Part shown: piece after piece, positions 1 through 64,000 of the stretch
How the letters are laid out: each line of letters begins with the position of its first letter
How positions within the stretch are numbered: the first letter of the stretch is position 1
Virus record (IMG/VR): IMGVR_UViG_3300033153_013547
Span: 62,001-126,000 of that record
DNA: 64,000 nucleotides
Strand: one strand, 5' to 3'
Translations under genes and position numbers: made by a program
The notes under the pieces: model-generated
Databases searched by the model: none
The model's input: the letters and a program-made list of their open reading frames with translations, nothing else
Told to the model about the DNA's origin: nothing

Positions 1-64
1 CGCGTACATTGGGTGTAAATGGATTACGACCGATGCGATCAATCTTTTTCCATCTTCTGTCCAT
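1..64 (-). CDS. 5' end of a hypothetical protein running off the window (MDRRWKKIDRIGRNPFTPNVR...)
   Basis: AGGAGG SD upstream of ATG at 64; frame open to the window edge. Confidence 0.55.
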   Translation of the reverse strand, partial: MDRRWKKIDRIGRNPFTPNVR

Positions 65-586
65 CCGCTTTCCTCCTAAACTTATGGTTTTTGTTTGTTT
101 GACCAATACAAGAACAAAAACCATAATCAGTCAAGAATGACTGATAGATGTAATTCCCATTTGACAAATATTAGAGTCAAATAGTGACTTACCCTTGTTC
201 ACCCAGCCATCTTTTTATTCAAAAGGGAGCCCAATGCAAGCATTCAGGCAAAGATGGATCAGTCAAGGTGTCTTAATACTAAAAATAAGCAGCCAAGCAA
301 ACAGGGCTGTAATCAAAAGCATTTCTATAAATGCTCCTTTTGCAACCCAGCATTTGTGGAATGCTTTGTTTGCTTGACCAATACCTATGGCAGAGCTAAA
401 ACTTCAGTCAATAAACCAGCCTACCTTTTGACTGATCTTTGACATGATCAGTCAATGTCATAGTAAGCCAATTCCAGCATCTACAAGCTGCCAAAGATGC
501 TTTATTGAGATAGAAGCAATCCTTGGGACCCAACTTACCACATATTGGGTAGAGGATTCTTCTACTCTTCAACCAACATATTCCCA

Positions 587-982
587 TTAGTTGGTTGTTG
601 AGGTCTTTTCCCTAATAGACAAAAACTGAATGTCTGGAAGATGTTCTGCTAAGCAACCCACTTCCAAATAAACCTTAGTGTCTTCTGCAGGAATGCCACT
701 ATTTACTACAGAAATTTCAATAAATAGTGGCACTTGGGGATATTTCTTTATATCATCATGTAACAGAAATATCCCAGTATTCCTGCTATGTTTCCCCATA
801 TCTATATGCAATTGGTAACCAATATACCTCATAGAAGCATCTGAGCAATGAAGACGCATAGTAAGTAGAAGATAACTGCTTGGAAGATTCATGTCTTCAG
901 ACAAATTTTCCAACTGCACATGATTATAGATCCAATGAGGTAAGAATTCTAACAGAGTAGCAATCCTTTCTTCAGAAAGCAT
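587..982 (-). CDS. hypothetical protein
   Basis: 131-aa ORF with AGGAGG SD. Confidence 0.7.
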   Translation of the reverse strand: MLSEERIATLLEFLPHWIYNHVQLENLSEDMNLPSSYLLLTMRLHCSDASMRYIGYQLHIDMGKHSRNTGIFLLHDDIKKYPQVPLFIEISVVNSGIPAEDTKVYLEVGCLAEHLPDIQFLSIREKTSTTN

Positions 983-1224
983 TGTTATCCTCCTGTTTTT
1001 GTATTTTGTGAAGACAACACTTATATTATTCCTAATAATAGAAAATTATAGGAAAATGTGAAATATTTGCTGATCAGTCAGCATCACAAAAAAACAGAGT
1101 TGCAACTATGGTTTGTTGTGGTTTCTGTCTTTCCTACAATTTTTTAGGAATTTGATTGCAAGAAAATTACTGGTCCTTCCAACTCATGCAGTCTTCATGA
1201 AATTGCGTAAGATTATGATAAGCA

Positions 1225-1545
1225 TCAATAATCATGATTATCCTCTATTTGTTGTTTCCATCTGAGCATGGCTTTTTCTGCAGCCAACTTTGCCTTGTAA
1301 ATACAAGGTTCAAAACCATGGAATGCAGGATCATCTACAGTTCCTAAGGGTATAGACCAAAGAGTTGTCTTAGTTCTACAAAATGATCGTTTGCTGAATA
1401 GTCGCCATGCCCAATTACTATCATGAGATAGGCCTCTCCAAACAATAGCAGCAACTTTTGATCCATCAGGCAAAGAAGTTACCCATTGCCATTCAAGCAA
1501 TACTGGTTTCCAATTACCTACTAATGATTTTGCTTTCTCAATCAT
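1225..1545 (-). CDS. small hypothetical protein, CxxxAKxAxE paralog family
   Basis: LVGNW near N-term and CIYKAKLAAE near C-term, shared with ORFs at 2276, 2632, 2902. Confidence 0.7.
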   Translation of the reverse strand: MIEKAKSLVGNWKPVLLEWQWVTSLPDGSKVAAIVWRGLSHDSNWAWRLFSKRSFCRTKTTLWSIPLGTVDDPAFHGFEPCIYKAKLAAEKAMLRWKQQIEDNHDY

Positions 1546-1549
1546 CTTG

Positions 1550-1807
1550 TCAGTCAGTGAGCAAACATCTTTGATCTTCTGGTCCTACTACAATGAATGT
1601 CTTCAGTGTTAGTGGTTTAGATTGTTCTTTTACCACAGGGGTTTCCACTTGTTCTAATTTCAGTTGTTGTTCAGATATACCAATAGTAAAGATCAAAGCA
1701 AGTATAATAATTCCAATTACTATATTGCTAACAACAACAATCATAGGAGAGCAGTTTGGATTGTTGATATAACATCCACTGCTACAAGCATCTCTCAATT
1801 CTTTCAT
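1550..1807 (-). CDS. small membrane protein
   Basis: AAGGAAG SD; one hydrophobic segment. Confidence 0.6.
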   Translation of the reverse strand: MKELRDACSSGCYINNPNCSPMIVVVSNIVIGIIILALIFTIGISEQQLKLEQVETPVVKEQSKPLTLKTFIVVGPEDQRCLLTD

Positions 1808-1973
1808 GATTTCTTCCTTTTACACATTTTTCTACTGCAATGAAGACAAAACTATGTTCTATGGCATGAAGGAAAGGCTACCCATCACTGGCACAAAACA
1901 ACAAGAAATAGAGAGTAACAAGAGTAACAATAGTCCTGCTGAAATCAAGTAATTTATGAGTAAATCAGTTTGT

Positions 1974-2146
1974 GAATCAATGGATGAATTCTTGGATAAA
2001 AAAGGTAAATTAGGTGGTAAATCAGTAAATAGATCAATGGGGGGATGAATGGATGGATGAGTCAATGGATTCTTGAGTAAATTCTTCAATAAATCAATGG
2101 ATTCTTGGATGAATCAATGGATAAATCAATGGATAAATCAATGGAT
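1974..2146. repeat. cluster of ~7 short direct repeats, core TCAATGG(AT)
   Basis: Copies at ~1974, 2031, 2061, 2091, 2111, 2123, 2135; the last three are tandem at 12-bp period. Confidence 0.7.
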
Positions 2147-2275
2147 TCTGCTGTAAAAAAGGACTCATAGCAGCCTCTCTCAATCCATTCATTTCCTCAT
2201 TTTCCCATTCCTGCCCATATTTTTCCCATTCTCACCCACTCTATCCCCTGTTTTACCCACAAATTGACATTATTT

Positions 2276-2623
2276 TCAGATCTGCTCACCCTCAAGCCAC
2301 TTGACTGATGAAAAACACTCATTGATGTATGCCTCAGCAGCTATCTTAGCTTTGTATGCACATTGTGCAGATTGACAAATTACAGAAGGTCCCCAATATC
2401 GTTGTGAGTCTCTTATCCATATTCTCCAAAAGCATGTGCTCCCAAGAACCCTGACTTGACATTGTCCTTCAAGAAAGTCTTGCCTGTCAAGAGACCAAAA
2501 GGAAAAATACATTTTGCTTATTATCACTAGTGGTTCATTGCTTTGAAGAAAATGGATAGGATCATTCCTATCTTGCCAAATGCCTTGAAGTTTAGTTATT
2601 GTCATATTCCCTGTTTTATCCAT
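2276..2623 (-). CDS. small hypothetical protein, CxxxAKxAxE paralog family
   Basis: KLQGIW...CAYKAKIAAEAYINECFSSVKW. Confidence 0.7.
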   Translation of the reverse strand: MDKTGNMTITKLQGIWQDRNDPIHFLQSNEPLVIISKMYFSFWSLDRQDFLEGQCQVRVLGSTCFWRIWIRDSQRYWGPSVICQSAQCAYKAKIAAEAYINECFSSVKWLEGEQI

Positions 2624-2631
2624 AGATCAAC

Positions 2632-2877
2632 TCACAAACAGCCATGTTTAGATAAATACTCTTCAACAGCCAATTTAGCAAGATATACACACCTTCTATA
2701 ACCATTGGCTTTCTTTGATCCTATTCTCACATAAAAATATGTCTTGCCTGGGTAAAAAACAGAAGGATAGATATGAGCATAAACCTTGTGGTTCCCAGTA
2801 GAGGCAAACAAACACTTTTCTCCATTATCTTTATCACTCTCTTTTTCCCAGTTACCCAGTAGTTTTCTTGCTTTCAT
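2632..2877 (-). CDS. small hypothetical protein, CxxxAKxAxE paralog family
   Basis: KLLGNW...CVYLAKLAVEEYL. Confidence 0.7.
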   Translation of the reverse strand: MKARKLLGNWEKESDKDNGEKCLFASTGNHKVYAHIYPSVFYPGKTYFYVRIGSKKANGYRRCVYLAKLAVEEYLSKHGCL

Positions 2878-2901
2878 GCTTTCTCATTTTTATATTCACC
2901 A

Positions 2902-3195
2902 CTAACTGAATTCATCCATGATAGATTCAGTTAGTTCTAGGTTATACCACTTGACTGGTGAATAATGTTCTTCTACATATGCTTCTGCTGCCTGTTTAGC
3001 CTTTTGTATGCAGGTAGCCTCTTGGATTATAACAAATTTCCACTTTTCAGCAGGTTCTTTTATCCAAATTACCCAGTAGAGATTGCCTCCTGACATGGTG
3101 ATTCTGATCGTTCCAACAAGAGGCAGAGAAGCAAACGAAGTCCAGTGTCCCTTGTAATCATGATCCCAAATACCACGAATCTTGGCTATTTTCAT
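2902..3195 (-). CDS. small hypothetical protein, CxxxAKxAxE paralog family
   Basis: KIRGIW...CIQKAKQAAEAYVEEHYSPVKW. Confidence 0.7.
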   Translation of the reverse strand: MKIAKIRGIWDHDYKGHWTSFASLPLVGTIRITMSGGNLYWVIWIKEPAEKWKFVIIQEATCIQKAKQAAEAYVEEHYSPVKWYNLELTESIMDEFS

Positions 3196-3396
3196 AATAT
3201 TTTCCTTTCAATTCATAATTTATCCCCCTCTTTTTGTAAGTAAGAGGGGTAAATAGGAAAAGTTACTAACAACAACCAACAATAGACCCCTATTCTTGGG
3301 GGGTCTATTTAGTGATTTTTTTTGGTGTGAGGCAACTTTTTTAGACATGTGAGGAAAGAACTTCTTAGAGGTATAAATAAACAGCCTTTTCCATAC

Positions 3397-3438
3397 GCAA
3401 ACTAATAGCTTCATAAGCTTATGAAGCTATTAGTTTGC
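3397..3438. repeat. perfect 42-bp palindrome
   Basis: GCAAACTAATAGCTTCATAAG|CTTATGAAGCTATTAGTTTGC is its own reverse complement. Confidence 0.95.
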
Positions 3439-3583
3439 TTCTAGGAAGAATGGAAGGAATCTGTTTATAATCTAAGAAATAATTGGTTGATCAGTAGATG
3501 AACCAATTGATTAGTTGATTATTGTGATGTTATTCTGCTTTTGTAGAGCAGTAATAACTTGAATTGATTTGTGAATTAAATGA

Positions 3584-3788
3584 GGGTGCGGGGGCTTCGC
3601 CCCCGCACCCCCCAAAGTATTGTTGTGTGAGATTGATTATGGATCAGGAAGAAGAGTGCGGGGGGCTTCGCCCCCCGCCAGGAGGGTAACCTGTTTGTGT
3701 TATTATGTAGGGTTGATTGGTTTATGAATTTATGAATGAATTCTTGCTTGCTTGCTGAAAGAAAGGGTGCCTCGGCTTCGCCTCGGCC
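3584..3788 (-). other. three GCGAAGC motifs (minus strand), two capping long GC stems
   Basis: GGGTGCGGGGGC-TTC-GCCCCCGCACCC (3584-3610), GCGGGGGGC-TTC-GCCCCCCGC (3658-3678), GGC-TTC-GCC (~3774-3782) in AT-rich context. Confidence 0.75.
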
Positions 3789-4132
3789 TATTCTGGGGGG
3801 TAGTCCTGTTGTTTGCTGCAATGAATGTTCTACCAGACAAGTGTTTATAAAACAGGGGGGTGTGTTGTGCTAACTTGCCTGGTAGAACATAACAAAGGGA
3901 GAATGAGATGCCAGAATAATAACAACTTATCTAACTTTGGGTTGTTTATTGAGCCAGTAGGTTTTTTGGCGGAAAACCTTGTTCCAGTGTGCGGAGAACA
4001 GTTAGACTGGCTAACCGATACCAAACAAAAACAGGGTTGTTAGCTAGCTAGTAAGCGCCACAATACAATAACAACCCTGTTCTAGTTCAGTATGTGGGTA
4101 TGTGGGTTTCGTCACAAGTATGATAATATCTC

Positions 4133-4618
4133 TCACTTGGTTTCCTCCTTAGTGAAAATCAACATAGTCTGAAGATCATCAAGACTCTTCATAGTTGTCT
4201 TGATGATTTCAATCATGAATCTGATGGCTGCTTCATCATTCAAGCACATTTGGATCAATTTATCTGTTGGTGTATTGACAAAGTCTAAATCTGTTGAAAC
4301 TTTGTCAATTTCTGGTCCAGTGAAGAGAACATCCTTGGTTCCATTAGGACCAGTATGGAAAATTTGTGTAATTTGTGTGTTGTATTTAGGCATTTGTTTC
4401 TCCTGGGTTGAGTAGTCAATGGCGAATGGCTCTATAGTTGTGTTATCTTTTGTGTGTTCTCTTTTTATCCTGCCGTATTCGTCACTGAGCTCGTCGAGTC
4501 TTGCCCGAGTTTTGTTGCATAGTTCTTTGTCGCCGTTTTGTTCTGCTTTCTGGAGTATGGGTCGTAGGTTATGTATCTCTGTTTCTATGTCTTTAGCTCG
4601 ATCCATTTGTTTCTCCAA
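4133..4618 (-). CDS. hypothetical protein, coiled-coil N-terminus
   Basis: 161-aa ORF in a co-oriented run of genes. Confidence 0.65.
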   Translation of the reverse strand: MEKQMDRAKDIETEIHNLRPILQKAEQNGDKELCNKTRARLDELSDEYGRIKREHTKDNTTIEPFAIDYSTQEKQMPKYNTQITQIFHTGPNGTKDVLFTGPEIDKVSTDLDFVNTPTDKLIQMCLNDEAAIRFMIEIIKTTMKSLDDLQTMLIFTKEETK

Positions 4619-5060
4619 ATAAATCCAATGTGTTGATCAACCTGATTCCTATGTTGGTCAATGCATTGAGTTTTTTCTCTAGTTGTGCGATTCTGTTGAT
4701 ACGATACTGGTTGATCCTGTCTTCCGCAATATACAGTTTGTGCTTACTGCCATTATCAAAATCCCATATGTGGATATGGGCGATTATGATTTTGTCATTG
4801 CGGTTCCAAAACTCTACTTCTTTGTGACATGGAGAGCCCGTGTGAATACCCGAAGAGCCGTCTAGGACATTGAAAACTTGATGAATTTTTGAGCCATCTT
4901 CAAACAAACAATCAATAGTGCCTCCATGGGGGAAGGGGGCAATTTCTGTTGGAATGTTTGTTAGCACCTCGTTGGGTGGTGTACTGATAACATGTGAAAT
5001 CTCTGGAAACTCCCGTAGCAGTCTTTCCCAGACAATCTTTGATTCTTTGCTGATTTCCAT
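4593..5060 (-). CDS. hypothetical protein
   Basis: 155-aa ORF, AAGGAG SD. Confidence 0.7.
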   Translation of the reverse strand: MEISKESKIVWERLLREFPEISHVISTPPNEVLTNIPTEIAPFPHGGTIDCLFEDGSKIHQVFNVLDGSSGIHTGSPCHKEVEFWNRNDKIIIAHIHIWDFDNGSKHKLYIAEDRINQYRINRIAQLEKKLNALTNIGIRLINTLDLFGETNGSS

Positions 5061-5084
5061 GGTATTTTCTCTCCTTTTCTTAGG

Positions 5085-5360
5085 TTAGGGAGTTGGGGAT
5101 TTTTGTTTGGTGGCATATCTGGATGGCCATAGAGCCAAGATCCATATGGCACCAACAACACTGGCAGCAAGATTTGACGTTCCTGCTATCATTCCTGTCC
5201 CAAGGAAATGTGCTATGAGAAATGAAATAACAAAATTCATTATCAGATTGATAAGAGCATAACGACTCATCAATCGTTTTAGCCATAGAGGGCAAGATTC
5301 AGTAACAATGATTGTGAAAAATGTCACAACAATTATGGCTGTCCAGAGACTTGAGATCAT
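5085..5360 (-). CDS. small multi-pass membrane protein
   Basis: Three hydrophobic segments; ATGA overlap with upstream gene. Confidence 0.65.
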   Translation of the reverse strand: MISSLWTAIIVVTFFTIIVTESCPLWLKRLMSRYALINLIMNFVISFLIAHFLGTGMIAGTSNLAASVVGAIWILALWPSRYATKQKSPTP

Positions 5361-5650
5361 ATCTGTAACAACCCCCTAAGTTTTATCATAGGCATCCGTC
5401 GTTGGTGATAGTAGCACTTGCGTTCATAGACTCTGACTGCTTTTTCAAATGCTTGAAAGTCTTGCTTGAGGGCTTCTAGGTCTTTTCTGATTGTCTCTTC
5501 CTCAAGATCAATTATGTATTGTAAGGATCTCTGGTAGTTGTTGATTTTAGCCCAGACTTCCAAGATCTTCTTTTGCTCTTCTGGGGTGAAGTGATAGTTG
5601 TTGTTGTTTTCAGGCATTTCGTTGAACAGCTCTTCTAATCTCTTGGTCAT
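5357..5650 (-). CDS. hypothetical protein
   Basis: 97-aa ORF, GGAG SD. Confidence 0.65.
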   Translation of the reverse strand: MTKRLEELFNEMPENNNNYHFTPEEQKKILEVWAKINNYQRSLQYIIDLEEETIRKDLEALKQDFQAFEKAVRVYERKCYYHQRRMPMIKLRGLLQI

Positions 5651-5699
5651 GATGACTTAACTCCAATTATTTATGTTTTCCTAAGGTATGACAGTTCTC

Positions 5700-6248
5700 C
5701 TAAAGGCAGGAGATATCATGAGAACAACAAGGGAAACCGTGTTTTTCTTCGTCCATTAGTTCCAATTCACAAATATGCAACGAAAATTCGATGGCTTCGA
5801 CGCTTTTTTTACCTAATCCTCTGATGCCAAGGAGGTCTTCTTTGCTTTTATCAACAAGCCATTCCAAAGGGGGATAATCCAGATATTGTGGTGGGTGTTT
5901 GTTGCCATGTAATTCTTGCCAATGAGCTAATTTGAGGATTTTTTGAACATAAGGCTCTAGGCCCAACACATGTGTTGTTTGGTTCAGAATGAACCTCATG
6001 GCTTCTTTACCCAATTGATCAGCATGTTCTTTGGCTCTTTCTGGGGTAGGGTGTAATTGCCTACTTAGACCTCTATTGGGTCCTTTCAACGTATGGACAT
6101 ACATGTAATATTCGTTGTTGCCAAGGACTTTACCAATCTCTATTTCCATCACATGTCCATATTTTTTAGTTAGTGTCCCGTCAGCATGTTCGACCCATCT
6201 TGTGGTGCTGTTCATGACACTTTTTGTTTTGTTGTTGTGGTATTCCAT
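5700..6248 (-). CDS. protein with C-terminal RNA polymerase alpha-CTD-like HhH domain
   Basis: LVDKSKEDLLGIRGLGKKSVEAIEFSL resembles the alpha-CTD consensus LxxxxExdLLkixnLGrKSlxEIkexL. Confidence 0.65.
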   Translation of the reverse strand: MEYHNNKTKSVMNSTTRWVEHADGTLTKKYGHVMEIEIGKVLGNNEYYMYVHTLKGPNRGLSRQLHPTPERAKEHADQLGKEAMRFILNQTTHVLGLEPYVQKILKLAHWQELHGNKHPPQYLDYPPLEWLVDKSKEDLLGIRGLGKKSVEAIEFSLHICELELMDEEKHGFPCCSHDISCL

Positions 6249-6571
6249 TTGGTTTCGAGTAGTATTCCTCCTGGCAAAACAATAAAGAACCAGATGGCGG
6301 TTGCCAAATATATGTTCATGATGTTGATGAGCAGACAGAGTATGCCGAAATAAACGATGAATTGCATGGTGTATTCGGCAATGTTTGTGATGAATTTTTT
6401 CATTTCTTCCCTTCTTCCCATCCCCTCTTTGAACTTGGAAATAGGATTGGGTGGCTGTATTTCCTTGACTTTGCCAAGACTATTGTAAGTCTTTGAGCAA
6501 ATCTTCCCAAAAAACCTGGGATTGTTGTATAACACAATACCCAGGATAACTACAATGATTAGAACTGGCAT
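6212..6571 (-). CDS. membrane protein
   Basis: AAGGAG SD; N- and C-terminal hydrophobic segments. Confidence 0.6.
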   Translation of the reverse strand: MPVLIIVVILGIVLYNNPRFFGKICSKTYNSLGKVKEIQPPNPISKFKEGMGRREEMKKFITNIAEYTMQFIVYFGILCLLINIMNIYLATAIWFFIVLPGGILLETKWNTTTTKQKVS

Positions 6572-6627
6572 TTCATGCTCCTTTGAGTAGTTTTCCTACT
6601 ACTCTCTATGGTAATGAACAATAAACG

Positions 6628-6777
6628 CTAATCGTCAATTTCAATGACGAGTGCTGCTGCTGTTAGTGGCCGGATATCGTAGTCGCTGTAGTCGAAGCCT
6701 GGGGTTGCGCGGTGGAGTATTGTGCAAACGACGACGATGGTGATGATGATCAGGATTCTGATGATGATGTCTTTCAT
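6628..6777 (-). CDS. 49-aa membrane/secreted peptide, not in ORF track
   Basis: AAGGAGAG SD; MKDIIIRILIIITIVVVCTILH...IEIDD. Confidence 0.6.
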   Translation of the reverse strand: MKDIIIRILIIITIVVVCTILHRATPGFDYSDYDIRPLTAAALVIEIDD

Positions 6778-6924
6778 CTTATTCTCTCCTTTTAATGGGT
6801 AGTAGTCGTGTTGATGCTCCCCTCTAACTACTATCCCTAAGTTTGGTAACGAATAATAATGGGCTACACCTAACTGGAGTGTGAGTCAGATGTAGCCCAA
6901 AATTGACTGAAAATTGACTGATGT

Positions 6925-7353
6925 TTAGCCCTGGAAACTGGCAGTGTTGCCTGGGGCTGCGTTTCGTTTCTGCATCTTGGTAATCCATGCTGCTCTTTCA
7001 ATAGAGCCTGCAGCCACCGTCTCGAACTCTTTGGCGGAAAACTGCTGAACGAGTTTGTCTACTTCAGCAATTTCTGCTTCTGAAATCTGTTCCCAACCCG
7101 TCTCTTTGTTGCCTTTGTGGATGTTGTAATTCATGTTGTCATTCTCAACATCGATGTTGAGAATGTGTAGAACGTAGGAATTGCTTATCCACTTGTTGGC
7201 AATTGTGAACATGATTGTGGGCTCGCTTGTGTTTTTGCCGGTTGCACTGTCAAACCATGTGCCCCAGGCGCTTGCAGTAACTGTTGTTCCGTCGTCATGT
7301 TCTCGGCTGACGGAGATGTCGTTGAATCCGCCTCTAATAACTTTGGTTTTCAT
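6925..7353 (-). CDS. hypothetical protein
   Basis: 142 aa, GAGGAG SD; followed by a long hairpin at 6861-6898. Confidence 0.7.
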   Translation of the reverse strand: MKTKVIRGGFNDISVSREHDDGTTVTASAWGTWFDSATGKNTSEPTIMFTIANKWISNSYVLHILNIDVENDNMNYNIHKGNKETGWEQISEAEIAEVDKLVQQFSAKEFETVAAGSIERAAWITKMQKRNAAPGNTASFQG

Positions 7354-7555
7354 GAGATAATTCTCCTCTAAACAATGATTTTACCCAGTCAAAACAGGGG
7401 TTATTGAACCAGTTGGGTATGCTGGTTACCCCATGGGTGCTTACGCACCAAAAAAAAACATAGTGATGAACGCGATGGCCCTCCCTAGCCAGCCAGGAAG
7501 GAGCAAAAGGGGGGGAATAACTGACCACATGGCCAATTATTCCCCTAACCAATTG

Positions 7556-10315
7556 TTATTTCTGTTGTTTTCCTCCTTGAAGTTGTCTCAATACTTCTTC
7601 CCAGTTGACATCATCTTGATGTTTTCTGAGAATTACCTTGGCAATTATCTGGGGTAGCCTGGTATTTCTTACTCTGGCTTCTTTCATCAGAGCATCCACA
7701 ATTGCTACTCCTTTGTCTGTTTTCAGCATAGGACAGAAACCTATATTGAGAACAGGTTGAACCAGTAGTGATGCATCATCTTCATTGATGTTTTGCATCA
7801 GCAACTCATCATACACTTTTCTTGCCAACAAAACACCCAGTGATTCTTTGGATTGTCCATCTCCTATGAACAGAAGATTGAAGAACCACTTAACCTTGGC
7901 AATTACTTCTTGTTTGGTTGCTGGAATGGGATTTAGCTTATCAGCAATATCCCATATTTCTACTTCTTTGGGTTCCCAGCCTATACCTGCTTTACCAAAG
8001 GTACCTGTGTGTTCTTTGATAGTTTCCAGGTCTGTGGGAACAAACAATACATGATCCCCATCATTGTCTGTGGCATCACACACATATGGTTCTCTTGATC
8101 CATTTCTGGGATCTATTGCTCCAAGCAGTAGAAAATCTCCTTCACCAAGGGCATGCTTGCAGTGTTGGATGATGGTTACATCAATAGCTCCTTGAAATCT
8201 AGGAGCCTTTTTCTGTAATGCCAGACTAAACTTCCCATCCTTTGGGAAATGAGGCATATTGGCTGCCACAAAATTGATTCTTATACCTGCTTGGCTTGCT
8301 ATTTTGTGTAGTTCTGGGTAGTGATATTCTAAAAATGCTTGTAGTCTGTTAGGATCTGATCTGTGGAATCCTATACATCTGGCATAGAATCCTTTTCTGC
8401 CCAAACATCTGAAAGCCATTCTGGCAATCCGTCTTTGTCCACGGGGGGATGTATCTTGTTTTGCTAGGTGTCCTGCATAGACCTGTAGTCCATAAATCTC
8501 ATCTATTTCTGTGATGAGATCATCTACCTCTGTAATTCCCAGTAATTGTTGGGATACATCTGGCATTACATCTCCAAACCATCTGGCAAGTTCTGTTGGA
8601 GCCTTGACAGGAACAGTCAATCCACCTGTAGCTAAATTGGCAATTCTAACTAGGTGGATTTTATCAGTGTCCACAATCTTTCCATCATGGACTTCGAAAT
8701 TGAGACGATCCAGCAGCTTTTTGCCATCTGTTGTCATCAACTTTCTGGTATATGGGCCATCTCTCAAAACACCAGAAATGGGCACAGGTGGTTCAGCCAA
8801 TGCTGCCACAATGACTTTGGGAACTATACAACCACGTAGGTTGTCTAGCTCTACAACGTCAGGAAGACCATATTTAGCCACTCCTGGACGTAAGCAATCA
8901 GCATTGTTGTGGCTGAATACTACCTTTATACCCCTTTTACGGAGTTCTTCAAGGTCTGGATGGTTCCAGTTTGAAACATCCAGAATGGTAACCTTGCCGC
9001 CCCAACCAATCTTGCTGGCTTTGACGCGGCATTTGATTTTCATAGCAAACGTATGGACTGGAATTACTCCCAGTCTGTTTCTGTCATCTCTGAATTTACC
9101 TGGGAGCATTGTGCACCTAACGTGCTGTGGCTGATCCCAGGACAGCAATTCCATACGTCTTCGTGGAAATCTGATGACGGTCTGGTTGATTTCATCATCA
9201 AATTCCCAATCTTCTTTATCGTTATCTAAATGTAGAACATCCAGCCTTGGACGGCTGAATATCAACTTTCCTCCTTCTTCTCTGATCTCAAAACTGGGGA
9301 TTCTGTCTGGCGACTCCCCTGCGCCAGGTGTTCCAGCAATAGTACGTAGTAGCACAAATTCCATTTCGTGCCATTTTCCTAATGCTGAATCACTGTCGAT
9401 CACCACGCACATTCTGTCGTGGTCCAGATCGACATCTGCCACGGTTCCTGATGCTACAAGAACGGGCCCCACTTCCATGTGGGTTTTGATAACGGAGACC
9501 TGGTGTAGTTCTCCGTTTCTAGTAGATTGTCCGCCATCCTTGGCGAATCTTCTGGGGTTGTATAGGCTATAAAACTCTTTCCAGTCCTTATGACGGGTAT
9601 CAACCAAGATTCCCTCGTATCTTGGTTGCATTAGAGGACCTGGATTTTCCCCGTCACAGATCCACTGTTGAACTGACATTGGCAGACCTCTGAACCTTTT
9701 ATCACCCATTCTTACAATGGGTTTGAAGGTCTTGTCCCCTGAAATGGGGATCAATACATGGCTGCCATCTTTGCCAAATTCAAATACTGCTGGTTTGCCT
9801 ATGATTTTGCACGTAAGATTGGCATAATTCCCACGTGGATTTGCCATAGAAATCATATCCAGAACCAGCAGTAGAGCCTTGATCTTGTCATCAACTGGCA
9901 ATCTGGCAAAGGGTTGCATGAACCAGTCAATGAACCTTTCTGCTGACAACACCATCTGTTGCCCTTTGTGCCAAAATAGCACATGAGCAGCAGAGTAAGT
10001 GTCTTTTGTTCCTTGAATTAGCAGACACTTGCCATTGGCAACTTTGCTAATTGCAGGAACAAACCAAACCATCTTTTTCTTGACAAATCCAGGGACATTA
10101 TTTCCAACAATATGAAACTTTCCTGGACCAAGGTGTTTAGACCAGAATTCTTCTGAATCTCTGATGGTCTGGTTGTCAAAAACAGTTTGTTGCTTGCTTT
10201 GTGGAAGAAACCATTGCTTGGCTACCTCCACAAAATCAACTGTATGACTTGTGAATAATTTCACAAGCCATTGAACAATGTCTAGCACCAATCTGGTGCT
10301 GAATTTACACTCCAT
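7556..10315 (-). CDS. putative single-subunit two-barrel (DPBB) RNA polymerase, YonO/RdRP-like
   Basis: 919 aa; DNDGD + hydrophobic strand (HVLFVP); K-x-P ~48 aa upstream; LGRKGFYARCIG similar to beta' LGKRVDYSxRxVI; VKASKIGWGGKVT similar to the beta K...K motif. Confidence 0.55.
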   Translation of the reverse strand: MECKFSTRLVLDIVQWLVKLFTSHTVDFVEVAKQWFLPQSKQQTVFDNQTIRDSEEFWSKHLGPGKFHIVGNNVPGFVKKKMVWFVPAISKVANGKCLLIQGTKDTYSAAHVLFWHKGQQMVLSAERFIDWFMQPFARLPVDDKIKALLLVLDMISMANPRGNYANLTCKIIGKPAVFEFGKDGSHVLIPISGDKTFKPIVRMGDKRFRGLPMSVQQWICDGENPGPLMQPRYEGILVDTRHKDWKEFYSLYNPRRFAKDGGQSTRNGELHQVSVIKTHMEVGPVLVASGTVADVDLDHDRMCVVIDSDSALGKWHEMEFVLLRTIAGTPGAGESPDRIPSFEIREEGGKLIFSRPRLDVLHLDNDKEDWEFDDEINQTVIRFPRRRMELLSWDQPQHVRCTMLPGKFRDDRNRLGVIPVHTFAMKIKCRVKASKIGWGGKVTILDVSNWNHPDLEELRKRGIKVVFSHNNADCLRPGVAKYGLPDVVELDNLRGCIVPKVIVAALAEPPVPISGVLRDGPYTRKLMTTDGKKLLDRLNFEVHDGKIVDTDKIHLVRIANLATGGLTVPVKAPTELARWFGDVMPDVSQQLLGITEVDDLITEIDEIYGLQVYAGHLAKQDTSPRGQRRIARMAFRCLGRKGFYARCIGFHRSDPNRLQAFLEYHYPELHKIASQAGIRINFVAANMPHFPKDGKFSLALQKKAPRFQGAIDVTIIQHCKHALGEGDFLLLGAIDPRNGSREPYVCDATDNDGDHVLFVPTDLETIKEHTGTFGKAGIGWEPKEVEIWDIADKLNPIPATKQEVIAKVKWFFNLLFIGDGQSKESLGVLLARKVYDELLMQNINEDDASLLVQPVLNIGFCPMLKTDKGVAIVDALMKEARVRNTRLPQIIAKVILRKHQDDVNWEEVLRQLQGGKQQK

Positions 10316-10376
10316 GACACACTCCTCTGTTAGTTAAATAGTAACAGCAACTACTCTTCTGTCTGTGGCACCTCCT

Positions 10377-10772
10377 TCAGAAGTGGCAACCAAGTTCACC
10401 GATGGTAAACTTGTATTTGGGGTTTGTTTTGACGTAGAAGTCCCATATTTCGAGAGGGATGTCATCCAAGAAATTGTCAGTCATCCACTCTTCGAAATCT
10501 TCGCCGTAGTAGTTCTTGGGATCCAGGTACGGCAAAGTTTGCCTGACGAGAGCACGTGCCAGATGTCGCTCCAGTTTGTGCTGGATTATGGTGCCTTCTA
10601 TCTCATCATAGCAGTTCATAGGGTTGAACTCTACTATAGTGCTCCACCCCCCAACCGTGGCTTTCCACCAAGCCGTATATTTCTCAATGGACGACTGGTA
10701 GATAGTCACGAACAACAGTTCAAATAGCACACCACATATGGTGATGCTACCTGGCAACGATGTAAAATCCAT
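10377..10772 (-). CDS. hypothetical protein (start revised from 10982 to MDFTSLP)
   Basis: GGAGTGTG SD before ATG 10772, as at 10315, 11445, 17070; the upstream extension crosses a structured GC-rich element. Confidence 0.6.
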   Translation of the reverse strand: MDFTSLPGSITICGVLFELLFVTIYQSSIEKYTAWWKATVGGWSTIVEFNPMNCYDEIEGTIIQHKLERHLARALVRQTLPYLDPKNYYGEDFEEWMTDNFLDDIPLEIWDFYVKTNPKYKFTIGELGCHF

Positions 10773-10803
10773 CACACACTCCATAGAATATAAATTTGGT
10801 TGA

Positions 10804-10955
10804 AACTCTCTCTCAACCGCCCCTACGGGGGCGTAGCGCCGCAGCAGGCGGGTCAAAGCCGAGCGCGACCGAGCTTGCCGAAGGTCGTGCGTAGTGCGAA
10901 GCAGTGCTTTGATGCGCCTGACCGGCGCGTATAATGAAAAAGTTGAGAGAGAGTT
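10804..10955 (+). other. ~150-nt nested inverted-repeat (rod) element
   Basis: AACTCTCTCTCAAC/GTTGAGAGAGAGTT enclosing GCGCCG/CGGCGC, CAGGCG/CGCCTG, TCAAAGC/GCTTTGA, GCGCGACC/GGTCGTGC. Confidence 0.7.
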
Positions 10956-11050
10956 AGCAAACAGCGTACATGTTGTTAGCATTTTACATATTTATAGCTT
11001 ATTGATATAGTAGCCTTCGTTACTCTTTCTCTCCCCTATAAGAACGGAGT

Positions 11051-11083
11051 AAAAAAATACCTGCCCCCATTACAGGGGCAGGT
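11051..11083 (-). terminator. rho-independent terminator
   Basis: ACCTGCCCCT-GTAAT-GGGGGCAGGT then T7 on minus strand, just after the 11092 stop. Confidence 0.8.
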
Positions 11084-11091
11084 TGGGATGG

Positions 11092-11445
11092 TTACTGTGT
11101 GATGACACGAGTTTCTTGGACTGTGTTGGCTTCGCAGGCTTTACGAAGCCTTTCCCCATCGTTCTGGGAAATGGTCTCGATCAACTTTGCCACTTTGGTA
11201 GCGGTCTTTTTGTCGACTGGAATCCACTTTCCGTTGTCGGGGCGACGAATTCGGATATCGAATCCGTCAGGACTTACAGTAACCATGATGCTGGTTTTGG
11301 AATCATTGGAATTGAGGAAGAAAAACCAGTTAACCTCCTTGTTCCCTGTCAAGCGGATGCCCCCGCTGTTGGCATTGAAATCTCCGACGGGGAACAACCC
11401 CTTTGGGCTGTTGTCGATGATTTCCACGTTTTTAAAGTAGCTCAT
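11092..11445 (-). CDS. hypothetical protein (start revised to MSYFKNV)
   Basis: AGGAG SD before ATG 11445; terminator follows. Confidence 0.7.
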   Translation of the reverse strand: MSYFKNVEIIDNSPKGLFPVGDFNANSGGIRLTGNKEVNWFFFLNSNDSKTSIMVTVSPDGFDIRIRRPDNGKWIPVDKKTATKVAKLIETISQNDGERLRKACEANTVQETRVITQ

Positions 11446-11476
11446 AACGCACACTCCTAAAAGTTTGTTTGTCACG

Positions 11477-11744
11477 CACATCCCGTGACATAGTCTTCAG
11501 GACGAACTGCGGCTTGGCCTAGCCCCGAGCGTTAGCGAGCCCAGGAGAAGAAATGGGAGAGGTCTGACTACCATTAAAATATAAAACATGTCAGACCTGA
11601 AGGGTTCCTATTTCTTCGGATGGGTGTAGGGCTAGGCCAAGGGAGAGCAGTTTGTCACAATGTATGTCACGGATGTGAGATCGTCTAAAGTTGCGCTAGT
11701 CTCCTTTCTTTTCAAATAAATAAGTGGCTAGCGCAACTTTAGAC
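11477..11744 (+). other. ~200-nt imperfect rod plus a 62-nt hairpin; structured ssDNA or ncRNA candidate
   Basis: Five nested stems at 11477-11677 and a 19-bp stem at 11683-11744; mismatches read as G-T on the + strand. Confidence 0.65.
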
Positions 11745-12051
11745 ACCTTATGGATGTCTTTTTGACTTAGAAAAGGCGGTCAGAAATAGAAGAACCTTTC
11801 TCTATCTCCCCCCACCTGGAGAATTGCAAAATTGTCAAAAAGCATCATTGTGTAAACTACAAGCAAGTAATGTGCTACTTATTCTTAGATTGTATCATAT
11901 TGTTCTTAGATTATGCCACATCCTGAACTCAAAGCAAAACAGGGGGCATAGACGTGTTGTATGTGCAGAAGGCGATGGTCTGCCGAAGGCAACACAATGT
12001 AATATTATCTATTAAAGTTGCCCTCAGCAGACCCATCAACATCAATCCAAG

Positions 12052-12222
12052 CTAATCACTTGGGAAAATGGGATACCGTGGATCATCCAGATCCTGGGGG
12101 GGGTCTTCCACTTCATAATGTGGACACCCATCACAATCTGGGCCTACGATATCCGTCAAGCCACACACCGACTCGTTGTCGGATAGGCTAAACCACAGAT
12201 GGACACAGGCCTCTTTTTCCAT
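12052..12222 (-). CDS. 56-aa acidic Cys-containing mini-protein, not in ORF track; last cassette of array
   Basis: AAGGAGG SD supplied by repeat R1; MEKEACVHLW...DDPRYPIFPSD. Confidence 0.7.
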   Translation of the reverse strand: MEKEACVHLWFSLSDNESVCGLTDIVGPDCDGCPHYEVEDPPQDLDDPRYPIFPSD

Positions 12223-12227
12223 CTCTT

Positions 12228-12307
12228 TCCTCCTTCAAGAAAGAATCACTATGCATTCATCATGGCACAATGTAGCTTCATGGCCACCAGCTACTCGGCC
12301 AAGCAGT
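12228..12307 (-). repeat. array repeat R1 (pseudoknot + P3 hairpin + SD)
   Basis: GGCCGAGTAGCTGGTGGCCATGAAGCTACATTGTGCCATGATGAATGCATAG...AAGGAGG. Confidence 0.9.
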
Positions 12308-12631
12308 TTAGTCACGAGGATCTATAACCCCTTCGATTTCATAGTCATCAACCTCTTCGATTTCACGGTCATTATTATAATCATACGAAACTTCATCGAT
12401 CCCCACCCTGAAGAGTGGGGATCCTCCACCACACGCGTCGAGGAACGCCATCTTTACCTGATGGGGATTTTGCCAATCATCATCAGGTTCGATGATCTTA
12501 ACCCCCCGTGTACTTGCAACAATACGGCCACCGATCTCATCAATGGCAAGAAACGCAGGCTTGCCATCATCGGTAACCGACATGAATGCCCCATATGTTA
12601 AATTGAAGTAGTTGTTAAAAAACAGATTCAT
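12308..12631 (-). CDS. acidic hypothetical protein ending DPRD
   Basis: 107 aa, between R2 and R1. Confidence 0.75.
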   Translation of the reverse strand: MNLFFNNYFNLTYGAFMSVTDDGKPAFLAIDEIGGRIVASTRGVKIIEPDDDWQNPHQVKMAFLDACGGGSPLFRVGIDEVSYDYNNDREIEEVDDYEIEGVIDPRD

Positions 12632-12731
12632 CTCTTCCTCCTTAGAAAGAAATCATCACACTTTCGTAGTGATCAAGTGATCGGATGATCACACGTAGCT
12701 TCATGGCCACCAGCTACTCGGCCACACAGCT
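12632..12731 (-). repeat. array repeat R2 (pseudoknot + alternative GTGATC hairpins + SD)
   Basis: Near-identical to R9; shares the pseudoknot with R1/R5/R7/R8. Confidence 0.9.
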
Positions 12732-12887
12732 TTAGTCACGAGGATCCAGATCCAACTCAGGATCCAGATCCAAGACATCAACATCAACCCCCCATCTGCA
12801 ATCTTGTTGATAAACAAGATCGCACTCTTCTCCCTCGGAAAGGAGGCAAGTTATGCCATCCTTCCCTAGGTATTTGCATTTTTTCAT
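12732..12887 (-). CDS. 51-aa acidic Cys-rich mini-protein ending DPRD (start revised)
   Basis: MKKCKYLGKDG...LDLDPRD; the longer ORF-track start reads through repeat R3. Confidence 0.7.
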   Translation of the reverse strand: MKKCKYLGKDGITCLLSEGEECDLVYQQDCRWGVDVDVLDLDPELDLDPRD

Positions 12888-12984
12888 TTTTCTTCTCCCT
12901 TGCCCCAAAGCACAACTCTTTGGGGCAAATCGCCATGCATTCATCATGGCACAATGCAGCCACAGTGCTAACGGCTGCTCAGCT
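12888..12984 (-). repeat. array repeat R3 (pseudoknot + P3 + P4 + SD)
   Basis: GCTGAGCAGCCGTTAGCACTGTGGCTGCATTGTGCCATGATGAATGCATGGCGATTTGCCCCAAAGAGTTGTGCTTTGGGGC. Confidence 0.9.
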
Positions 12985-12990
12985 AAAATG

Positions 12991-13956
12991 TTAAACAGGC
13001 ACAATCGAGTCGCTTCCTGCCTGCAACCTGCGCCTGTTTCCCAACACGATCCCCTCTTTCGTGTTGGCGTAGCAGTAACTGCAAAGGTGTGGGCAGGTGT
13101 TATATTGCCCGATGTCTTTGCTGGCAGCGCATCCGCAGATGCGCCGCTGCCCTGAATCTTTCAGTCCGGCTGGAGTGCCGAAAAGTTTCAGCAGTGCCGG
13201 ATCATTATTTGAGATTCGGAGCAACAGCTCGTCATCGATACATTTGTTTGGCTCGATGCTTGGTTGCTGAAGATCGAGCGGCTCGGCGCAAGTCGCCAAT
13301 TTTAGCCCCCATTGCTGATTCAATCTTACCAAACCTGAAGCTGTCTCACGCATTAAAAATGGTGTGAAATCGAGCCATTTGACGCCCTTTGCCTTTAGGT
13401 TGTTTCGGACTTTACCATAAGCGTCCATATAACTGAAAACCAACTTTTCCGTATATGGATGCAATTGGTCGCCCACTCGTTTAACCTTTTCGAGAAGTCG
13501 CTCAACATTGAGCTCTTCTGTTAAGATTAGAGGATCGAAACGCCAAATCACTCTATGCTTGCCAAGACGGTTGGACAACTCTTGGAATGATTGAATGCGC
13601 GACTCCAGAGGCGGCACATTCGGTTCCAACGCGCCGCCATGGTCTGCGACATAGTCGTTGACCGTGAACTGGAAATAGTAGGCGACGCCTACTTGATCCA
13701 GCTTTTTAAGGTGTTTCATCAAGGGTTTTGGATTCTTACTCCAAAAAACGATGGCGCGCATACGCTCAAAGGAAACAAACTGGGATTTCCCATTAAAAGG
13801 ATTAACCCAGCGTGAATAGCCTTCTTCGAGTCGTCGCATAAACCAATCAGAATAAAAGGCTGGAATATCGGTAGATCGACTAGCCGATATAACTTCCGGC
13901 GCCACAGCCGTATGCACTCCACTGGATGTGGAGATTTCAGTTCTTTTCCACCTCAT
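12991..13956 (-). CDS. DUF1848 family protein (radical-SAM-like, C-terminal Cys cluster)
   Basis: ISASRSTDIPAFYSDWF, FWSKNP, WRFDP, CGCAASKDIGQYNTCPHLCSYCYAN. Confidence 0.88.
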   Translation of the reverse strand: MRWKRTEISTSSGVHTAVAPEVISASRSTDIPAFYSDWFMRRLEEGYSRWVNPFNGKSQFVSFERMRAIVFWSKNPKPLMKHLKKLDQVGVAYYFQFTVNDYVADHGGALEPNVPPLESRIQSFQELSNRLGKHRVIWRFDPLILTEELNVERLLEKVKRVGDQLHPYTEKLVFSYMDAYGKVRNNLKAKGVKWLDFTPFLMRETASGLVRLNQQWGLKLATCAEPLDLQQPSIEPNKCIDDELLLRISNNDPALLKLFGTPAGLKDSGQRRICGCAASKDIGQYNTCPHLCSYCYANTKEGIVLGNRRRLQAGSDSIVPV

Positions 13957-14050
13957 CTACTCTCCCTACCCCAAAGCACAACTCTTTGGGGCAAATCGCC
14001 ATGCATTCATCATGGCACAATGCAACTTCATTGCTATCAGTTGCTCAGCT
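13957..14050 (-). repeat. array repeat R4
   Basis: Same architecture; S2 stem variant GCAACT/AGTTGC. Confidence 0.9.
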
Positions 14051-14057
14051 AATTAAT

Positions 14058-14582
14058 TCACCAATTCTGTTGAACAAACGCCACAATGGCGTCAAAGGTG
14101 TTTAGATCAACATCTTTGACGCCATTGTTGCCAATGATGGTCAACGGAATCCCCAGGCCAAGGGCAATCCTTATCCCCTGGCCTGTACCACCAAGGCCCC
14201 GTTTGTTAGACGGAGCAGCAATTACAGAATCACAACCAAAAATGATTCTGTAATTCCTTCCGTGCAACTTCCTTGCCCCCATAGACAAATATCCTGGGGC
14301 AGGATGATATTTGTCAACGGAAGCAAAGGCCGCCTGGTCGCTCATGGACAAAACATGAACGACCTTGCAAAGGCCCTGGATTTGAGAATTGTACGACGGC
14401 CACGGCACATGACCTTCAGTACTTATTCCCAAATTTCTGGCATGCTCGATGGCAACTTTGTCAATACCATCAGCGCAGCCAGAGACAACTACAGACCCTT
14501 TATCAAGAGATTCTACAATCTCTCTGACAATGCGGATCTGGGGACCAGAGGGGTCTCTGGTCCCTATCACAGCAATCTTCAT
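14058..14582 (-). CDS. SLOG superfamily (DprA/Smf-like) nucleotide-binding protein
   Basis: IAVIGTR, VVSGCADGID, GGTGQGIRIALGLGIP. Confidence 0.75.
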   Translation of the reverse strand: MKIAVIGTRDPSGPQIRIVREIVESLDKGSVVVSGCADGIDKVAIEHARNLGISTEGHVPWPSYNSQIQGLCKVVHVLSMSDQAAFASVDKYHPAPGYLSMGARKLHGRNYRIIFGCDSVIAAPSNKRGLGGTGQGIRIALGLGIPLTIIGNNGVKDVDLNTFDAIVAFVQQNW

Positions 14583-14666
14583 TCCTTTTCTCCTTCAAAA
14601 AAGAATCGCCATGCATTCATCATGGCACAATGTAGCTTCATGGCCATCAGCTACTCGGCCAGGCAG
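14583..14666 (-). repeat. array repeat R5 (no P4)
   Basis: Close match to R1. Confidence 0.9.
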
Positions 14667-14673
14667 ACAATTG

Positions 14674-14934
14674 TTAATGAACAATCACTCCATCTTTCAC
14701 CCTTCTTAGGGCAAAGATGAAGTCATCGCCTTGCATATAGACGATGACCTTTACATCCGAGGTGTCGAAACACTCTATACTGGTCTCGACAAATTTTAAG
14801 GGATCGTTAAGGTACGCATCAGCGTCATTAACATCCAGCACCCATGTGCCGGTTATCGGGAGCCTAAACGCCTCCCGAATGATAACATGTGATCCCGGAC
14901 TTGCCGGGATCGTGGGGTATATAATTCTCCTCAT
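14674..14934 (-). CDS. hypothetical protein (start revised to MRRIIYP)
   Basis: AAGGAG SD of R6. Confidence 0.65.
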   Translation of the reverse strand: MRRIIYPTIPASPGSHVIIREAFRLPITGTWVLDVNDADAYLNDPLKFVETSIECFDTSDVKVIVYMQGDDFIFALRRVKDGVIVH

Positions 14935-14940
14935 CCCCAT

Positions 14941-15032
14941 CTCCTTTGCCCCAAAGCACAACTCTTTGGGGTAAAATCGCCATGTATTCATCATGGCACA
15001 ATGTAGCCTTATGACTATCGGCTGCTCAGTCA
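14941..15032 (-). repeat. array repeat R6
   Basis: S1 variant GACTG/TAGTC. Confidence 0.9.
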
Positions 15033-15039
15033 AGAGAAC

Positions 15040-15423
15040 TTAGGCAGAATCTCTGATCTTCATCAGGATCCTGCCCAGATGGTTCAGTCCAACTCCGTTG
15101 CTTACGCCCCAGAATTGGTCTCCCCACCAATTCTCTTCAACGATCTCCCCCTTTATGGCCTGAAGTTTGGCCATAAAGACAGGATCGCTGAACTTTTTAC
15201 TTACCAGATCCTCCATGATCTGGAGTTTGACCTGATCCCAGTCAGGCCTAAGCCTAACTGTTTTGCCAATCTTTTTGGCAATAAACCCGTTGGTCACACC
15301 AACGAATCTTGCCTGATCAGCAGGATCAGTACACTTTGCCTTCTGGTACTCCACCTCCACACAGTACCCTAACGAATTAGGACACATGTTGGACAGAAAC
15401 CAGAAGATGCCCCTGAATCTCAT
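15040..15423 (-). CDS. NADAR (YbiA-like) ADP-ribose/N-glycosidase
   Basis: FLSN, VEYQKAK, RPDWDQVKLQIM, KF, IVEENWWGDQFWG, GLNHLGRILMKIR; AAGGAGG SD. Confidence 0.9.
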   Translation of the reverse strand: MRFRGIFWFLSNMCPNSLGYCVEVEYQKAKCTDPADQARFVGVTNGFIAKKIGKTVRLRPDWDQVKLQIMEDLVSKKFSDPVFMAKLQAIKGEIVEENWWGDQFWGVSNGVGLNHLGRILMKIRDSA

Positions 15424-15433
15424 AATCACCTCC

Positions 15434-15847
15434 TTAGTGATATATCTCAACATTCAGATCAAGATCAGCCAGTTTATCAGACATCATCTGCCTAACCACT
15501 GGCCAATCCAGACCTCCAAGGCCACATCCAAGCCTGGGGAAGGCTATGGACCTAAAACTCCAGGTTTGGGTGGCAAAATCATCAAGACCATCAGAGATAT
15601 ACTCCAATTTGCTTGGATCTCTCCAATGATCCTTGGTGGGGAACAGTAGAACATTCTCCACCAAGATGACCTTGCCAGGCCTTAGAATGCCTGCAGAGCA
15701 TAGCCTGGCATACTCTGCAAACACCATGGGAAACCTTGCTTTGAACTCCAAGGCAAGACCCTTGCCCATCACGCCAACACAGTTGACGGGATTGACAAGA
15801 ACCTCACATTTGGAATCAAACAGATCCCCCCGCAGCAACAACAACAT
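15434..15847 (-). CDS. macrodomain ADP-ribosylhydrolase (DarG/Poa1/TARG1-like class)
   Basis: GDLF, VNPVNCVGVMGKGLALEFK, FPTKDHW, SIAFPRLGCGLGGLDW. Confidence 0.9.
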   Translation of the reverse strand: MLLLLRGDLFDSKCEVLVNPVNCVGVMGKGLALEFKARFPMVFAEYARLCSAGILRPGKVILVENVLLFPTKDHWRDPSKLEYISDGLDDFATQTWSFRSIAFPRLGCGLGGLDWPVVRQMMSDKLADLDLNVEIYH

Positions 15848-15951
15848 CTCCTCCTCCTTTACCCCAAAGCACAACTCTTTGGGGTAAAATCGCCATGTAT
15901 TCATCATGGCACAATGTAGCTTCATGGCCACCAGCTACTCGGCCAAGCAGT
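15848..15951 (-). repeat. array repeat R7
   Basis: GGCCG-type pseudoknot + P3 + P4. Confidence 0.9.
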
Positions 15952-16155
15952 TTAATCACGAGGATATCTGATGACATCATTCATGGTATCATGGTCAATA
16001 TCAGCAGATATCGTCTTGATTGCTTCCAACTTGATGAAAGCGCACAGAAGTCCCCGCACTTCTTCGATTTCATCAAATAAAATCTTGCTCCGATGAAAGA
16101 GCAAGACTATCGTCACCACAAGGGCGGCGATAATAATCGACATTAATAACAACAT
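15952..16155 (-). CDS. 67-aa membrane-anchored protein ending YPRD (start revised)
   Basis: MLLLMSIIIAALVVTIVLLF hydrophobic N-term; SD from R8. Confidence 0.7.
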   Translation of the reverse strand: MLLLMSIIIAALVVTIVLLFHRSKILFDEIEEVRGLLCAFIKLEAIKTISADIDHDTMNDVIRYPRD

Positions 16156-16258
16156 CTCCTCCTCCTTTACCCCAAAGCACAACTCTTTGGAGCAAAATCG
16201 CCATGTATTCATCATGGCACAATGCAGCTTCATGGCCACCAGCTACTCGGCCAAGCAG
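16156..16258 (-). repeat. array repeat R8
   Basis: Near-identical to R7. Confidence 0.9.
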
Positions 16259-16561
16259 TTACTTCTTCTGCTTTTCAACCCATTCCTTTATCACGTCTCC
16301 GTGACAAGGGCTGGGTTTGCAAAAGCAGACAAGGGTCTTCCCATCAAGTTCAAGCACCCTCCTCTTGAACTCGGGGTCAGACCCCAATCTGCTCAGGAAG
16401 TACTCCCTATACTTAGGTAGGGAGCTACCCCCTGAGCCGGGGAATGGATTCCCAAAATATCCATCCATTCCCCTACCAGCCCTTCCTATGTAAACATAGG
16501 AAGGGTCATCGCGCCACCCCTTAGGGGCGTCGCGAATATTAATAACGTTGATAGGCAACAA
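16259..16561 (-). CDS. DUF4326 family protein
   Basis: YVYIGR...FGNPF...LDGKTLVCFCKPSPCHGDVI; AAGGAGG SD favours TTG at 16561 (ORF track start 16594). Confidence 0.85.
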   Translation of the reverse strand: MLPINVINIRDAPKGWRDDPSYVYIGRAGRGMDGYFGNPFPGSGGSSLPKYREYFLSRLGSDPEFKRRVLELDGKTLVCFCKPSPCHGDVIKEWVEKQKK

Positions 16562-16629
16562 AATCACCTCCTTTTGTTGCCGGTCAATCGACACGGTTTC
16601 GGCAGACCACGTGTCATTCTGCAGACAAA

Positions 16630-17070
16630 TTACATGAAATCTCCCACAATCAGGTCACCCTTCTTGTGGGAGATTTTCTTCCCCCTTGGTCGGGGCGCAG
16701 GCACCTTCTTGGCGGGCACCTTCTTGGCAGGTGCCTTAACCTCTCTGGGCCACTTGCAATAATGCTTGACTGGCCCAGAGGCAGGCCGCTCTGCTGTTGC
16801 TGCCACCACTTCCACAGCAACAGCCTTTTTCACAGTAGGCCCAACCACATCATGGATGAGCCTACTGCAACACAGCTGCTTCCTGAGACGAAGTATTGCC
16901 TCGCCTCCGTCCACGCCTGTGGGGATCGTGCCCCTCCAACCGGGAACACGTTCCCCGTTGAGGTAGGCTTCACAGTACTGAAGCCCACCCCTTTCAAACA
17001 GGGGGGAGAATTTAATCTTTACCCTCTTCCCCCCCAACAAAATGTCAGGGGGACGAATCAAATTAGGCAC
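16630..17070 (-). CDS. hypothetical protein with basic PAKK tail
   Basis: AAGGAG SD, GTG start; KAPAKKVPAKKVPAP repeat. Confidence 0.65.
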   Translation of the reverse strand: MPNLIRPPDILLGGKRVKIKFSPLFERGGLQYCEAYLNGERVPGWRGTIPTGVDGGEAILRLRKQLCCSRLIHDVVGPTVKKAVAVEVVAATAERPASGPVKHYCKWPREVKAPAKKVPAKKVPAPRPRGKKISHKKGDLIVGDFM

Positions 17071-17143
17071 AGTAACACACTCCTTTCTGCCAGGTATATC
17101 CTGGATCAGATGAGCAGTTTATTGTCTTGCTCAGGACACAATG

Positions 17144-17464
17144 TTATAAACCAAGTTCCTCCCTGACACGATCCCTATTGACGGGATAAATGTTTATCTC
17201 ATCTATCCCATCAATAGAAACCCTGAACAATTGCCAGGGGCCCCCATCTGCTGGGATGAACCAGTATAGAGGATTATACCCCTTGGCTTCCTCAAACTCC
17301 TTCGCTGCTCTTCCGAACAGCGAATTCTTCCGGGGATTTTGTTGCCAAACTTCTCCCCAAATCTGCCCTATTGGCTTGGCAGATTTGAGCATCACCCCAG
17401 AAATGGTGGCTCTTGGTGCGGAGCAGACCGCCTTACGCACCAAGGCAATAATTTTCTCTTCCAT
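17144..17464 (-). CDS. hypothetical protein
   Basis: SD from R9. Confidence 0.75.
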   Translation of the reverse strand: MEEKIIALVRKAVCSAPRATISGVMLKSAKPIGQIWGEVWQQNPRKNSLFGRAAKEFEEAKGYNPLYWFIPADGGPWQLFRVSIDGIDEINIYPVNRDRVREELGL

Positions 17465-17562
17465 TTTTCCTCCTTAGAAAGAAATCATCACACTTTCGTA
17501 GTGATCAAGTGATCGGATGATCACGCGTAGCTTCATGGCCATCAGCTACTCGGCCATACAGT
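17465..17562 (-). repeat. array repeat R9 (R2 type)
   Basis: Near-identical to 12632-12731. Confidence 0.9.
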
Positions 17563-17645
17563 TTAGTCACGAGGGTCCAGAATGTCACCATGGCTTGTTG
17601 TCAGCCAGAAATGGCTTTCAACCCATAGACCAATGCCCCAACTGA

Positions 17646-18611
17646 CTAAATTCCCCGTGCCCAGAGAGCGTTCCGGCGCGCTTCTTTTTCGGCGCGCGCC
17701 TTTTCAACTCGTTCGCGAAGCTCCGGGGGAACATAGCCCGGCGTGTCGGGCGGTTCCGTAGCAGACACCGTAAATGTCTGCAGGAAAACGCTCGCGTACT
17801 CTTCCACCTGTTCGAGGGACAGCTCGACCCCCGAACGCAGCTCTTTGGGCAACTGGTAATCCAGATCAACTTCCACCACTCTCTCGGCGTGAACCGCGAT
17901 GTGTGGCGGGAGGCTGCCTTGCGTGGTATAAACGTCCTTCCCCATCACGTCATCCACTGCGGCATTCTCCACGACTGGCGTTCCCTTTGTCACCAGTCCT
18001 ATTTTCTCCAGATACGTCACGAACGCCGGATGGCGCGTGACGATGATGTTCCCATTTTCCATGGGAACAATATCCGACGCCCTGAGCAAATCTGACGCGA
18101 TGAAAGAGTACGCCTTGAGCTCACCGCTCGCGTACTCTTCCACCTGTTCAAGGGTCAGTTCGACCCCAGAACGCAGTTCATCGGGTAAATCGAGCGTGAG
18201 CTCGATTAACTTTTCTGAATACACCGCCAAGTGCAGGGGAATATACCCCTGCGTGGTGTAAACAGACCTTAAGGGACCGAGAGGTATCCCCGTCATGTCA
18301 TGACGGCTCCGCACATTCTTGAGCCACGTCACACGCCGTGCGCTGCCGAATGTGTGGATCTTCGCAAAATAACGCGCCACTGCGAGGTGGCGCGAAACGA
18401 CAAGATCTTTCGGCGGATAAATCTCCACTAGTCGGACAACGCGCGACTCGCCCTCCTCCAGGTAATTCCCGTAGGAATCCTGGACGGAACCCGAGGCTAT
18501 CGTCGTTCGATAGCCGTGCTCGATATCTATGGGGCCGCACCGGCGACCCTTGAAGTCCCTGATTTTCTCAAGCCTAGCCTCATTCCAGGCTTGAAACTCC
18601 TTCTCATTCAT
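17646..18611 (-). CDS. tandem two-domain Csx16-like (Cas_VVA1548) putative ring nuclease
   Basis: Two repeats of VV(S/T)RH...G(Y/S)(I/L)PxH(L/I)A...LPxELRSGVEL(T/S)LEQVEEYA. Confidence 0.7.
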   Translation of the reverse strand: MNEKEFQAWNEARLEKIRDFKGRRCGPIDIEHGYRTTIASGSVQDSYGNYLEEGESRVVRLVEIYPPKDLVVSRHLAVARYFAKIHTFGSARRVTWLKNVRSRHDMTGIPLGPLRSVYTTQGYIPLHLAVYSEKLIELTLDLPDELRSGVELTLEQVEEYASGELKAYSFIASDLLRASDIVPMENGNIIVTRHPAFVTYLEKIGLVTKGTPVVENAAVDDVMGKDVYTTQGSLPPHIAVHAERVVEVDLDYQLPKELRSGVELSLEQVEEYASVFLQTFTVSATEPPDTPGYVPPELRERVEKARAEKEARRNALWARGI

Positions 18612-18668
18612 ATCAATCTCTCCTTGCCCTGCACTAGCCGCGGCAGGGCTTCGCGGTTGTGTGTTACC

Positions 18669-18953
18669 CTATGCAAACTGCACGATGTACGCCACGGGCG
18701 TGCTGGCGTATTCGCGCACTTGCTCAAGGGTCAGCTCGACCCCCCTCATCTCCGCCGGAATATCCAGCGGAACTTCGATCACTCGCCGCGCATGCACGGC
18801 GAGCCGAAGAGGAAGAACGCCGAAAACGTTCTTCCCCATTACATCGTCGACCGTGGCATGTGCCACGATGGGCGTGCCTTCCGGCACTAACCCTATCTCG
18901 ATCAAATACGTCACCAATGCTGGGTGACGCGTAACAACAATACTTTTATTCAT
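18669..18953 (-). CDS. csx16: Csx16-like (Cas_VVA1548) putative cOA ring nuclease, 94 aa (start revised)
   Basis: IVVTRHPA...GVLPLRLA...LDIPAEMRGVELTLEQV fits the Csx16 pattern hhsRHpgA...GtLPxhLA...LdlPxexRGxELs. Confidence 0.75.
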   Translation of the reverse strand: MNKSIVVTRHPALVTYLIEIGLVPEGTPIVAHATVDDVMGKNVFGVLPLRLAVHARRVIEVPLDIPAEMRGVELTLEQVREYASTPVAYIVQFA

Positions 18954-19048
18954 CTCTTCTCCTTTACCCCAAAGCACAACTCTTTGGGGCAAATCGCCAT
19001 GTATTCATCATGGCACAATGCAGCCACAGTGCTGTCGGCTACTCAGCT
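18954..19048 (-). repeat. array repeat R10
   Basis: Same architecture as R3. Confidence 0.9.
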
Positions 19049-19086
19049 GTGGGGGGCGATCCTGTTTCGATGTTGACAGGATCCAT

Positions 19087-19117
19087 AAAAAAAGAGAGAG
19101 GCCCGAAGGCCCCTCTC
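19087..19117 (-). terminator. rho-independent terminator (copy 1)
   Basis: GAGAGGGGCC-TTCG-GGCCTCTCTC + T7. Confidence 0.85.
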
Positions 19118-19120
19118 CGA

Positions 19121-19210
19121 TGATGCCTATATTTCTCCTTTCCCGGCATCAGGGAGTTTCACCACTATGCAGGTGACGCATACATTTTGTTTATCCAGAT
19201 GTAAACTGGA
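19121..19210 (-). ncRNA. candidate structured RNA, three tandem H-type pseudoknots (copy 1)
   Basis: TCCAG/CTGGA + TACAT/ATGTA; TGC/GCA + TCACC/GGTGA; TCCC/GGGA + TGATGCC/GGCATCA; covaries with copy 2. Confidence 0.55.
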
Positions 19211-19234
19211 ATCCGGTTTTGAAAGGGGAGGGGG

Positions 19235-19690
19235 TTACTCTATTATTGGGAGGACATCCCCTTCTTCAAAGTCATACTGCCACGGATCATAATCCGTGGC
19301 AAGACCAATTGCTGTGACCATGTCTTTTGCGACGATCACAGCAAACCCCTGAAATTCCTCGCCCCCATCGTAGGGGACGAGGAACCCCCCGGGTTCCTTT
19401 TCTTCCGGACACTCCGGAAGGTTGGGGGCAAGTTTTCTTGCCCCCAACTGAAGGGTCCTCCAGACGGAGGTTTTTACTCCGTCTAGAAACCCTGACTCCC
19501 CACGTAAAATGGGGTAAAACACGCTAGTCGCTGCAGCGGCCAGCGTGCTCGCTCCTCCGGCTCTCATGAGCCGGAAGTACGAAATATTGCCGCTAACAGC
19601 AACTGGGCACCACGTCCTGTGGAGGGGCAGACACTGCCCATACCCCTCCACAGGGCGTAAAAAGACCGATAGCCAAAAAATTTTAGCCAT
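19235..19690 (-). CDS. hypothetical protein, paralog of 19972..20442 (start revised)
   Basis: MAKIFWLSV...FRLMRAGGA...LVPYDGGE. Confidence 0.75.
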   Translation of the reverse strand: MAKIFWLSVFLRPVEGYGQCLPLHRTWCPVAVSGNISYFRLMRAGGASTLAAAATSVFYPILRGESGFLDGVKTSVWRTLQLGARKLAPNLPECPEEKEPGGFLVPYDGGEEFQGFAVIVAKDMVTAIGLATDYDPWQYDFEEGDVLPIIE

Positions 19691-19696
19691 TCCCAT

Positions 19697-19787
19697 CTCC
19701 CTTACCCCAAAGCACAACTCTTTGGGGTAAAATCGCCATGTATTCATCATGGCACAATGCAACCACAGTGCTAACGGCTGCTCAGCT
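19697..19787 (-). repeat. array repeat R11
   Basis: Same architecture as R3. Confidence 0.9.
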
Positions 19788-19825
19788 GTGGGGGGCGATC
19801 CTGTCTCGATGTTGACAGGATCCAT

Positions 19826-19857
19826 AAAAAAAAGAGAGAGGCCCGAAGGCCTCTCTC
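19826..19857 (-). terminator. rho-independent terminator (copy 2)
   Basis: GAGAGAGGCC-TTCG-GGCCTCTCTC + T8. Confidence 0.85.
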
Positions 19858-19860
19858 CGG

Positions 19861-19952
19861 TGATACCTATATTTCTCCTTTCCCGGTATCAGGGAGTTTC
19901 ACCACTATGCAGGTGACGCATACATTTTGTTTATCCAGATGTAAAAACTGGA
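19861..19952 (-). ncRNA. candidate structured RNA, three tandem pseudoknots (copy 2)
   Basis: TGATACC/GGTATCA compensatory change; a 2-nt insertion falls in a loop. Confidence 0.55.
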
Positions 19953-19971
19953 ATCCGATTTTGAAAAGGGG

Positions 19972-20442
19972 TTACCCTATTATCGGGATAATATCCCGAT
20001 AATCCGTAGCAAAGTCGTCTCGCCACAGATCGTAATCTATGGCGAGATCAATCGCCGTGGTCGCATTTTTTGCGACTACGACGACAAACCCCTCGAATTC
20101 GCCCCCATCGTAGGGGACGAGCACTTTGCAGAATACCCCGGAACGTTCCGGGATATCGGGGGCAAGCAAAGCTACCCCCACCTGCATTGTTCTCCGGACA
20201 AATGTTACCCACTTGTCTAGAGAATTTACCTCGCTCAAGAGCCAATCCGCATTTGTTAAAATGGGATAAAATATACTAGCCACTATAGCGGTTAGTATAT
20301 CCGCTCCTCCGGCTCTCATGAGCCGGAAGTGCGAAACGCCGTCGCTTTCAGCGACGACGTTCCATGACTCATTATCGGGGGGGTTTTCTTTAAACCCCTC
20401 GATCTTGTCGAGTAAAACTGACAGCCAAAAGATCTTGGCCAT
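19972..20442 (-). CDS. hypothetical protein, paralog of 19235..19690 (start revised)
   Basis: Shared motifs; SD from R12. Confidence 0.75.
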   Translation of the reverse strand: MAKIFWLSVLLDKIEGFKENPPDNESWNVVAESDGVSHFRLMRAGGADILTAIVASIFYPILTNADWLLSEVNSLDKWVTFVRRTMQVGVALLAPDIPERSGVFCKVLVPYDGGEFEGFVVVVAKNATTAIDLAIDYDLWRDDFATDYRDIIPIIG

Positions 20443-20537
20443 CTCCTCCTCCTTTGCCCCAAAGCACAACTCTTTGGGGCAAATCGCCATGTATTCATCA
20501 TGGCACAATGCAACTTCATTGCTATCAGTTGCTCAGC
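20443..20537 (-). repeat. array repeat R12
   Basis: R4-type pseudoknot + P3 + P4 + AAGGAGGAGG. Confidence 0.9.
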
Positions 20538-20628
20538 GTCATATCGCAGATTTCCTAACCGGTGTCTGCCAACCGGCCACAGCCAAAATAGTGACTGTGG
20601 CCACCGCCTACGTTGCGGAGGCGGTGGT

Positions 20629-20835
20629 TTAAAACCCCCGAGCCTCAAGGTCGAGGCATATGTCTTCGTATGCCTCGACCTTGAGCTCGTCAGCAAGGGA
20701 ATCTAAATAACTCCCTTGCTGAACGTTGAGGCGTTCTACCTTGCGGCAGAACGCCTCAACAAGCTCAAGGCGACGATAAGGATTCTTGCAATCCTTAATC
20801 GCCTCCTTGAGCTTAAACAACTCAAGAAATCTCAT
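20629..20835 (-). CDS. 68-aa hypothetical protein, first gene of array (start revised)
   Basis: AAGGAGG SD before MRFLELF. Confidence 0.7.
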   Translation of the reverse strand: MRFLELFKLKEAIKDCKNPYRRLELVEAFCRKVERLNVQQGSYLDSLADELKVEAYEDICLDLEARGF

Positions 20836-21342
20836 AAACACCTCCTTCAACGACATAGGGCATCTATTTATACCCCTCTTTGGCCCTATCACAGAATTGT
20901 GTCCATCTTCGACCAGATGGAAGAATTACTCCCTTAGGCCATATAGTTTGGGGGTGGGCATCATCTGATAACTCCACCCCTAAACTATCATTCTGGTCAG
21001 CCCCCCAAAATTCATCACAGAATTGCCTTATAAACAGACAAAAAAATTGCCTCATGAACAAACAACATTCTTCATAGCTAGCTAGATAAAAACTAACTTT
21101 CAGTCAGTCTTCCAAAATTCACAAATTTACTCCTTCATTGAATGATCCATATACTATAAAAACTTTTTCTCAAACAACTTCTCAAAAAATATATGCAGTA
21201 ATAATTCCCATGTAAGGGCTAAAATAAAATCTCTCTCTGGCCTCCAAAATAAAATAATTATTATCTAATAAGGTAGTATAGATGGGTAGATGGGTAGATA
21301 TCCTGCCTTATTTACTAAAATAGGATTTACTTTTAATTAATT

Positions 21343-21696
21343 ATGCCACAAACACGTGAAGAACGTATTTCTAACTATGCTGATGTGTCTGTAAGAGTAG
21401 CTGTGAAATACCACATAGATGAAGAGTTGTTGGACTTAGATAGTAATAATAAATATGACCAGAGGTATATGGAAGGGCAGATGTGCTACAAGGAACAAGA
21501 ACTGTTTTTTGAATATAAAATAGAACAGGCTGCCAGGAAAACACTCTGTAAGCTATTTATACAGACTTTAACTGAAATAAAACGTATTATGTATGACTCT
21601 ACTGATCACAGGACTTTTGAATACCTGCAGACAATGAAGGATGTTGCAGAAAAACACCCTATAATAGCAGAATATTTAGAGAGCCATGAATCTTAG
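21343..21696 (+). CDS. hypothetical protein
   Basis: First gene after the strand switch. Confidence 0.7.
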   Translation: MPQTREERISNYADVSVRVAVKYHIDEELLDLDSNNKYDQRYMEGQMCYKEQELFFEYKIEQAARKTLCKLFIQTLTEIKRIMYDSTDHRTFEYLQTMKDVAEKHPIIAEYLESHES

Positions 21697-21904
21697 AGAA
21701 AAACTTGCAACATTAGAACACAAACAATGGGCACACTGGACCAAGTATATGTTGGCCAACCTTACTGATGAAAATATATCCAGGTGGAAACGTCAGATTG
21801 ATACGTCTTATGACCAATTAAGTGAACAGGAGAAAGATAGTGATAGGGAGTGGGCAGATAAAGTGCTTGAATTATTGCAAGACGAATTAGACAGTATTAT
21901 TTAG
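21686..21904 (+). CDS. small RyR-domain-like protein
   Basis: LATLEHKQWAHW...YDQLSEQEKDSDR resembles the RyR repeat. Confidence 0.6.
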   Translation: MNLREKLATLEHKQWAHWTKYMLANLTDENISRWKRQIDTSYDQLSEQEKDSDREWADKVLELLQDELDSII

Positions 21905-21918
21905 AGAAACGATAAAAT

Positions 21919-22212
21919 ATGTATAAAAAGACCACGCAAGACAAACTACAAGACAAGATGAATTGGATGGTGCTTGTAGGTAGACCGATACCAAAGTCTT
22001 GGTTATTCTGTCTGTTTGAGCCAGAGATCAAAAAGATTATACAGCACAATGTTGTAAAAAATAAGAGGCAGGAACGAGAAAAGTTTGGATCAGAAATAAG
22101 TGCCAAATATATTGAAATAATAAACAAAAGGCTAAGCCTCATTCAATTAGCAGGAAACAATAATGAAACCAAAAATAACAGAGAGGGAAGGAGTTTATCA
22201 CTAAATGAATAA
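21919..22212 (+). CDS. hypothetical protein
   Basis: Co-oriented ORF. Confidence 0.55.
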   Translation: MYKKTTQDKLQDKMNWMVLVGRPIPKSWLFCLFEPEIKKIIQHNVVKNKRQEREKFGSEISAKYIEIINKRLSLIQLAGNNNETKNNREGRSLSLNE

Positions 22213-22399
22213 TATTGACAAGAAGGTTTGGATTTTCAAACTGACAGAAAAAATGCTGTTTTATAGGCCAAAAGATTATCAGATAAATTCTCTTGAGACA
22301 GAACATGTGTTGTACTATAATATCATCAATAACATCAGTCATTTGATTGGTGGAGATGAAGGGAAGGCATTCAAGAAATATCTGGTTTACGAAGAATGA
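22205..22399 (+). CDS. hypothetical protein
   Basis: AAGGAG SD; overlaps upstream stop. Confidence 0.55.
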   Translation: MNNIDKKVWIFKLTEKMLFYRPKDYQINSLETEHVLYYNIINNISHLIGGDEGKAFKKYLVYEE

Positions 22400-22643
22400 T
22401 GGAAGATAATTATGGCAGAATTAATAGAACAACGCCCCCATCTTCGCCCTCTCTGCAAAATTGGCTGAAAAATTTATTAAGTTAATGCTGAAAACAAGAC
22501 ACGATATGCCACCTTGCTTTGTCAGTTAATAAAACAGCAAGGCAATAACAATTACTAATTTTGCCTCTTCAATTGGGCATTAATACAATTGGATATCCAG
22601 AATAAGGGGCCGTGCCCCCTCTGGAGAAAAAGGAGAACATCGT

Positions 22644-23858
22644 ATGTTTACTCTAAAGAACAAACCTGACTGGGATCGTCTTTTTGACCGTGGGTTCCCA
22701 ATGCTTGGCAACTTCCCACGCCTAACCCCAACTACTGTGGACATTAGACGTGAGTATCATCATTTGCCCGCTAGTTTTTTTGAGCGTAGATTGCCCACAA
22801 CAGAACATCTGGGAATAATCAGCCAAGGCACAGAAACCATCATATATTATCTGTGGATAGCCACATCAGCACGGGGGGAGCGTTTCTACAACGCAACCGA
22901 CAACCCCGACGCAGGACTTGCAATAGCCATCGACAGAGAAACGACTATAGAAGATCTAATTGATAGTTATTTCACACGAGATGAGGAAGACGATAGTATT
23001 ACTGACACAGGACCCTTGGCCATAATGCTACAGAGATATCGTGTAACCAATGAGTGGGCAGAGAATTCTGGCGAACTAACGATCATAAAAAACTTCAATT
23101 TCGAAGAATTCAAGAAAGCCAGAGACGACAGGTTTACAGATATTTTACAAGCAGAAGAGGCAAAAACAAATATAACACCAGAAGAAGGTATAGAACAAGT
23201 AACTGAAGATGAAACAGAAGTTATGAAAGCCCTGCATGAAAAATATCCTGAATTAGCAGGCTGGATATTAGAGACGCTGGGGAACCAACCAACAGATATT
23301 CATTATGATCCAGATAGTCACGGCACATGGGCAAGAATTGAAGGCCAGAGATACGATCCTAAATCAGGGAAAATAACACTTTGTTTAGCTACCCATAGTT
23401 ACAATTATCACTTAGATGCTAAATTACCCAAAGCAGAACATAAAGGATACCTTGGTTGTGGTGCCAATTGCAGGCTTGCAGATCCAGGAGAAAGCCATCT
23501 TAGAGGCCGTGATCTTCCAGATGGAGAATATTGCCAGAAAACATGGAATAAAATAGTCAGGGCCATCTTGAGACGTGAATTATTGCCTTTCCCTAATAAA
23601 ACAACACAGGCCCCCAACCGCTTATATGAGACCATCTATAATTATGGTATGCCAAATTTATCACACATCAAGATGACGGGCACGGGACAGGCTTCCTCGG
23701 TAGACGATACCACGACCGAAAGAGGCGTCTCATTTGTGGCAACCGAACATGATGACGTTCAAAAAGAAGAAAATGCCAAAACAACGCTAAAAGCAGAACG
23801 CGTCAAGATCATTTCAGAAGAAACACCCAACATCATTCCAGAACAAGATCCCTGGTAA
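22644..23858 (+). CDS. hypothetical protein
   Basis: 404 aa, AAGGAG SD. Confidence 0.8.
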   Translation: MFTLKNKPDWDRLFDRGFPMLGNFPRLTPTTVDIRREYHHLPASFFERRLPTTEHLGIISQGTETIIYYLWIATSARGERFYNATDNPDAGLAIAIDRETTIEDLIDSYFTRDEEDDSITDTGPLAIMLQRYRVTNEWAENSGELTIIKNFNFEEFKKARDDRFTDILQAEEAKTNITPEEGIEQVTEDETEVMKALHEKYPELAGWILETLGNQPTDIHYDPDSHGTWARIEGQRYDPKSGKITLCLATHSYNYHLDAKLPKAEHKGYLGCGANCRLADPGESHLRGRDLPDGEYCQKTWNKIVRAILRRELLPFPNKTTQAPNRLYETIYNYGMPNLSHIKMTGTGQASSVDDTTTERGVSFVATEHDDVQKEENAKTTLKAERVKIISEETPNIIPEQDPW

Positions 23859-23877
23859 TAATAATCTATCCAGAACC

Positions 23878-23911
23878 AAGGGCCACTTGTAATCAACACA
23901 GGTGGCCCTTT
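23878..23911 (+). terminator. probable terminator hairpin
   Basis: AAGGGCCACTTGT-loop-ACAGGTGGCCCTTT after stop; short U tail. Confidence 0.55.
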
Positions 23912-24014
23912 CTACAACTAATAATATGGTAAGCTATGAAGCCAATTAACTATTATTTGTATTACACAATTATAACCATAGCCTATAAAACCCCACCAAA
24001 AAGGACAAACAAGA

Positions 24015-24953
24015 ATGCATGAATTGTGCCATTTGCAGTTAGATCCACTATACAATAACAAAGAAGTAGATCCACAAGAAATAGGTATAAGCAAAAATCA
24101 ATTTGAGAACCTAAAGTACAATGAATATTGTATCTTGAGCAATGGAGAATCTAATAGTGCAATAGCCTATAAAACAATCAAAGACACAATTAAGATTGCC
24201 AAACTTCCCAAAACTCTATCAATAAAAGCAAAATATGCTGAACATACCGCAGCTATTCATGCCATATTATACAATAATGATGTCAAGATCGTGATCCTCC
24301 ATGGCGTAGCTGGAGGAGGAAAATCTTACATATCTCTTGGTTGCGGTCTTCATGCCACAGTCGTTGCTAAAAAGCCACAATACAAGAAAATGCTATTGAT
24401 TAGAAACAATGTACCGGCATCCACATATTCCCTAGGACTATTGCCTGGAGAACTACACGAAAAGATGACCCCATGGTTTGGTCCAGCGGACGATATTTTA
24501 GAAGAACTATTATTGCTGCCAAGCCTCAAATCATGTGGATTGTATGCAGAAACCTCTGGTCAGCAACAAATTCCTGCCACTAGATTACTTACAAATAGCG
24601 GTCTATTAACAATAAGTACATCAGAATATCTTAGAGGAGCATCAAAAAAAGATACATATGTAATCGTTGATGACTTCCAAAACTTCACCAAAACAGAAAC
24701 AGATCTGATAATGACGAGATTTGGCCAGGGCTGTAAACTCGTGTTGTGTGGAGATCCTTCCCAAGTAGACAACAAGCAAACAAATGCCACCAACTCTGGC
24801 ATGGAATTAGTTCAAAATATGCGTCGATTAGACAATAATTTTGAAAAAGCCACAGCATCTATAGAATTCTTACACAGCGAATGTCGCGGGCCAATCGTCA
24901 AATTGTATATTGCTGCTAAAAGAAAAGTAACACAACACAGCACTCGTCACTAA
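24015..24953 (+). CDS. phoH: PhoH family ATPase
   Basis: GVAGGGKS, LGLLPGELHEKMTPW, YLRGAS, IVDDFQN, TRFGQGCKLVLCGDPSQVD. Confidence 0.9.
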   Translation: MHELCHLQLDPLYNNKEVDPQEIGISKNQFENLKYNEYCILSNGESNSAIAYKTIKDTIKIAKLPKTLSIKAKYAEHTAAIHAILYNNDVKIVILHGVAGGGKSYISLGCGLHATVVAKKPQYKKMLLIRNNVPASTYSLGLLPGELHEKMTPWFGPADDILEELLLLPSLKSCGLYAETSGQQQIPATRLLTNSGLLTISTSEYLRGASKKDTYVIVDDFQNFTKTETDLIMTRFGQGCKLVLCGDPSQVDNKQTNATNSGMELVQNMRRLDNNFEKATASIEFLHSECRGPIVKLYIAAKRKVTQHSTRH

Positions 24954-25025
24954 CCAATACCAATAACTAATATTGATTGGTCTGTAGTAACAAAAATAAT
25001 TAACAAAGGCAGGAACACAAACATA

Positions 25026-25385
25026 ATGAAAAATAATTCCACAAATCGATGGGAATGGGTAGCAGTTTATTCTGACTATTCTGAATTTCGCCAATTTGAC
25101 GGCTCTACTGGTAAATCACATCATCAATTTAGCGAAATAGATTTTGATAGATTAAGAAACGTTATACTAACTAATGGTGCCCTTAGTTTAACAATAGGTG
25201 TATTCAACTGTGATCAGGTTGAGTATATACCAACATATTCTGATATCCACCATTCTATTGCATATACATGCATTTCAATTAAGAGAAATCATGAAACAAT
25301 CATCATTGGAGTATCAGAAACCAACGAAATAAAAATACTTGAAGGCAATCCAAAAGCCTTAGATATACATATTGAATTGAAATAA
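25026..25385 (+). CDS. hypothetical protein
   Basis: 119-aa ORF. Confidence 0.65.
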   Translation: MKNNSTNRWEWVAVYSDYSEFRQFDGSTGKSHHQFSEIDFDRLRNVILTNGALSLTIGVFNCDQVEYIPTYSDIHHSIAYTCISIKRNHETIIIGVSETNEIKILEGNPKALDIHIELK

Positions 25386-25450
25386 ATGCATTATAATTCT
25401 AATGAATCTAATTTTAGAATTATAACAACCCATAAAACTAATAATATGAT

Positions 25451-25987
25451 ATGAAATACATTGCCACATTAATTATGATGCTTGTGCTCATTATAGCCCT
25501 ATTTTCTTGTTCAAAACCAGTCTCCATTGTATTGCTTGTAGATCAAACTGACTCAACCAAAAATATCAGAGCCAACAAAAATGTCAAAAAATTGTGTGAT
25601 GCAATCAAGGCAAGACCAAATTATACTGTAAAAATGCTTGGAATGATGCCAGATCGTCTCTATCCTTTATCACTTGAGAATCTCAACAAATCATATGGTG
25701 TAAACAAAGGAGAAAATGGAGTAAAATACACAGGTGGAGATCTTGAAGGAGCAATTGAAAAAGTCACTAAGATTGCTTCATCTGACATCTATGTTATTAT
25801 TACAGATGGAGAGAATAATTTTGGGAACGTAGAACATGGGGTACCAGATGTTCCACCAGGACGATATATTTTTGTAGGTATAGACAAAGAAAAGTGGCAA
25901 AGTTATGCTGACAAAGGACATGAAGTATACACGTTAGATGAAGTGCCTAATTTGCTCAGAAGCATAGTTATGTATGGCAGGCTATAA
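25451..25987 (+). CDS. vWA-like lipoprotein
   Basis: Signal peptide ending LFSC; LLVDQTDS (MIDAS-like) and IITDGE. Confidence 0.6.
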   Translation: MKYIATLIMMLVLIIALFSCSKPVSIVLLVDQTDSTKNIRANKNVKKLCDAIKARPNYTVKMLGMMPDRLYPLSLENLNKSYGVNKGENGVKYTGGDLEGAIEKVTKIASSDIYVIITDGENNFGNVEHGVPDVPPGRYIFVGIDKEKWQSYADKGHEVYTLDEVPNLLRSIVMYGRL

Positions 25988-26943
25988 TGAACACACTATA
26001 TTTATACATAATAGTAGCAACATTATATCTGGGGATCCTTATATTTGCATCCTATAAACTGGGCATTATTACTTGGCTGATTGGCATGCTGATCATACCA
26101 GCATCTATAGGCACCATTCTAGCAGAAGTAGACATAGCACGTGGGGCTCTGTCTATGCTGACTGGGTCAGAGCTGGGATCCATGGTGATTTCTTTTTCTT
26201 TGGCCGTAGGTTTGTTGTTTTCATCTCACTGGTTGGCCAGTTGTATATTGAAATCTAGGTTCCATGAATTACATATGCCAAGCATTCTACTAGTAATGCT
26301 CATCATCTTATTTGGTTGGTTAGGAATGCTGAGAGTAGAGTTAGTAACATCATTTTTGCCTGATGACATAATAACCCAATCTAAATATATTTTCTTCATA
26401 TATCCCTTTATTTCTCTCACTTTGGGCTTTGCTTTGGCAGCAACCATAAGACCAATAGAACAAAAGTTCAAAAGAGCACATTTGTCTGCCCTTTTACTGA
26501 TGTCTAAAAAATCAGAGGAAGATGGATCAGCCATGGTAGCAGCCAGTGAGCTTGTTGATAAATTAGAATTTTCTCATGACAAAGCCATCAACTATGTATT
26601 GGATGAATCTGAATTTTTTGCAAAACTAACAGGAGAACCTGATGATCAAGCAAAATCAACAGAATCTGCCCCTGAAAAACCACCAGAAGCAGTGGTAATT
26701 GAGAAAAACCCAGAGATAGAAGAAGAATCTCCAGAGGACACTACTATTACTAATACAGATGCTAATATAAAACCGGAAATTCCTGTAAAAAAGCCTGTGA
26801 CAACCAAAACAACAGGAACTAAAATTGTTACAAAAACCAAGAAAAAATTCGTAAAAGAAATACACAATCCATACAGGGAAATACGTAAGACAAACAGAAA
26901 AATAAGAAATAAAGCCAACAAAAAGGTGGTGCCCTTAAAGTGA
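25987..26943 (+). CDS. multi-pass membrane protein with charged C-terminal tail
   Basis: ~5 TM segments; start overlaps the vWA gene stop. Confidence 0.75.
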   Translation: MNTLYLYIIVATLYLGILIFASYKLGIITWLIGMLIIPASIGTILAEVDIARGALSMLTGSELGSMVISFSLAVGLLFSSHWLASCILKSRFHELHMPSILLVMLIILFGWLGMLRVELVTSFLPDDIITQSKYIFFIYPFISLTLGFALAATIRPIEQKFKRAHLSALLLMSKKSEEDGSAMVAASELVDKLEFSHDKAINYVLDESEFFAKLTGEPDDQAKSTESAPEKPPEAVVIEKNPEIEEESPEDTTITNTDANIKPEIPVKKPVTTKTTGTKIVTKTKKKFVKEIHNPYREIRKTNRKIRNKANKKVVPLK

Positions 26944-27073
26944 CCAAACAAGAAGTGTTAGAAAAACTTCAAGATCTTATGGACAAATATGGGTGTGGCA
27001 TTCCTTATGGTGCAATAATAATTATTAGAAATATTATTGTAGAACTAAGTAAGGAATTGGGGGAGAAAGGCTA

Positions 27074-27604
27074 ATGCCAGACATAAAAGAATATACAAGT
27101 ATTGATCCTAATGTAAAGTTTTTGGGTGCTGCTACTGTGCACTCTTTTACTAGTATAGATGGAGATGTAGTGATTGGAGACAATACCACAATATGGCAAT
27201 CTACAAATATTGCAGGCAAAGTTTCCGTAGGCTCAAATTGTGTAATTGGTTCTCAGTGCTCAATTCTGGGCACCAAGATGCCCACAATCATTGGCAAACA
27301 TGTTCGTATGCAGTCTCATTGTTTTATTCCTGATGGCACAGTAATTGGAGACAACACCTTTCTTGCCCCTGGGGTTACGATTTTGAACGATAAATATCCC
27401 CCATCATCCAGTCACAAAGATTGGAGTCCCGTAACAATCGAAAATGGGGCACGTATAGGCGGAGGAGTAGTCATTTTACCCGGCGTCACCATTGGCAAGG
27501 GTGCTCTGGTGGGGGCAGGTTCGGTTGTGACCAAGGACGTTATTCCCAACTCTGTGGTCAAAGGAAGCCCAGCAAGGATTTGGGTGATACCATCCCTTGA
27601 ATAA
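27074..27604 (+). CDS. hexapeptide-repeat sugar N-acetyltransferase (WbpD/WlbB-like)
   Basis: Left-handed beta-helix repeats; NDKYP; [29 protein letters not shown]. Confidence 0.88.
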
Positions 27605-28439
27605 TAAAACATTTGCCATATCTGGATTGGGTAGCATATCCCCACGTCATTTGGAAGCCGTGAAGCATATTGGGGGCATCATTCTTGACGTACATGATCC
27701 TGATTGGAGCAAATCATATTTTTATGGAAGGCAGGCAGTCTTTCACAAATCCATTGAAAGCATGCTTGAAAAATCAGAAGCAGAATGGTTTGTCATTTTG
27801 TCTCCCAGTAAATACCACTTTTCTCAATCTATGAAAGCCCTGGATCTGGGCAAGAAAGTTATAGTAGAAAAACCTGCTGCTATGACTCTATATGACGTTC
27901 TACAATATTCTGGACGAGAAATCTATACCGTATCACAACTACGATATCTCGACGACATTATCAACATCAAAAATAAAATATCTACAGGTCACCATGATGT
28001 AAACATCAAGATCATAGCACACAGGCATCCCATAACCATGGCAAACTGGAGACATGACATAAATTGGTCTGGTGGGCTAATGTATTTCGTAGGCATTCAT
28101 TACATAGACTTAGTCACTTGGTTGTTTGGCAAGATGGAAAAATTAGAACAAGTTACTTGGCTAAACAAACAAAAGTGCCAATTTAGTATGGAGTTAGAAA
28201 GAGCCACAGTCAATGCCAGCTTTGAAATTACTGAAACCCAACCAAACCACAAGAGCATGATCATAGATGATATAGAAATAGATTTGGCTGCCAAGTTTTA
28301 TGATTTACATTGTTATTTATATGAAGATATAATGGCAGGACATGGCATTCATCCAATGGATGTATATCATACTATGGAGATTATTCATAAGATTAATGGC
28401 TATGCCAATGAAGGATATGGCTACAATGCTTCTAAATAA
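27597..28439 (+). CDS. Gfo/Idh/MocA oxidoreductase (WbpB/WlbA-like)
   Basis: [33 protein letters not shown]. Confidence 0.85.
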
Positions 28440-29389
28440 GCAGCTATATTTTCATGGGCATTAGCAGGGGGAACAATAATTTCTAAATTACCAGCCCTAA
28501 ATGACCTAATAGCATTGGCCAAATACTCACTACTATATCCCACTATTATACCATAGCCTGTGTCTATAATTGCTTGGTGTTCTGTGTTACTACGAGGAAT
28601 AATTACTGTCTTACCCAACCAATAAGCCTCACGTTGAATGCCGCCGGAATCTGTTGCAACAAATTCAGAATTGACTAACAGAGAAACAAGTCTCTTGTGT
28701 GATATAGGATCTATAAGCCTTATATTTTTGGGTATCAATAAACCAAACTCTTGTATTCTTGCCTTGGTTCTTGGATGAATGGGCCAAACAAAACTATATT
28801 CCTCACAAGTTCCTATGGCATGCAAAACAGATGATAGTCTTGCTCTATTGTCCACCAATTCTGCTCTATGAAGGGTTATAAGATTTTCATTACTTGTGCT
28901 ATAAGGATCCAAATCATATGACATAATTTTGTCATAGACAGGATCTCCAACAATAGTGGAATTATGCAAACCTTCCTTAGATAAATTCCTTTGACAATAT
29001 TTGTCAGTGCACAACAAATGATCTGCCATTTTATCCACAGACATTCTAATCCTTTCTTCTATGGCTTCGTTGTCATAACACCTCATTCCTGCTTCAATAT
29101 GTACTAACGTTTTGTTGCACATTTTAGCACAAATAGCTCCAGCAAGAGTGCTTCTTGTGTCTCCTAAAACACAGATGATTTTGGGATTGATATCATTGAC
29201 AATTTCTATTGCTGCATCTATGGTTTCCCCCAAGCTGGTTTTCAGCAAATTGTAATCACAATTCACTGCATCATGTATGTCATTGAGATTAGCATCATAG
29301 TGCTGACCAGTATTTACTATAATACTAGCCCAAAGTCTGGATAATTTCAATAATTCAGGACGTGTGCCTATGATTGTTAGGACTTTCAT
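28421..29389 (-). CDS. UDP-N-acetylglucosamine 2-epimerase (WecB/WbpI-like)
   Basis: GTRPE, TGQHYD, LGDT, HIEAGMR, TLHRAE, HPRT, TDSGGIQREA. Confidence 0.92.
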   Translation of the reverse strand: MKVLTIIGTRPELLKLSRLWASIIVNTGQHYDANLNDIHDAVNCDYNLLKTSLGETIDAAIEIVNDINPKIICVLGDTRSTLAGAICAKMCNKTLVHIEAGMRCYDNEAIEERIRMSVDKMADHLLCTDKYCQRNLSKEGLHNSTIVGDPVYDKIMSYDLDPYSTSNENLITLHRAELVDNRARLSSVLHAIGTCEEYSFVWPIHPRTKARIQEFGLLIPKNIRLIDPISHKRLVSLLVNSEFVATDSGGIQREAYWLGKTVIIPRSNTEHQAIIDTGYGIIVGYSSEYLANAIRSFRAGNLEIIVPPANAHENIAAYLEAL

Positions 29390-29398
29390 TTGTGTCTC

Positions 29399-30280
29399 CT
29401 AAAACGTATCAAAAGTATCTGGATATACTTTATTGGGTAAGTTCTTTCTTATTCGCAACTGAGACCATTGCTTATCATAGTTGAGTAAAGAGACTTCTTT
29501 GCTTATTCTATCAACGGTCTGTGCCACATTGTCTCCACAATATACTTTTACATTATAATCCATTGTTTGGGAATCTATTTCTAGTGCCCAGTTCTGATCA
29601 CCCAACTTCCATCCACCCTGAGAATTGTCTACATCCCATAAAAAGGTACCAAGACTATAAGCAATAATACCATCTCTATATCTTTCAATGCCAGAAGGAA
29701 TGTGTGGGTGGGCTCCAGCAATAATATCTGCCCCCCAATCAATAATATCATGGGCCAATCTTTTTTGAGATGGTAATGGATAAGGTTCTCCCTCATATCC
29801 CCAGTGTAAGGACACAATGATGGTGTCACAAGACTTTCTAATTAGATTGATATCTCTTCTGATTTCTTGACGCTTGATGTCTCTTGCCCCCACTCCATCA
29901 AGATGACCAGAAGTTGTCATTGGCCAAACATGCCATGAATAGGCCAGTAAACCAACACCATTGGTAATATTATACGTCCCATCCCCAAACACACCAGTAT
30001 AACCCACTCCCCACTGATCAAGATATTTTTTAGTAATATCTACCCCCTCTTTGCCAAAATCATAAATATGATTATTAGCAAGCGATACTGTAGTGAGATT
30101 CATATTCTTTATGGGTTCTGGAGCAGACCGTATACCAAATCTCCATGACCATCTTGGTGTCGGGTGCAAGGTTGTTCCGCCAAGTGGTCCTTCTAAATTG
30201 GCAAAAACATAGTCAGATTCAGGTTGATAGGGAGATTCTTGTTTCCTGGAACAAATATCGCCTATTAATATAATTTTCAT
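29399..30280 (-). CDS. CapA/PGA_cap family metallophosphoesterase
   Basis: GD, NLEGP, SLANNHIYDFG, SLHWGYE, GAHPH, YSLG. Confidence 0.88.
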   Translation of the reverse strand: MKIILIGDICSRKQESPYQPESDYVFANLEGPLGGTTLHPTPRWSWRFGIRSAPEPIKNMNLTTVSLANNHIYDFGKEGVDITKKYLDQWGVGYTGVFGDGTYNITNGVGLLAYSWHVWPMTTSGHLDGVGARDIKRQEIRRDINLIRKSCDTIIVSLHWGYEGEPYPLPSQKRLAHDIIDWGADIIAGAHPHIPSGIERYRDGIIAYSLGTFLWDVDNSQGGWKLGDQNWALEIDSQTMDYNVKVYCGDNVAQTVDRISKEVSLLNYDKQWSQLRIRKNLPNKVYPDTFDTF

Positions 30281-30295
30281 TATTGTTTTCTCCTA

Positions 30296-31531
30296 TTACT
30301 TGACTGGAGGAAAATCATCTTGGTTCAACCATTTCTTCCACTTGTCTACATAACATCCATATCCATTATTATCTGGAGCAGTGTTGCCGCTATAAAAATC
30401 AAAGCCAGTATCCAATAATATAGATCCAATGTCTTCTCCTCTCCAAAGCAATTTGAGTATAGATTCATTGGCTTTGTATACCCATTCTGGCACAGACTTG
30501 CCATCAACAAGTTCCATGGCATATTGATGAGTATCAGAAATCAAAGGATTGAGCACGTCACGATTTCTTGGTCTTTTATTGATGCCAACAATCCCCGGAT
30601 TATGGCCAACTGCCTTTATCAAGGTGTACACATTGTGACAAGTACCACACGCATAACACCACGGCATACCCGTCATACAAGATCTCTGAAAGCTTGCTAT
30701 TTTTGGATACCTATCAAGCAAGAGTCTTTGTACACCCAGTGTGCTCAGAGCATGGGTGACGGACGAAAAATCTATATCCAGCAAACCAGAAGAAACGCAT
30801 CCCAAATGAAACAAAGAACAATTGGGACGTGGCAAGAGATTATCATTATTCGTTTTGGAAAACGGCATTTCTAACCCAGAAAGAATGGTAGAAGCGCCAT
30901 AAGCATATGCTAAGGGAACCGCGAATAACCACCACGGGATTATTTTATAACCGAATGAGCTCATATAATTGGTCATTATTTGACAATTAGGAATGCTTAA
31001 TATAGCATATACTTTAGACATGGCTGCCCGCCGCTCCTGCCACAACGCTTCGGTTTTGTACTGATTGCCAATTGTAAAGGCTATAACGTTTTCAGAAATT
31101 TCTGATGCCAAACTCACACAAGTTAGCCCGTCCTTACCCATACCATTCCCAGCAAGCACAGCCCGTTTCTTATCCATGCCCTGATCTTGAACAATCTTAT
31201 TGCACACTACCGTCATCGGCTTGCCGTTCTTGGTAACAAAACCATAAGGATTAGTTTTGTGATTTACATTGATGTGTCGCTGAATGGCAGATATCTCTGA
31301 TTCAGTTAGTTCACTGAAAATGACTTTGTCATATAAATGAGATGACCAAGCAAGATGTTCAGACAATATAATGGCTATCATGAAGTTTAGCACATGATCT
31401 GGTGCCACACCAATATCACGGTCATACTTGATCCATAGAGGACGCAGAGTTTTGCCAGAAAATTTAGTCAATAAATGACTAAAGCCAAATTCTATCGTGG
31501 AACTATCTCGTCTATTTAGTGTAATACGCAC
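30296..31531 (-). CDS. PP-loop-like (adenine nucleotide alpha-hydrolase) protein with Cys cluster
   Basis: GNGMGKDG (SGGKDS-like) and SC...WCYACGTC, a QueC/MurL-like layout. Confidence 0.5.
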   Translation of the reverse strand: MRITLNRRDSSTIEFGFSHLLTKFSGKTLRPLWIKYDRDIGVAPDHVLNFMIAIILSEHLAWSSHLYDKVIFSELTESEISAIQRHINVNHKTNPYGFVTKNGKPMTVVCNKIVQDQGMDKKRAVLAGNGMGKDGLTCVSLASEISENVIAFTIGNQYKTEALWQERRAAMSKVYAILSIPNCQIMTNYMSSFGYKIIPWWLFAVPLAYAYGASTILSGLEMPFSKTNNDNLLPRPNCSLFHLGCVSSGLLDIDFSSVTHALSTLGVQRLLLDRYPKIASFQRSCMTGMPWCYACGTCHNVYTLIKAVGHNPGIVGINKRPRNRDVLNPLISDTHQYAMELVDGKSVPEWVYKANESILKLLWRGEDIGSILLDTGFDFYSGNTAPDNNGYGCYVDKWKKWLNQDDFPPVK

Positions 31532-31532
31532 G

Positions 31533-32558
31533 TTACTTGCCTACCAGCTTACCACCACAACACAATCGTTGACAAGGAGGAGGAAACCCATTCTCGATAA
31601 TAAAATTATTGAGTTCTGTAAGAGCCTTGGTATCTAAAACAAGGGGAGGACCAATATTTCCGAATACTCTTGTGTCAAAACACCTACCACCAGCAGGTAT
31701 TGTGCCATCGGGATTGATGGCCAGTCTTTGCCCTGCAAGCAAGGCAGAAATTATTCTACAACCATTACGTCCCGACGCAACAAACTTTGTGGGAGATTCT
31801 TGATAATATTCTTTGAGATCTGATAAGGTAGATAATTTTGGATAGCAATAAGGGAACAATTTATGCTTAGTCAATTGCTCAAATATTTTATTACAGTTCA
31901 TTTGATGTATTTGTTCTTCTGTATATCCAGAGATATTTGCTGGTTTACACACACCCCCTGGCGCATCAAAATTACACGACAATGGAGACACATAATTATA
32001 GTGATTGAAAACCATTTGATGAATGCCAAGGGTTTTGGTAATAAACACATGCATTGCACCCAAATGCATGTAATTATCTGGGGTAATGGCTAGGGAAATT
32101 CTTATGGTCTTATATTTGAACTTTTTCTTCAGCAATAGAATTCCATTTATAGCTCTATCAAATGATCCATCAACTCCACGTATTTTATCATGAATATCTG
32201 CAGTAGGCCCATCTAAACTTACTGCCAATGAATCAATGTGTTTGGCAATTGTCCCAGCATACTTTTCAAGATACCAACCATTAGTTGTCATACTTATAGA
32301 TATTGGCCCCTTGAGATGTGAACGCAAACTAGCACACAATTCATCAAACTTTTTGTATAGTAGTGGTTCAGCACCCAGAATGGCTATGGCTTTCACATCT
32401 AATTGCTTGAGCCCATTTATCCATTCTTCAGGCTCCAATTCATGAGCACCTGGAATCCATGTGCCACCAAAACCAGACGCATCATGCTGACCCTGTCCAA
32501 TATCACACATTTTGCATCGTAAATTGCATCTATTAGTAATGATCATGCTGACATTCAT
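31533..32558 (-). CDS. radical SAM protein with SPASM/twitch-like C-terminus
   Basis: CNLRCKMC, GAEPLL, TTNG, VSLDG..HDKIRG. Confidence 0.9.
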   Translation of the reverse strand: MNVSMIITNRCNLRCKMCDIGQGQHDASGFGGTWIPGAHELEPEEWINGLKQLDVKAIAILGAEPLLYKKFDELCASLRSHLKGPISISMTTNGWYLEKYAGTIAKHIDSLAVSLDGPTADIHDKIRGVDGSFDRAINGILLLKKKFKYKTIRISLAITPDNYMHLGAMHVFITKTLGIHQMVFNHYNYVSPLSCNFDAPGGVCKPANISGYTEEQIHQMNCNKIFEQLTKHKLFPYCYPKLSTLSDLKEYYQESPTKFVASGRNGCRIISALLAGQRLAINPDGTIPAGGRCFDTRVFGNIGPPLVLDTKALTELNNFIIENGFPPPCQRLCCGGKLVGK

Positions 32559-32567
32559 AATAATTCC

Positions 32568-33392
32568 TTAACTATTAGACAACGCCCAGGCAGCAATGGC
32601 TCTTGCCCTGAAGTTAGGGGCAACAATGGTTTCTTGTGTTGTGATATCTAACGCTTTCTTAGCAATATCCTTATTGAGATTTTTACAGGCCATATAAATC
32701 ATTGGTGGGCCCCAACCTGCTCGCCCACGATATCCAGGGCGTGTAACCCACATGGCCTCAAGACGCTCCATTGATAATGCCACAATATCCTGCGTATTCA
32801 ATCCATAAGCCACGTCTGCTTCCTTCAAACAATAGATAATCATGGCCAAATGATATGGGTCTTCTTCTCTGACATATGTGTCATCTTTCATGTTCATATA
32901 TTTCCAGTTGTTGATATTAGGATCTAGATAGCTTACAAGAACATCTATAAGTTTATTGGCCTTGTCTATTTGTCCATTCATTGCAAAAACCAAGGCTGCC
33001 GATGCACTCACGTTGGGAACAAGATATTCAATATCAACACTGCAATATTTTTGCATGCCATTAGGATACAATCCTATGGATTCTATTGTTTTTGCCAGTC
33101 TATTAATTAGATCTGTGTCACCAATCACCCTGGCAAATTCACAACAGGCCCACGCTGTATAGGCAAACTTAGTGCCCTTAGGACATAAAACCTTGTGTAT
33201 ACCGCACGCATAATCGGCATGAAGAGTACAGTCTCTTTGTATTATCTGATCATAGCAATCTTTGTAATCCAAATTAGCCAAAGCGCGTGCGGTTCCCAAA
33301 AACGCAAAGCCATCAGCACTGTCTTGTTCAAAATAATGATTATTCACAGGATATTCTATTGAGCCAATAATTTTCTTATTTTTTTTGTGCAT
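32568..33392 (-). CDS. hypothetical helical protein
   Basis: 274-aa ORF in operon. Confidence 0.7.
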   Translation of the reverse strand: MHKKNKKIIGSIEYPVNNHYFEQDSADGFAFLGTARALANLDYKDCYDQIIQRDCTLHADYACGIHKVLCPKGTKFAYTAWACCEFARVIGDTDLINRLAKTIESIGLYPNGMQKYCSVDIEYLVPNVSASAALVFAMNGQIDKANKLIDVLVSYLDPNINNWKYMNMKDDTYVREEDPYHLAMIIYCLKEADVAYGLNTQDIVALSMERLEAMWVTRPGYRGRAGWGPPMIYMACKNLNKDIAKKALDITTQETIVAPNFRARAIAAWALSNS

Positions 33393-33399
33393 TGATTCT

Positions 33400-34392
33400 C
33401 TATTTCCTGGGTGTTCTTCTCAGCGGACGCCGTCTATTATAAGATCTTGGTCGTTGATGAACCGTCTTCTTAACGGACCTCTCTGATTTGGGCGCTTCTT
33501 TAGCCTTTGATTTGGGGGCCCGTTTTTTGACTCGCTTTTTAGATGATGCTTTGGGTGGTTTCACAAGATTCCTTGCTACAAGATCTCTTGGTTTTCTGTG
33601 AGCCTCATGATTGGGCACATATTGCTTTAGTTCCAATAGCCTGTCTACAATATCTTTTGGAATATATTGCTTTATGTCTATGTCTATTTCAACCCAAGGT
33701 GCGCTTATCCTCTGTCCCCTGAAATTGCCTTGTGGGCTAGATAGATTATTAAGCCCTCTGGTCCACAATGCATGTTGCCAACTATCAGAATTATTCCAGC
33801 ATACATTTAGTGGTTTGCCAGCATTTGCAACAATTGCTTGTTTATACAACCAACTATCATTTGAGCGTATACTATTCATTGGCACAAGATTTTTGGTCAG
33901 CCTACTATTGATAGCAAAGTTTATTGACACTGGATGTTTATAACCAGGATGATCATGATCAAAAAGATAATACTTGTGTGTTAACAAATCTAGCCACCAG
34001 CCTTTCTTGACCTGTGTCCAATCAGCAGATTTATCTTGAAAAATCTCATGGATCTCAGATAGTATGGTGGGTGGCAAATAATTATCACCAGCCACAGGGA
34101 ATAACACACGTGATGTGGAAGCCATCTTGTCCGCAATAATTTTCCACTTCCTGGACAAAACAATCCACTCATCAATAGATATATAACGAATATTCAGACA
34201 ATTGACTTGTCGCAATCTTTCTTCGAATTTAGCAACTTCTTCGGACCCAAACATATATTCGTCTTGTTCCTCACAAACAATGAGTTCCCACCCAAAATCA
34301 ACACTGATCTGCCCACACAAAGATTCCAAGGCAAGCCAGCCAATGTGTTTACAATTGAACATTGGTAAACCAACTGTCAATTCAATTTCCAT
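33400..34392 (-). CDS. GT-A (family 2-like) glycosyltransferase with basic C-terminal tail
   Basis: LTVGLPMFN...LESLCGQ...WELIVCEE. Confidence 0.65.
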   Translation of the reverse strand: MEIELTVGLPMFNCKHIGWLALESLCGQISVDFGWELIVCEEQDEYMFGSEEVAKFEERLRQVNCLNIRYISIDEWIVLSRKWKIIADKMASTSRVLFPVAGDNYLPPTILSEIHEIFQDKSADWTQVKKGWWLDLLTHKYYLFDHDHPGYKHPVSINFAINSRLTKNLVPMNSIRSNDSWLYKQAIVANAGKPLNVCWNNSDSWQHALWTRGLNNLSSPQGNFRGQRISAPWVEIDIDIKQYIPKDIVDRLLELKQYVPNHEAHRKPRDLVARNLVKPPKASSKKRVKKRAPKSKAKEAPKSERSVKKTVHQRPRSYNRRRPLRRTPRK

Positions 34393-34394
34393 AA

Positions 34395-35468
34395 TTATAG
34401 TCCTGAATATATATCATTCCATATATTAGCCACTGAAGCATAACTATGATGCTTGTGTACCCAATCCTTGGCACATTTTGATACGTCGGTCAAATCCATA
34501 TGAATAAGAGACAACAACGTATAATAAATATCATCTGGATTAGGAAGCACATTTATAATACCGTCCAACTCTTCTCGGACAAATCTGCCGCTCGATTGGT
34601 CGACAGCTCGATCTGAAACCCACACAAGAGTGGGTATTCCATAACTCATTGCTTCTAACCCAGCATAACCATATGCCCCAACAACACACTGCTCAAACAA
34701 TACATAAGACTGCTTGGTTCGTCTGAGACATTCTTTATGAGATAATTTTTCTATAAGATTTAATTGAGCTTCGGGATACTCTGACGCTAATTTATTCATG
34801 GCTGCCAAAAATGTATCGGTACCCTTTATAATCCTCGAACTAGGAGCATGGCTGATCAATTTTGTTTTCGAATGATCATGCTTGAACCATTCGTTATCCA
34901 TTTGATCACAGTCTATTGCTTGTGGAGTATAAACTCCTTTAAATTCTGGATAATTGATGTCTGGCGTCAATGTTGTTCTAATAGCCGCACTCATATACAT
35001 ACGCATTGGCCATATAGCCAATGCAGATTGCTTGTTACAGTAGTCATCACGCCTTCTAAATTTTGATCCTTCTACAGATGAAATAATTGGCACACGAGGG
35101 CTGCGCATTTTCAATAATTGATCAAATGCACTCCATATTACCGATGGCGGCTCATCCCCTTTATAATGAATAATATCAGCATTTTGAATAAGATTTTTGG
35201 CTTGTTCAATGCTCTCCCAATTTGCCTGGTCCGTTCTCATAAGACGATAACCGTCCCCAATGGGGCTGAGCTTGATGTTGGTTAAGCAAACATTTCTTGG
35301 CATTTGAAATCTATTGCCATGATCTGTGAGAACAATATGATCAACCTTATGCTTTGTGTATTTATTAACAGCACGAGCTATGCGCAAACCAGCAGCAGCA
35401 TAGTCAAACAACGATAACATGACAATGTTTTTGCCTTCCTTAGCCGTCTTTTTGACTGTCTTTATCAT
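34395..35468 (-). CDS. GT-B (family 4-like) glycosyltransferase
   Basis: HAPS...KGT; GAYGYAGLEAMSYGIP. Confidence 0.8.
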   Translation of the reverse strand: MIKTVKKTAKEGKNIVMLSLFDYAAAGLRIARAVNKYTKHKVDHIVLTDHGNRFQMPRNVCLTNIKLSPIGDGYRLMRTDQANWESIEQAKNLIQNADIIHYKGDEPPSVIWSAFDQLLKMRSPRVPIISSVEGSKFRRRDDYCNKQSALAIWPMRMYMSAAIRTTLTPDINYPEFKGVYTPQAIDCDQMDNEWFKHDHSKTKLISHAPSSRIIKGTDTFLAAMNKLASEYPEAQLNLIEKLSHKECLRRTKQSYVLFEQCVVGAYGYAGLEAMSYGIPTLVWVSDRAVDQSSGRFVREELDGIINVLPNPDDIYYTLLSLIHMDLTDVSKCAKDWVHKHHSYASVANIWNDIYSGL

Positions 35469-36202
35469 TCTTCAGTCACCACTGGCTTGACATTGCCAAC
35501 CAACCAACCATCTTTATTGGCCTGTCCATATAAATATTTGCCTTTTGGCTGTTTCAAATGATAGCAGAAAGAGTCCCTGTGTGTAAACATCTTGATACCA
35601 GCATTCGTCAGTCTCATAGAGAAATTATGATCAGAAGAAACCCCACTTGTTTTTCCACGAGCAACGGCAGTGTATTTTGCAAATGGAAATTCAAGCCACA
35701 AATCTCTCTTGATAGTTGTTATAGAGTAACTTACTAAAAACGTCTCAATAATTTGATTCTTATAATTAACCACTTCATCTAGTTTCAGCAAGTCATAATC
35801 ATCTGCTCTAGGATAATCTTGCTGTTTTAGTGTCACAGGACTTTTGGCCAAACTCACATATTCAGAATCCACATATAGATTACAATATCCTGTAAACACA
35901 TCAAACTTAGACATTTTATCCAATACATTGGTAAATGCTGTTTGATTGAGCACAAGATCATCACTTGTTACAATATAATAATCATAATTGGTATTCTTGA
36001 CATAATCATTGAGCACACCACTTATCTGTAAAGAATTGAAACCAGTAAACCATACTTTCTTGATATTGATGGGCTTTATTGAATCAATTACTCGATCAAT
36101 ACGACGAGGATTCATAATTAGCAAGCAAGCATTATCAATATACGTGTCAGGATATCTGCTAGCAGCAACTTCCTGGCTATAAGAAGGATAAGCAATAAGC
36201 AC
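35465..36202 (-). CDS. GT-A-like glycosyltransferase
   Basis: YDYYIVTSDD, SSDHNFS, CYHLK. Confidence 0.55.
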   Translation of the reverse strand: MLIAYPSYSQEVAASRYPDTYIDNACLLIMNPRRIDRVIDSIKPINIKKVWFTGFNSLQISGVLNDYVKNTNYDYYIVTSDDLVLNQTAFTNVLDKMSKFDVFTGYCNLYVDSEYVSLAKSPVTLKQQDYPRADDYDLLKLDEVVNYKNQIIETFLVSYSITTIKRDLWLEFPFAKYTAVARGKTSGVSSDHNFSMRLTNAGIKMFTHRDSFCYHLKQPKGKYLYGQANKDGWLVGNVKPVVTEE

Positions 36203-37290
36203 TACAACAACCCTCTCAGATGCTGGGACAATCTATTAGCAACGTTTTGTGGATCAAAATCCGACAAATCAAGTTTTGATATATGTTGTCTATACTGATC
36301 TATGTTGTTACATACATCCAATAACTTATTAGACATGGCAGAAACAACATGGGGATCGGCAGGATCAATGGCAAATTTGCTTAACCCCTCTTGACCGCCA
36401 AACACCTCTATATTGGCAGGGGTATTTGTAACAATTGGAATACATCCATGAGCCAGGGATTCGACAATTCTAATACTACCACAAATATTGAAAAGCTTCT
36501 GCCCCTTATGATAGACAAACAAACGTTTTTGATCATACATTGAAAAGGTAACAACACAACGGCGATAATATTTGTATGCTTCTGCCATAGACAAGGGGGT
36601 CATTTTGATGTTCTGGTTTCTGTTAACCGCTTTTAGTATTTGGCCATATACATCGCGATCTTTTACACACGAAGTTCCCACTACCATTTGAGATGGGGTT
36701 AGTTTATCAGACACAGCGCAAAAAGCCTCAATGGCTTCTCTACTAAAGTGATTATTGTTGATAGTATCAAATGTCCCTACACAAAAATCTCTGACCACAG
36801 AAGCATCTTTGGAAGTTACTATACAGGGTTGAACATGTGCGGTAGGCAAAGTCTTCATTTTCAATTTTTGCAAATATGCAATAGTAATTTCATGATAGAG
36901 TTTGCCAACAACAGTAAATCCATCTATCAATGAATAATGATACAAATCCGTAGCCAATAATGACTTGTAATGATCACTATTTTCAAACCATCTTGGATAA
37001 AATTCTAAACAAATTGGTGTATTGGGAAAAGATTTTCTGAGCAAAGGAACAAGATTTGCTCCACGAACATACAAAACATCGGGCTTTATAGATTGAATTT
37101 TCCGTATATTAGGTGCTATCTTGCCATTGATAAGAGAAATGTCTTTGGGAATCTGTTTGATCAGCGCAGAGCAGTTGGCCGCCAAATACGGGGTGGCAAC
37201 CAATTTCATTGCGCGAATAAGGTTGATTGCGCGAGTTAGTGGTCCGTTGAAAAGTCTGTAATTACCATCCAGACAATATATCACTTTCAT
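36202..37290 (-). CDS. GT-B-like glycosyltransferase
   Basis: SIRIVESLAHGCIPIVTN. Confidence 0.65.
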   Translation of the reverse strand: MKVIYCLDGNYRLFNGPLTRAINLIRAMKLVATPYLAANCSALIKQIPKDISLINGKIAPNIRKIQSIKPDVLYVRGANLVPLLRKSFPNTPICLEFYPRWFENSDHYKSLLATDLYHYSLIDGFTVVGKLYHEITIAYLQKLKMKTLPTAHVQPCIVTSKDASVVRDFCVGTFDTINNNHFSREAIEAFCAVSDKLTPSQMVVGTSCVKDRDVYGQILKAVNRNQNIKMTPLSMAEAYKYYRRCVVTFSMYDQKRLFVYHKGQKLFNICGSIRIVESLAHGCIPIVTNTPANIEVFGGQEGLSKFAIDPADPHVVSAMSNKLLDVCNNIDQYRQHISKLDLSDFDPQNVANRLSQHLRGLL

Positions 37291-37452
37291 TTGTCTTGTT
37301 CTTTTCGGGGTGTTCTGGATCTTTGATGCTATTCATTTTTATTTTCATTATGTATTTTATGATGACATGGTACACAAATGGATCATATCCACTTCTTTCT
37401 TTTAATTGCTTATACACAATTCAATCCAGTCAAATAGTATTTGTTTCTTTCT

Positions 37453-38355
37453 CTAGCCATTCTTTTTTCTGCAAGGAATACCCTCTTTTCTCATAATCCT
37501 TATGATATTGGCCTCTGTCATCCCAATCTCATCTGCAATTTCATTAGATGATTTGCCTTTACCCCAGTACTCGCAATATAACCAAGTTTTATCCAAATAT
37601 GGTTTATCGCCATCAATTGTTTGACCCATAGACATTATGGCTTCAAATAACCATTTCATATCATCTGGGACCAATTGATGCATCAGCACAGCATTTGGCT
37701 CAACACAGTGGCCACCACATGCCTCATCATAATGATCCATCACGGGTCTGTTGAATTTCTCAGGCGTCATAACACCTTTATTGTATTCCTTGTTCCATTC
37801 AGTATAAACCACATCAAAGGGCACATCATAATATTCACAAAGTTTATGTACAAACTTTTCAAACAATATGTTCCAGCCATAATAGGTTGTACACATCACC
37901 TTTGTAATTTCTGTGGTTTCTGGAGGACAATCTATAAGGGGCCTGACATTTCTGCATACTGTAGAAAACATGTCAGCCACTTCCATAATTCTGTCTGGAT
38001 CCATTCCACCAATAAACATCGTTATCCTTTTGATGTGTTCTGCCAAATGAGGGTGTTTACCATGGGTAGGTACATGAACTGCCCTGTTTCCCAATTTCCT
38101 CATAGTTCCTGGTGTTAGAGTTGAATGTACAACAATTGTGTGAGGCTTATATTCATCAGCATAATTGTTCACACGTTCAACAAATTTACCATCACCAGCA
38201 TCTGGGAAGGCTATGTGCATGAAATCCACTTGGCCCCACAAAAATTCAATGGGATCTGCATCTCTGATTAAAACAGATGCTCCAGAAATTTCATTCAAAA
38301 TTTCAAAAATAGCAGTTCCAACTTCTCCTGCCCCCACTACAATGTGCTTTGTCAT
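37453..38355 (-). CDS. UDP-sugar dehydrogenase-like protein with C-terminal HTH
   Basis: VVGAGEVG, HSTLTPG, TEITKVMCTTY, GGHCV. Confidence 0.75.
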   Translation of the reverse strand: MTKHIVVGAGEVGTAIFEILNEISGASVLIRDADPIEFLWGQVDFMHIAFPDAGDGKFVERVNNYADEYKPHTIVVHSTLTPGTMRKLGNRAVHVPTHGKHPHLAEHIKRITMFIGGMDPDRIMEVADMFSTVCRNVRPLIDCPPETTEITKVMCTTYYGWNILFEKFVHKLCEYYDVPFDVVYTEWNKEYNKGVMTPEKFNRPVMDHYDEACGGHCVEPNAVLMHQLVPDDMKWLFEAIMSMGQTIDGDKPYLDKTWLYCEYWGKGKSSNEIADEIGMTEANIIRIMRKEGIPCRKKNG

Positions 38356-39362
38356 TGTTGCTCCATCAACCTTTTTACCAACCCAACATCTGTATACCCA
38401 TGGTTTAGGGCAAATAATCTACCCTGCTGGGCAATTTTTTCTCTTTCTTTATCATGGATTAGATAATGTTTTATTAGTTTTATACACTCATCATTGGTTT
38501 TGAACCAAACAAGGTGCTCACCATTCTTGAACATCTTTTCAAATCCAGGTTTATATTTGATCAAAACAAAACTACCAGACAGCATGGCATTGGCTGTTCT
38601 TATACTGGTAGCCATTGGTAGCTTCCCTATATCATGGCATAAAGTTATTTTAGACTGATTGAAGATCTTGTTGCACTGAGTAAATTTAGCAATGCTTTTA
38701 TCCCCACTATTGTTACCTAAAAATATACCACCAATCTTGGCCCAATCTTTTGATCCAAGTAAAGCAATTTTTACACCAGGCAATTTGGGAATAATGTATT
38801 TTAGCCACTGTATTCTTTCTTGCAAAAAATCAGCAGAGGGCTTGTTATATGACTGCCCCACAAAATTGACATCATAAATTTTGTTAGTATTTATTGGTTT
38901 GAAATATGTGGTTAGTCCAGGAGGATAACAGTAAGTGGCATTGACTACAGCATCAACAGCAAGCTTATCTGATACTAACAGTATTTTGGCATGCTTACCA
39001 ATTGTTTTTAGATCAGCAATAAAACTTGATTTCCAGCCTATGCTGGCATCACTATAGAAGACTCTTATGGTCAGTTTTGGTGCTTTCTTTTTCAGTCTAG
39101 GCAATATTTGACAATACTTTCTAATAGTGCTTCTGTTCATGTGTATTGCTAAATCTGAACAGCCACGAGTCAAATGAACAATTTGTTTTGTAATTTTGTC
39201 ATAGTCAGTAGATTTTAATATCCAACGAATCGAGCAATATTTAAGCCCACAAGAATCTGTTCTTCCATTCAAAAAACAAAAGCTATGATCAGATAAGTTC
39301 GCTATATGTTTATACATATTGGCGGTGATTGGAATTAGTGGTATAACCGCAACTTTGGGCAT
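38352..39362 (-). CDS. CgeB-like GT-B glycosyltransferase
   Basis: YDVNFVG, SKITL, SIRT..AMLSGSF, FKNGEHLVWF, EREKIAQQG. Confidence 0.8.
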   Translation of the reverse strand: MPKVAVIPLIPITANMYKHIANLSDHSFCFLNGRTDSCGLKYCSIRWILKSTDYDKITKQIVHLTRGCSDLAIHMNRSTIRKYCQILPRLKKKAPKLTIRVFYSDASIGWKSSFIADLKTIGKHAKILLVSDKLAVDAVVNATYCYPPGLTTYFKPINTNKIYDVNFVGQSYNKPSADFLQERIQWLKYIIPKLPGVKIALLGSKDWAKIGGIFLGNNSGDKSIAKFTQCNKIFNQSKITLCHDIGKLPMATSIRTANAMLSGSFVLIKYKPGFEKMFKNGEHLVWFKTNDECIKLIKHYLIHDKEREKIAQQGRLFALNHGYTDVGLVKRLMEQQ

Positions 39363-40201
39363 TATGACATAATCTCCACGTCTAAAAAAGTAGGGCTCAA
39401 GGATTTTATAGATGTACCTTTATTTTTGATAGACTGTAGCAGCCCACTGAATGCTTGTGTATTAACCCACACTTTCTGTCCATCACCACGAAAGTGTATG
39501 TTTTTGTTTAAAGATCCATCATAGTAAGTATCTCCAGACATATCTATTCCACACAGAATTATTTCTTTAGCTCCTCCATAATAAGCAGCCTGCACAGCAC
39601 ATCCAGCAATAGTTGCTCCACCCCTCAAGATTTTGGGTATTAGCATAGAATCTGCTACGGACACAGATGGAGATGCAATAAAAGTGTATTCACAAGGGTA
39701 TCTTGTTATGACGGATCGACTAAACAATCTAGGAACATTATAGGTCATAGCTGTGTTCCACCAGTCTTTTTGGGAAGCACGGTAGTCAAAAACCATCCAT
39801 ATGTTGGACGAAGGCCTGATCATTATTCCTTGATTGACAGCAATGACAAAAGCATCTTGTGGTATCTTGTCATAAAAAGGCTTGCCATTTGGCCCTGTAG
39901 CTAAAATATACACCGTTTCTGGTATAATTTTGATGAGATCAGAACTAAAAAAATCTACAGCTTTACTATTGACTGGCTTGAAAGTTTGTCCTCTTTGTCC
40001 TCTGATTCTGTGTCTGGGCTTCCCAAGAACGAGGCTTTTTTGGGGTTTGGGTTGTATTGCTGTTCTTTTTACAACGTTTTTTTTGGAATTACTGGTATAA
40101 CGACGATTGGCAACACGTTTCTGAGCCTTCTTTTGATTTTGAGGTCGAGAAACTATTCGTGTTTTTCTGGTACCACTTGTGAAATTGCTGCTTCTTCTCA
40201 T
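39362..40201 (-). CDS. Maf/GT42-like (MptE-like fold) putative sugar transferase with basic N-terminal extension
   Basis: ILATGPN, VIAVN, GAKEIILCGIDM. Confidence 0.6.
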   Translation of the reverse strand: MRRSSNFTSGTRKTRIVSRPQNQKKAQKRVANRRYTSNSKKNVVKRTAIQPKPQKSLVLGKPRHRIRGQRGQTFKPVNSKAVDFFSSDLIKIIPETVYILATGPNGKPFYDKIPQDAFVIAVNQGIMIRPSSNIWMVFDYRASQKDWWNTAMTYNVPRLFSRSVITRYPCEYTFIASPSVSVADSMLIPKILRGGATIAGCAVQAAYYGGAKEIILCGIDMSGDTYYDGSLNKNIHFRGDGQKVWVNTQAFSGLLQSIKNKGTSIKSLSPTFLDVEIMS

Positions 40202-40464
40202 AATTGACCTAAATAATTATAAGTAAAATTTTCCTAAAGGACAGGATCTAATATGAAATCTACAAAAACAATCAGACAAGGGATTCTTGTGATGGGAATC
40301 TTATTTTCTGTATATTGCTTGATATGTTATATGAAAAATAGACGACCACACCCTGCAGCACTCAATTTGTATAAAATATTGACCAACATACTTAAACTTA
40401 TTCTTGAATTCTCATAACCAATAACTAATAGAAATAAAACAAATACTGTTGTTATGAGATATAC

Positions 40465-40917
40465 ATGCTCCACCATAATCTTGCTAATAAATCAGAAAGT
40501 CACATCAGACTACAAACAATACGTGCACTAAAAAACATGAAATCAGGCTGGATCATTTCTGACAAGTTCTACACGTATACTAATAATTATGATCAATGCA
40601 TATGTATCTTCAATAATAAAACATATATTTTAAATATCAATGATCTCCATGTTCCCATGAGTTGTATTTATGATTTGTCTTCTGAAAAGAACATAAACTG
40701 TTATCAGGCCATAGCAGAAATCATTATAGAACATATCAATAGTGTAAAAACACTTTTGAATACAATTGTTATAGCCAGTAGCAAAAAACATCTATCTACT
40801 AATAAAAACCGCAATTTAGGGTTGGTTTTAGTACGTACAGAAGTGTTCAAAAATTTCTTTCCAAATGATGATGGATTGAATATTTTGTATGCAGATACAA
40901 TAAATGAACATCTATAA
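40465..40917 (+). CDS. hypothetical protein
   Basis: 150-aa ORF. Confidence 0.55.
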   Translation: MLHHNLANKSESHIRLQTIRALKNMKSGWIISDKFYTYTNNYDQCICIFNNKTYILNINDLHVPMSCIYDLSSEKNINCYQAIAEIIIEHINSVKTLLNTIVIASSKKHLSTNKNRNLGLVLVRTEVFKNFFPNDDGLNILYADTINEHL

Positions 40918-40956
40918 CAGCACTTATAATTAATTAACAAAGAATTTGGAAAAACC

Positions 40957-41139
40957 ATGTCAAAAGACAGAAAAGACATTATAATTATTGATACTGATAG
41001 AGATTGTTTTGACGACGCCATTTACATACACTGCATAAAGTGTGGAAAAAGATATAAACTTAGCCCAAAATGTCTGATACCTAATGTGTGTCCAGATTGT
41101 GCTAAATTAGACGTAGATCAAGACTTGGAGAACCAGTAG
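40957..41139 (+). CDS. small zinc-ribbon protein
   Basis: CIKC...CPDC. Confidence 0.6.
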   Translation: MSKDRKDIIIIDTDRDCFDDAIYIHCIKCGKRYKLSPKCLIPNVCPDCAKLDVDQDLENQ

Positions 41140-41224
41140 TTCTTCCTCTAAAATACAATAAATATAGATCTTTCAAGGTAATAAATATCACCACAACTTA
41201 CTTTGTTTAGGAGGACAAAATTAC

Positions 41225-44200
41225 GTGTATGAACCAGAGAAAACCAAACCTTTCAGATTATCTGAAAGGTTTTTAGAAAAATATAAAAATACCAAACCAC
41301 CCTTTGGTTTCAATGGACTTGGAGAATTTATTTACCGAAGGACCTACTCGCGAATCAAGCCATCAGATGGAACCAATGAAGAATGGTGGGAGACTATACA
41401 GCGTGTTGTAGAAGGCACGTATAATATGCAAAAGAGACATGTGGAATTTTATACACTGAAATGGAATGCTCATCAAGCCCAATATAGTGCCCAAGAAATG
41501 TATGACAGAATGTTCCACATGAAGTTTCTTCCAAGTGGGAGGGGTCTTTGGGCCATGGGCAGCCCCATCATTGAAGAACGAGGAATGCATATGGCTCTGT
41601 CTTCATGTGCCATGATAAGCACTGCAAATATCAAAGATGATCCAGCCAAGCCATTCTGTTTCTTGATGGATGTATCAATGCTTGGGGTTGGATCAGGTTT
41701 TTCTACAGATGGCGCTGGCAAAATTACAATCAAAGGGCCAAGTGATACCAGAAAACCAGAAGTTTTCATTATACCAGATACCAGAGAAGGATGGGTTGAA
41801 TCAGTAAAATTACTGTTAGAATCATATTTCTTTGGGACAGGCAAAATAGAATTTGATTATACAAAGATACGACAAATTGGTGAACCAATACGAGGATTTG
41901 GGGGCGTCAGTTCTGGTTACAAACCACTGGAAAAATTACACCAAACACTTAGGCAAATATTGGATAAAGAAATAGACAACCCCATTAGCGTAACCACCAT
42001 CGTAGATATTATGAATTTGATTGGCCAGTGTGTAGTATCTGGCAATGTCAGAAGATGTTTGCCACAAGGCACTCTTGTTCACACCAAAAAAGGGCTTCTA
42101 AAAATAGAGGATCTCAAAGCCGGGATGATGGCCAAAACATCTACTGGCTATGATAAAATAACAGAAGTTGTGTATCAGGGGAAGCAAAACACAATAACAA
42201 TACAGACAATTATTGGCGACTTAAAATGTACCCCCAAACACAGAGTAGCAAAACTTACATCTCCTACAGAATATACTTGGGTATATGCAAAAGATCTAAA
42301 AGAAAATGATTTACTGGTTTTTGTTGCTTCTGAAACAGATGGCATAAAAACCAAATTACCAGACTGGACTTACGAGAAACCCAAACATTCTACTACATGT
42401 AAAGACATAACCATTCCAGATCTCGATCATGATATGGCTTGGTTTTTCGGCTTATTACATGGTGACGGGTATGTGGCCCCTAACTTTGATAAAAACGGAT
42501 TCAATGCGCACATTTCTGTCGCATGCGCCCCAGATAATAACGAGATTGTACTCAGATGTAGAGAGCAGATCAAGAGATTTGGCGTAAATATCAATATTGT
42601 ACCACCAAAAATAGGCGATAGATCCACCAAAATTAGATCACAATCTAAGCAATTGGCATGGTATCTATCACAATTCAAGATGCCAAGAGAACCTATTGTA
42701 ATCCCTGATTTTATAATGAATGGTAAAACAGATTTGCGGGCGGCATACTTGGCTGGACTTTTAGATGCTGATGGTTGTGTAAAAAGCAGTCCAATAATTC
42801 TTGTAACAACAATATATGAGCACTTTCTTTACCAAGTCCAATCATTATATGCCAGCCTTGGTATACCAACCAGAATTAGATATTTCAAATCTATGAATGG
42901 ATGGAAACCCAAATATGCTCTGCATTTGGTTGGCAAATACCCCAAGGCAAGGTTTATGGAAATTGTGGCCCCACATTCGTCTAAGCAAACACAAATAAAT
43001 TACACAAGAGGATCGCAAAATGACTATGGCTATCCCATGTCTTGGGCAAACAACAAAATGAGAAGGACAGCGGGATATTATGCTAAACAAATTACTCAGT
43101 TCACCTATCAACGGTTATCTGGCAATTTTACAAATATCACACCAATCAGGGTAAATAATGTTGTATTTACTAACAAAAAATCAGAGACGTGGGATATCTC
43201 TGTAGAATCCCAACACGAATTTGTTATAGATAGGGGCTTATTGGTCCACAACACAGCTCTGATCACCTTTGGAGATCCAGAATCACAAGAATATGTTGAT
43301 CTCAAAAACCCCAAAGTCAATCCAGAAAGATGTGGAGATAATGGGTGGGCATGGACATCTAATAACTCTGTTTGCGCAAGACTTGGAATGGATTATTCTA
43401 AGGTGTCTAAAAGAACGGTCGCCAATGGTGAGCCAGGTTACATATGGTTAGATAATGCTCGTGGTTACTCAAGAATGAACAATGGCCCAGACAATAAAGA
43501 TCATAGGGTTGTAGGCACAAACCCGTGTTCGGAACAATTTTTGGAATCATATGAACTTTGCTGTTTAGTAGAGGCCTTTCCTTGTAATAATGAATCCAAA
43601 GAAGATTTTCTAAGAACACTCAAATATGCATATCTGTATGCCAAAACCGTAACCCTTGGCCAAACACATTGGCCAGAAACAAATGGGGTTATGCTTCGTA
43701 ATAGAAGAATAGGAACATCATTGAGTGGTATCCAACAATTTATTGCCAAACACAACATAGACATTCTAAAAGAATGGTGCGAAGACGGGTACAACGAAAT
43801 CAAGCGCTGGGACCGCGTATATTCCGATTGGCTTGGCATACCAAGATCCATAAAAATCTCAACAGTAAAACCGAGTGGCTCAATTTCATTACTTGCTGGC
43901 GCAACAGCTGGCATTCACTTCCCAGAGGGCAGATATTTTGTCAAACGAGTACGCATAGCCAAAAACAGTCCGCTAATCGCCCCCTTGAGAAAGGCTGGTT
44001 ACCCAATAGAAGATGACGTAAACAATGAATATGCATTTGTTGTTGAGTTCCCTGTAGATGTTGGTAAAAACGTAAGAAGCGTCAAAAATGTTTCTGCTTG
44101 GGAAAAAACGTCGATGGCAGCATTCATGCAGCACTATTGGTCGGACAATGCCGTATCAACAACAGTAGATTTTGATCCAGAAACAGAGGGAGACCAAATA

Positions 44201-44446
44201 GAAAGAATATTGGACATGTATCAATATCAGTTGAAGGCAATCTCTTTTCTTCCAAGAATGGCAGAAGGAGCATACCCCCAAATGCCTCAAGAAGCCATAA
44301 CAGAAGAAGAATACAAACAAAGAAGCAAGAAGCTAAAGCCAGTAAAATATAACAAGATTATAACAAAAGTAGAAGCTGAACATGGTTGCACAACAGATTA
44401 TTGTGAAATAAAGGATTTTGAGAAAAATAAAAACAATGAACAATGA
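41225..44446 (+). CDS. nrdJ: class II (B12-dependent, monomeric RTPR-type) ribonucleotide reductase with intein
   Basis: RTYSR, PSGRGLW, GNVRR|..|TA, WTSNNS, GEPG, TNPCSEQ, TVKPSGS, C-terminal CTTDYC. Confidence 0.93.
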   Translation: MYEPEKTKPFRLSERFLEKYKNTKPPFGFNGLGEFIYRRTYSRIKPSDGTNEEWWETIQRVVEGTYNMQKRHVEFYTLKWNAHQAQYSAQEMYDRMFHMKFLPSGRGLWAMGSPIIEERGMHMALSSCAMISTANIKDDPAKPFCFLMDVSMLGVGSGFSTDGAGKITIKGPSDTRKPEVFIIPDTREGWVESVKLLLESYFFGTGKIEFDYTKIRQIGEPIRGFGGVSSGYKPLEKLHQTLRQILDKEIDNPISVTTIVDIMNLIGQCVVSGNVRRCLPQGTLVHTKKGLLKIEDLKAGMMAKTSTGYDKITEVVYQGKQNTITIQTIIGDLKCTPKHRVAKLTSPTEYTWVYAKDLKENDLLVFVASETDGIKTKLPDWTYEKPKHSTTCKDITIPDLDHDMAWFFGLLHGDGYVAPNFDKNGFNAHISVACAPDNNEIVLRCREQIKRFGVNINIVPPKIGDRSTKIRSQSKQLAWYLSQFKMPREPIVIPDFIMNGKTDLRAAYLAGLLDADGCVKSSPIILVTTIYEHFLYQVQSLYASLGIPTRIRYFKSMNGWKPKYALHLVGKYPKARFMEIVAPHSSKQTQINYTRGSQNDYGYPMSWANNKMRRTAGYYAKQITQFTYQRLSGNFTNITPIRVNNVVFTNKKSETWDISVESQHEFVIDRGLLVHNTALITFGDPESQEYVDLKNPKVNPERCGDNGWAWTSNNSVCARLGMDYSKVSKRTVANGEPGYIWLDNARGYSRMNNGPDNKDHRVVGTNPCSEQFLESYELCCLVEAFPCNNESKEDFLRTLKYAYLYAKTVTLGQTHWPETNGVMLRNRRIGTSLSGIQQFIAKHNIDILKEWCEDGYNEIKRWDRVYSDWLGIPRSIKISTVKPSGSISLLAGATAGIHFPEGRYFVKRVRIAKNSPLIAPLRKAGYPIEDDVNNEYAFVVEFPVDVGKNVRSVKNVSAWEKTSMAAFMQHYWSDNAVSTTVDFDPETEGDQIERILDMYQYQLKAISFLPRMAEGAYPQMPQEAITEEEYKQRSKKLKPVKYNKIITKVEAEHGCTTDYCEIKDFEKNKNNEQ
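42056..43252 (+). mobile_element. intein with LAGLIDADG homing endonuclease (399 aa)
   Basis: CLPQGT...TPKHR...GLLHGDG...YLAGLLDADG...LLVHN followed by Thr. Confidence 0.93.
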
Positions 44447-44464
44447 GCAGGTGGTGAGATACAA

Positions 44465-44791
44465 TCATTCTTCCTCTATGTACACTTTGCCATTGATCCA
44501 AATTTTCTTTAGTACAGTAACAATGGTTCTTCGTGGAACGCAGGTGTTATCTATAACTAAGATAACATCTGCATATTCAATATAGGTATTGTGTTTAGCC
44601 TTGGATTTTTTGATATATTTGATGATATCACGCAAGTCTCTATATGTCTTACATTCACCATTGGTAAAAACAACACTAACAATGTTTTCTACCAGATCAG
44701 AGCTAACACAGAATCTCTCCATGATTCTCAGTAGAGCATGATCTGTTACATCTAATTGCTCATCAGAAGGTAGGGTGATTGTTATCATCAA
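44465..44791 (-). CDS. hypothetical protein
   Basis: VTDHALLRIMER and TIVTV motifs; isolated opposite-strand gene. Confidence 0.6.
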   Translation of the reverse strand: MMITITLPSDEQLDVTDHALLRIMERFCVSSDLVENIVSVVFTNGECKTYRDLRDIIKYIKKSKAKHNTYIEYADVILVIDNTCVPRRTIVTVLKKIWINGKVYIEEE

Positions 44792-44812
44792 TTGTTTTAT
44801 TAGGAGAGTTTT

Positions 44813-45670
44813 ATGTATCGATTTTTAGTGTTGAGCAAAGAATTTGAGGGTTCATCCAAAATATCTAAAACATGGTCACCCTACTGGAAATTATTGTATA
44901 ATTGTGTTAGTCAAGAATTTGCCAACAAAATAAGCTGTGAAATTATAGACATAGAACAATTGCTATCAACAAATTTAGGTATTTATACTATAAGCAATAT
45001 CATTATCAACAAATGCCAAAATAATTATAGCAATACCATAGTAGATTTCATTGTAGTTACTAATACTAAATATTTAGACATATTTAGCCAAAACAAATTA
45101 GCAATATTAAAAAAACTTAATATAAAGATCATATCTCTAGACAAACCAGACAAAAGATGTGATGGAGGATTCAACTCATTTGATCCTCATATGTTGGTCA
45201 ATACTGGGATCTTTGTTCCCAAGGTGGCTTTGCCTAATTTTTCTAAATCTATCAGTTTTATATATTGTTACAATGAAAAAGAAAGCACACCCCTTATATT
45301 AGAACAACTACAAAAAAATGAAGATATTATCATTGTTGATATCAATAACATATATAATATGCACTTATTTACAGAAACCAAGCAAATAGCATGGATGGAA
45401 AGATCTCCAGATCAACTAGCAAATTTATACAACTTTGGCGCAGACGTTGTCATTACAGACAAAACAAACACATACGACGTTGCAGCTTGTAGAAAGCCCC
45501 AAATCAACATCCACGAAATAAGCGATAACATACAAAAAGAACTAAATACTATTAGAAACAGCCAAGAACGCCAACAAGCACTCCTTGAACAGACTAATAA
45601 TCTATATGAATCTGTTGGTAACAGGGCAACAGACAATCTGTTGCACAAATTAGCAACAAGTCTTCAGTGA
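44813..45670 (+). CDS. hypothetical protein
   Basis: AGGAG SD; 285 aa. Confidence 0.7.
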   Translation: MYRFLVLSKEFEGSSKISKTWSPYWKLLYNCVSQEFANKISCEIIDIEQLLSTNLGIYTISNIIINKCQNNYSNTIVDFIVVTNTKYLDIFSQNKLAILKKLNIKIISLDKPDKRCDGGFNSFDPHMLVNTGIFVPKVALPNFSKSISFIYCYNEKESTPLILEQLQKNEDIIIVDINNIYNMHLFTETKQIAWMERSPDQLANLYNFGADVVITDKTNTYDVAACRKPQINIHEISDNIQKELNTIRNSQERQQALLEQTNNLYESVGNRATDNLLHKLATSLQ

Positions 45671-45671
45671 G

Positions 45672-45890
45672 TTGAACAATATGTCTAATAACGGAAAACA
45701 AACACCACCCCTTTGGCTTCCCAGGGGTAGCGTTAGGGCATTGCTTGCTATTTTCACAACCTTTGCATTTTTGTTTTTGATAATAATGCATCCTAGTAAC
45801 ATTGCTCAAGATGGGGTTTTGGCTACTCTTGTGGTAGTCATTTGGGAACGCTATTTTCAAGCAAGAGGACAAAGCAACCCTAAAACATAG
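45672..45890 (+). CDS. small two-TM membrane protein (holin-like possible)
   Basis: PLWLPRGSVRA then two hydrophobic segments. Confidence 0.55.
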   Translation: MNNMSNNGKQTPPLWLPRGSVRALLAIFTTFAFLFLIIMHPSNIAQDGVLATLVVVIWERYFQARGQSNPKT

Positions 45891-45914
45891 CATCACCAAG
45901 TAAGGAGAAACAAC

Positions 45915-46313
45915 ATGTCTATAAAAATGAATTTGTTTGAGGAAAAAGAATTCAGCATGGGAATGCCTAATATTGATACCAGGACAAATATTGTGGCAAT
46001 GGAAAATGCCAATATTACATCAGAAGGAACAACTCAATTAATTGAGTTTCCTGGTTATCTATCTGGCATTGTTGTGTTTGATAACTCTAATGGAAGTGCT
46101 GACGTTAGAGTAGAGTTATGGGACCTGAACCCCAATAATGCTGACTGTGTCACAAACATGATTATTGTTGCCAATGTACCAGCAGGATCAATATACTATG
46201 CACCCTATGGAAGCACCAAATTATTATTCTATGAACTCTGGTGCACAACAACAATAACAAGCAGCACTGATCTTGCTGTTGACTTAACTTTACTTATTCC
46301 TGTCAATTATTAG
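45915..46313 (+). CDS. putative virion protein
   Basis: AAGGAG SD; beta-rich composition; starts the structural run. Confidence 0.6.
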   Translation: MSIKMNLFEEKEFSMGMPNIDTRTNIVAMENANITSEGTTQLIEFPGYLSGIVVFDNSNGSADVRVELWDLNPNNADCVTNMIIVANVPAGSIYYAPYGSTKLLFYELWCTTTITSSTDLAVDLTLLIPVNY

Positions 46314-46321
46314 GGGCATAA

Positions 46322-47887
46322 ATGGCTAACACAATTATAACTGCTACTAATTTAGTTACTCAGGAAACTACTGAGCAAACATTACAAGATGCTGGTTGTG
46401 AAACAGATGCTTTAGTAAATGAGGTTGTATATTTAGTTATATATTCTGCTTGCACTGGTTGTGTGGAAAGTACAGATAAAAGGGTAGTTGGCTCTCTTCT
46501 TTTTGGGACAGATGAAATCGCATCTTCCGAGCATGAAGTTGCAACAAGCGCAACTGTCACTGGAGGGGTGCTAAATGGCACCGCGCTCCTAACTGGAGAC
46601 GGAGTAAAGACACTCAAATTTCAATTTCGAGCACATGGCAGCAGCACCACAGCACAAATTACCAATATGTCTATAAGCGCTATTCCACTCATTGGCGAAG
46701 ATTATTCGTATGATCAATCTTTAGATGATACAGTTGTTGCAACAGACGTCGATGACATAGTCCCCGAAACAATATCCACGTTAATGATAGTTGTGCCGCC
46801 AGGCGGCAAAGATTACATACTATTCACATATTGTGAGGGTGCTCCACAAGGATCAACGGCAGCAGGCGGAGCAATTGTTGACATAAACATCAACGGTATA
46901 CCGATAGCAAGTTGGGTACGAGAATTTGAAGATATTGCTGAATGGTTTTCATTTGCCGGAGTTTTTCCCATATCGCTCGGAGAGGGCATGTATATTGTTA
47001 CAATAGATGTGTTGTCCCGATATTCTGCTAAAACAGCTGATTTCAGACGTCCACGTATTATTGCTGTCCAGCAATCCATGTTTGATATTTGTACAACAAT
47101 AACAGATGATACCGGAGCCACTACTAGCAGTGATGCGGATGTTGCCTTTGTGCCATTTTCTATTCTTCATACGCCATCTGAATCTGGCGACAAGATCGTT
47201 GCTATATGTAATTCCATTCTTGGAACCGCAATATCAGCTCGAACATCGGCAATGGAATTACAAGATGGTACCACTAACTATATGAATGATTACGGGTGCT
47301 CAGAAACCGATCCTGGGTTTGATAGTAGCCGCGATCAGTTCCCCATCATGTTGTCTTATCCGCTAGACATAAACGATCCAACCACATTATCAATATATTG
47401 GAGATGTACATACGGAGAGGGAGCGTTTGGCAGAAATGCAGATAACACTGCCGGAACAAATAGTAGCTTTGTGTTGTTGGGCGTTAAAAACACATTTAAG
47501 GCACCAAAAAATGTAAGTGCTACTGACGGTACATACACAAACAAAGTTGTTATTACATGGGACGCACCAGATGGCGAAGAACAAGCCGGATATAGTATTA
47601 CCAGAGATGGTATCGTGCTGGACACAGTTGGTGCAGAAGTCACATCATACAATGATACAACCATGACGTCAGGTATTACATATACTTATGGTGTAACAGC
47701 AAACTATGGTGAAAGCTCAAGCGGAACCATAACAGATACTGGCTATGCTGCCACTATACCAACGCCATCTGATCCAACCCCAACAAATTCTGATCCACCT
47801 GCCTTTTCAGAAGGAGCAGCAACAATGGCTGGTTGCATAGACACTATCGATTATTTTCTTGTTTGGACAGTCAATCCACCCAGTTAA
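46322..47887 (+). CDS. putative virion protein with fibronectin type III domain
   Basis: APKNVSATDGTYTNKVVITWDAP...YSITRDG...TYTYGVTA; Thr/Gly/Asp rich. Confidence 0.7.
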   Translation: MANTIITATNLVTQETTEQTLQDAGCETDALVNEVVYLVIYSACTGCVESTDKRVVGSLLFGTDEIASSEHEVATSATVTGGVLNGTALLTGDGVKTLKFQFRAHGSSTTAQITNMSISAIPLIGEDYSYDQSLDDTVVATDVDDIVPETISTLMIVVPPGGKDYILFTYCEGAPQGSTAAGGAIVDININGIPIASWVREFEDIAEWFSFAGVFPISLGEGMYIVTIDVLSRYSAKTADFRRPRIIAVQQSMFDICTTITDDTGATTSSDADVAFVPFSILHTPSESGDKIVAICNSILGTAISARTSAMELQDGTTNYMNDYGCSETDPGFDSSRDQFPIMLSYPLDINDPTTLSIYWRCTYGEGAFGRNADNTAGTNSSFVLLGVKNTFKAPKNVSATDGTYTNKVVITWDAPDGEEQAGYSITRDGIVLDTVGAEVTSYNDTTMTSGITYTYGVTANYGESSSGTITDTGYAATIPTPSDPTPTNSDPPAFSEGAATMAGCIDTIDYFLVWTVNPPS

Positions 47888-48010
47888 TCAGACAGGATGA
47901 CTAATAAGATGACTAATATTAAATGATCAAGTAGAGTGAATTGATTTAGACGTATACTTGTGTCACAATTATCACATGTATATGCATCATGGACATAAGG
48001 AGAAATAACT

Positions 48011-51000
48011 ATGCCATATGTATTCAATTATCCTTTCAATCCTTCGGCTTCTGAAAAAAATGATGCACCCGATGGCTTACCGTACACAGTCGAGAGAACG
48101 GAAACAATTCCAATTGTCCTTGATGGGGAACTCATCACAGCACCTCATCACAATTCTCTGAAAAAAAGCATAGTGGGAACATTCCTGGAAGCCACATCGA
48201 TTGATCCCCAGCTTTATAGGTATGGCTTAGAACAATTCATAGGCCCATTGTGGAGTAGATTACATGATACATGGAGCCAAGGATATGAATATCGTAGTGT
48301 GTCTGAAGATTCTGGGTTAGGTGCCTGGACAAACTGGGATTTTGATCCAACTATTCCTTATGATCTTGATGATCCTACTACTAGAATCAATGCAAATATG
48401 TATCAGCAAGAGAATAGAATCAAAACCACTATCTACGACATAGACAATACTGGTGTAGTTGAGGGTCACAATGAACTGACAGGGGTAGGCACCATCCTTG
48501 GTAGAATAAGATATGGGTCTGCTGACAGCTATGTTTACAACAATTCACTTAAATATTGTTATTTAGATGCAGATACTGCTAAAGACTGGCCAGCAGATAC
48601 TGATCATAATCTTCGTAGGCAGAGATTGCTTTCTGAATACTGGTGGATATATAACGATACTCAAACAATATATCCAGGAACCACACAACCCTGGGCATAC
48701 GTATATGATGCTACTTTAGAAACCCTGGGAGCTACTTACTCAAGTTACGGACAATTTACCATAAAGCTTGGAAATCCATCAGTTGGTGGAGTGTCTTATG
48801 TTGAATATTTTGATATAATCCCATGGTCACCATACAATGAAGGATCTAATTTCTATACTGATGTAGATCCTGTGCTCAATGTTTCTGTTGTTTACAAACC
48901 AGCCCTTTCTGTGTCCCAAGCAGATTCTATTCTTGCAGAAACAGCAGAAGCACCAGTATTTAGGATTGGCATTTCTGTATTCGATGTCAACCATGAGAAA
49001 TTGGGTGATTACTACTGCGATGTAGCAGCCGCAGTGGTACCAGTAGATACTGTTATTCCGTGGACAAAGGTTGCTGTTTCTTTTGTGCCTAAGTATAACA
49101 ATTCTACTTTACAGGGGTGCATAACAGTTGCAGATATTGTGGGAAACAAATGCTATACAGCAGAAGTAGAAGTTGGAGCATCTGTTACTGGAACACATTA
49201 TTCAGCATTTAGTGACGAAGAAAAGACGGGTTATATAGCATACATCAGGCCATTTATATGGAGAGAACACGCATCATACGATATAGACTTTGGTGATGCA
49301 GATATTTACGTTGCCAAAATTGATGTATATGAAGGATCTAAAAATTACTACAATATAGATCTTACACAATGTAGGGTTTGTGATACTGTTTATTTTGGCA
49401 AGGGTGATAATGCAGGAATTACAGCACCAACTGGTGATCCAGATAATGGTGCAACCACACAGATCCCCCTATACATAGATACTGGTGTTGATGCAGATAG
49501 TGATAATAATATTTTTCTGTCTACATCTCAAATCACACACATCAACTCAACAACAGCTGGTGCAGGCTCACCAGGTGACTCAACTACCTATAGCAATTTA
49601 GCAGAACTCATAGATCTATACATAACCAAAAATATTGATGCTTATTTAGCCAAAGTTGGAGACACAATAGTCTATACAACTGGTGGCTATAACACATCTG
49701 AACTGGCATTTGATGGAACCAGTGCAGATTGGCCTTTTACAACTCCTTCTGGTACATTTGATTTAACATATATTTTAAGCAATCTATCTATATTTAACAA
49801 TGATGATATAGGTGAGACTATATGGAATGGTAGCTTCAGCAATGCCACAGGTTGGTCTGGTGGTTTTTATGTAGGTCCAGTAATAAGTGCCTACAACTAC
49901 TTGAGCACTTCTGGCATTTCACTCAATATACAACAACCATATATTGAAGCATACACTGCTGGATATGAAATTACACCAACAGAGATTACCAACCATTCTG
50001 TTAATGGTATGCCCACAATTGATGTGGCAGCGACTGGTAGCACAGATACTACAGCAGCAGGCGGAATAACATTCAGAGATTATTTCAGGCGCCTGGTTGC
50101 AGGAGAAACCCCTGCGGCCCCAAGTGAAGTGGCAATGAGGGTCTTTGGCAGTTTGACCATAGCTAACATGCCAACCACAGCATCTTTTGGCACCCAGGTT
50201 ACAATCTCTGATGGACTTGTTGATGGCATAGATATAGCAAACCACAATCACAGAGGGGGAACGTCTGGTCTGCAAATCCCCATTGCTGGTCTAACTTCTC
50301 AGGTTACAGACAGAATGTTTGATAGCACAGATGACAAAACAGATGTCATCAGCTTGATTGAAAATGATGGTGAAGACAAGAACAATTTTCACAAGCATCA
50401 TGTAGATCAGTTGTTGGCGTGCCCGACGCTTGGAGATCTTGGTGAGGAAGCCTATTTTTCTACCAATCATTCTCACTGCACGGTAGTCAAGGTATATGTT
50501 GCTGATTGGGGACTTTCATCAGAAGATTTTGGTTATTGGCAAACAGTCACAACAGATCCAGCCATTATTACAGTAAAACCCAGGATGATAACGTTAGCCC
50601 CCATGTATTCGTCCGCAACCGCCGCCTGCAACCTATGCCATAGCTGGAAATGCATATGGGTAAGCGATCCAGCATCGAGTGAAACAAGTGACTCATATGA
50701 ATTCTATGGTCCCACAGAAGTGCGAGGCTATAATGCATCAGGTACCGGCGATTCCTATTACACCCTGATCAACGGACTGGTTGGTTTGGGTGATGCCAAC
50801 GCTACAGATCCTGCGCTACCACCACCACCAGCACCACAACCGCCAATGGCTACACCAATTAGGGTTGTCTCTAATGGTTCGTACTATGTAATATGGATTC
50901 GTAATCTGCGCTATTGGATCAAGGATAGCTGGTATGGTGATCATAATTGGGAAGACACACACAATGATCTTATTGATATACCAGATGGAACAGATTGGTG

Positions 51001-51022
51001 GAAACTGGTAATACATTACTAA
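48011..51022 (+). CDS. large virion structural/tail-fibre-like protein
   Basis: 1003 aa, T/D/G/Y rich; VDGIDIANHNH and HxH motifs typical of fibres/spikes. Confidence 0.65.
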   Translation: MPYVFNYPFNPSASEKNDAPDGLPYTVERTETIPIVLDGELITAPHHNSLKKSIVGTFLEATSIDPQLYRYGLEQFIGPLWSRLHDTWSQGYEYRSVSEDSGLGAWTNWDFDPTIPYDLDDPTTRINANMYQQENRIKTTIYDIDNTGVVEGHNELTGVGTILGRIRYGSADSYVYNNSLKYCYLDADTAKDWPADTDHNLRRQRLLSEYWWIYNDTQTIYPGTTQPWAYVYDATLETLGATYSSYGQFTIKLGNPSVGGVSYVEYFDIIPWSPYNEGSNFYTDVDPVLNVSVVYKPALSVSQADSILAETAEAPVFRIGISVFDVNHEKLGDYYCDVAAAVVPVDTVIPWTKVAVSFVPKYNNSTLQGCITVADIVGNKCYTAEVEVGASVTGTHYSAFSDEEKTGYIAYIRPFIWREHASYDIDFGDADIYVAKIDVYEGSKNYYNIDLTQCRVCDTVYFGKGDNAGITAPTGDPDNGATTQIPLYIDTGVDADSDNNIFLSTSQITHINSTTAGAGSPGDSTTYSNLAELIDLYITKNIDAYLAKVGDTIVYTTGGYNTSELAFDGTSADWPFTTPSGTFDLTYILSNLSIFNNDDIGETIWNGSFSNATGWSGGFYVGPVISAYNYLSTSGISLNIQQPYIEAYTAGYEITPTEITNHSVNGMPTIDVAATGSTDTTAAGGITFRDYFRRLVAGETPAAPSEVAMRVFGSLTIANMPTTASFGTQVTISDGLVDGIDIANHNHRGGTSGLQIPIAGLTSQVTDRMFDSTDDKTDVISLIENDGEDKNNFHKHHVDQLLACPTLGDLGEEAYFSTNHSHCTVVKVYVADWGLSSEDFGYWQTVTTDPAIITVKPRMITLAPMYSSATAACNLCHSWKCIWVSDPASSETSDSYEFYGPTEVRGYNASGTGDSYYTLINGLVGLGDANATDPALPPPPAPQPPMATPIRVVSNGSYYVIWIRNLRYWIKDSWYGDHNWEDTHNDLIDIPDGTDWWKLVIHY

Positions 51023-51023
51023 A

Positions 51024-51635
51024 ATGAAAAAAGAAAAAGCATTAGCAAAAACAGAAGGTTGGGCAATCAAGCCCTTTAAGGATGAAGACCTATCTATAGA
51101 AATGGTCCAAGACATTCTACAAACCTGGCTGGCAGATTTACCAATAACTTGTGCACAGAAAAAAGTAAAGTGTCCTAATTGTCCTCATCCTAATAGTAAT
51201 ACTGAATTATGTTCAAGAGAAGTAAACTATTGTGCTGTAATGTATAAAGGATACATAGCTCAACTTGGTGTAGAACCAACAAAACTAATTGATCAAAAAC
51301 TTGTAAAAGATCTTGTGAAAATAGATCTCAAACTATACAGGCTTGAAATGGCAGATGATGGAGACTATGAGCAAGATCAGATAGTAGGTGTAACAGAAAC
51401 AGGAGAACCTCTGTATACCAAGCAACTTGCTAATTCTGTTGAATATATGGAAAAATTGTATAATATGAAGCTGAAAATAATGAAACAATTGGGTATTACA
51501 ATGAAAGGTAGTAATGTCCATGACAATGTAAATACTGTTGGAGATTATAGTGTTGTTGCTGCCCAAGTCAAGGCCAATCCTCATATCAAAAGAGAATTGA
51601 GAGATAAAAAGGCCAGAGATCTTGGGCTGGATTAG
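51024..51635 (+). CDS. hypothetical protein, possible terminase small subunit
   Basis: Cys cluster, helical core ending KQLGIT; upstream of terL. Confidence 0.45.
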   Translation: MKKEKALAKTEGWAIKPFKDEDLSIEMVQDILQTWLADLPITCAQKKVKCPNCPHPNSNTELCSREVNYCAVMYKGYIAQLGVEPTKLIDQKLVKDLVKIDLKLYRLEMADDGDYEQDQIVGVTETGEPLYTKQLANSVEYMEKLYNMKLKIMKQLGITMKGSNVHDNVNTVGDYSVVAAQVKANPHIKRELRDKKARDLGLD

Positions 51636-51725
51636 GTGATCTATATTTTTATAGATTATGGATTTTTAGTGATAGGAATAATAGCAGGCTTTATCATAGG
51701 CCTGTGTGTGAGGATGAGATAAAAA

Positions 51726-52466
51726 ATGGCAAGAGCATTGGTAAAAGGACTTGTGAAAGGACTAGAAACAGCAAGGAAAAGCCTTGGACGAGGAACTGGT
51801 CGGGGGGGGACACTTATAGATGAAGTAACCGGCAAAATCTATACTGGTCCGCGGAAAATACCTGGCGTTATAGACAAGGGAACTGGCGAAATTTTTCCGC
51901 CACTACCGCCAACAACAAGACTAATCTCACCATCAATTGCGCCAAAAGGTCCGCGTTACTTCCCGGCAGATGACCCAATCCCCATGGGCCAACAAGGGAG
52001 ACTTTTCGCAGGAATTCCCAGAACATACAAACAAGTTGCAAACGCACAACCAGCCCTCAAAACAAACATCCATCCTGGTCAAATGCACCTAAGAGAGGCT
52101 TTTTCTCCCTTATACCAAATAAGTGAAAAGGGCTACCAAAATATATTGAGACATGCTGGCTGGACAGGATTATATGCCTTTGGAGGCTATCATGCTGGTG
52201 CAGGAGCAGCAGGATTATTTGGTGCTGATGAAGATACTCAAAGATTCTGGGGCAGAATAGGTGCTGGTGCAGGAGCATATGCACATATAACAAGAAATAT
52301 TCTTGGTAGAGATATTTTGTTCAGGCAATTCAAAAAAGGATCAAAGGTTCCTACCAAATATACTTTCAAAACATCAACAGATGGGACTTTTAATATGTTC
52401 CTCAATCCAGAATTTGCTGGTAAAACATTACAAGAAAAGATGATGCCAGGAAGATCTGCCTGGTAA
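51726..52466 (+). CDS. hypothetical Gly/Ala-rich protein
   Basis: 246-aa ORF. Confidence 0.7.
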   Translation: MARALVKGLVKGLETARKSLGRGTGRGGTLIDEVTGKIYTGPRKIPGVIDKGTGEIFPPLPPTTRLISPSIAPKGPRYFPADDPIPMGQQGRLFAGIPRTYKQVANAQPALKTNIHPGQMHLREAFSPLYQISEKGYQNILRHAGWTGLYAFGGYHAGAGAAGLFGADEDTQRFWGRIGAGAGAYAHITRNILGRDILFRQFKKGSKVPTKYTFKTSTDGTFNMFLNPEFAGKTLQEKMMPGRSAW

Positions 52467-52538
52467 AACATTATCAAGAAAGATGATGCAAGGAAGATCT
52501 CCCTTTATGTTGGGATAGTGTAATTATTGGTGATATAA

Positions 52539-52892
52539 ATGGGTATAATCAAAAAAGCACTTCAAAGTTCACAAAAATTTGTTAGTGGCCTTGGTGCATA
52601 TGGCACAAGCCCTGCCTTTGAAGCAGCCAGAAGGGGAGGAGGACTACGTGCCTCTCTCATAACTGGTTGGGCAGCATATGAAGGATATGGCTTATACCAA
52701 GGAATGGTAGCACCAGCAGTTGGAGAACAATATAGAATTGCTACTGCTTCACGTAGACCACCTGACTATTCATCTGTTATCAACGAACAGGTTTTTGGAT
52801 ATGCAAGAACTGGTGGATCACAAGCACCAAGGCTAGGAACAACAGGTGGACAAGTCTTGAGTGCTCATTATGGAAGGAAGGCTAACTACTAA
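52539..52892 (+). CDS. hypothetical Gly/Ala-rich protein
   Basis: 117 aa; stop overlaps next start. Confidence 0.7.
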   Translation: MGIIKKALQSSQKFVSGLGAYGTSPAFEAARRGGGLRASLITGWAAYEGYGLYQGMVAPAVGEQYRIATASRRPPDYSSVINEQVFGYARTGGSQAPRLGTTGGQVLSAHYGRKANY

Positions 52893-53311
52893 TGGCAGGA
52901 TTACCCAAAATATCCCCACTTGGCAGCACCCTTGTTTCAGCAGGAGCATTCACGGCCATAGATTTTGCGATGGGAAATAGACCATCTTTCAAAGAATGGC
53001 TTGGTCACACTGGTATTCCGTTTGCTATTTTGCCGTTGGTTGCCCCAGAATTGGTTTGGCCATATATTATTTTAGATACAGCGATTTCCTTGGCACCTTT
53101 ATCTAAAGAATTAGCCAGTGGTATAACCAGGGGATATGAGGATGCCAGAACAACTACCTTTACAGGAGGTCCGATGCGAACGGTTGACACAAGGCAAGCA
53201 GCAACAATGAGACAGCGAGCCTTGTCTGACATATCTGCCAGTGGAATGACTTTAAGAAATGCCCTTACAGGACAAGGCAGAATTTTCCACTATAGATATG
53301 GTCGTTACTAA
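52892..53311 (+). CDS. hypothetical protein
   Basis: 139 aa; immediately upstream of terL. Confidence 0.7.
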   Translation: MAGLPKISPLGSTLVSAGAFTAIDFAMGNRPSFKEWLGHTGIPFAILPLVAPELVWPYIILDTAISLAPLSKELASGITRGYEDARTTTFTGGPMRTVDTRQAATMRQRALSDISASGMTLRNALTGQGRIFHYRYGRY

Positions 53312-53322
53312 TCGGCACATCA

Positions 53323-56220
53323 ATGTTACCCGAAGACAACAATACTCCCAATGACTTCATCGATTTTCTTTTTGCAGAAGAAGACAACACCACAGCAGAA
53401 CTGGTTGATCTTTATTCAATATTAGATGATATCCCCAAATGGGTGGAGCATGAGTTTGACATTGAGCTTCGTCCCTTTCAAACAAACATATTGTCTTGCG
53501 ACAACAAAAAAATAGTGATGAGAATCGCTCGTCGTCAAGGTAAATGTTTACACGAAGATACAGCAGTAATGTTGGCCAATGGTGAGACTCGCCCAATCAA
53601 AGACATAAACAAAGGTGACTGGGTTATTTCAACATACGATCAGTCTGTTTGTCCCAGACAAGTAAAAGAAAAACATGACAATGGCATTCAATTCTGTCAT
53701 ATAGTCAAAACAAAAACTGGTAGAGAAATAATCTGCACAGCAGACCACAGGCTGCTCAAACAATTTAGTAACAACCCAAGATGGACTAAGCTAAAAAACA
53801 TTAGTGTTGGCAACAAAATAGCCATTTTGGGATCTGCTCCTTGTTTTGGCAATGAAAAATTATTAGAAGATCACGTCACAGGAAGCATTCCAAAAAATTA
53901 TAACAAGCTAAACAAGATCAATTCTGAAGCTGCTTTATCAGACTATGTCTATCATCACCATCACAAAATCATTATTCAATCAATAGGTTATAAAATAGCT
54001 TGTGACTCAGAATATGAAAAGAATGCCCTAGAATTATTATTACTACGAGCAGGAATATTTCCAATAATCCAACAAAAAGACAAAAGTGATACCATCTATT
54101 TATCTATCAAAGATTATAGTAGTGTCAAAAAATCTATCAAGTTGTTTGGACTACCAATAACATTGCCTGCTCATAATTACATTGATCGAACTAACGACGT
54201 GATCTGGGATGAAATTATTAGCATCAAAGAGTTTGGAAATGTCCAGACATATGATTTAGAAATTGACACATACAAGCACAAAGATAAGAACTTCATAGGT
54301 AATGGTGTAATAGTGCATAACAGTTTTGTTATGTTGCTGAAAGTATTACATTTTTGCATGACACATGCTAATGCTGCTGTTTTCTGGATAGCACAGGCTG
54401 AATCTATCATTCAGGAAATTTTTGAAATCAAACTCAATGATGTGCTCTCCCGCAGTCTACGTCCTCATATTGAGGCTAGCATACAAAGAAGGACCAAAAA
54501 ACCTTGCACCATTACATTTGGCAATGGTACTATAATTCGTACAGCCATAGCTGGTAAGGGATCAACGGGCGAGGCTGTTCGTGGACTTGGACAACGATTA
54601 TCTGGCACGGGCCGAGTGTGCAAAGCCAGGGTATTAAAAGTTAGTGGATATAATGTTGTAATCAAAGTTATAGAAAAAGCAGAAGATGATATTACATATA
54701 AGGAAAGAGACATTTTCTTTGATCACTATATCAAAGATCAAGAAAATAAGAAAATCAGGATTGACAGTAGCACAGCAAGAGGATCAGATGGTTCTATAGG
54801 ACTCAAACTTGCTGGTAAGCCCAAACTCTTGTTAGATGACGAAATATGGATAAGGGTTGAAACAGTCCAAGGAGACGTTCTTATTGTCTTAGACGAGATG
54901 GAAATTCTTAGTGAACGATCCCTGGTGGCTTTGATTCCCATTATACAAGAAAGCAAAACAGTTGAGGTCTGGGGGGCGTCGACGCCCGCTGCAGGACCAT
55001 CTACATTTAAAAGATGGTGTAAATCACCTGTAATCAACAAGAAAACAGGCCTAAATGCTTTGGGATTCGTTCATTTTCACTATCCACAATGGGAAATTGA
55101 TCCACTTTGGATTGTGCGTGACGAAAATACTGGCGAAGCACTTTTGGATGAAAACGGAGAAATACTAACACGAGAACAAGAGCTCAGAAGCCACCTAAGT
55201 CCTATTGATTATACCAGAGAGGTCGGCGCTGATTGGGGGGACGACGAAGAAGGAGCATATTCCAAACACAAAATAGACGAGTGCTTCCGCGGACCATCTT
55301 CCAATTATCTATATTCTAACATAATAGATCCAGATAGCCCCATGAGAACAATGGGAGTTGACTGGAACAAATTTGGTGCTGGTCCCGAAATGGTAATTAT
55401 TCAAATGCATCCAGAAACTAAAATATTATACATAGTTGCAAGGTATCAAATGCCAGCAGCCACAAGCGAAAATGACCTCGTGTATACAAGCGCCGTGCAA
55501 ATGGTAGATCAATTGGCACAAATATACAGACCTCATCACATATATGTTGACAGAGGTGCTGGTGAACAGCAAGTAGAAACACTACTACAAATGGCTGAAA
55601 AGCCAGGCAAAGGATATTTGAGGGTTATGCAAGGCAAAAACTTTGGGTCAACAATAGAAGTGCTCAACTATTGGGAAAAAACCTGGGACAAAGCACGCCT
55701 AAAATCCGTTATGATAGACAATTTGAGCAAAATACTTGATCACAATCTAATAATTGGTAGAGATGATAAAGCCAACCTAATAGACGTAGTCAACGTCGAA
55801 GAAGGACATTATATCAAGCCACCCAATCTTAGGCACATGACCCAATCATTTGTAGTTTCATTACCAGAAGAACTGGAAGCTGTGAGAGTCAAGGGTAAAG
55901 ACACCAAAGGCTATTCTTTTGAAAGCCAAATAGAAGATCATGGGCATGATGCATTGTTGCTTGCTGTGCAAGCTGTTTTTGAAAATCACGACGATTATAA
56001 AAACAGCAAACCAGTGGGTAGGATAAGTCTCAACACAATGCCAGTTGCAGAAATAGCATATAAAGAATATTCTAAATCTTTATGCAGAGCAATTGATGAA
56101 ATAGGAGAGGGGAAGACCCAAATCTCAATTATTCCTGTTAAATCTATCAAGCCACGAAGAGGCAGAGGAAGAACGGCGTTTGGATCAAAAAATCGACCAA
56201 GCAGGGTATACTGGAGATAA
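53323..56220 (+). CDS. terL: terminase large subunit with intein
   Basis: LRPFQ, Walker A ARRQGK|S, Walker B IVLDE, ASTP, MGVDW, IYVDRGAG, DHGHDA. Confidence 0.92.
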   Translation: MLPEDNNTPNDFIDFLFAEEDNTTAELVDLYSILDDIPKWVEHEFDIELRPFQTNILSCDNKKIVMRIARRQGKCLHEDTAVMLANGETRPIKDINKGDWVISTYDQSVCPRQVKEKHDNGIQFCHIVKTKTGREIICTADHRLLKQFSNNPRWTKLKNISVGNKIAILGSAPCFGNEKLLEDHVTGSIPKNYNKLNKINSEAALSDYVYHHHHKIIIQSIGYKIACDSEYEKNALELLLLRAGIFPIIQQKDKSDTIYLSIKDYSSVKKSIKLFGLPITLPAHNYIDRTNDVIWDEIISIKEFGNVQTYDLEIDTYKHKDKNFIGNGVIVHNSFVMLLKVLHFCMTHANAAVFWIAQAESIIQEIFEIKLNDVLSRSLRPHIEASIQRRTKKPCTITFGNGTIIRTAIAGKGSTGEAVRGLGQRLSGTGRVCKARVLKVSGYNVVIKVIEKAEDDITYKERDIFFDHYIKDQENKKIRIDSSTARGSDGSIGLKLAGKPKLLLDDEIWIRVETVQGDVLIVLDEMEILSERSLVALIPIIQESKTVEVWGASTPAAGPSTFKRWCKSPVINKKTGLNALGFVHFHYPQWEIDPLWIVRDENTGEALLDENGEILTREQELRSHLSPIDYTREVGADWGDDEEGAYSKHKIDECFRGPSSNYLYSNIIDPDSPMRTMGVDWNKFGAGPEMVIIQMHPETKILYIVARYQMPAATSENDLVYTSAVQMVDQLAQIYRPHHIYVDRGAGEQQVETLLQMAEKPGKGYLRVMQGKNFGSTIEVLNYWEKTWDKARLKSVMIDNLSKILDHNLIIGRDDKANLIDVVNVEEGHYIKPPNLRHMTQSFVVSLPEELEAVRVKGKDTKGYSFESQIEDHGHDALLLAVQAVFENHDDYKNSKPVGRISLNTMPVAEIAYKEYSKSLCRAIDEIGEGKTQISIIPVKSIKPRRGRGRTAFGSKNRPSRVYWR
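53545..54321 (+). mobile_element. intein (259 aa) with degenerate endonuclease, inserted in Walker A
   Basis: CLHEDT...CTADHR...TYDLEI...NGVIVHN followed by Ser. Confidence 0.92.
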
Positions 56221-56221
56221 A

Positions 56222-56743
56222 ATGGCAGAAGAACTAAACTTTGATGAGTTGTTGTCAAATATTGGTGTGCAACCAGACACACCAGATGAATTACAACCAA
56301 CAGCACCTTTGCCCAGGGAGCCTGACGATCAGTTGGCAAAAGAAGCCGTTGGTGACTCTAATCTGTATCTTCTACCACAACATCAACAGGCATTGGCTTT
56401 TGTTGGTTTGTATAATGCTGCTATTAGAATCATAGATGCTCAAAAAGTAATCTCTGGTAAATATGGAAACAAAACAATAAATTTAGCAGATCTTCCTGGG
56501 GGAGAATATCTGAAAGATCTCGTTGGCAAAGATAACTTGACATTTGCAGATATAGCCAATATAGTATCTACATCAAACTCCGTGAAATTCATAAAAAATA
56601 CCAGGGATATCGATGATGCAGTAGATATGATTGCTGATAATCCTCTTATGCCTGGTGCAACCATATGTGAAGACGAACTAAAATTAGAAAAGCAGAGATT
56701 ACATAATCTAAAGATATCTTTAGAAAATCTGTCTAAGAAATAA
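56222..56743 (+). CDS. hypothetical protein (start revised to MAEELNF)
   Basis: GGAG SD; starts right after the terL stop. Confidence 0.7.
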   Translation: MAEELNFDELLSNIGVQPDTPDELQPTAPLPREPDDQLAKEAVGDSNLYLLPQHQQALAFVGLYNAAIRIIDAQKVISGKYGNKTINLADLPGGEYLKDLVGKDNLTFADIANIVSTSNSVKFIKNTRDIDDAVDMIADNPLMPGATICEDELKLEKQRLHNLKISLENLSKK

Positions 56744-56744
56744 A

Positions 56745-59108
56745 ATGATACAGGATATAAATATTGATCAACTGAACAACATGGCTGAAGCCTTGAAAAA
56801 TGGACTGGCCCAAACAACTGTGGGCTATGATGTTGCGTATTATGACGCACTCAACACACAACTTCTAAAGATAATTATGCACATGAAGTCCATCAACATC
56901 AATATATTTGACACAGAGCTAAATGCATGTATAAAATCTCACCCAGATCTTGTAACACATTATGAAGAACTCAATACTCAACTACGCCAAACATTAGATA
57001 AAATGATCGATAAACTAACAATGCCAACAAGTGTGGGCAAACACCACCCTGCTGGTTCTTCTCTGATTCAGGGTGAAATGGAGATAGTAGGCATCTTAGG
57101 TGAGATGTACCAGTTGTTTACATCTGCACCATTCCCACAAGCATTAAAGTTAGAAACATTTACTACAAGTGCCAGAACATTGTTGGTAAAACTCAAAAAT
57201 GTTTTGGGCAATGATCAACCCAATAGACAGGCAGCCAGCAATATAATAAATTATGACGAACCAGAGACACCTATAGATGGAAGCATTACCCCATCACCCA
57301 CTGGTCTTGATCCACTTGCAATAACAAGTGAAAATATAGAAGAAGATCTCATAGAAATCAAAGAAGAAATTCAAAGCAAGATGGAAGAAGACATAGAAAT
57401 AGTGGTTGGTGGACAAACACATTATAAAAACTATAACAACTATGGCACCCAGTCTTCAATAGAAAAAGTCTGGAATAAAGAGATCAATGATCTGGAAAAT
57501 TATGCTAAACATAGATTAGATAGTTTTGTAGACGGCTTTTTAGAACAAGCTCATCAATTTCAAAACGACTCTCTAAAGGCACTGTCAGGAGACACAACAA
57601 CTCCCCTAACAGGATTTGTAAAACGCTTGGGTCAAGACAATCTATACAACACATTCTTTGGCATCCATAAGAGTGTGGCTGATTTTGCAGGATTCTTAGC
57701 AGACAATATAAAACTAAATTCTTTGGCCACCCTGTGGAATTTATATCCTGAGATCACTTGTATTGTAAAATGGTTATTGGCCCAGGTTTGCATGAGCAAC
57801 AAGCCTATAGCAGACATAGATCAACATTGTGAAGTTTTAGACAAAATTGAACAAGCACTGGAACTGCTGTCATTGGGTTTGTCATTCAAAGGACTAGATA
57901 TAAGAAAAATACTTGATTCATTGATCAATGAACTTGCAGGTAAAGCTCTGGAAACAATTGTTTCTTTAGTTGGCAATATAATAGATACAATGATCAGTCA
58001 ATTAATTGATCAATTGCTTGACACGCTCAAAGTAGACGACAGGTGTTCACCACTAAAATGCGTTCCTTTCGATGATCTCATACATGAGATTTTAGATTTT
58101 GTAGAAGCCAAAAGAGACGATTTGATGCGGTGGATCTCTGATTTTTTAGCTAATCTGATAAATTATGACGAGTCTCAAAAACAATTATTATTAGTCATCA
58201 ATAAAAGCTCCAGATTCACCAAGCTCATTGAGCTCGTCAGGGAACTCAAAGAGCTATGTAGAGAATTGGCCAAGATTCTAAAGGCATCTCCTCAGCAATT
58301 ATTCAATCAATTTACAGACACAGCTCTTGGAGAACTTGATTCTCAATTAGAAGCTGAATTAGAAATAAAGGCAAAATCAACAGCCCTAAAAAACCTTGGA
58401 ATACCAGACGACAACATTGCTGGCCCAGAAACCACCCAAGCATCTAAAAATATAAAAACCACAGTTGATAATTATAATAATGCTAAGATGAAAAAAGAAG
58501 CTGCTGCCAAAATCATAGATGAAAAGAGAATATACGGAGAAGCGTCGTTGAAGATCAAAAGATATATTGATGAAGTAGACATAGATTCTGTTGGAATTGA
58601 TGCTAACATTGCTGCTGGCTATGTTTTGATTCCAGGCCTTGCTACTACCACAAAAGTTCCCGATGATATGATGGATTACTACAAAGCTGTCATAGAATAC
58701 AAAAGAATGAACAAAGAAATTTCCAAATATAGTGACGACATTCGAGATGCGGGCTTATCAACAGCATTTTTCAGTGGATTTAGCAAGGTTCTAACAACTA
58801 CTGGTAATGACAGAATATTTGATGGACAGAGATTTAGAAAAGCACCAGACACCAATTTCGATGGTTGTTTTTGTGGAAAACACACATATCGTTCACCCAT
58901 TGAAAATTCTATTCCTGCTCCCAGTGGAGAAACCCCACCACCAACAGGAACCATACCCCCAGATATCCTGAGAAAAACACCCAAGCCCGAAACTAATGGA
59001 ACTAATAATAATAAAGACACATATGTGTGTGAAGAAGATTTAGAAGCAGTGAGAAATGAAATAAAGCTTTTGATTGAGCAAATGTCTTTGGCACAAGGAG
59101 CCCACTAA
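56745..59108 (+). CDS. large helical hypothetical protein, probably head-associated
   Basis: 787 aa, between terL and portal. Confidence 0.75.
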   Translation: MIQDINIDQLNNMAEALKNGLAQTTVGYDVAYYDALNTQLLKIIMHMKSININIFDTELNACIKSHPDLVTHYEELNTQLRQTLDKMIDKLTMPTSVGKHHPAGSSLIQGEMEIVGILGEMYQLFTSAPFPQALKLETFTTSARTLLVKLKNVLGNDQPNRQAASNIINYDEPETPIDGSITPSPTGLDPLAITSENIEEDLIEIKEEIQSKMEEDIEIVVGGQTHYKNYNNYGTQSSIEKVWNKEINDLENYAKHRLDSFVDGFLEQAHQFQNDSLKALSGDTTTPLTGFVKRLGQDNLYNTFFGIHKSVADFAGFLADNIKLNSLATLWNLYPEITCIVKWLLAQVCMSNKPIADIDQHCEVLDKIEQALELLSLGLSFKGLDIRKILDSLINELAGKALETIVSLVGNIIDTMISQLIDQLLDTLKVDDRCSPLKCVPFDDLIHEILDFVEAKRDDLMRWISDFLANLINYDESQKQLLLVINKSSRFTKLIELVRELKELCRELAKILKASPQQLFNQFTDTALGELDSQLEAELEIKAKSTALKNLGIPDDNIAGPETTQASKNIKTTVDNYNNAKMKKEAAAKIIDEKRIYGEASLKIKRYIDEVDIDSVGIDANIAAGYVLIPGLATTTKVPDDMMDYYKAVIEYKRMNKEISKYSDDIRDAGLSTAFFSGFSKVLTTTGNDRIFDGQRFRKAPDTNFDGCFCGKHTYRSPIENSIPAPSGETPPPTGTIPPDILRKTPKPETNGTNNNKDTYVCEEDLEAVRNEIKLLIEQMSLAQGAH

Positions 59109-60535
59109 TGAGAATAAAATTTGATAACCAAGAAATCCATAGCAAGGAATCTGCTCCTATTTCTGCACTAATGAAACAACAAGGTCTTTCAACATACTCA
59201 CCTGTTCAAGCACCAACCAGAACCAATTATTACTACAGATATGCAGACTTTGGTCAAAATGTTTTGTCTTCTGTAAAAACAGAAAATGCATATATGAGAG
59301 ATTCTCGTCAGCTTGTAGAAGTTGATATGGCAATCTATCATGATTCATATGTTATGAGATCTGTTGAAGAACACATGAATCTTATGCTGAATGTCAGTGA
59401 ATATAACATCATTTCAGAAAATCCAAGATTGTTAAAATATGTTGATCAAAGATTTGATGCTACAATGACAACCATGGGAACCACAAGAACCCTGTGGTTT
59501 AGAAAATTAGCAGAGCACTTGATAAAATATCACAATATAATCATAGTCAAATCTAGGGTTTCTTCTGATAGAGCCAAACTCCGAGGATACAAATTACATA
59601 ACAACATGATCACTGTTGGATATCACATTGTGCATCCAGCATCTATTATGCCACAGTTTGATACTAAACGGGGCAATAAAATAGTCAAATGGTCTCATGG
59701 TGGAGAAAAGATAGATGTTTCCAGAGTCATCCACATTTCTGTTTCTCCAGACAATGTGGAGGGTGTATTTGGACTGCCATATATTATGGCAGCATCTCTA
59801 GATGTTAAGATGATGAGAGAACTTGAAGAATTAGATTATTCTATGATCTGGAGACACATCAATCCATTACTACTTTTCAAGATTGGCAGTGAAAAACACG
59901 AAATGGCTCGCGGAACACCCTCAGAAGTTGCAGATGTCAGAAGCAATATTGATAGAATGCCAGCCAATGGTTGGGTAGTTGGAACTGAAAGATGGAATGT
60001 TGAACCAGTCAACATGACAATAGGTGTTCCAGATATTATAGATCACCTACAATATTTTAGAAACAGAGCCATCACTGGTCTTAGGCTTGACCCCATCACC
60101 CTAGGTTTACAACCAGGTGGATCAGAAGGGACAATGTATAATCTTGAAAAGAAAAGATTTGCACAAGTCAAGGCCTATCAATCTGTAATCAAAACACTTG
60201 TGGAAGATATCATTCTCAAAGAATGGATGCTAGACATTGGTGTTATTGAAGATAATCCCCCTGTTCAGTTTCAGTGGAAAGAAGTAGATTTTGATAACAA
60301 AATAAAACAGGAAAATCATTACACCCAACTATTTTCCATGGGGGCAATCAGTCATGGAGAGCTTCGTCGATTATTGGGTAAAAAACAAGATTCTCCATTC
60401 AACAAGCAATATATTTGGGAAATTCAAAATAAGTTTAATGTCGATTTAGAATCTGCAAAAGCAACGCTCTCTAATGCAACAATGCCTGCTAACCAGGCGA
60501 AAAAGAAGGCTTCCCCAACAAAAGGCAGGAAATAA
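59108..60535 (+). CDS. portal protein
   Basis: 475 aa; VIHIS...VFGLPYI, P+LLFKIG, GAISHGELR; position between terL and protease. Confidence 0.78.
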   Translation: MRIKFDNQEIHSKESAPISALMKQQGLSTYSPVQAPTRTNYYYRYADFGQNVLSSVKTENAYMRDSRQLVEVDMAIYHDSYVMRSVEEHMNLMLNVSEYNIISENPRLLKYVDQRFDATMTTMGTTRTLWFRKLAEHLIKYHNIIIVKSRVSSDRAKLRGYKLHNNMITVGYHIVHPASIMPQFDTKRGNKIVKWSHGGEKIDVSRVIHISVSPDNVEGVFGLPYIMAASLDVKMMRELEELDYSMIWRHINPLLLFKIGSEKHEMARGTPSEVADVRSNIDRMPANGWVVGTERWNVEPVNMTIGVPDIIDHLQYFRNRAITGLRLDPITLGLQPGGSEGTMYNLEKKRFAQVKAYQSVIKTLVEDIILKEWMLDIGVIEDNPPVQFQWKEVDFDNKIKQENHYTQLFSMGAISHGELRRLLGKKQDSPFNKQYIWEIQNKFNVDLESAKATLSNATMPANQAKKKASPTKGRK

Positions 60536-60759
60536 AACCAGTGTTCAAGCCACTTAAAAATCAATGCAATGATTTATAACAGTGGCTATTTGTTTTTTAT
60601 GACAATACGTTACTAATAATAATACGATAGGGCTGGACAGACCCGAATCTGACGCCTGAGGAGATCCGATTGATCATTGAATCAGGAAATTGTGATAATC
60701 AACACAACGTGTCACAGAACGCTTAAGTAGTGTCATTTGGCATAGTAATACTAATCAAA

Positions 60760-61926
60760 ATGTATACAGAGAATTTTATTAGGGAGTTTGATCAAAGTAT
60801 CAAATTGTTTGGCATTGCATATCTGCCAGAAATGGCAACCACAGGCACTGCTGTTGTTCAAGACATGTATGCAGGTGGAAGTTTCAGTCCAATATTTGTG
60901 GAAAGCATAGCCAATAATAAATTTGATAAAACTCCAGAAGCAGTTCTTGATTGGGCAGAAAAAATTACCAAACAAATTGTTGCTGCTTTCCCTTATGATG
61001 GACCAAGAGTAATTCCTATAATCAGATCTATCAGAGCAGGCATGACCAGGAATCATAACATATACAGAGCCGAAACCCTGCGGGGTACTGGCAAAAAGGA
61101 TATGCAAGGCATTCCTGATGGCATCCTTTCATGGACTACCCCAACAGCAAAGCCTATGATCAAAAACCATGATACTCTTTCCAACGAGCACACTCAGGGC
61201 AGAATTAGGGCAGCCATGTATTGTGAAGAAGACTCTTCAGAATATCTGATAGCAGATATAACAGAAGCAACAGCAGTAGAGGCAGTCAAATCAGGTAGAT
61301 TAATTACAGGTTCCCGTGGAAGCAACGTAGCTGGTGTTCATTGTAATATTTGTGGCAAACCTATTGGCTGGGCTTGTGATGATCATGAACTTGGCTTACC
61401 ATATAAAAGTGAATTGAGCAAGAAAACAGAATTGGCTGGCAGACAATTTGACAACGTCTGGGCAATTGAATATTCTTCAACTCCAATTCCTGCAGACAGC
61501 TATTCAGGTATTGTAAAAGTGTTGGCTGAAAAAAACGGACTCATTGGTGCTAAGTCTTTAGATGATATCTTTAGATTCCCAGAGTCTACCATTACAGCAA
61601 CATCTACCATTGCTACTGTTGACAGCAATAAACAAACAACTACAATAGAAAAGACTAATAATAAAAAAGACACACAAGAAATCAATGAACTAATCGGCAG
61701 AATCAAGACGGTTATCTCTAATCATGATCGTATTCATGATCTTTACCAAAAACATGGGGCAACCTATTTGATCAATGATCATAAACATGTGGTTGCCAAG
61801 CTACAACAACTTGGTATTGAGCTAAGCAAACTGACGGGTAGTAGGTCGATATCCCTTCACAAGCTAAGAGATAACAAACTTGATGAAAGTCTGCCTGATT
61901 ACCTTACGATTACCTCAAAGGAGTAA
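60760..61926 (+). CDS. prohead maturation protease
   Basis: TRNHNIY, KPMIKNHD...GRI, TGSRGS..CNICG, EYSSTPIPAD. Confidence 0.72.
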   Translation: MYTENFIREFDQSIKLFGIAYLPEMATTGTAVVQDMYAGGSFSPIFVESIANNKFDKTPEAVLDWAEKITKQIVAAFPYDGPRVIPIIRSIRAGMTRNHNIYRAETLRGTGKKDMQGIPDGILSWTTPTAKPMIKNHDTLSNEHTQGRIRAAMYCEEDSSEYLIADITEATAVEAVKSGRLITGSRGSNVAGVHCNICGKPIGWACDDHELGLPYKSELSKKTELAGRQFDNVWAIEYSSTPIPADSYSGIVKVLAEKNGLIGAKSLDDIFRFPESTITATSTIATVDSNKQTTTIEKTNNKKDTQEINELIGRIKTVISNHDRIHDLYQKHGATYLINDHKHVVAKLQQLGIELSKLTGSRSISLHKLRDNKLDESLPDYLTITSKE

Positions 61927-61931
61927 CTAGT

Positions 61932-62600
61932 ATGAGAGACGAACTAGAACGTTTATTGGAATCTACGATACCAGAAACGCCTGAGGAAAAAGATAAGTTC
62001 ATTACTGACCTCAAAGAATGCATTTCTAAATTGATGGAGGAATCTAAAAAGTTAGAAAAGCAAAATGACACTAGTGATACAAGGATCACCGAGCTTGAGG
62101 AGGAAAAACTCAATCTTCAGTCACAATTTGAGGAAGTAACACAGGACTTAAAAAAAATCAAGGCAGAAACAACTGCTGAATTAGACAAACTGAAGGATGA
62201 GAATAGCGAATTGAGCGTAGAGGTCGATACGCTCAAGGAAAATTATTCTACACTTACAGAAGACTATCGTCAGCACTTGATTGATCAGGTTGTACATAAT
62301 AGGTTATCTATTATGTCAGTATCTGGTTCCTCAGATGAAGTAAGTAAAATAGCGACACAGATTCGTGACAAATTTGCAAAAGACACCATTGAAAGTTTGA
62401 AAGCGAGACTGGAAGAGCATCGTGTTGTTGTAGACAATATTGAGTTCAAGCTCAATGTTGAAAAAGATGAAATTTCTGACGACTTTCCTAGTGATCCATC
62501 AATCAATGATGAAACAGAGGAAGACGCGGAAGAAACCAAAGATCCTAAGTTCTGGGACCTAGAGAAAGATATTGGGATCCAAAACGAACAATCAAAATAA
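61932..62600 (+). CDS. capsid scaffold-like acidic coiled-coil protein
   Basis: Heptad-rich E/K sequence; follows the protease. Confidence 0.6.
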   Translation: MRDELERLLESTIPETPEEKDKFITDLKECISKLMEESKKLEKQNDTSDTRITELEEEKLNLQSQFEEVTQDLKKIKAETTAELDKLKDENSELSVEVDTLKENYSTLTEDYRQHLIDQVVHNRLSIMSVSGSSDEVSKIATQIRDKFAKDTIESLKARLEEHRVVVDNIEFKLNVEKDEISDDFPSDPSINDETEEDAEETKDPKFWDLEKDIGIQNEQSK

Positions 62601-62615
62601 AGGAGTGGGAAAAAC

Positions 62616-63965
62616 ATGCCTTTCATGCCAAGCCCAAACGAAAGATTCATTGAGCGCGATAGTGATGGAGTGCCGGTACGAACATGGTCTAAGCTTATGG
62701 CTGGTGACTATCACACGCTACCTCCTAATTACATACTCGACGCTCAGGCAATTCGTCAGGATTGGGCTGGGACTGCAACATCCATCAACGGCGCAGATGG
62801 CAACCCCTGGGCTTTTGTAGATCAATTTACGAATCTACATACAGACATATCTCAGGGAAGGGTCGTTGTGCCAAAGGGCTTCCCACTAATGCCCTCGGAA
62901 TTCAGTCTCAGCACAAGAACAGATAGATTTGCTGGAGATACAATTGATCAACTTAACTTAAATCGCCTTAGGTTAGCTAATTATACAGAAGATTCATTAG
63001 GCAATTATACTGGTAACACCCTTGGTGTAGCAGTCAAAGACTACTACATGCCAGTTTATGCGCGTGCACTGTCAGAACCAATTGCTGTAGTTGATAGAGC
63101 GGTTATTGAAATTCCATTTTATCAAAGCGATTTGACAACAGGTGGACGTGAATTAGCAAGATTAGTAACTCGTATTACAGCTCTTGCTAAAAACGCTGGC
63201 ACTGATGCAGATATTGCCGTTGGAGATTATGTAACAGTTGGCGCAGGAGCAGACCGTGGTCGTTTCATCAATATTGGTGCTAGTAATGCTAATTCTGATG
63301 TTGTGGGACAGATTATAGCTATTGAAACCGTAGATGTTGAAGGGGGCATTCGTGGATGGATGCAAAACAAACAGTTTGATCCATTTTACATGTTCCGTGA
63401 AGGCACATGGTATACGGATTGGGACACCGCAGAGACATTTACATATCCAACAGATTACAACGCTGACTACGTAATGCCTCCGTATTCATGGTTTGGAAGA
63501 GGCCTCACCGGTCTTACTGATGGTGGTGAATACCGCTTAACAATAACAGATACGGCAACATTCACGGTGCCGAATCCCGCCGTCCAGGACTATGAACTCG
63601 ATCTAGGTGCCTATGCCGCAACATTCGGCGCAGCCAAGATCGTTCGTGCGGATGGAACAGTAGTTACAGCAACAAACGCATTTACCACTGCTGACGTTAC
63701 TATCGTGTCAGTCACCAACGATGGTGTTGACGACCTAGTAGCAGGCACGTGGACGGTATCAGCCGTAGATGACACTACGATTGATTCTGATTACGCACAG
63801 CATATAAATGTTACATTCAACCGTGGCGCCGGAAATCCCGGAGTCGGTAATGAGATCGTGGTCGAGTTCTCATTTGTAGCAAAAGGTCAGCATACTGGTC
63901 TGCCGGTAAGCCTAGATAGTGCTACTGTCGTTGGCATTGCTCAGGTCAAGCTGACGCTTTCTTAA
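62616..63965 (+). CDS. capsid-associated/head decoration protein
   Basis: Follows scaffold; strong SD; next gene starts at 63997 with TAAGGAG (possibly the major capsid protein). Confidence 0.55.
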   Translation: MPFMPSPNERFIERDSDGVPVRTWSKLMAGDYHTLPPNYILDAQAIRQDWAGTATSINGADGNPWAFVDQFTNLHTDISQGRVVVPKGFPLMPSEFSLSTRTDRFAGDTIDQLNLNRLRLANYTEDSLGNYTGNTLGVAVKDYYMPVYARALSEPIAVVDRAVIEIPFYQSDLTTGGRELARLVTRITALAKNAGTDADIAVGDYVTVGAGADRGRFINIGASNANSDVVGQIIAIETVDVEGGIRGWMQNKQFDPFYMFREGTWYTDWDTAETFTYPTDYNADYVMPPYSWFGRGLTGLTDGGEYRLTITDTATFTVPNPAVQDYELDLGAYAATFGAAKIVRADGTVVTATNAFTTADVTIVSVTNDGVDDLVAGTWTVSAVDDTTIDSDYAQHINVTFNRGAGNPGVGNEIVVEFSFVAKGQHTGLPVSLDSATVVGIAQVKLTLS

Positions 63966-64000
63966 TGCGCCAATAAATTACTAAGGAGCAATAAAAATGG

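What the first reader, a model, noticed from the sequence alone, without database searches (positions are those of the whole stretch)
12308..17580. Unrelated cassettes share a C-terminal (D/Y)PRD-stop, including an orphan copy
Seen: + strand TTARTCACGAGGRT abuts R1, R2, R7 and R9. It encodes IDPRD* (12308), LDPRD* (12732) and RYPRD* (15952). At 17563-17580 it encodes LDPRD* in a frame with no start codon, ~65 nt past the true stop (17646) of the Csx16 fusion. Two genes also both start MLLL after R7/R8. Inference: the repeat unit extends into coding ends, marking crossover points, and the orphan is a scar of a cassette replaced by incoming Csx16 DNA. A shared peptide tag (degron or targeting signal) is an alternative.
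Basis: partly seen in the sequence, partly recalled or inferred. Interest (0 to 1): 0.62.

Follow-up and report, generated by a model that had tools for sequence, protein, structure and literature searches.

The report
Repeat edge gives genes shared tail
In a 261-kb phage, the intergenic repeat that separates small accessory genes sometimes reaches 14-19 bases into the preceding gene, so three unrelated genes end in the same PRD-stop; this looks like a by-product of recombination between repeats, a process already described in T4-type phages.

Summary
TTARTCACGAGGRT occurs four times in the window, and its 8-mer core occurs four times in the whole 261-kb phage genome, always at the gene-proximal edge of one repeat subtype. 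Three copies encode (D/Y)PRD-stop on three mutually unrelated ORFan proteins. The fourth lies 65 nt past the native stop of the Csx16 fusion, in a frame with no ATG, GTG or TTG.

The setting is a 9-kb, GC-rich array of 12 units plus one decayed unit, in a jumbo phage. All genes are on the minus strand, and the cargo looks like counter-defence (DarG-like Macro, NADAR, SLOG, Csx16).

The units are mosaics of modules: a tail, a covarying hairpin or pseudoknot, a conserved core hairpin, an optional 5' hairpin and a Shine-Dalgarno site. Their edges are ragged on both sides. The phage has a RecA/UvsX-like gene but no integrase, and the integron core sites are absent.

Best reading (about 0.6): the tail is a DNA-level extension of a PeSL-like, recombination-prone intergenic unit. 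Genes joined upstream of it in frame inherit its last codons and its TAA. The orphan is the same piece left untranslated.

A peptide tag is not excluded, because no homologues exist to test it. This is a new variant of a known kind, of moderate interest.

The parts
12308..12322 (-). Tail copy 1. It forms the last 4 codons plus TAA of the 107-aa ORFan (IDPRD*) and abuts unit R1.
12732..12750 (-). Tail copy 2. It forms the last codons plus TAA of the 51-aa ORFan (LDPRD*) and abuts unit R2. It shares 19 nt with copy 4, and a GATCCA-type hexamer repeat overlaps it.
15952..15965 (-). Tail copy 3. It forms the end of the 68-aa membrane-like ORFan (RYPRD*) and abuts unit R7.
17563..17581 (-). Orphan tail copy 4, abutting unit R9. 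It is untranslated by any ORF with a canonical start.
17582..17645 (-). Spacer of about 65 nt between the native stop of the Csx16 fusion and the orphan tail. Its origin is unknown.
17646..18611 (-). 321-aa gene with two Csx16 (Cas_VVA1548) domains. Together with the 93-aa Csx16 gene at 18669-18950 it forms one imported two-gene cassette.
12223..12307 (-). Unit R1: type-1 hairpin, core hairpin, SD; no 5' hairpin.
12632..12731 (-). Unit R2: type-1 hairpin, variant GATC-rich core, SD. It is 96% identical to R9.
15851..15951 (-). Unit R7: type-1 hairpin, core hairpin, 5' hairpin, SD. Its homology with R8 runs into the first codons (MLLL).
16159..16258 (-). Unit R8: type 1 without the tail. Its homology starts at the TAA of the DUF4326 gene.
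17465..17562 (-). Unit R9: type-1 hairpin, variant core, SD.
11900..20590 (-). The whole cassette array. It holds units R1-R12 plus a decayed terminal unit (about 11900-12050). Every gene called as cassette cargo is on the minus strand. GC is 46-55% in a 38% GC genome.

Best explanation
The window comes from a 261-kb phage with direct terminal repeats. Between about 11.9 and 20.6 kb it carries an array of small accessory genes, all on the minus strand. The genes are separated by a 95-125-nt intergenic unit.

Read in the gene direction, a unit runs from the upstream stop codon to the next start. It holds, in order:
- hairpin 1, in two covarying types, with a possible pseudoknot;
- a conserved core with a second hairpin, flanked by weak -35-like and -10-like hexamers;
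- an optional third hairpin;
- AAGGAGG and the start codon.

The units are mosaics and their edges are ragged. One lineage of type-1 units carries 14-19 extra bases on its upstream edge, with the core CCTCGTGAYTAA. I take this to be DNA that travels with the unit during duplication, gene conversion and gene replacement.

Shown: three unrelated genes carry the same four terminal codons and the same TAA as this unit edge, and at R9 the same piece lies untranslated 65 nt past the Csx16 fusion's own stop.
Inferred: those genes were joined in frame just upstream of the piece and so inherited it; and the R9 copy is what remains where an incoming gene brought its own stop.

The likely motor is homologous recombination between units, using the phage's RecA/UvsX-like recombinase. 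Short-homology or illegitimate joins would form the gene-unit junctions. This is the process described for PeSL cassettes of T4-type phages.

Shown: the anatomy, the mosaicism, the DNA-level identity, the untranslated copy, and the foreign origin of the Csx16 DNA.
Inferred: the recombination mechanism, the promoter or attenuator role of the unit, and the neutrality of the peptide.
For: - Specificity of the motif.
- The tail is tied to the type-1 unit only (4 of 6), and it occurs with both core variants.
- The module combinations tail+/hairpin3-, tail+/hairpin3+, tail-/hairpin3- and tail-/hairpin3+ all exist. This four-gamete pattern shows exchange inside the units.
- Ragged 5' edges among type-1 units. 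Homology starts about 5 nt (R5), 9 nt (R8) or 22-28 nt (tail copies) before the hairpin.
- Ragged 3' edges. R7/R8 identity runs into the first codons.
- R2 and R9 are 96% identical over 116 nt, including 19 nt of tail.
- The orphan frame has no start codon.
- Two clustered SNPs in R2 in another sample both match states seen in other units, which looks like gene conversion.
- The R10-R12 cassettes are tandem duplicates.
- A RecA-like gene is present; tyrosine recombinase, serine recombinase and Y1 transposase are absent.
- The 5' junction of the imported Csx16 cassette lies at the SD, a GGAG microhomology with the donor-type sequence.
- PeSL precedent. Those units run from the stop codon to the SD and start, carry stem-loops, sit in hyperplastic regions next to ORFans, and recombine: PMC2839356, PMC4122927.
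Against: - The retained piece is of nearly constant length (14, 15, 15 and 19 nt). Random illegitimate joins would be expected to vary more.
- All three translated copies use the same frame. Frame 2 would also stop inside the tail, at TGA.
- Of the three substitutions in the tails, two are synonymous third-position changes.
- No recombinant, circle or relative with a different cassette order was found. The only other copies of the array are identical or near-identical.
- No sigma-70-type promoter was called inside the units by the consensus scan.
Confidence: 0.6

Rival explanations
1. The tail is a selected C-terminal peptide, (D/Y)PRD-COOH on an acidic tail, acting as a degron, a targeting signal or a docking motif shared by small early proteins.
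For: - All three translated copies are in the same frame.
- Two of the three nucleotide differences are synonymous (GAT/GAC).
- The 20 residues before each tail are acid-rich. Two proteins have V-I just before the tail, encoded by different codons.
- The last gene of the array ends PSD* and contains DLDDPRYP.
Against: - One copy sits in a frame without a start codon, yet is as well kept as the others.
- The shared element is a DNA string that continues without a break into the non-coding unit, and it occurs only with one unit subtype.
- The PSD* resemblance is not significant: 9 of 947 other ORF ends do as well.
- Too few substitutions exist for any dN/dS statement.
- There are no homologues with which to test conservation.
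Confidence: 0.13
2. The tail is the defined end of a site-specific or transposon-like element: an attC-like site or a MITE-like unit with CCTC...GAGG ends. That element supplies the stop codon, and cassettes move as circles.
For: - The boundary is narrow, 14-19 nt.
- The stop codon lies inside the unit, comparable to integron recombination sites, whose core site can supply an in-phase stop codon (PMC8876359).
- The hairpins show compensatory changes.
- The Csx16 pair is circularly permuted relative to its prophage homologues.
- attC clusters without an integrase are known in virulent phages (PMC9892861).
Against: - The phage has no tyrosine recombinase, serine recombinase or Y1 transposase.
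- No RYYYAAC/GTTRRRY pair flanks the units on either strand.
- The units fold as two or three separate hairpins, not one long imperfect hairpin.
- R5 and R8 are type-1 units without the tail, and the unit includes the SD of the next gene.
- The end complementarity is only 4-5 bp, and any SD would give it.
Confidence: 0.12
3. The tail works in the mRNA. Its CCUC pairs with the GGAGG of the next gene (an anti-SD clamp), or it sets the context of a stop codon placed 7 nt before a pseudoknot, so coupling termination to expression of the next gene.
For: - The minimum-free-energy folds of R7 and R9 close the whole unit with a CCUC/GAGG helix.
- The stop codon lies 6-8 nt before the covarying hairpin or pseudoknot in 7 of 8 compact cassettes.
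Against: - Only 4 of 12 units have the tail.
- The folds of R1 and R2 do not use the pairing.
- The helix is 4-5 bp across about 90 nt.
- Read-through of the stop would add only 3-9 codons.
- No Rfam family matches.
Confidence: 0.08

Closest known systems
PeSL (promoter-early stem-loop) regulatory cassettes in hyperplastic regions of T4-type phages (Arbiol et al. 2010, PMC2839356; Comeau et al. 2014, PMC4122927)
   Same: - A repeated intergenic unit that runs from the upstream stop codon to the SD and start of the next gene.
- It contains stem-loops.
- It is concentrated between small ORFan or accessory genes of a large lytic phage.
- The units are mosaic, and they are associated with duplication and replacement of the genes between them.
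- A phage recombinase is present.
   Different: - There is no sequence similarity to published PeSLs.
- No consensus sigma-70 promoter was detected, only weak TTGTGC-17-GATTTT.
- The unit is longer, with up to three hairpins, one possibly a pseudoknot.
- The 12 copies form one array rather than about 50 copies spread through the genome.
- The repeat reaches into coding ends and gives unrelated proteins a common C-terminus. I did not find this described in the sections of those papers that I read.
- Mini-circles were not testable.
Integron attC sites and attC clusters lacking an integrase (CALINs), including those reported in virulent phages (Qi et al. 2023, PMC9892861)
   Same: - A one-directional array of short, unrelated, often foreign cassettes separated by structured repeats.
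- The repeat lies next to or over the stop codon.
- There is no integrase in the phage, as in a CALIN.
   Different: - There are no R''/R' core sites.
- The fold is not a single imperfect hairpin.
- The repeat includes the next gene's SD.
- The boundaries are ragged.
- The units are far more alike in sequence than typical mobile attC sites.
Conserved regulatory sequences upstream of early anti-defence genes in archaeal viruses (Bhoobalan-Chitty et al. 2024, PMC11065993)
   Same: The same regulatory sequence is repeated in front of many small viral genes, several of which here look like counter-defence genes (DarG-like Macro, NADAR, Csx16).
   Different: Those motifs are promoters used for gene discovery. 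The abstract says nothing of them driving cassette exchange or extending into coding ends. The hosts and the sequences are unrelated.

Membership tests
PeSL-like phage regulatory cassette | Lies between small non-essential or ORFan genes in a variable region of a large phage | tested here: met
   The array has 46-55% GC in a 38% GC genome. Its cargo is ORFans and accessory domains.
PeSL-like phage regulatory cassette | The unit spans from the upstream stop codon to the SD and start of the downstream gene | tested here: met
   Alignment of the 12 units. For the PeSL definition.
PeSL-like phage regulatory cassette | Stable stem-loop inside the unit | tested here: met
   Folds. In hairpin 1, 98.6% of cells are paired and 3 of 6 pairs show compensatory changes.
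PeSL-like phage regulatory cassette | Strong sigma-70-like early promoter in the unit | tested here: inconclusive
   The consensus scan places no promoter in the unit cores. By eye, both core variants have TTG(T/A)(G/T)C, then 16-17 nt containing the hairpin, then GATTT. The host and its sigma factor are unknown.
PeSL-like phage regulatory cassette | The stem-loop acts as a terminator or attenuator | tested here: inconclusive
   The core hairpin followed by ATTTT or ATTCTTTTTT is listed as terminator-like in R5 and R8 only.
PeSL-like phage regulatory cassette | Recombination between units produces indels, replacements and mini-circles | tested here: inconclusive
   Mosaic modules, tandem duplicate cassettes and a gene-conversion-like SNP pair point that way. 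No variant arrangement or circle was found.
Integron attC / CALIN | Integron integrase (tyrosine recombinase) next to the array | tested here: not met
   PF00589 finds nothing in the complete 261-kb genome, while all 14 control genomes are positive. A CALIN would lack it as well.
Integron attC / CALIN | Inverted core sites RYYYAAC and GTTRRRY at the two ends of each repeat | tested here: not met
   A regex scan of both strands finds no pair coinciding with the units. Only R3 has a perfect RYYYAAC at its stop codon.
Integron attC / CALIN | A single imperfect hairpin with extrahelical bases | tested here: not met
   The units fold into two or three separate short hairpins.
Integron attC / CALIN | Score above threshold with the attC covariance model (IntegronFinder or HattCI) | not testable with these tools
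   The model is not on hand. Rfam has no hit in the array.
C-terminal peptide tag or degron | The motif is conserved in homologues irrespective of the flanking DNA | not testable with these tools
   The 107-aa and 68-aa proteins have no homologues in 5.8 billion clusters by word search. The 107-aa protein has none in 1.84 billion representatives by HMMER.

The most novel reading that the evidence does not exclude
The unit is a mobile element with a defined end at the tail. It supplies a ready-made stop codon and moves gene cassettes through circular intermediates in a jumbo phage, without any recognisable integrase. That would be an integron-like capture system run by an unknown phage or host enzyme. 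The constant 14-19-nt boundary and the circularly permuted Csx16 pair would be its footprints.
Probability: 0.1. Interest if true: 0.78.

Novelty: new variant of a known kind. Interest (0 to 1): 0.42.

Why it matters
It shows at base-pair resolution how a large phage assembles and re-sorts an island of imported genes that look like counter-defence genes. The structured intergenic unit is the currency of exchange. Its edge can overwrite the ends of genes, giving unrelated proteins the same C-terminus and leaving untranslated ghost codons.

For annotators, a shared terminal peptide in such arrays need not mean a shared function.

For phage biology, the array is a compact case of repeat-mediated shuffling outside the T4 group. 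Its unit could be used as a search handle for accessory genes once relatives are sequenced.

Tried and rejected
- **Chance:** rejected.
- **Relatives of the repeat:** exact-pattern scans of IMG/VR with three repeat motifs, and of the JGI metagenomes with one, gave only unrelated single hits.
- **Relatives of the phage:** the flanking 919-aa and 404-aa proteins have no relatives in IMG/VR. The array DNA has no match in GenBank phages or in plasmids.
- **Other copies of the array:** these are a 100% identical 10-kb contig from a sister sample and a near-identical 591-bp contig. No alternative cassette order could be seen.
- **Homologues of the tail proteins:** none found. The two hits at E about 1e-3 cover 30-50 residues of much longer proteins and were not pursued.
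- **Origin of the 65-nt spacer:**
  - There is no significant similarity to the other tail genes.
  - A local alignment to an internal part of the prophage Csx16 gene reached only p about 0.06. A DNA profile of five Csx16 copies found nothing. The idea that the spacer is a decayed Csx16 fragment is therefore dropped.
- **Fifth tail at the last gene (PSD*):** not significant.
- **Loci with Macro-domain homologues in two other phages (L013, L014):** they show only short promoter- or RBS-like repeats, not this unit.
- **Rfam:** no family matches in the array.
- **Tail as a -10 element:** the -35-like hexamers upstream lie in unique sequence and are inconsistent between copies (and inspection).
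- **Plus-strand ORFs that start in the units:** they have no SD and run antisense to genes with Pfam domains, so I treat them as spurious.
Full report
**Observation**

The 14-mer TTARTCACGAGGRT, allowing one mismatch, is found exactly four times in the window, at 12308, 12732, 15952 and 17563. The chance expectation is 0.07. Its 8-mer core occurs four times in the complete genome, at these sites only.

On the minus strand, three copies form the last codons and the TAA of three genes:
- 12308-12631, 107 aa, ending IDPRD*
- 12732-12887, 51 aa, ending LDPRD*
- 15952-16158, 68 aa, ending RYPRD*

These are the only 3 of 950 ORFs of 40 aa or more in the genome that end in PRD. The three proteins show no similarity to each other.

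The fourth copy (17563-17581) reads ...DILDPRD*. Its frame is open for 46 codons but contains no ATG, GTG or TTG. It lies 65 nt after the stop of the 321-aa gene 17646-18611, which carries Csx16 (Cas_VVA1548) domains.

The MLLL starts after R7 and R8 are also real.

**Setting**

The window is bases 62001-126000 of a 261,124-bp virus record with direct terminal repeats, rated complete. The genome has 38% GC.

From about 11.9 to 20.6 kb, GC rises to 46-55%. All called genes there are on the minus strand and are separated by a repeat.

I count 12 units (R1-R12), plus a decayed one downstream of the last gene. None occurs elsewhere in the genome.

The cargo is:
- DUF1848
- a SLOG/DprA-like protein
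- NADAR together with a Macro domain that matches the DarG macrodomain at E 3e-50
- DUF4326
- Csx16 genes
- two paralogous 151-aa and 157-aa genes
- several ORFans

This looks like an island of imported counter-defence genes beside a divergent AT-rich control region.

**Anatomy of the unit, read in the gene direction**

After the upstream stop codon comes hairpin 1. It exists in two sequence types that keep pairing through compensatory changes: 3 of its 6 pairs change on both sides, and 98.6% of cells are paired. A second helix would make it a pseudoknot: 2 of its 4 pairs change on both sides, and 91.5% of cells are paired.

Next comes a core that is identical over 18 nt in ten units. It contains a second hairpin. 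In R2 and R9 this core is replaced by a different, GATC-rich pair of hairpins.

Eight units then have a third, perfect 8-bp hairpin. All units end with AAGGAGG and the start codon.

No Rfam family matches.

By eye, both core variants have a TTG-type hexamer, then 16-17 nt holding the hairpin, then GATTT. The consensus scan does not call a promoter there. It lists the core hairpin as terminator-like in only two units. The regulatory role is therefore inferred, not shown.

**The tail belongs to the unit**

- It occurs only next to type-1 units (R1, R2, R7, R9). R5 and R8 are type 1 without it.
- It occurs with both core variants, and with and without the third hairpin. All four combinations of tail and third hairpin exist, which requires exchange inside units.
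- The upstream edge of homology differs among type-1 units. It starts about 5 nt before the hairpin in R5, at the TAA in R8, and 14-19 nt into the coding region in the four tail copies.
- At the other edge, R7 and R8 remain alike into the first codons.
- R2 and R9 are 96% identical over 116 nt, and that stretch includes 19 nt of tail.
- A 591-bp contig from another sample differs from the window in R2 by two adjacent SNPs, and both SNP states are found in other units. This looks like conversion between units.
- The R10-R12 cassettes are tandem duplicates.

These are the marks of repeats that recombine with each other and with their surroundings.

**Enzymes**

The genome has a RecA/UvsX-like gene (E 3.5e-24, above the family cut-off). 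It has no tyrosine recombinase, serine recombinase, Y1 transposase, RecT or ERF.

No RYYYAAC/GTTRRRY pair flanks the units on either strand. The units fold as separate short hairpins. Integron-type attC membership is therefore not met on the features I could test. The attC covariance model itself was not available.

**The orphan and the Csx16 DNA**

The 321-aa protein has one real homologue. It is 68% identical, also 321 aa long and also ends ...GI*. The stop at 17646 is therefore native.

The homologue lies in a prophage-like region of a bacterial MAG, next to a serine recombinase and an HTH repressor, and is followed after 20 nt by a 94-aa Csx16 gene.

Both genes align to the phage cassette at 74-77% DNA identity, but in the phage the small gene comes first. 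The module is foreign to the phage and circularly permuted. Its 5' junction with unit R10 lies at the SD, where the donor-type and unit sequences share GGAG.

The 65-nt spacer before the orphan tail matches nothing I could find.

It does not prove that a gene was replaced there.

**Peptide or DNA?**

The word search finds only the genes themselves. A full HMMER pass over 1.84 billion representatives finds no credible relative of the 107-aa protein.

In favour of a peptide:
- The frame is the same in all three translated copies.
- Two of the three substitutions are synonymous.
- The context is acidic.
- There is a weak echo (PSD*, DLDDPRYP) in the last gene. That echo is not significant.

In favour of DNA:
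- There is an untranslated copy.
- The tail is linked to one unit subtype.
- Identity continues unbroken into non-coding sequence.

I put the DNA by-product reading at about 0.6. The rivals are the peptide tag at about 0.13, a defined-end or site-specific element at about 0.12, and an RNA pairing role at about 0.08.

**Comparison with what is known**

The closest described system is the PeSL cassettes of T4-type phages. These are units that run from the stop codon to the SD and start, carry a stem-loop and an early promoter, crowd hyperplastic regions next to ORFans, and mediate indels, replacements and mini-circles by recombination (PMC2839356, PMC4122927).

The present unit shares the layout and the context. 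It has its own sequence, more structure, no proven promoter, and a clear spill-over into coding ends.

Clusters of attC sites in virulent phages are also known (PMC9892861), but this unit does not have their defining features.

**Limits**

No relatives with other cassette orders were found.

Noticed in passing
window 17646-18963 (minus strand); L010 9954-11260: The Csx16 pair (93-aa gene, then the 321-aa fusion) is 74-77% identical in DNA to a pair in a prophage-like region of a bacterial MAG. There the order is reversed (321 aa, then 94 aa), so the module is circularly permuted. A circular or tandem intermediate could explain this.
   Followed up: partly
window 15040-15850 (minus strand): One cassette holds two overlapping genes: a NADAR protein and a Macro domain that matches the DarG ADP-ribosyl glycohydrolase domain (E 3e-50). 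It is a likely counter to DarT-type DNA ADP-ribosylation. Other cargo is SLOG/DprA-like, DUF1848, DUF4326 and Csx16.
   Followed up: partly
window, hairpin 1 of each unit (for example 12273-12302, 12957-12986): Hairpin 1 keeps pairing through compensatory changes between unit types. A second helix (GGCC/GGCC, AGCT/AGC, GACT/AGTC) would make it an H-type pseudoknot. In 7 of 8 compact cassettes the stop codon lies 6-8 nt upstream of it.
   Followed up: partly
window 12326-12372 and 12743-12772: Short tandem repeats (24 nt x 2; a GATCCA-type hexamer x 5) lie immediately upstream of, or overlapping, two of the tails. They encode acidic low-complexity C-termini.
   Followed up: no
window about 11900-12051: A decayed thirteenth unit lies downstream of the last array gene. 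It keeps GCTGAG...CAACT and CATTGTG at the right spacing, and a different short hairpin. It marks the far end of the array.
   Followed up: partly
window 18951-20590: The cassettes after R10-R12 are tandem duplicates with periods of about 740-750 nt. They carry paralogous 151-aa and 157-aa genes. Two of these cassettes have a conserved 3' non-coding block of about 120 nt with a strong intrinsic-terminator-like hairpin (19093-19118, 19833-19858).
   Followed up: no
L008 (equals window 11631-21755) and L006: In a sister sample the array assembles as a separate 10,125-bp contig. It is 100% identical to the window and breaks 0.4-1.2 kb outside the array. A 591-bp contig from an unrelated ENA sample carries R2, the 107-aa gene and R1 with three differences.
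   Followed up: partly
window 5700-6248 (minus strand): A 182-aa protein has a weak match to the C-terminal domain of the RNA polymerase alpha subunit (E 4e-4, below the cut-off). It could be a transcription-related early protein.
   Followed up: no
genome 246326-247093 (outside the window): A RecA/UvsX-like recombinase gene (401-aa open frame). No tyrosine or serine recombinase and no Y1 transposase was found in the whole phage genome.
   Followed up: yes

What the first reader, a model, noticed from the sequence alone, without database searches (positions are those of the whole stretch)
15040..15847. Macrodomain + NADAR two-gene cassette: orphan antitoxin pair against DNA ADP-ribosylation
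Seen: the two genes are 10 nt apart between R7 and R6, with no ADP-ribosyltransferase nearby. Known: DarG macrodomains remove thymidine-ADP-ribose (DarT2) and NADARs remove guanine-ADP-ribose (DarT1); DarTG systems are anti-phage. Inference: one cassette could neutralise both DarTG types. The SLOG and DUF4326 cassettes nearby may extend an NAD/ADP-ribose conflict module.
Basis: partly seen in the sequence, partly recalled or inferred. Interest (0 to 1): 0.68.

Follow-up and report, generated by a model that had tools for sequence, protein, structure and literature searches.

The report
Phage macrodomain–NADAR anti-DarT gene pair
An uncultured jumbo phage carries, as one two-gene unit, a copy of the DarG antitoxin's macrodomain and a NADAR enzyme, the two enzyme types that phages such as T4, phiKZ and Bas32 use to strip ADP-ribose off their DNA and escape DarTG defence; it is a tidy new example of a known trick, not a new kind of system.

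Summary
Window 15434-15847(-) encodes a 137-aa macrodomain and 15040-15423(-) a 127-aa NADAR. They are separated by 10 nt (GGAGGTGATT, a Shine-Dalgarno site) and exactly fill the space between two copies of a ~100-nt repeat. No ADP-ribosyltransferase was found within about 10 kb.

- **Macrodomain:** it is a true DarG2-type domain. It is about 50% identical to the Thermus DarG macrodomain, and catalytic N22 and K80 are kept as N22 and K72. Its closest cellular relatives are full-length DarG proteins directly downstream of DarT. It lacks the DarT-binding C-terminal half.
- **NADAR:** it has the NADAR fold (pLDDT 96) and the catalytic residues E23, K30 and E96. It is 37% identical to AdfN of phage Bas32, which has been shown to neutralise DarTG1.
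- **Interpretation:** AdfN (2025) and AdfM (2025/2026) are published. T4 carries both, unlinked. Macro, NADAR, SLOG and DUF4326 fusions in viruses were described in 2022.
- **What is particular here:** the bicistronic linkage, and the setting in a GC-rich island of orphan antitoxin-like genes, each unit headed by a structured repeat. That repeat is the more unusual feature.

No activity has been tested.

The parts
15848..15950 (-). Leader repeat copy upstream of the macro gene. It has a pseudoknot-like 5' module (15917-15946), a hairpin GCCAUG..CAUGGC (inside 15890-15916), a hairpin CCCCAAAG..CUUUGGGG (15862-15884) and a Shine-Dalgarno stretch (15848-15861).
   Evidence: Searches show the repeat family. 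One search shows covariation in the 5' module. In one search the RNA folds at -39.6 kcal/mol (z -3.9), with the 5' end pairing to the SD region.
15434..15847 (-). Orphan DarG2-type macrodomain (AdfM-like), 137 aa. N22 and K72 correspond to Thermus DarG N22 and K80.
   Evidence: Pfam Macro. PDB 5M31 at 2.5e-31 and 5M3I at 2.2e-30. PADLOC DarG at 3.3e-52, covering profile positions 1-143 of 329. NCBIfam antitoxin_DarG at 171 bits; the closest cellular relatives are DarG next to DarT; 33% identity to phiKZ AdfM.
15424..15433 (-). 10-nt spacer GGAGGTGATT carrying the NADAR ribosome-binding site. The two genes form a bicistron.
   Evidence: One search found no strong intrinsic terminator between or inside the two genes; its one weak terminator-like match (15416-15400) and one borderline promoter-like match (15450-15422) near the junction are at chance level.
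15040..15423 (-). NADAR ADP-ribosylglycohydrolase (AdfN-like, YbiA/Glu type), 127 aa, with catalytic E23, K30 and E96. It has a 6-residue deletion in the N-terminal hairpin.
   Evidence: Pfam NADAR; clade alignment with invariant residues. AF2 pLDDT 96.1. Foldseek finds only YbiA (TMq 0.82) and the P. nicotianae NADAR (TMq 0.77); residue mapping; 37% identity to Bas32 AdfN.
14941..15039 (-). Next copy of the leader repeat. It begins directly after the NADAR stop and heads the following unit (ORF 14674-14940). It marks the downstream boundary of the two-gene unit.
14058..14582 (-). Context: SLOG/DprA-like cassette, which resembles the ShosA and PsyrA antitoxins.
   Evidence: Pfam DNA_processg_A at 8e-10 and SLOG cluster4 weak. 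PADLOC ShosA at 1.6e-10 and PsyrA at 8e-6; phrog_768.
16259..16594 (-). Context: DUF4326 cassette.
   Evidence: Pfam DUF4326 at 4.9e-16; phrog_464; a DUF4326-NADAR fusion (P0334) in a phage-like contig.

Best explanation
The two genes are one bicistronic unit of a phage anti-defence island. They encode two complementary erasers of nucleobase ADP-ribosylation. The first is a stand-alone copy of the DarG2 antitoxin's macrodomain. It should hydrolyse ADP-ribose from thymine in single-stranded DNA, the mark written by DarT2, as AdfM does in phiKZ and T4. The second is a NADAR glycohydrolase of the clade that includes AdfN of phage Bas32. It should remove ADP-ribose from guanine, the mark written by DarT1. 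Made together from one structured leader, they would clean the replicating phage DNA so that either type of DarTG abortive defence fails. Shown here: gene structure and coupling, family membership, intact catalytic residues, the NADAR fold, orphan status, kinship of the macrodomain to real DarT-linked DarG, and recurrence of the pairing as neighbours and fusions. Inferred: enzymatic activity, base specificity, timing of expression, and that the unknown host carries DarTG.
For: Macrodomain: about 50% identical to the Thermus aquaticus and M. tuberculosis DarG macrodomains (E 2.5e-31 and 2.2e-30), with the next family at 3.7e-5. N22 and K72 align with the DarG catalytic N22 and K80 (residues named in PMC13309987). 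PADLOC DarG scores 3.3e-52. NCBIfam antitoxin_DarG gives 171 bits, against 138 for the validated phiKZ AdfM. Its closest cellular relatives, at 44-57% identity, are 360-376-aa DarG proteins directly downstream of Pfam DarT. NADAR: Pfam score is above the cutoff. The AF2 model has pLDDT 96 and matches only YbiA and the P. nicotianae NADAR-ADPr structure. E23, K30 and E96 map to the catalytic residues described in PMC11543638. It is 37% identical over its full length to bas32_0066, which is AdfN-Bas32. PMC11825919 shows that AdfN-Bas32 neutralises DarT1 and restores plaquing. Linkage: 10-nt spacer with an SD, equal GC of 47.8% and 47.7%, a DarG-like macro within 3 kb of a related NADAR in 4 of 79 other viral loci, and a NADAR-macro fusion, P0338. 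Context: the neighbouring units resemble other antitoxins or immune-signal degraders, namely ShosA/PsyrA-like and Csx16. Precedent: T4 needs AdfN against DarTG1 and AdfM against DarTG2.
Against: No biochemical or genetic test was possible. The host is unknown, so the presence of DarTG in it is unknown. The NADAR is of the YbiA/Glu type. E. coli YbiA hydrolyses G-ADPr in vitro but does not rescue DarT1 toxicity in cells (PMC11125620), so activity in vivo cannot be assumed from the fold. The NADAR also carries a 6-residue deletion relative to most relatives. The closest relatives of each gene are usually unlinked: no partner lay beside them. So the pairing is recurrent but not conserved. Comparative genomics (PMC9503650) read the same Macro/NADAR/SLOG/DUF4326 association as acting on small ADP-ribose derivatives rather than on DNA.
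Confidence: 0.55

Rival explanations
1. The pair, together with the nearby SLOG and DUF4326 genes, processes soluble NAD-derived molecules such as immune signals or toxic ADP-ribose derivatives, rather than modified DNA. This would blunt NAD/ADPr-based signalling or toxicity.
For: PMC9503650 proposes this for the Macro/NADAR/SLOG/Nudix/DUF4326 association in DNA viruses. SLOG-like genes lie within 3 kb of related NADARs in 3 of 79 loci. A DUF4326-NADAR fusion sits two genes from a YAcAr/SLOG gene. Both SLOG and DUF4326 units sit within 1 kb of the pair.
Against: The macrodomain's nearest cellular kin are DarG proteins coupled to the DNA-modifying DarT. Tested phage homologues of both proteins act on ADP-ribosylated DNA (PMC11825919, PMC13309987).
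Confidence: 0.15
2. The physiological substrates are ADP-ribosylated RNA bases. The TARG1/DarG-like macrodomain would act on uracil and the NADAR on guanine or cytosine, countering RNA-targeting ADP-ribosyltransferase toxins.
For: TARG1-like macrodomains, including bacterial ones, reverse U-ADPr (PMC13036486). NADARs reverse G-ADPr on RNA (PMC11833690). YbiA-type NADARs reverse C-ADPr (PMC12945103). The window NADAR is YbiA-type.
Against: No phage defence that writes U-, G- or C-ADPr on RNA was found in the papers read here. The DNA role has direct phage genetics behind it.
Confidence: 0.1
3. The genes are ordinary metabolic or housekeeping accessories. The NADAR would be a YbiA-like N-glycosidase of riboflavin intermediates and the macrodomain a generic ADP-ribose-1''-phosphate phosphatase, with no defence role.
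For: TIGR02464 (riboflavin-intermediate N-glycosidase) is a weak hit at 35.7 bits against a cutoff of 73.7. Depositors often annotate phage homologues as 'phosphatase', 'swarming motility protein' or 'GTP cyclohydrolase II'.
Against: Scores are below the curated cutoffs. AdfN-Bas32 has the same family profile and is a proven anti-DarTG1 factor. The macrodomain is DarG-type, not MacroD/Poa1p-type. The genes sit in an island of antitoxin-like genes.
Confidence: 0.07
4. The pair protects the phage or the infected cell from the phage's own ADP-ribosyltransferase, as self-immunity or to reverse phage-made marks.
For: In T4-like phages NADARs are expressed with the phage ARTs (PMC9503650). The remaining ~197 kb of the contig, and ORFs of the window lying more than ~10 kb from the pair that were not among the 20 larger ones scanned, were not scanned for ARTs.
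Against: No ART domain was found in the island or within about 10 kb, nor in the 20 larger ORFs elsewhere in the window that were scanned.
Confidence: 0.05

Closest known systems
AdfM, anti-DarT factor macro (phiKZ gp104 and other chimalliviruses, PMC13309987; T4 Tk.4, bioRxiv 10.1101/2025.11.20.689424)
   Same: A phage-encoded stand-alone macrodomain of DarG2 type with the catalytic Asn and Lys. It has no DarT partner and no DarT-binding domain. It is 33% identical to phiKZ gp104 and hits the same NCBIfam DarG model.
   Different: It is closer to bacterial DarG (about 50% identity, 171 bits) than phiKZ AdfM is (138 bits), and very far from T4 Tk.4 (18% identity). No sign of a phage nucleus was looked for. 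Here it is translationally linked to a NADAR. It has not been tested.
AdfN, anti-DarT factor NADAR (T4 gp30.3, Bas32, Bas60; PMC11825919)
   Same: A phage-encoded orphan NADAR. It is 37% identical over its full length to AdfN-Bas32, with the same NCBIfam and Pfam profile.
   Different: No detectable sequence similarity to T4 gp30.3. It is shorter, at 127 aa against 149 aa, because of a hairpin deletion. It is encoded directly after a macrodomain. It has not been tested.
DarTG2 toxin-antitoxin system (DarT2 plus DarG; PDB 5M31, 5M3I, 7OMU)
   Same: The macrodomain is the same enzyme module as the N-terminal half of DarG.
   Different: There is no toxin gene and no C-terminal DarT-binding half (profile positions 144-329 are absent). 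It is phage-borne. It is therefore not a TA system but a captured antitoxin domain.
DarTG1 (DarT1 plus BC4488-type NADAR; PMC11543638)
   Same: The NADAR fold, with Glu and Lys equivalents of E. coli C7 E88 and K95.
   Different: The last-strand catalytic residue is Glu (YbiA type), not the Asp of DarT1-linked NADARs (PMC11125620). There is no N-terminal extension and no DarT1 neighbour.
Macro/NADAR/SLOG/DUF4326 fusions and neighbourhoods in DNA viruses (Iyer, Burroughs and Aravind 2022, PMC9503650)
   Same: The same set of domains, clustered. Fusions were recovered again here: P0338 is NADAR+Macro and P0334 is DUF4326+NADAR.
   Different: Here the domains are separate proteins in separate or shared repeat-bounded units. 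That paper favoured small-molecule substrates, whereas later experiments favour DNA.
PeSL regulatory cassettes of T4-type phages (PMC2839356, PMC4122927), as the nearest analogue of the repeat that bounds the unit
   Same: Repeated intergenic regulatory motifs flanking variable accessory genes in a hyperplastic region of a large phage.
   Different: The repeat here is about 100 nt and has no recognisable sigma-70 promoter. It has a covarying pseudoknot-like module plus two hairpins and includes the ribosome site. Exact-match scans with its three sequence motifs recovered no other copy of it: the two motifs run on IMG/VR hit only this contig, and of the two run on metagenome contigs one found nothing and the other only chance matches.

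Membership tests
DarG (DarTG2 antitoxin) | N-terminal macrodomain of the DarG/TARG1 class with the catalytic Lys (Thermus K80) and Asn (N22) | tested here: met
   5M31 at 2.5e-31, with N22 and K72 aligned to N22 and K80. PADLOC DarG at 3.3e-52. NF048014 at 171 bits.
DarG (DarTG2 antitoxin) | C-terminal DarT-binding domain (full length about 330-375 aa) | tested here: not met
   The protein ends at residue 137. The profiles are matched only over 1-143 of 329 and 4-146 of 338, with the score below the 250-bit full-length cutoff.
DarG (DarTG2 antitoxin) | Adjacent DarT toxin gene | tested here: not met
   No Pfam DarT or other ART domain in the island or within about 10 kb. By contrast the cellular relatives have DarT directly upstream.
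AdfM (phage orphan anti-DarTG2 macrodomain) | Phage-encoded stand-alone DarG2-like macrodomain with an intact active site | tested here: met
   Phage context is shown.
AdfM (phage orphan anti-DarTG2 macrodomain) | Removes DarT2-made ADP-ribose from ssDNA and protects the phage from DarTG2 | not testable with these tools
   This needs an enzyme assay and plaque assays.
NADAR superfamily | NADAR/YbiA fold | tested here: met
   Pfam scores 46.3 bits against a cutoff of 35.1. The AF2 model has pLDDT 96.1. Foldseek's only significant hits are YbiA 2B3W (TMq 0.82) and NADAR 8BAU (TMq 0.77).
NADAR superfamily | Catalytic Glu and Lys (E. coli C7 E88 and K95) and an acidic residue in the last strand (P. 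nicotianae E125) | tested here: met
   E23, K30 and E96 are invariant in the clade alignment. E23 and E96 align with the residues corresponding to P. nicotianae E43 and E125 (numbering from PMC11543638). K30 was matched to E. coli C7 K95 only by the conserved seven-residue Glu-to-Lys spacing, because the C7 sequence was not aligned here.
AdfN (phage orphan anti-DarTG1 NADAR) | Homology to an experimentally validated AdfN | tested here: met
   37% identity and E 8e-27 to bas32_0066 over residues 3-124. There is no similarity to T4 gp30.3.
AdfN (phage orphan anti-DarTG1 NADAR) | Hydrolyses guanine-ADPr on DNA and restores phage growth on DarTG1 hosts | not testable with these tools
   This needs an enzyme assay and plaque assays.
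DarG1 (DarT1-associated BC4488-type NADAR antitoxin) | Asp in the last-strand catalytic position, and a DarT1 neighbour | tested here: not met
   The position holds Glu (E96, YbiA type). No DarT is nearby.
YbiA-type housekeeping N-glycosidase (TIGR02464) | Score above the curated equivalog cutoff | tested here: not met
   35.7 bits against a cutoff of 73.7. The fold and the Glu-type active site are nevertheless shared.

The most novel reading that the evidence does not exclude
The pair is a deliberately coupled broad-spectrum nucleobase de-ADP-ribosylation module. The macrodomain would handle thymine and uracil, and the YbiA-type NADAR would handle guanine and cytosine. It would be one unit of a phage cassette array in which every unit is headed by the same structured RNA leader. 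That leader would serve as both a common regulatory switch and the recombination handle by which orphan antitoxin-like genes are collected and shuffled, functionally akin to an integron or PeSL array dedicated to counter-defence.
Probability: 0.15. Interest if true: 0.7.

Novelty: new member of a known kind. Interest (0 to 1): 0.35.

Why it matters
It adds an environmental jumbo-phage example to the newly described AdfM and AdfN counter-defences. It also shows them fused into a single expression unit, which argues that DarTG1 and DarTG2 are met together often enough in nature to select for a combined antidote. The two short, well-behaved proteins are closer to bacterial DarG, and simpler than the tested phage versions, so they are convenient reagents for testing base specificity (T/U against G/C). 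The surrounding island groups DarG-, ShosA/PsyrA- and Csx16-like genes behind one repeated structured leader. That makes it a useful place to look for further orphan-antitoxin counter-defences and for how phages assemble them.

Tried and rejected
- **Nucleotide matches to cultured phages:** blastn of the island and of the portal region found nothing.
- **RNA families:** Rfam at gathering and at permissive thresholds found no family for the repeat or anything else credible. No tRNAs were found.
- **Integron attC reading of the repeat:** rejected. No integrase was found beside the array, I saw no R''/R' core-site motifs on reading the sequence, and the repeat includes the ribosome site and start codon.
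- **Repeat elsewhere:** the exact 27-mer and 19-mer cores occur in IMG/VR only in this contig. The hairpin-3 23-mer has no match in metagenome contigs. The 33 metagenome matches to the 19-mer are chance hits in unrelated sequence.
- **Conserved operon with the partner gene:** not found beside the closest relatives of either protein.
- **L088:** it has an ORF directly after its NADAR that hit my DarG-like HMM only weakly (3.6e-6). It is not a Pfam Macro and is unlike T4 Tk.4, so it was not counted.
- **T4 homologues:** gp30.3 shows no similarity to the window NADAR. Tk.4 is only 18% identical to the macrodomain.
- **Macrodomain tree:** unresolved at the base. It shows only that orphan and DarT-linked macrodomains intermingle.
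- **DUF4326 fold:** the AF2 model has pLDDT 86. Foldseek found nothing. The VIA wide search put NADAR structures first at Z 5.3 and 4.7, with many dual-specificity phosphatases at Z 3-4. All are too weak to decide, and profile-profile comparison with the NADAR clade gave no similarity.
- **Complex prediction:** not run, because no claim is made that the two proteins bind each other.

Full report
**What the window is.** The 64-kb window is part of IMG/VR contig IMGVR_UViG_3300033153_013547, which is 261 kb long. Window coordinate plus 62003 gives the contig coordinate. It is a large tailed phage. It encodes a portal, PhoH, and a class II ribonucleotide reductase carrying an intein with a LAGLIDADG endonuclease. 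The portal is 25-27% identical to those of Bacillus jumbo phages of the 0305phi8-36 type. There is no nucleotide match to any cultured phage. The host is unknown.

**The observation.** On the minus strand, 15434-15847 encodes a 137-aa macrodomain and 15040-15423 a 127-aa NADAR protein. Both score above the Pfam gathering cutoffs. The macro start codon follows AAAGGAGGAGGAG. The macro stop TAA and the NADAR ATG are 10 nt apart, and the spacer GGAGGTGATT is itself a ribosome-binding site. The two genes and this spacer fill all 808 nt between two copies of a repeat of about 100 nt. They have the same GC content, 47.8% and 47.7%, against 38.5-41% in the flanking phage genome. Pfam found no ADP-ribosyltransferase in the island proteins tested or in ORFs of about 110 aa or more within roughly 10 kb.

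**The macrodomain.**
- Its best solved relatives are the macrodomains of Thermus aquaticus DarG (5M31, E 2.5e-31, about 50% identity) and M. tuberculosis DarG (5M3I, 2.2e-30). The next family scores only 3.7e-5.
- Residues N22 and K72 align with DarG N22 and K80. PMC13309987 names these as the active-site residues.
- The PADLOC DarG model gives 3.3e-52 but is matched only over positions 1-143 of 329.
- NCBIfam antitoxin_DarG gives 171 bits over positions 4-146 of 338. That is more than the validated phiKZ AdfM obtains (138 bits), but below the full-length cutoff.
- The protein is thus the enzymatic half of DarG without the DarT-binding half.
- A scan of one genome per species found 17 cellular relatives at 38-57% identity. 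The better ones are 360-376-aa proteins that begin with the macrodomain. In five of the six loci checked (Lachnospiraceae, Ignavibacteria, Zixibacteria) the gene directly upstream is a Pfam DarT, with E 1e-36 to 1e-43.
- Stand-alone homologues of about 143 aa are very numerous, with more than 5,500 clusters in the length range searched. Those inspected sit in phage-like contigs with no DarT and no NADAR beside them.
- A tree mixes the orphan and DarT-linked forms without resolution. T4 Tk.4 lies very far away.

**The NADAR.**
- Its closest relatives, at 46-47% identity, are orphan genes in phage contigs near replication genes.
- More than 515 IMG/VR contigs and 447 cultured phage records carry relatives.
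- A profile of the clade finds 32,624 cluster representatives in 1.84 billion proteins.
- In the clade alignment E23, K30, E96, N98, W100, D102, W105 and G106 are invariant. The window protein has a 6-residue deletion in the N-terminal hairpin, and one relative has a deletion of the same size.
- AlphaFold2 gives pLDDT 96.1. The only significant structural matches are E. coli YbiA (TMq 0.82) and the Phytophthora NADAR bound to ADP-ribose (TMq 0.77).
- Profile alignment to these structures puts E23 and E96 on the two glutamates that hold the distal ribose (P. nicotianae E43 and E125). K30 is matched to the conserved lysine (E. coli C7 K95) by its seven-residue spacing from the Glu; that sequence was not aligned here (PMC11543638).
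- By the Glu in the last strand it is YbiA-type. It is neither the Asp type found next to DarT1 nor the His type of T4 gp30.3 (PMC11125620). It shows no similarity to gp30.3.
- It is 37% identical over its full length (E 8e-27) to bas32_0066 of phage IrisVonRoten, which is AdfN-Bas32. According to PMC11825919, AdfN-Bas32 neutralises DarT1 in E. coli, restores plaquing of three sensitive phages on DarTG1, and has no effect on DarTG2.

**Is the pairing meaningful?**
- Each family occurs in under 1% of cultured phage records.
- Of 79 other viral loci carrying a related NADAR, four have a clear DarG-like macro on the same strand within 3 kb. These represent three independent cases.
- Three loci have a SLOG-like gene and three have a DUF1848-like gene in the same range.
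- Among the 148 best NADAR representatives, P0338 is a NADAR-Macro fusion and P0334 is a DUF4326-NADAR fusion. P0334 lies in a phage-like contig two genes from a YAcAr/SLOG gene.
- The association is therefore recurrent and sometimes fused, but it is not a conserved operon.
- This repeats, on independent data, what Iyer, Burroughs and Aravind reported in 2022 (PMC9503650).

**How it most likely works.** The literature now gives a direct model. DarT2 ADP-ribosylates thymine and DarT1 ADP-ribosylates guanine in single-stranded DNA. Each antitoxin enzyme reverses only its own mark (PMC11543638, PMC11125620). Phages escape with orphan copies: AdfN, a NADAR, against DarTG1 (PMC11825919), and AdfM, a macrodomain, against DarTG2 (PMC13309987). 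T4 needs both, encoded about 68 kb apart (bioRxiv 10.1101/2025.11.20.689424). The window's unit encodes close analogues of both behind one leader. The best explanation is therefore a combined antidote to both DarTG types. I put this at about 0.55, because nothing was assayed and in-cell rescue is known to vary among NADARs. The main rival is action on soluble ADP-ribose derivatives. That was the 2022 interpretation, and the SLOG and DUF4326 neighbours fit it. RNA substrates are also possible, because TARG1-like macrodomains reverse U-ADPr and YbiA-type NADARs reverse C-ADPr (PMC13036486, PMC12945103).

**Context.**
- The pair lies in an island at about 12.05-20.56 kb. Its GC is 49.9%, all its genes are on the minus strand, and it is divided into 12 units of one to three ORFs by the repeat.
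- Recognisable units are: DUF1848 (a PADLOC model tied to defence reverse transcriptases), a DprA/SLOG-like protein resembling the ShosA and PsyrA antitoxins, DUF4326, and three Csx16 domains in two proteins. Csx16 is a ring nuclease family of type III CRISPR loci (bioRxiv 10.1101/2024.09.24.614671).
- The island thus reads as a collection of antitoxin-like and signal-degrading genes, which supports a counter-defence role for the pair.

**The repeat.**
- Its 5' module, present in 12 copies, can form an H-type pseudoknot or two alternative hairpins. In the proposed structure 91% of cells are paired, against 79% in shuffles and 16-54% when the partners are slid. Five of the ten pairs change on both sides, and some G-U pairs occur, which fits RNA.
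- This module is followed by an invariant hairpin, in most copies by a second hairpin, and then by the ribosome site and start codon.
- The copy upstream of the macro gene folds at z -3.9, with its 5' end paired to the Shine-Dalgarno region.
- No Rfam family matches it, and no other contig carrying it was found.
- I regard this as the more unusual feature of the region, but it is outside the finding I was given.

**Verdict.** Novelty is low: this is a new member of the known AdfM and AdfN kinds, with bicistronic linkage as the only new twist.

Noticed in passing
window 12193-20583, minus strand; 12 copies with 5' modules starting at 20537, 19786, 19047, 17554, 16251, 15943, 15030, 14659, 14049, 12983, 12722 and 12299: A leader repeat of about 100 nt heads every unit of the island. 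It has a 27-30-nt module that can form an H-type pseudoknot and shows covariation (5 of 10 pairs change on both sides, and G-U pairs occur). Next comes an invariant hairpin GCCAUG-AUGAAUR-CAUGGC followed by GAUUUU, then in 8 copies the hairpin CCCCAAAG..CUUUGGGG, then the SD and ATG. Two copies (12722, 17554) carry a different 3' module. No Rfam family matches it, and exact-match scans of IMG/VR and metagenome contigs found it in no other contig.
   Followed up: partly
window 12052-20555: The island has 49.9% GC, against 38.5-41% around it. Its recognisable genes are DarG macro, NADAR, a ShosA/PsyrA-like DprA/SLOG protein, DUF4326, DUF1848 and Csx16. It looks like a collection of orphan antitoxin-like and signal-degrading counter-defence genes of foreign origin.
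   Followed up: partly
window 17646-18611(-) and 18669-18965(-): A 321-aa protein with two Csx16 (Cas_VVA1548) domains sits next to a 98-aa single-domain paralogue, with internal DNA repeats between them. Csx16 is a ring nuclease family of type III CRISPR loci, so these are candidate phage anti-CRISPR ring nucleases.
   Followed up: no
window 12991-13956(-): A DUF1848 protein (Pfam 4.8e-92) also matches the PADLOC model RTasDUF1848, which is tied to defence reverse transcriptases. Weak DUF1848-like ORFs lie within 3 kb of related NADARs in three other viral loci: L081, L084 and L089.
   Followed up: no
window ends of ORFs at 12308, 12732 and 15952, and non-coding near 17575: Several unrelated cassette ORFs end in the same ...(D/Y)PRD* tail, because about 15 nt (GGATCCTCGTGACTAA) upstream of the leader is part of the repeat in some copies. 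One such copy is non-coding. This suggests recombination junctions inside coding ends.
   Followed up: no
window 18900-20600: Two or three neighbouring units are recent duplicates. The repeats are 93-97% identical, the paralogous ORFs 19235-19696 and 19972-20442 share 76% identity over 99 nt, and each of two of them follows a strong intrinsic terminator (19858-19833 and 19118-19093, minus strand).
   Followed up: no
window 41225-44446(+) and 53323-56220(+): The class II ribonucleotide reductase is interrupted by an intein with a LAGLIDADG homing endonuclease. A second large ORF of 965 aa also holds an intein splicing domain.
   Followed up: no
window 27074-40201: A run of glycan-type biosynthesis genes lies in a phage: a hexapeptide acyltransferase, a GFO/IDH/MocA oxidoreductase, UDP-GlcNAc 2-epimerase, PGA_cap, a radical SAM enzyme, a glycosyltransferase and an MptE-like protein. 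The target could be virion or DNA modification, but this is unknown.
   Followed up: no
window 1951-2157: A dense array of short direct repeats (units like GATGAATCAATGGAT at 12- and 20-nt spacing) lies in an AT-rich stretch and resembles iterons.
   Followed up: no
window 15848-15931: The public gene call for the macrodomain (163 aa, P0016) starts at a GTG inside the leader repeat. Homologues and the ribosome site support the 137-aa form.
   Followed up: yes

Follow-up and report, generated by a model that had tools for sequence, protein, structure and literature searches.

Organization of the gene array

The DNA analyzed is a 64,000-nucleotide window (positions 62,001 to 126,000 of IMG/VR record IMGVR_UViG_3300033153_013547) of a 261-kb jumbo phage, and all coordinates below are those of the window. 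At 12052-20835 it contains an array of 17 small, captured anti-defence genes (G1-G17) on the minus strand, with a GC content of 47-53% compared with about 38% in the flanks, and each gene is preceded by a strong AAGGAGG-type Shine-Dalgarno (SD) ribosome-binding site. The gene families found include Csx16-like (one gene plus a three-domain gene), DUF4326, a DarG-like macro protein (E = 3e-52), NADAR, ShosA/DprA-like, and DUF1848, and G14 is 91% identical in nucleotides to a bacterial gene. Twelve junctions carry copies of a shared repeat of about 100 nt, and three spacers lack it. A sequence-only reading had proposed that spacers lacking the repeat carry unrelated sequences folding into the same pseudoknot (PK) topology, giving four sites as examples, and had noted the 10-nt macro-NADAR junction as the exception. 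The relevant features are as follows:

18626-18656 (-), PK1, in the repeat-less G4/G5 spacer: CCGCG-AA-GCCCTGC--CGCGG-CTAGT-GCAGGGC (S1 CCGCG/CGCGG, L1 AA, S2 GCCCTGC/GCAGGGC, L2 0, L3 CTAGT), starting +12 nt after the TAG stop and directly abutting the AAGGAG of the SD.
17111-17138 (-), PK2, in the repeat-less G6/G7 spacer: TGTC-C-TGAGCA-A-GACA-ATAAAC-TGCTCA, starting +5 nt after the TAA stop and followed by the hairpin CCAGG-ATATA-CCTGG and the SD.
16590-16622 (-), PK4a, in the repeat-less G7/G8 spacer: GCAGA-AT-GACACG-TGG-TCTGC-CGAAAC-CGTGTC, starting +7 nt after the TAA stop, with S1/L1/S2/L2 of 5/2/6/3, the same as the PK of the repeat.
16578-16615 (-), PK4b, the version first proposed at this site: the same GACACG/CGTGTC helix, crossed on the 3' side by TGCCG/CGGCA.
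20546-20576 (-), PK3, in the G1/G2 spacer: CCGGT-TG-GCAGA-C-ACCGG-TTAGGAAA-TCTGC, +52 nt after the stop and upstream of a repeat copy.
15916-15945 (-), repeat 5' module, type A: TGGCC-GA-GTAGCT-GGT-GGCCA-TGA-AGCTAC, with same-type copies at 17527-17556, 16224-16253, 14632-14661, 12695-12724 and 12272-12301.
15003-15032 (-), repeat 5' module, type B3: TGACT-GA-GCAGCC-GAT-AGTCA-TAA-GGCTAC, with S1 fully re-coded relative to type A (G-C to A-U and C-G to U-A).
14022-14051 (-), repeat 5' module, type B2: S2 GCAACT/AGTTGC and S1 core GCT/AGC, with the second B2 copy at 20510-20539.
12956-12985 (-), repeat 5' module, type B1: S2 GCAGCC/GGCTGC and S1 core GCT/AGC, with further copies at 19759-19788 and 19020-19049.
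19181-19210 (-), AT-rich PK-like element in the G3/G4 spacer: TCCAG-TT-TACAT--CTGGA-TAAACAAA-ATGTA, duplicated in G2/G3 at 19921-19952, and followed by a second crossing pair and a strong intrinsic terminator.
15424-15433 (-), the 10-nt macro/NADAR junction: no structure, with the SD overlapping the stop codon.
20601-20627 (-), a 9-bp hairpin directly after the G1 stop.

Crossing helices at the gene junctions

The original observation is confirmed: all four sets of complementary segments (PK1, PK2, PK3 and PK4b) are present on the minus strand, and the macro-NADAR junction is the only one without a PK. Three corrections are required, however. First, PK3 is not in a repeat-less spacer, as the G1/G2 spacer also holds a repeat copy whose PK module is at 20510-20539. 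Second, at 16.6 kb the crossing helix GCAGA/TCTGC (PK4a) fits the common geometry better than the TGCCG/CGGCA helix of PK4b, with which it competes; the TGCCG arm overlaps the TCTGC arm by 3 nt and the two cannot both form fully. Third, the property is not confined to the spacers (see below). The PKs share one geometry, with S1 of 4-5 bp, L1 of 1-2 nt, S2 of 5-7 bp and L3 of 5-8 nt, and this is sterically sensible only on the sense (minus) strand. L3 is A-rich in the unique spacer PKs (18/33, by hand count), compared with 6/33 in the PK-like motifs inside genes.

The first 30 nt of the repeat is itself an H-type PK, which was not part of the sequence-only reading and provides the strongest support. 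It starts 5-12 nt after the upstream stop codon in 8 of the 12 copies, the same offset as in the three repeat-less spacers, and both helices show compensatory changes across the 12 copies. Of the cells in the repeat PK 93% are paired, compared with 23-59% for slid controls, five pairs show double changes (two in S1 and three in S2), and none of 500 shuffles reaches the covariation score. The repeat PK also contains G-U pairs. No locus related to the array was found in the collections searched and a sibling contig is 100% identical, such that all of the evidence comes from one phage genome and the unique PKs have no covariation support of their own. A low-coverage variant contig carries a deletion of T20619 plus A20609G in the hairpin following G1, a compensatory variant that turns the closing U-A pair into C-G.

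Energies estimated with standard PK penalties are equal to or better than the best nested fold of the same segment for PK1 (about -18 kcal/mol as a PK against -14.5 nested), PK2 (-5.9 against -5.6), PK3, PK4a and repeat type A (-10.8 against -7.5), although the PK energy model is crude. PK2 is the weakest case, with an S1 of 4 bp and an energy about that of the plain hairpin, and the S1 5' arm of PK3 overlaps the base of a competing 11-bp hairpin predicted in the MFE fold. The type B repeat copies have only a 3-bp S1 core, and their PK is estimated to be slightly less stable than the nested fold.

Comparison with shuffled and non-array sequences

Whether shuffled or non-array spacers of equal GC would yield such pseudoknots equally often had been set as a test of the proposal; the observed PKs exceed chance. 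At least one perfect Watson-Crick H-type PK of 10 bp or more occurs in 0.5-4% of dinucleotide shuffles of each spacer, and one as stable as that observed occurs in 0-1.9% (0/2000 for PK1). With the stronger hairpin (S2) held fixed, a crossing helix of the observed length with L1 of 2 nt or less has P = 0.003 for PK1, 0.032 for PK2, 0.007 for PK4a and 0.009 for PK3. Using a descriptor taken from the repeat PK (S1 of 4 bp or more, L1 of 1-2 nt, S2 of 5 bp or more, L2 of 0-3 nt, L3 of 3-8 nt, and a total of 10 bp or more), although with the L3 range and 10-bp threshold chosen after seeing the data, there are 15 loci on the sense strand of the array against 0.74 +/- 0.86 in shuffles, and 6 on the antisense strand. 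A PK of this kind starts at +5 to +12 from an anchor with a frequency of 0.0076 within array coding sequence, 0.0024 outside the array, 0.0003-0.0011 in spacer shuffles, and at 0 of 62 stop codons of ORFs outside the array, whereas it is seen in 3 of 3 repeat-less spacers.

The array as a whole is unusually rich in predicted RNA structure. Every coding sequence in it is over-structured relative to codon shuffles (z = -3 to -24), compared with about -0.2 to -2 for 11 of 12 control genes in the same phage, and there are 113 helices of 7 bp or more against 22 expected. G14 has gained structure relative to its bacterial homologue. PK-like motifs are about 10-fold enriched within array genes (5 loci against 0.54 in codon shuffles), and general hairpin richness thus raises the base rate, although PK density is 5.2/kb in spacers against 0.73/kb in coding sequence.

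Relationship to known elements

Classical H-type pseudoknots in mRNA leaders and recoding signals (the T4 gene 32 operator, the rpsO/S15 operator, and luteovirus and retrovirus frameshift or readthrough PKs) likewise have two crossing helices of 4-7 bp, an L1 of 1-2 nt spanning an S2 of 5-7 bp, a longer and often A-rich L3, and a location next to an SD or 5-12 nt downstream of the decoded codon. Here the PK recurs at about 15 junctions of one array with unrelated sequences, there is no slippery site, general in-frame extension or known binding protein, and no Rfam family matches. The PeSL (promoter-early stem-loop) cassettes of T4-like phages (PMC2839356, PMC4122927) are also short conserved intergenic modules flanking variable accessory genes in a hyperplastic region of a large phage, plausibly serving as sites of homologous exchange, and the unit shared here even includes the last four codons (DPRD) and the stop codon. 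A PeSL is a terminator stem-loop plus a sigma-70-type early promoter, however, whereas the module here is a PK, two hairpins and an SD in which no promoter consensus was found, and junctions without the module still carry a PK. Intercistronic stabilizer and processing hairpins (T7 RNase III sites, REP elements, and 5' stem-loop stabilizers next to strong SDs) are similarly stable structures between cistrons of polycistronic phage or bacterial mRNAs, some abutting the SD, but are simple or bulged hairpins with family-specific sequence, in contrast to the pseudoknot topology and convergent geometry in unrelated sequences seen here. Integron attC sites are cassette-boundary elements just after stop codons with conserved structure and free sequence, associated with arrays of captured small genes, but they are nested imperfect palindromes that act as single-stranded DNA, with conserved R'/R'' cores and a nearby integrase, none of which is seen here. 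Exoribonuclease-resistant RNAs (xrRNA) and the genome-scale ordered RNA structure (GORS) of RNA viruses share PK-based folds, which there stop exonucleases, and pervasive excess folding energy throughout coding sequence, but are known in eukaryotic RNA viruses rather than in a DNA phage operon, and no sequence or covariance-model similarity was found.

Alternative explanations

The leading alternative, although we consider it unlikely, is that the pseudoknots are a by-product of an array selected, or mutationally driven, to be hairpin-rich everywhere, each being a real hairpin plus a coincidental or mutually exclusive second helix with no PK-specific role. The over-structured coding sequences, the excess of long helices, the PK-like motifs inside genes, the 4-bp S1 of PK2, and the nested alternatives for PK3 and PK4 are all in its favor. 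However, even with the array's own coding sequence as the null, 3 of 3 stop-proximal PKs has P of about 4e-7 (0.0076 cubed), the crossing helix is improbable given the hairpin, L1 is 1-2 nt in all cases, S1 of the repeat PK covaries, PK density is higher in the spacers, and L3 is A-rich only in the spacer PKs.

Less likely is that each PK, alone or with the two conserved hairpins of the repeat, is recognized by a structure-specific endoribonuclease that cuts the polycistronic RNA into monocistronic units, as with T7 RNase III sites, Cas6/Csy4 hairpins or tRNA punctuation. There is one PK per cistron boundary and none inside the macro-NADAR pair, sequence-independent conservation of shape is what such a nuclease would require, and the strong terminators after G2 and G3 show that the array is not one simple transcript. 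But no nuclease candidate was identified in the window, no Rfam family matches (self-cleaving ribozymes included), and searches for RNA data that would show processed ends returned none.

It is also doubtful that the PKs are translational devices, in which a PK at the mRNA channel entrance of a terminating ribosome would modulate termination, promoting re-initiation or coupling to the next SD, or stop-codon readthrough. The 5-12 nt spacing equals that of frameshift and readthrough stimulators, the G4 TAG is in frame with the G5 ATG through a stop-free 19-codon spacer containing PK1 (G4 and G5 carry the same Csx16-like domain), and the start codons of G2 and G3 sit inside hairpins. Nonetheless, the G6/G7 and G7/G8 spacers are 73 and 68 nt and those junctions are out of frame, no slippery heptamers precede the stop codons, in-frame stops follow within about 10 codons in the repeat junctions, and PK-stimulated readthrough is not established in bacteria.

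Finally, DNA-level boundary sites folded as single strands for capture by a recombinase, in the manner of attC, are very unlikely, for although the array looks like captured cassettes (G14 in particular) with structure-conserved, sequence-variable elements directly after stop codons, the topology is crossing rather than the nested R''-L''/L'-R' imperfect palindrome, no GTTRRRY core is present, no integrase was found among the proteins scanned from the window, and the G-U pairs and L1/L3 asymmetry point to sense-strand RNA.

Interpretation

We favor, with moderate confidence, the view that these are cis-acting H-type RNA pseudoknots on the predicted minus-strand transcript, one at nearly every cistron boundary, twelve as the first 30 nt of the repeat and three as sequence-unrelated PKs of the same geometry. 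The analysis establishes that the complementarities exist and are far beyond chance, that their geometry is consistent and feasible only on the sense strand (L1 of 1-2 nt is shorter than L3 of 3-8 nt in every case, and the mirror-image PK on the other strand would be sterically impossible), that the repeat PK has compensatory changes in both helices, and that the PKs start 5-12 nt after the stop codon in 8 repeat junctions and in all 3 repeat-less junctions. That selection acts on shape rather than sequence is inferred from these findings, as are the transcript itself and any function. The proposal of a 'pseudoknot-punctuated' transcript in which the structure itself is selected is thus partly supported, in that the pattern fits selection on shape, but the pseudoknots are not a special property of the spacers alone and the processing that punctuation implies has no RNA data behind it.

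With the ribosomal helicase site near +11 from the P site, an offset of 5 nt or more after the stop would be the closest position at which a structure need not be unwound by a terminating ribosome. We suggest that the PKs are probably mRNA stabilizers or insulators, acting as compact structural caps between cistrons that would block exonucleases, leave little single-stranded RNA for endonucleases, and keep each SD in a defined folding context. In this view they would be one part of an array-wide drive towards a maximally base-paired, RNase-hardened mRNA.

The gene array and its junctions

The window is part of the 261-kb phage contig IMGVR_UViG_3300033153_013547, and the one DNA run that holds the sequence is labelled a hydrothermal-vent metagenome. 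Between 20835 and 12052 on the minus strand lie 17 small genes (G1 to G17), each with a strong AAGGAGG-type Shine-Dalgarno (SD) sequence, in a region of 47-53% GC as against about 38% in the flanks. The recognizable products are all of the counter-defence or antitoxin kind, namely a Csx16-like protein and a three-domain Csx16-like protein (G4, G5), DUF4326 (G8), a DarG-like macro domain (G10; E = 3e-52), NADAR (G11), a ShosA/DprA-like protein (G13) and DUF1848 (G14). Elsewhere the window carries PhoH, a class II ribonucleotide reductase and other phage-type genes, with intein or Hint domains inside the ribonucleotide reductase gene (with a LAGLIDADG endonuclease) and inside a 965-aa ORF (41225-44446 and 53323-56220), and a tract of degenerate tandem repeats with a 12/20-nt period (GATGAATCAATGGAT-like units) at 1951-2157. 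No tRNA or tmRNA genes were found.

Of the 16 gene junctions, 12 carry a repeat of about 100 nt, of which eight copies are full length, two lack the last hairpin and two have a different 3' half. Three junctions (G4/G5, G6/G7 and G7/G8) have no repeat, and the macro-NADAR junction is only 10 nt long. Three unrelated genes (G16, G15 and G9) and a gene fossil in the G5/G6 spacer all end with the same codons (D/Y-P-R-D, then stop, then ACTGCT; 12308-12322, 12732-12746, 15952-15966 and 17565-17580). The repeat unit therefore begins inside the upstream ORF, which suggests cassette exchange by homologous recombination.

After G2 and after G3 (19828-19971 and 19088-19234) lies a tandem duplication of about 740 nt, which holds a structured element of about 140 nt with two overlapping pseudoknot-like pairs and an SD-like loop, and which ends in a strong intrinsic terminator (GGAGAGAGGCC-UUCG-GGCCUCUCUC plus a U run). 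The array is therefore not one simple transcript unless there is antitermination or internal promoters.

Crossing helices in the spacers

The sequence-only reading had listed four sets of crossing complementary segments in the spacers, and all four are present where it placed them. A scan for perfect Watson-Crick H-type pseudoknots (PKs; stems of 4 bp or more, 10 bp or more in total, L1 of 1-6 nt, L2 of 0-4 nt and L3 of 2-10 nt) recovers all four. Dinucleotide shuffles of each spacer contain any such PK in only 0.5-4% of trials, and one as stable as that observed in 0-1.9%, so that the outcome which had been set beforehand as counting against the observation, equally frequent PKs in shuffled spacers, is clearly not seen.

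The two helices occur in the order S1a-S2a-S1b-S2b without overlap of the arms in PK1 (G4/G5 spacer), PK2 (G6/G7), PK3 (G1/G2), the two alternative PKs of the G7/G8 spacer (PK4a and PK4b) and the 5' module of the repeat. The S1/L1/S2/L2/L3 geometries are 5/2/7/0/5, 4/1/6/1/6, 5/2/5/1/8 and 5/2/6/3/6 for PK1, PK2, PK3 and PK4a, and 5/2/6/3/3 for the repeat. These satisfy the Pleij-type steric constraints, in which an L1 of 1-2 nt can span an S2 of 5-7 bp and an L3 of about 3 nt or more can span an S1 of 4-5 bp, although repeat type A, with an L3 of 3 nt, is borderline.

A predicted pseudoknot module within the repeat

The first 30 nt of the repeat read TGGCC-GA-GTAGCT-GGT-GGCCA-TGA-AGCTAC in type A, and three other types of this module occur. 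When the 12 copies are aligned both crossing helices hold, with 93% of cells paired as against 23-59% when the partners are slid. Two pairs of S1 show double compensatory changes (G-C to A-U and C-G to U-A), as do three pairs of S2, and 0 of 500 shuffles reach the covariation score. Some pairs are G-U, which would be A-C mismatches on the other strand. The geometry is an S1 of 5 bp (with a 3-bp core in the B1 and B2 types), an L1 of 2 nt (an invariant GA), an S2 of 6 bp, an L2 of 3 nt and an L3 of 3 nt. In eight copies the module starts 5-12 nt after the upstream stop codon, and in the other four further elements lie in between. This covariation concerns the repeat module only, as no loci homologous to the unique PKs were found.

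The spacers without the repeat

A descriptor was set from the repeat PK, with an S1 of 4 bp or more, an L1 of 1-2 nt, an S2 of 5 bp or more, an L2 of 0-3 nt, an L3 of 3-8 nt and 10 bp or more in total, although the L3 range and the 10-bp threshold were chosen after seeing the data. Each of the three spacers without the repeat has a matching element on the minus strand:

Predicted pseudoknots in the spacers that lack the repeat (coordinates; offset after the stop codon; S1/L1/S2/L2/L3)
PK1, G4/G5 spacer: 18656-18626; +12; 5/2/7/0/5
PK2, G6/G7 spacer: 17138-17111; +5; 4/1/6/1/6
PK4a, G7/G8 spacer: 16622-16590; +7; 5/2/6/3/6

The G7/G8 element uses a helix, GCAGA/TCTGC, that was not listed in the sequence-only reading, and it competes with the TGCCG/CGGCA helix (PK4b) that was.

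The chance that such a PK starts within a given 8-nt window is 0.0076 in the array's own coding sequence, 0.0024 elsewhere in the window and 0.0003-0.0011 in spacer shuffles, and none is present at 62 stop codons of ORFs outside the array. Three of three therefore has a P of about 4e-7 under the harshest of these nulls. With the stronger hairpin held fixed and everything else shuffled, a crossing helix of the observed length with an L1 of 2 nt or less appears with P = 0.003 (PK1), 0.032 (PK2), 0.007 (PK4a) and 0.009 (PK3). Descriptor-type loci number 15 on the sense strand, against 0.74 +/- 0.86 in shuffles, and 6 on the antisense strand, and their density is 5.2/kb in spacers and 0.73/kb in coding sequence.

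In every case L1 (1-2 nt) is shorter than L3 (3-8 nt), and only the sense strand therefore gives a sterically possible PK. The L3 loops of the unique spacer PKs are A-rich (18 of 33 nt) while those of the PK-like motifs inside genes are not (6 of 33), although this is a post hoc count made by hand. A further comparison of strands, by G-U against A-C interruptions in hairpins, gives 11:4 on the sense strand against a composition expectation of 1.37:1, numbers too small to be significant.

Folding energies were estimated from standard Turner stacking values with common PK penalties (9.0 + 0.3/nt or 9.6 + 0.1/nt), and are rough given these crude penalties.

Estimated energies of the pseudoknots and of the best nested fold of the same segment (kcal/mol)
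PK1: about -18 as a PK; -14.5 nested
Repeat type A: -10.8 as a PK; -7.5 nested
PK4a: -8.5 as a PK; -7.6 nested
PK3: -7.9 as a PK; -6.9 nested
PK2: -5.9 as a PK; -5.6 nested

By these estimates the PK is favored for PK1 and repeat type A and marginal for PK2, PK3 and PK4a, whereas the type-B repeat modules are slightly worse as PKs than as nested folds. Within the full spacer, S1 of PK3 overlaps the base of an 11-bp hairpin. PK1 is thus a strong candidate, PK4a a moderate one, and PK2 and PK3 are weaker.

RNA structure across the array

The array as a whole is the unusual object. The same scan finds 40 PK-like loci on the array's sense strand, against 4.2 +/- 2.0 in block shuffles, and 23 of these lie inside genes. 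Folding energies explain why. In 120-nt tiles the array has mean z-scores of about -3 to -6 on both strands, while most of the window beyond 21 kb is near 0. Every array gene folds far better than codon-order or dinucleotide shuffles of itself, with mean tile energies of -35 to -70 kcal/mol against -25 to -37 (z = -3 to -24), whereas eleven of twelve control genes of the same phage lie between -0.2 and -2, the exception being a gene at 61932-62600, far from the array, with z = -5.5 against codon shuffles. Abundant Leu/Glu/Lys codon pairs were considered as a cause of the hairpins, but codon-order shuffles do not reproduce the structure and this was rejected. G3 is essentially a chain of perfect 9-16 bp hairpins with 72% of its nucleotides paired, and helices of 7 bp or more number 113 against 22 expected. 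Counts of adjacent-hairpin loci did not serve as a control for topology, because the loci merge and the count saturates. As such, shuffles and spacers outside the array are not the hardest null for the PKs; the array's own coding sequence is.

Other structured elements in and around the array are as follows:
20640-20688 and about 14083-14128: hairpins of about 20 bp inside the 3' ends of the G1 and G13 coding sequences (16+4 bp with one bulge, and 15+4 bp with one mismatch)
19669-19690 and 20421-20442: the start codons of the paralogues G2 and G3 lie inside a predicted 9-bp hairpin (AUGGCUAAA-AUUU-UUUGGCUAU in G3), which hints at regulated or coupled initiation
20945-20990: a 15-bp hairpin with one A-C mismatch (AUAGUUUAGGGGUGG...CCACCCCCAAACUAU) just upstream of the first gene of the array
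11480-11690 and 11700-11750: an imperfect hairpin of about 190 nt (-89 kcal/mol, z = -7.2) and a 15-bp hairpin downstream of the array, neither of which matches an Rfam family

Four further lines bear on whether structure is selected. First, the paralogues G2 and G3 are about 67% identical in nucleotides, and 76-82% of the predicted pairs of one gene are pairable in the other, against 40-50% for slid controls; where both sides changed, 27 of 46 pairs are kept, against about 38% in controls. One example is the helix AUAUACUA/UAGUAUAU in G2, which reads GCACGCUG/UAGCGUGU in G3. Second, G14 (12991-13956) is 91.3% identical in nucleotides over 780 nt to a gene on a bacterial-type contig (L040, 5832-6920) that also carries LptD-like and NosD-like genes, and is therefore a recent capture, the phage copy having lost about 20 internal codons and the C-terminal tail. 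The bacterial copy is ordinary (z = -1.7) and G14 is not (z = -6.3). The 75 substitutions make G14 more stable than random changes at the same sites (z = -2.7) and also than the same substitution types placed at matched random sites (z = -3.7, 0 of 200), although the direction of change is inferred without an outgroup. Third, the duplicated G2/G3 and G3/G4 spacers differ by a compensatory GAUACC/GGUAUC to GAUGCC/GGCAUC change. Fourth, a low-depth variant contig of the G1/G2 spacer has a deletion of T20619 together with A20609G, which converts the closing U-A pair of a 9-bp hairpin into C-G, a single observation.

Searches for relatives

All of the evidence comes from one genome. A scan of viral, genome and metagenome contigs with the repeat core matched only the source contig, plus 33 chance hits, and the DPRD-stop junction motif matched only itself. 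Among 5.8 billion proteins the G3 family has only itself and its paralogue, the neighboring 404-aa protein matched only itself, the INPHARED phage collection gave no match, and G10 homologues are 57% identical at most. A second contig (L038) is 100% identical. The source vent metagenomes are IMG 3300033153 and 3300033148. A search for sequencing data listed no RNA run, and the one DNA run holds only six short, low-depth contigs.

Comparison with known elements

No Rfam 15 family matches at gathering score anywhere in the window, PK-containing families such as preQ1, SAM-II, fluoride, xrRNA and the small ribozymes included, and a search of 11000-21500 at E of 5 or less returned only far sub-threshold chance hits.

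The PKs have the anatomy of classical H-type PKs such as those in recoding signals and translational operators, and their offsets from the stop codon (+5, +7 and +12 for the unique PKs, and +5 to +12 for eight repeat copies) match the 5-9 nt, and up to about 12 nt, at which stimulatory structures lie downstream of a recoded codon. They fail the other defining features of recoding signals, in that no X XXY YYZ motif precedes the stop codons and, with G6/G7 and G7/G8 spacers of 73 and 68 nt, only G4/G5 is in frame. PK1, PK2, PK3 and PK4 also have no U run, and so do not conform to intrinsic terminators.

The repeat as a whole resembles the PeSL cassettes of T4-like phages in its role, being a conserved intergenic module that flanks swappable accessory genes (PMC2839356, PMC4122927) and is shared, in 12 copies, between otherwise unrelated genes, extending into the last codons (DPRD plus stop) of four different upstream sequences. 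It lacks their terminator stem-loop followed by a sigma-70-type early promoter: no promoter-like site was found in the module, non-sigma-70 promoters not being excluded, and terminator-like hairpins with a U run occur only after G2 and G3, outside the module.

A full-text literature search found no description of a series of sequence-unrelated, geometry-matched PKs after the stop codons of one operon. The elements would be of a known kind, cis-acting intercistronic RNA structure.

Interpretation

The analysis itself establishes that crossing helices of uniform geometry sit at cistron boundaries, that the repeat copy of this element covaries in both helices, that the elements lie close to stop codons, and that only the sense strand allows the fold. 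That these are RNA pseudoknots selected for shape, and what they do, is inferred. An offset of 5 nt or more after the stop is about the closest a structure can sit without being unwound by a terminating ribosome, as the ribosomal helicase site lies near +11 from the P site. In this view the PKs would stay folded under translation and leave almost no single-stranded RNA between the ribosome-covered ORF and the next SD. PK1 abuts its SD, and in the repeat a conserved hairpin abuts the SD in the same way. We therefore favor a role as stabilizer or insulator caps, as part of an array-wide minimization of single-stranded RNA. We consider it more likely than not that these are real, shape-selected PKs, whereas the combined statement including this inferred function is about as likely as not. 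The interpretation in the sequence-only reading, that the structure itself is selected in a 'pseudoknot-punctuated' transcript, is thus supported only in part.

The first of the alternatives is that the PKs are a by-product of the general hairpin richness of the array, within whose genes PK-like loci also occur. A second is that they are endonuclease recognition sites, and thus true punctuation. A third is control of termination, re-initiation or readthrough. The TAG stop of G4 is in frame with the ATG of G5 through a stop-free 19-codon spacer that contains PK1 (18612-18671), and as both genes carry Csx16-like domains readthrough would give a four-domain protein, but the other junctions are out of frame and readthrough is rejected as a general explanation. 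The reading as integron attC-like DNA sites is rejected on topology, which is crossing rather than a nested R''-L''...L'-R' imperfect palindrome. The spacers contain no GTTRRRY core, and no integrase family appeared in Pfam and PHROG scans of 30 window proteins (all array genes, their near neighbors and a sample of the large ORFs), the window being only part of the contig.

A more radical reading is not excluded, although we regard it as unlikely on present evidence. The array would be an 'RNase-hardened' operon, in which freshly captured host anti-defence genes are placed behind a standard structured leader and are then reshaped by selection, coding sequence included, until almost no single-stranded RNA remains, with ribosome-proof pseudoknots sealing each stop-codon-to-SD gap. 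Counter-defence proteins (Csx16-like, DarG-like macro, NADAR and ShosA-like) could then still be made while host single-strand-specific RNases or Rho are active. That would be a new, transcript-level layer of phage counter-defence, and also a natural case of convergent evolution of RNA pseudoknots by shape.

If these are real, shape-selected pseudoknots, they are a rare natural example of unrelated sequences converging on one small RNA fold at equivalent positions in a single operon. That would point to a generic, sequence-independent job at cistron boundaries, as a stabilizer, an insulator or a processing mark, and such parts could be reused as compact elements in synthetic operons. Together with the extreme excess of RNA structure in the coding sequences, and with a recently captured gene that has already drifted towards more structure, they make testable the idea that phages protect the mRNAs of their counter-defence genes by folding them.
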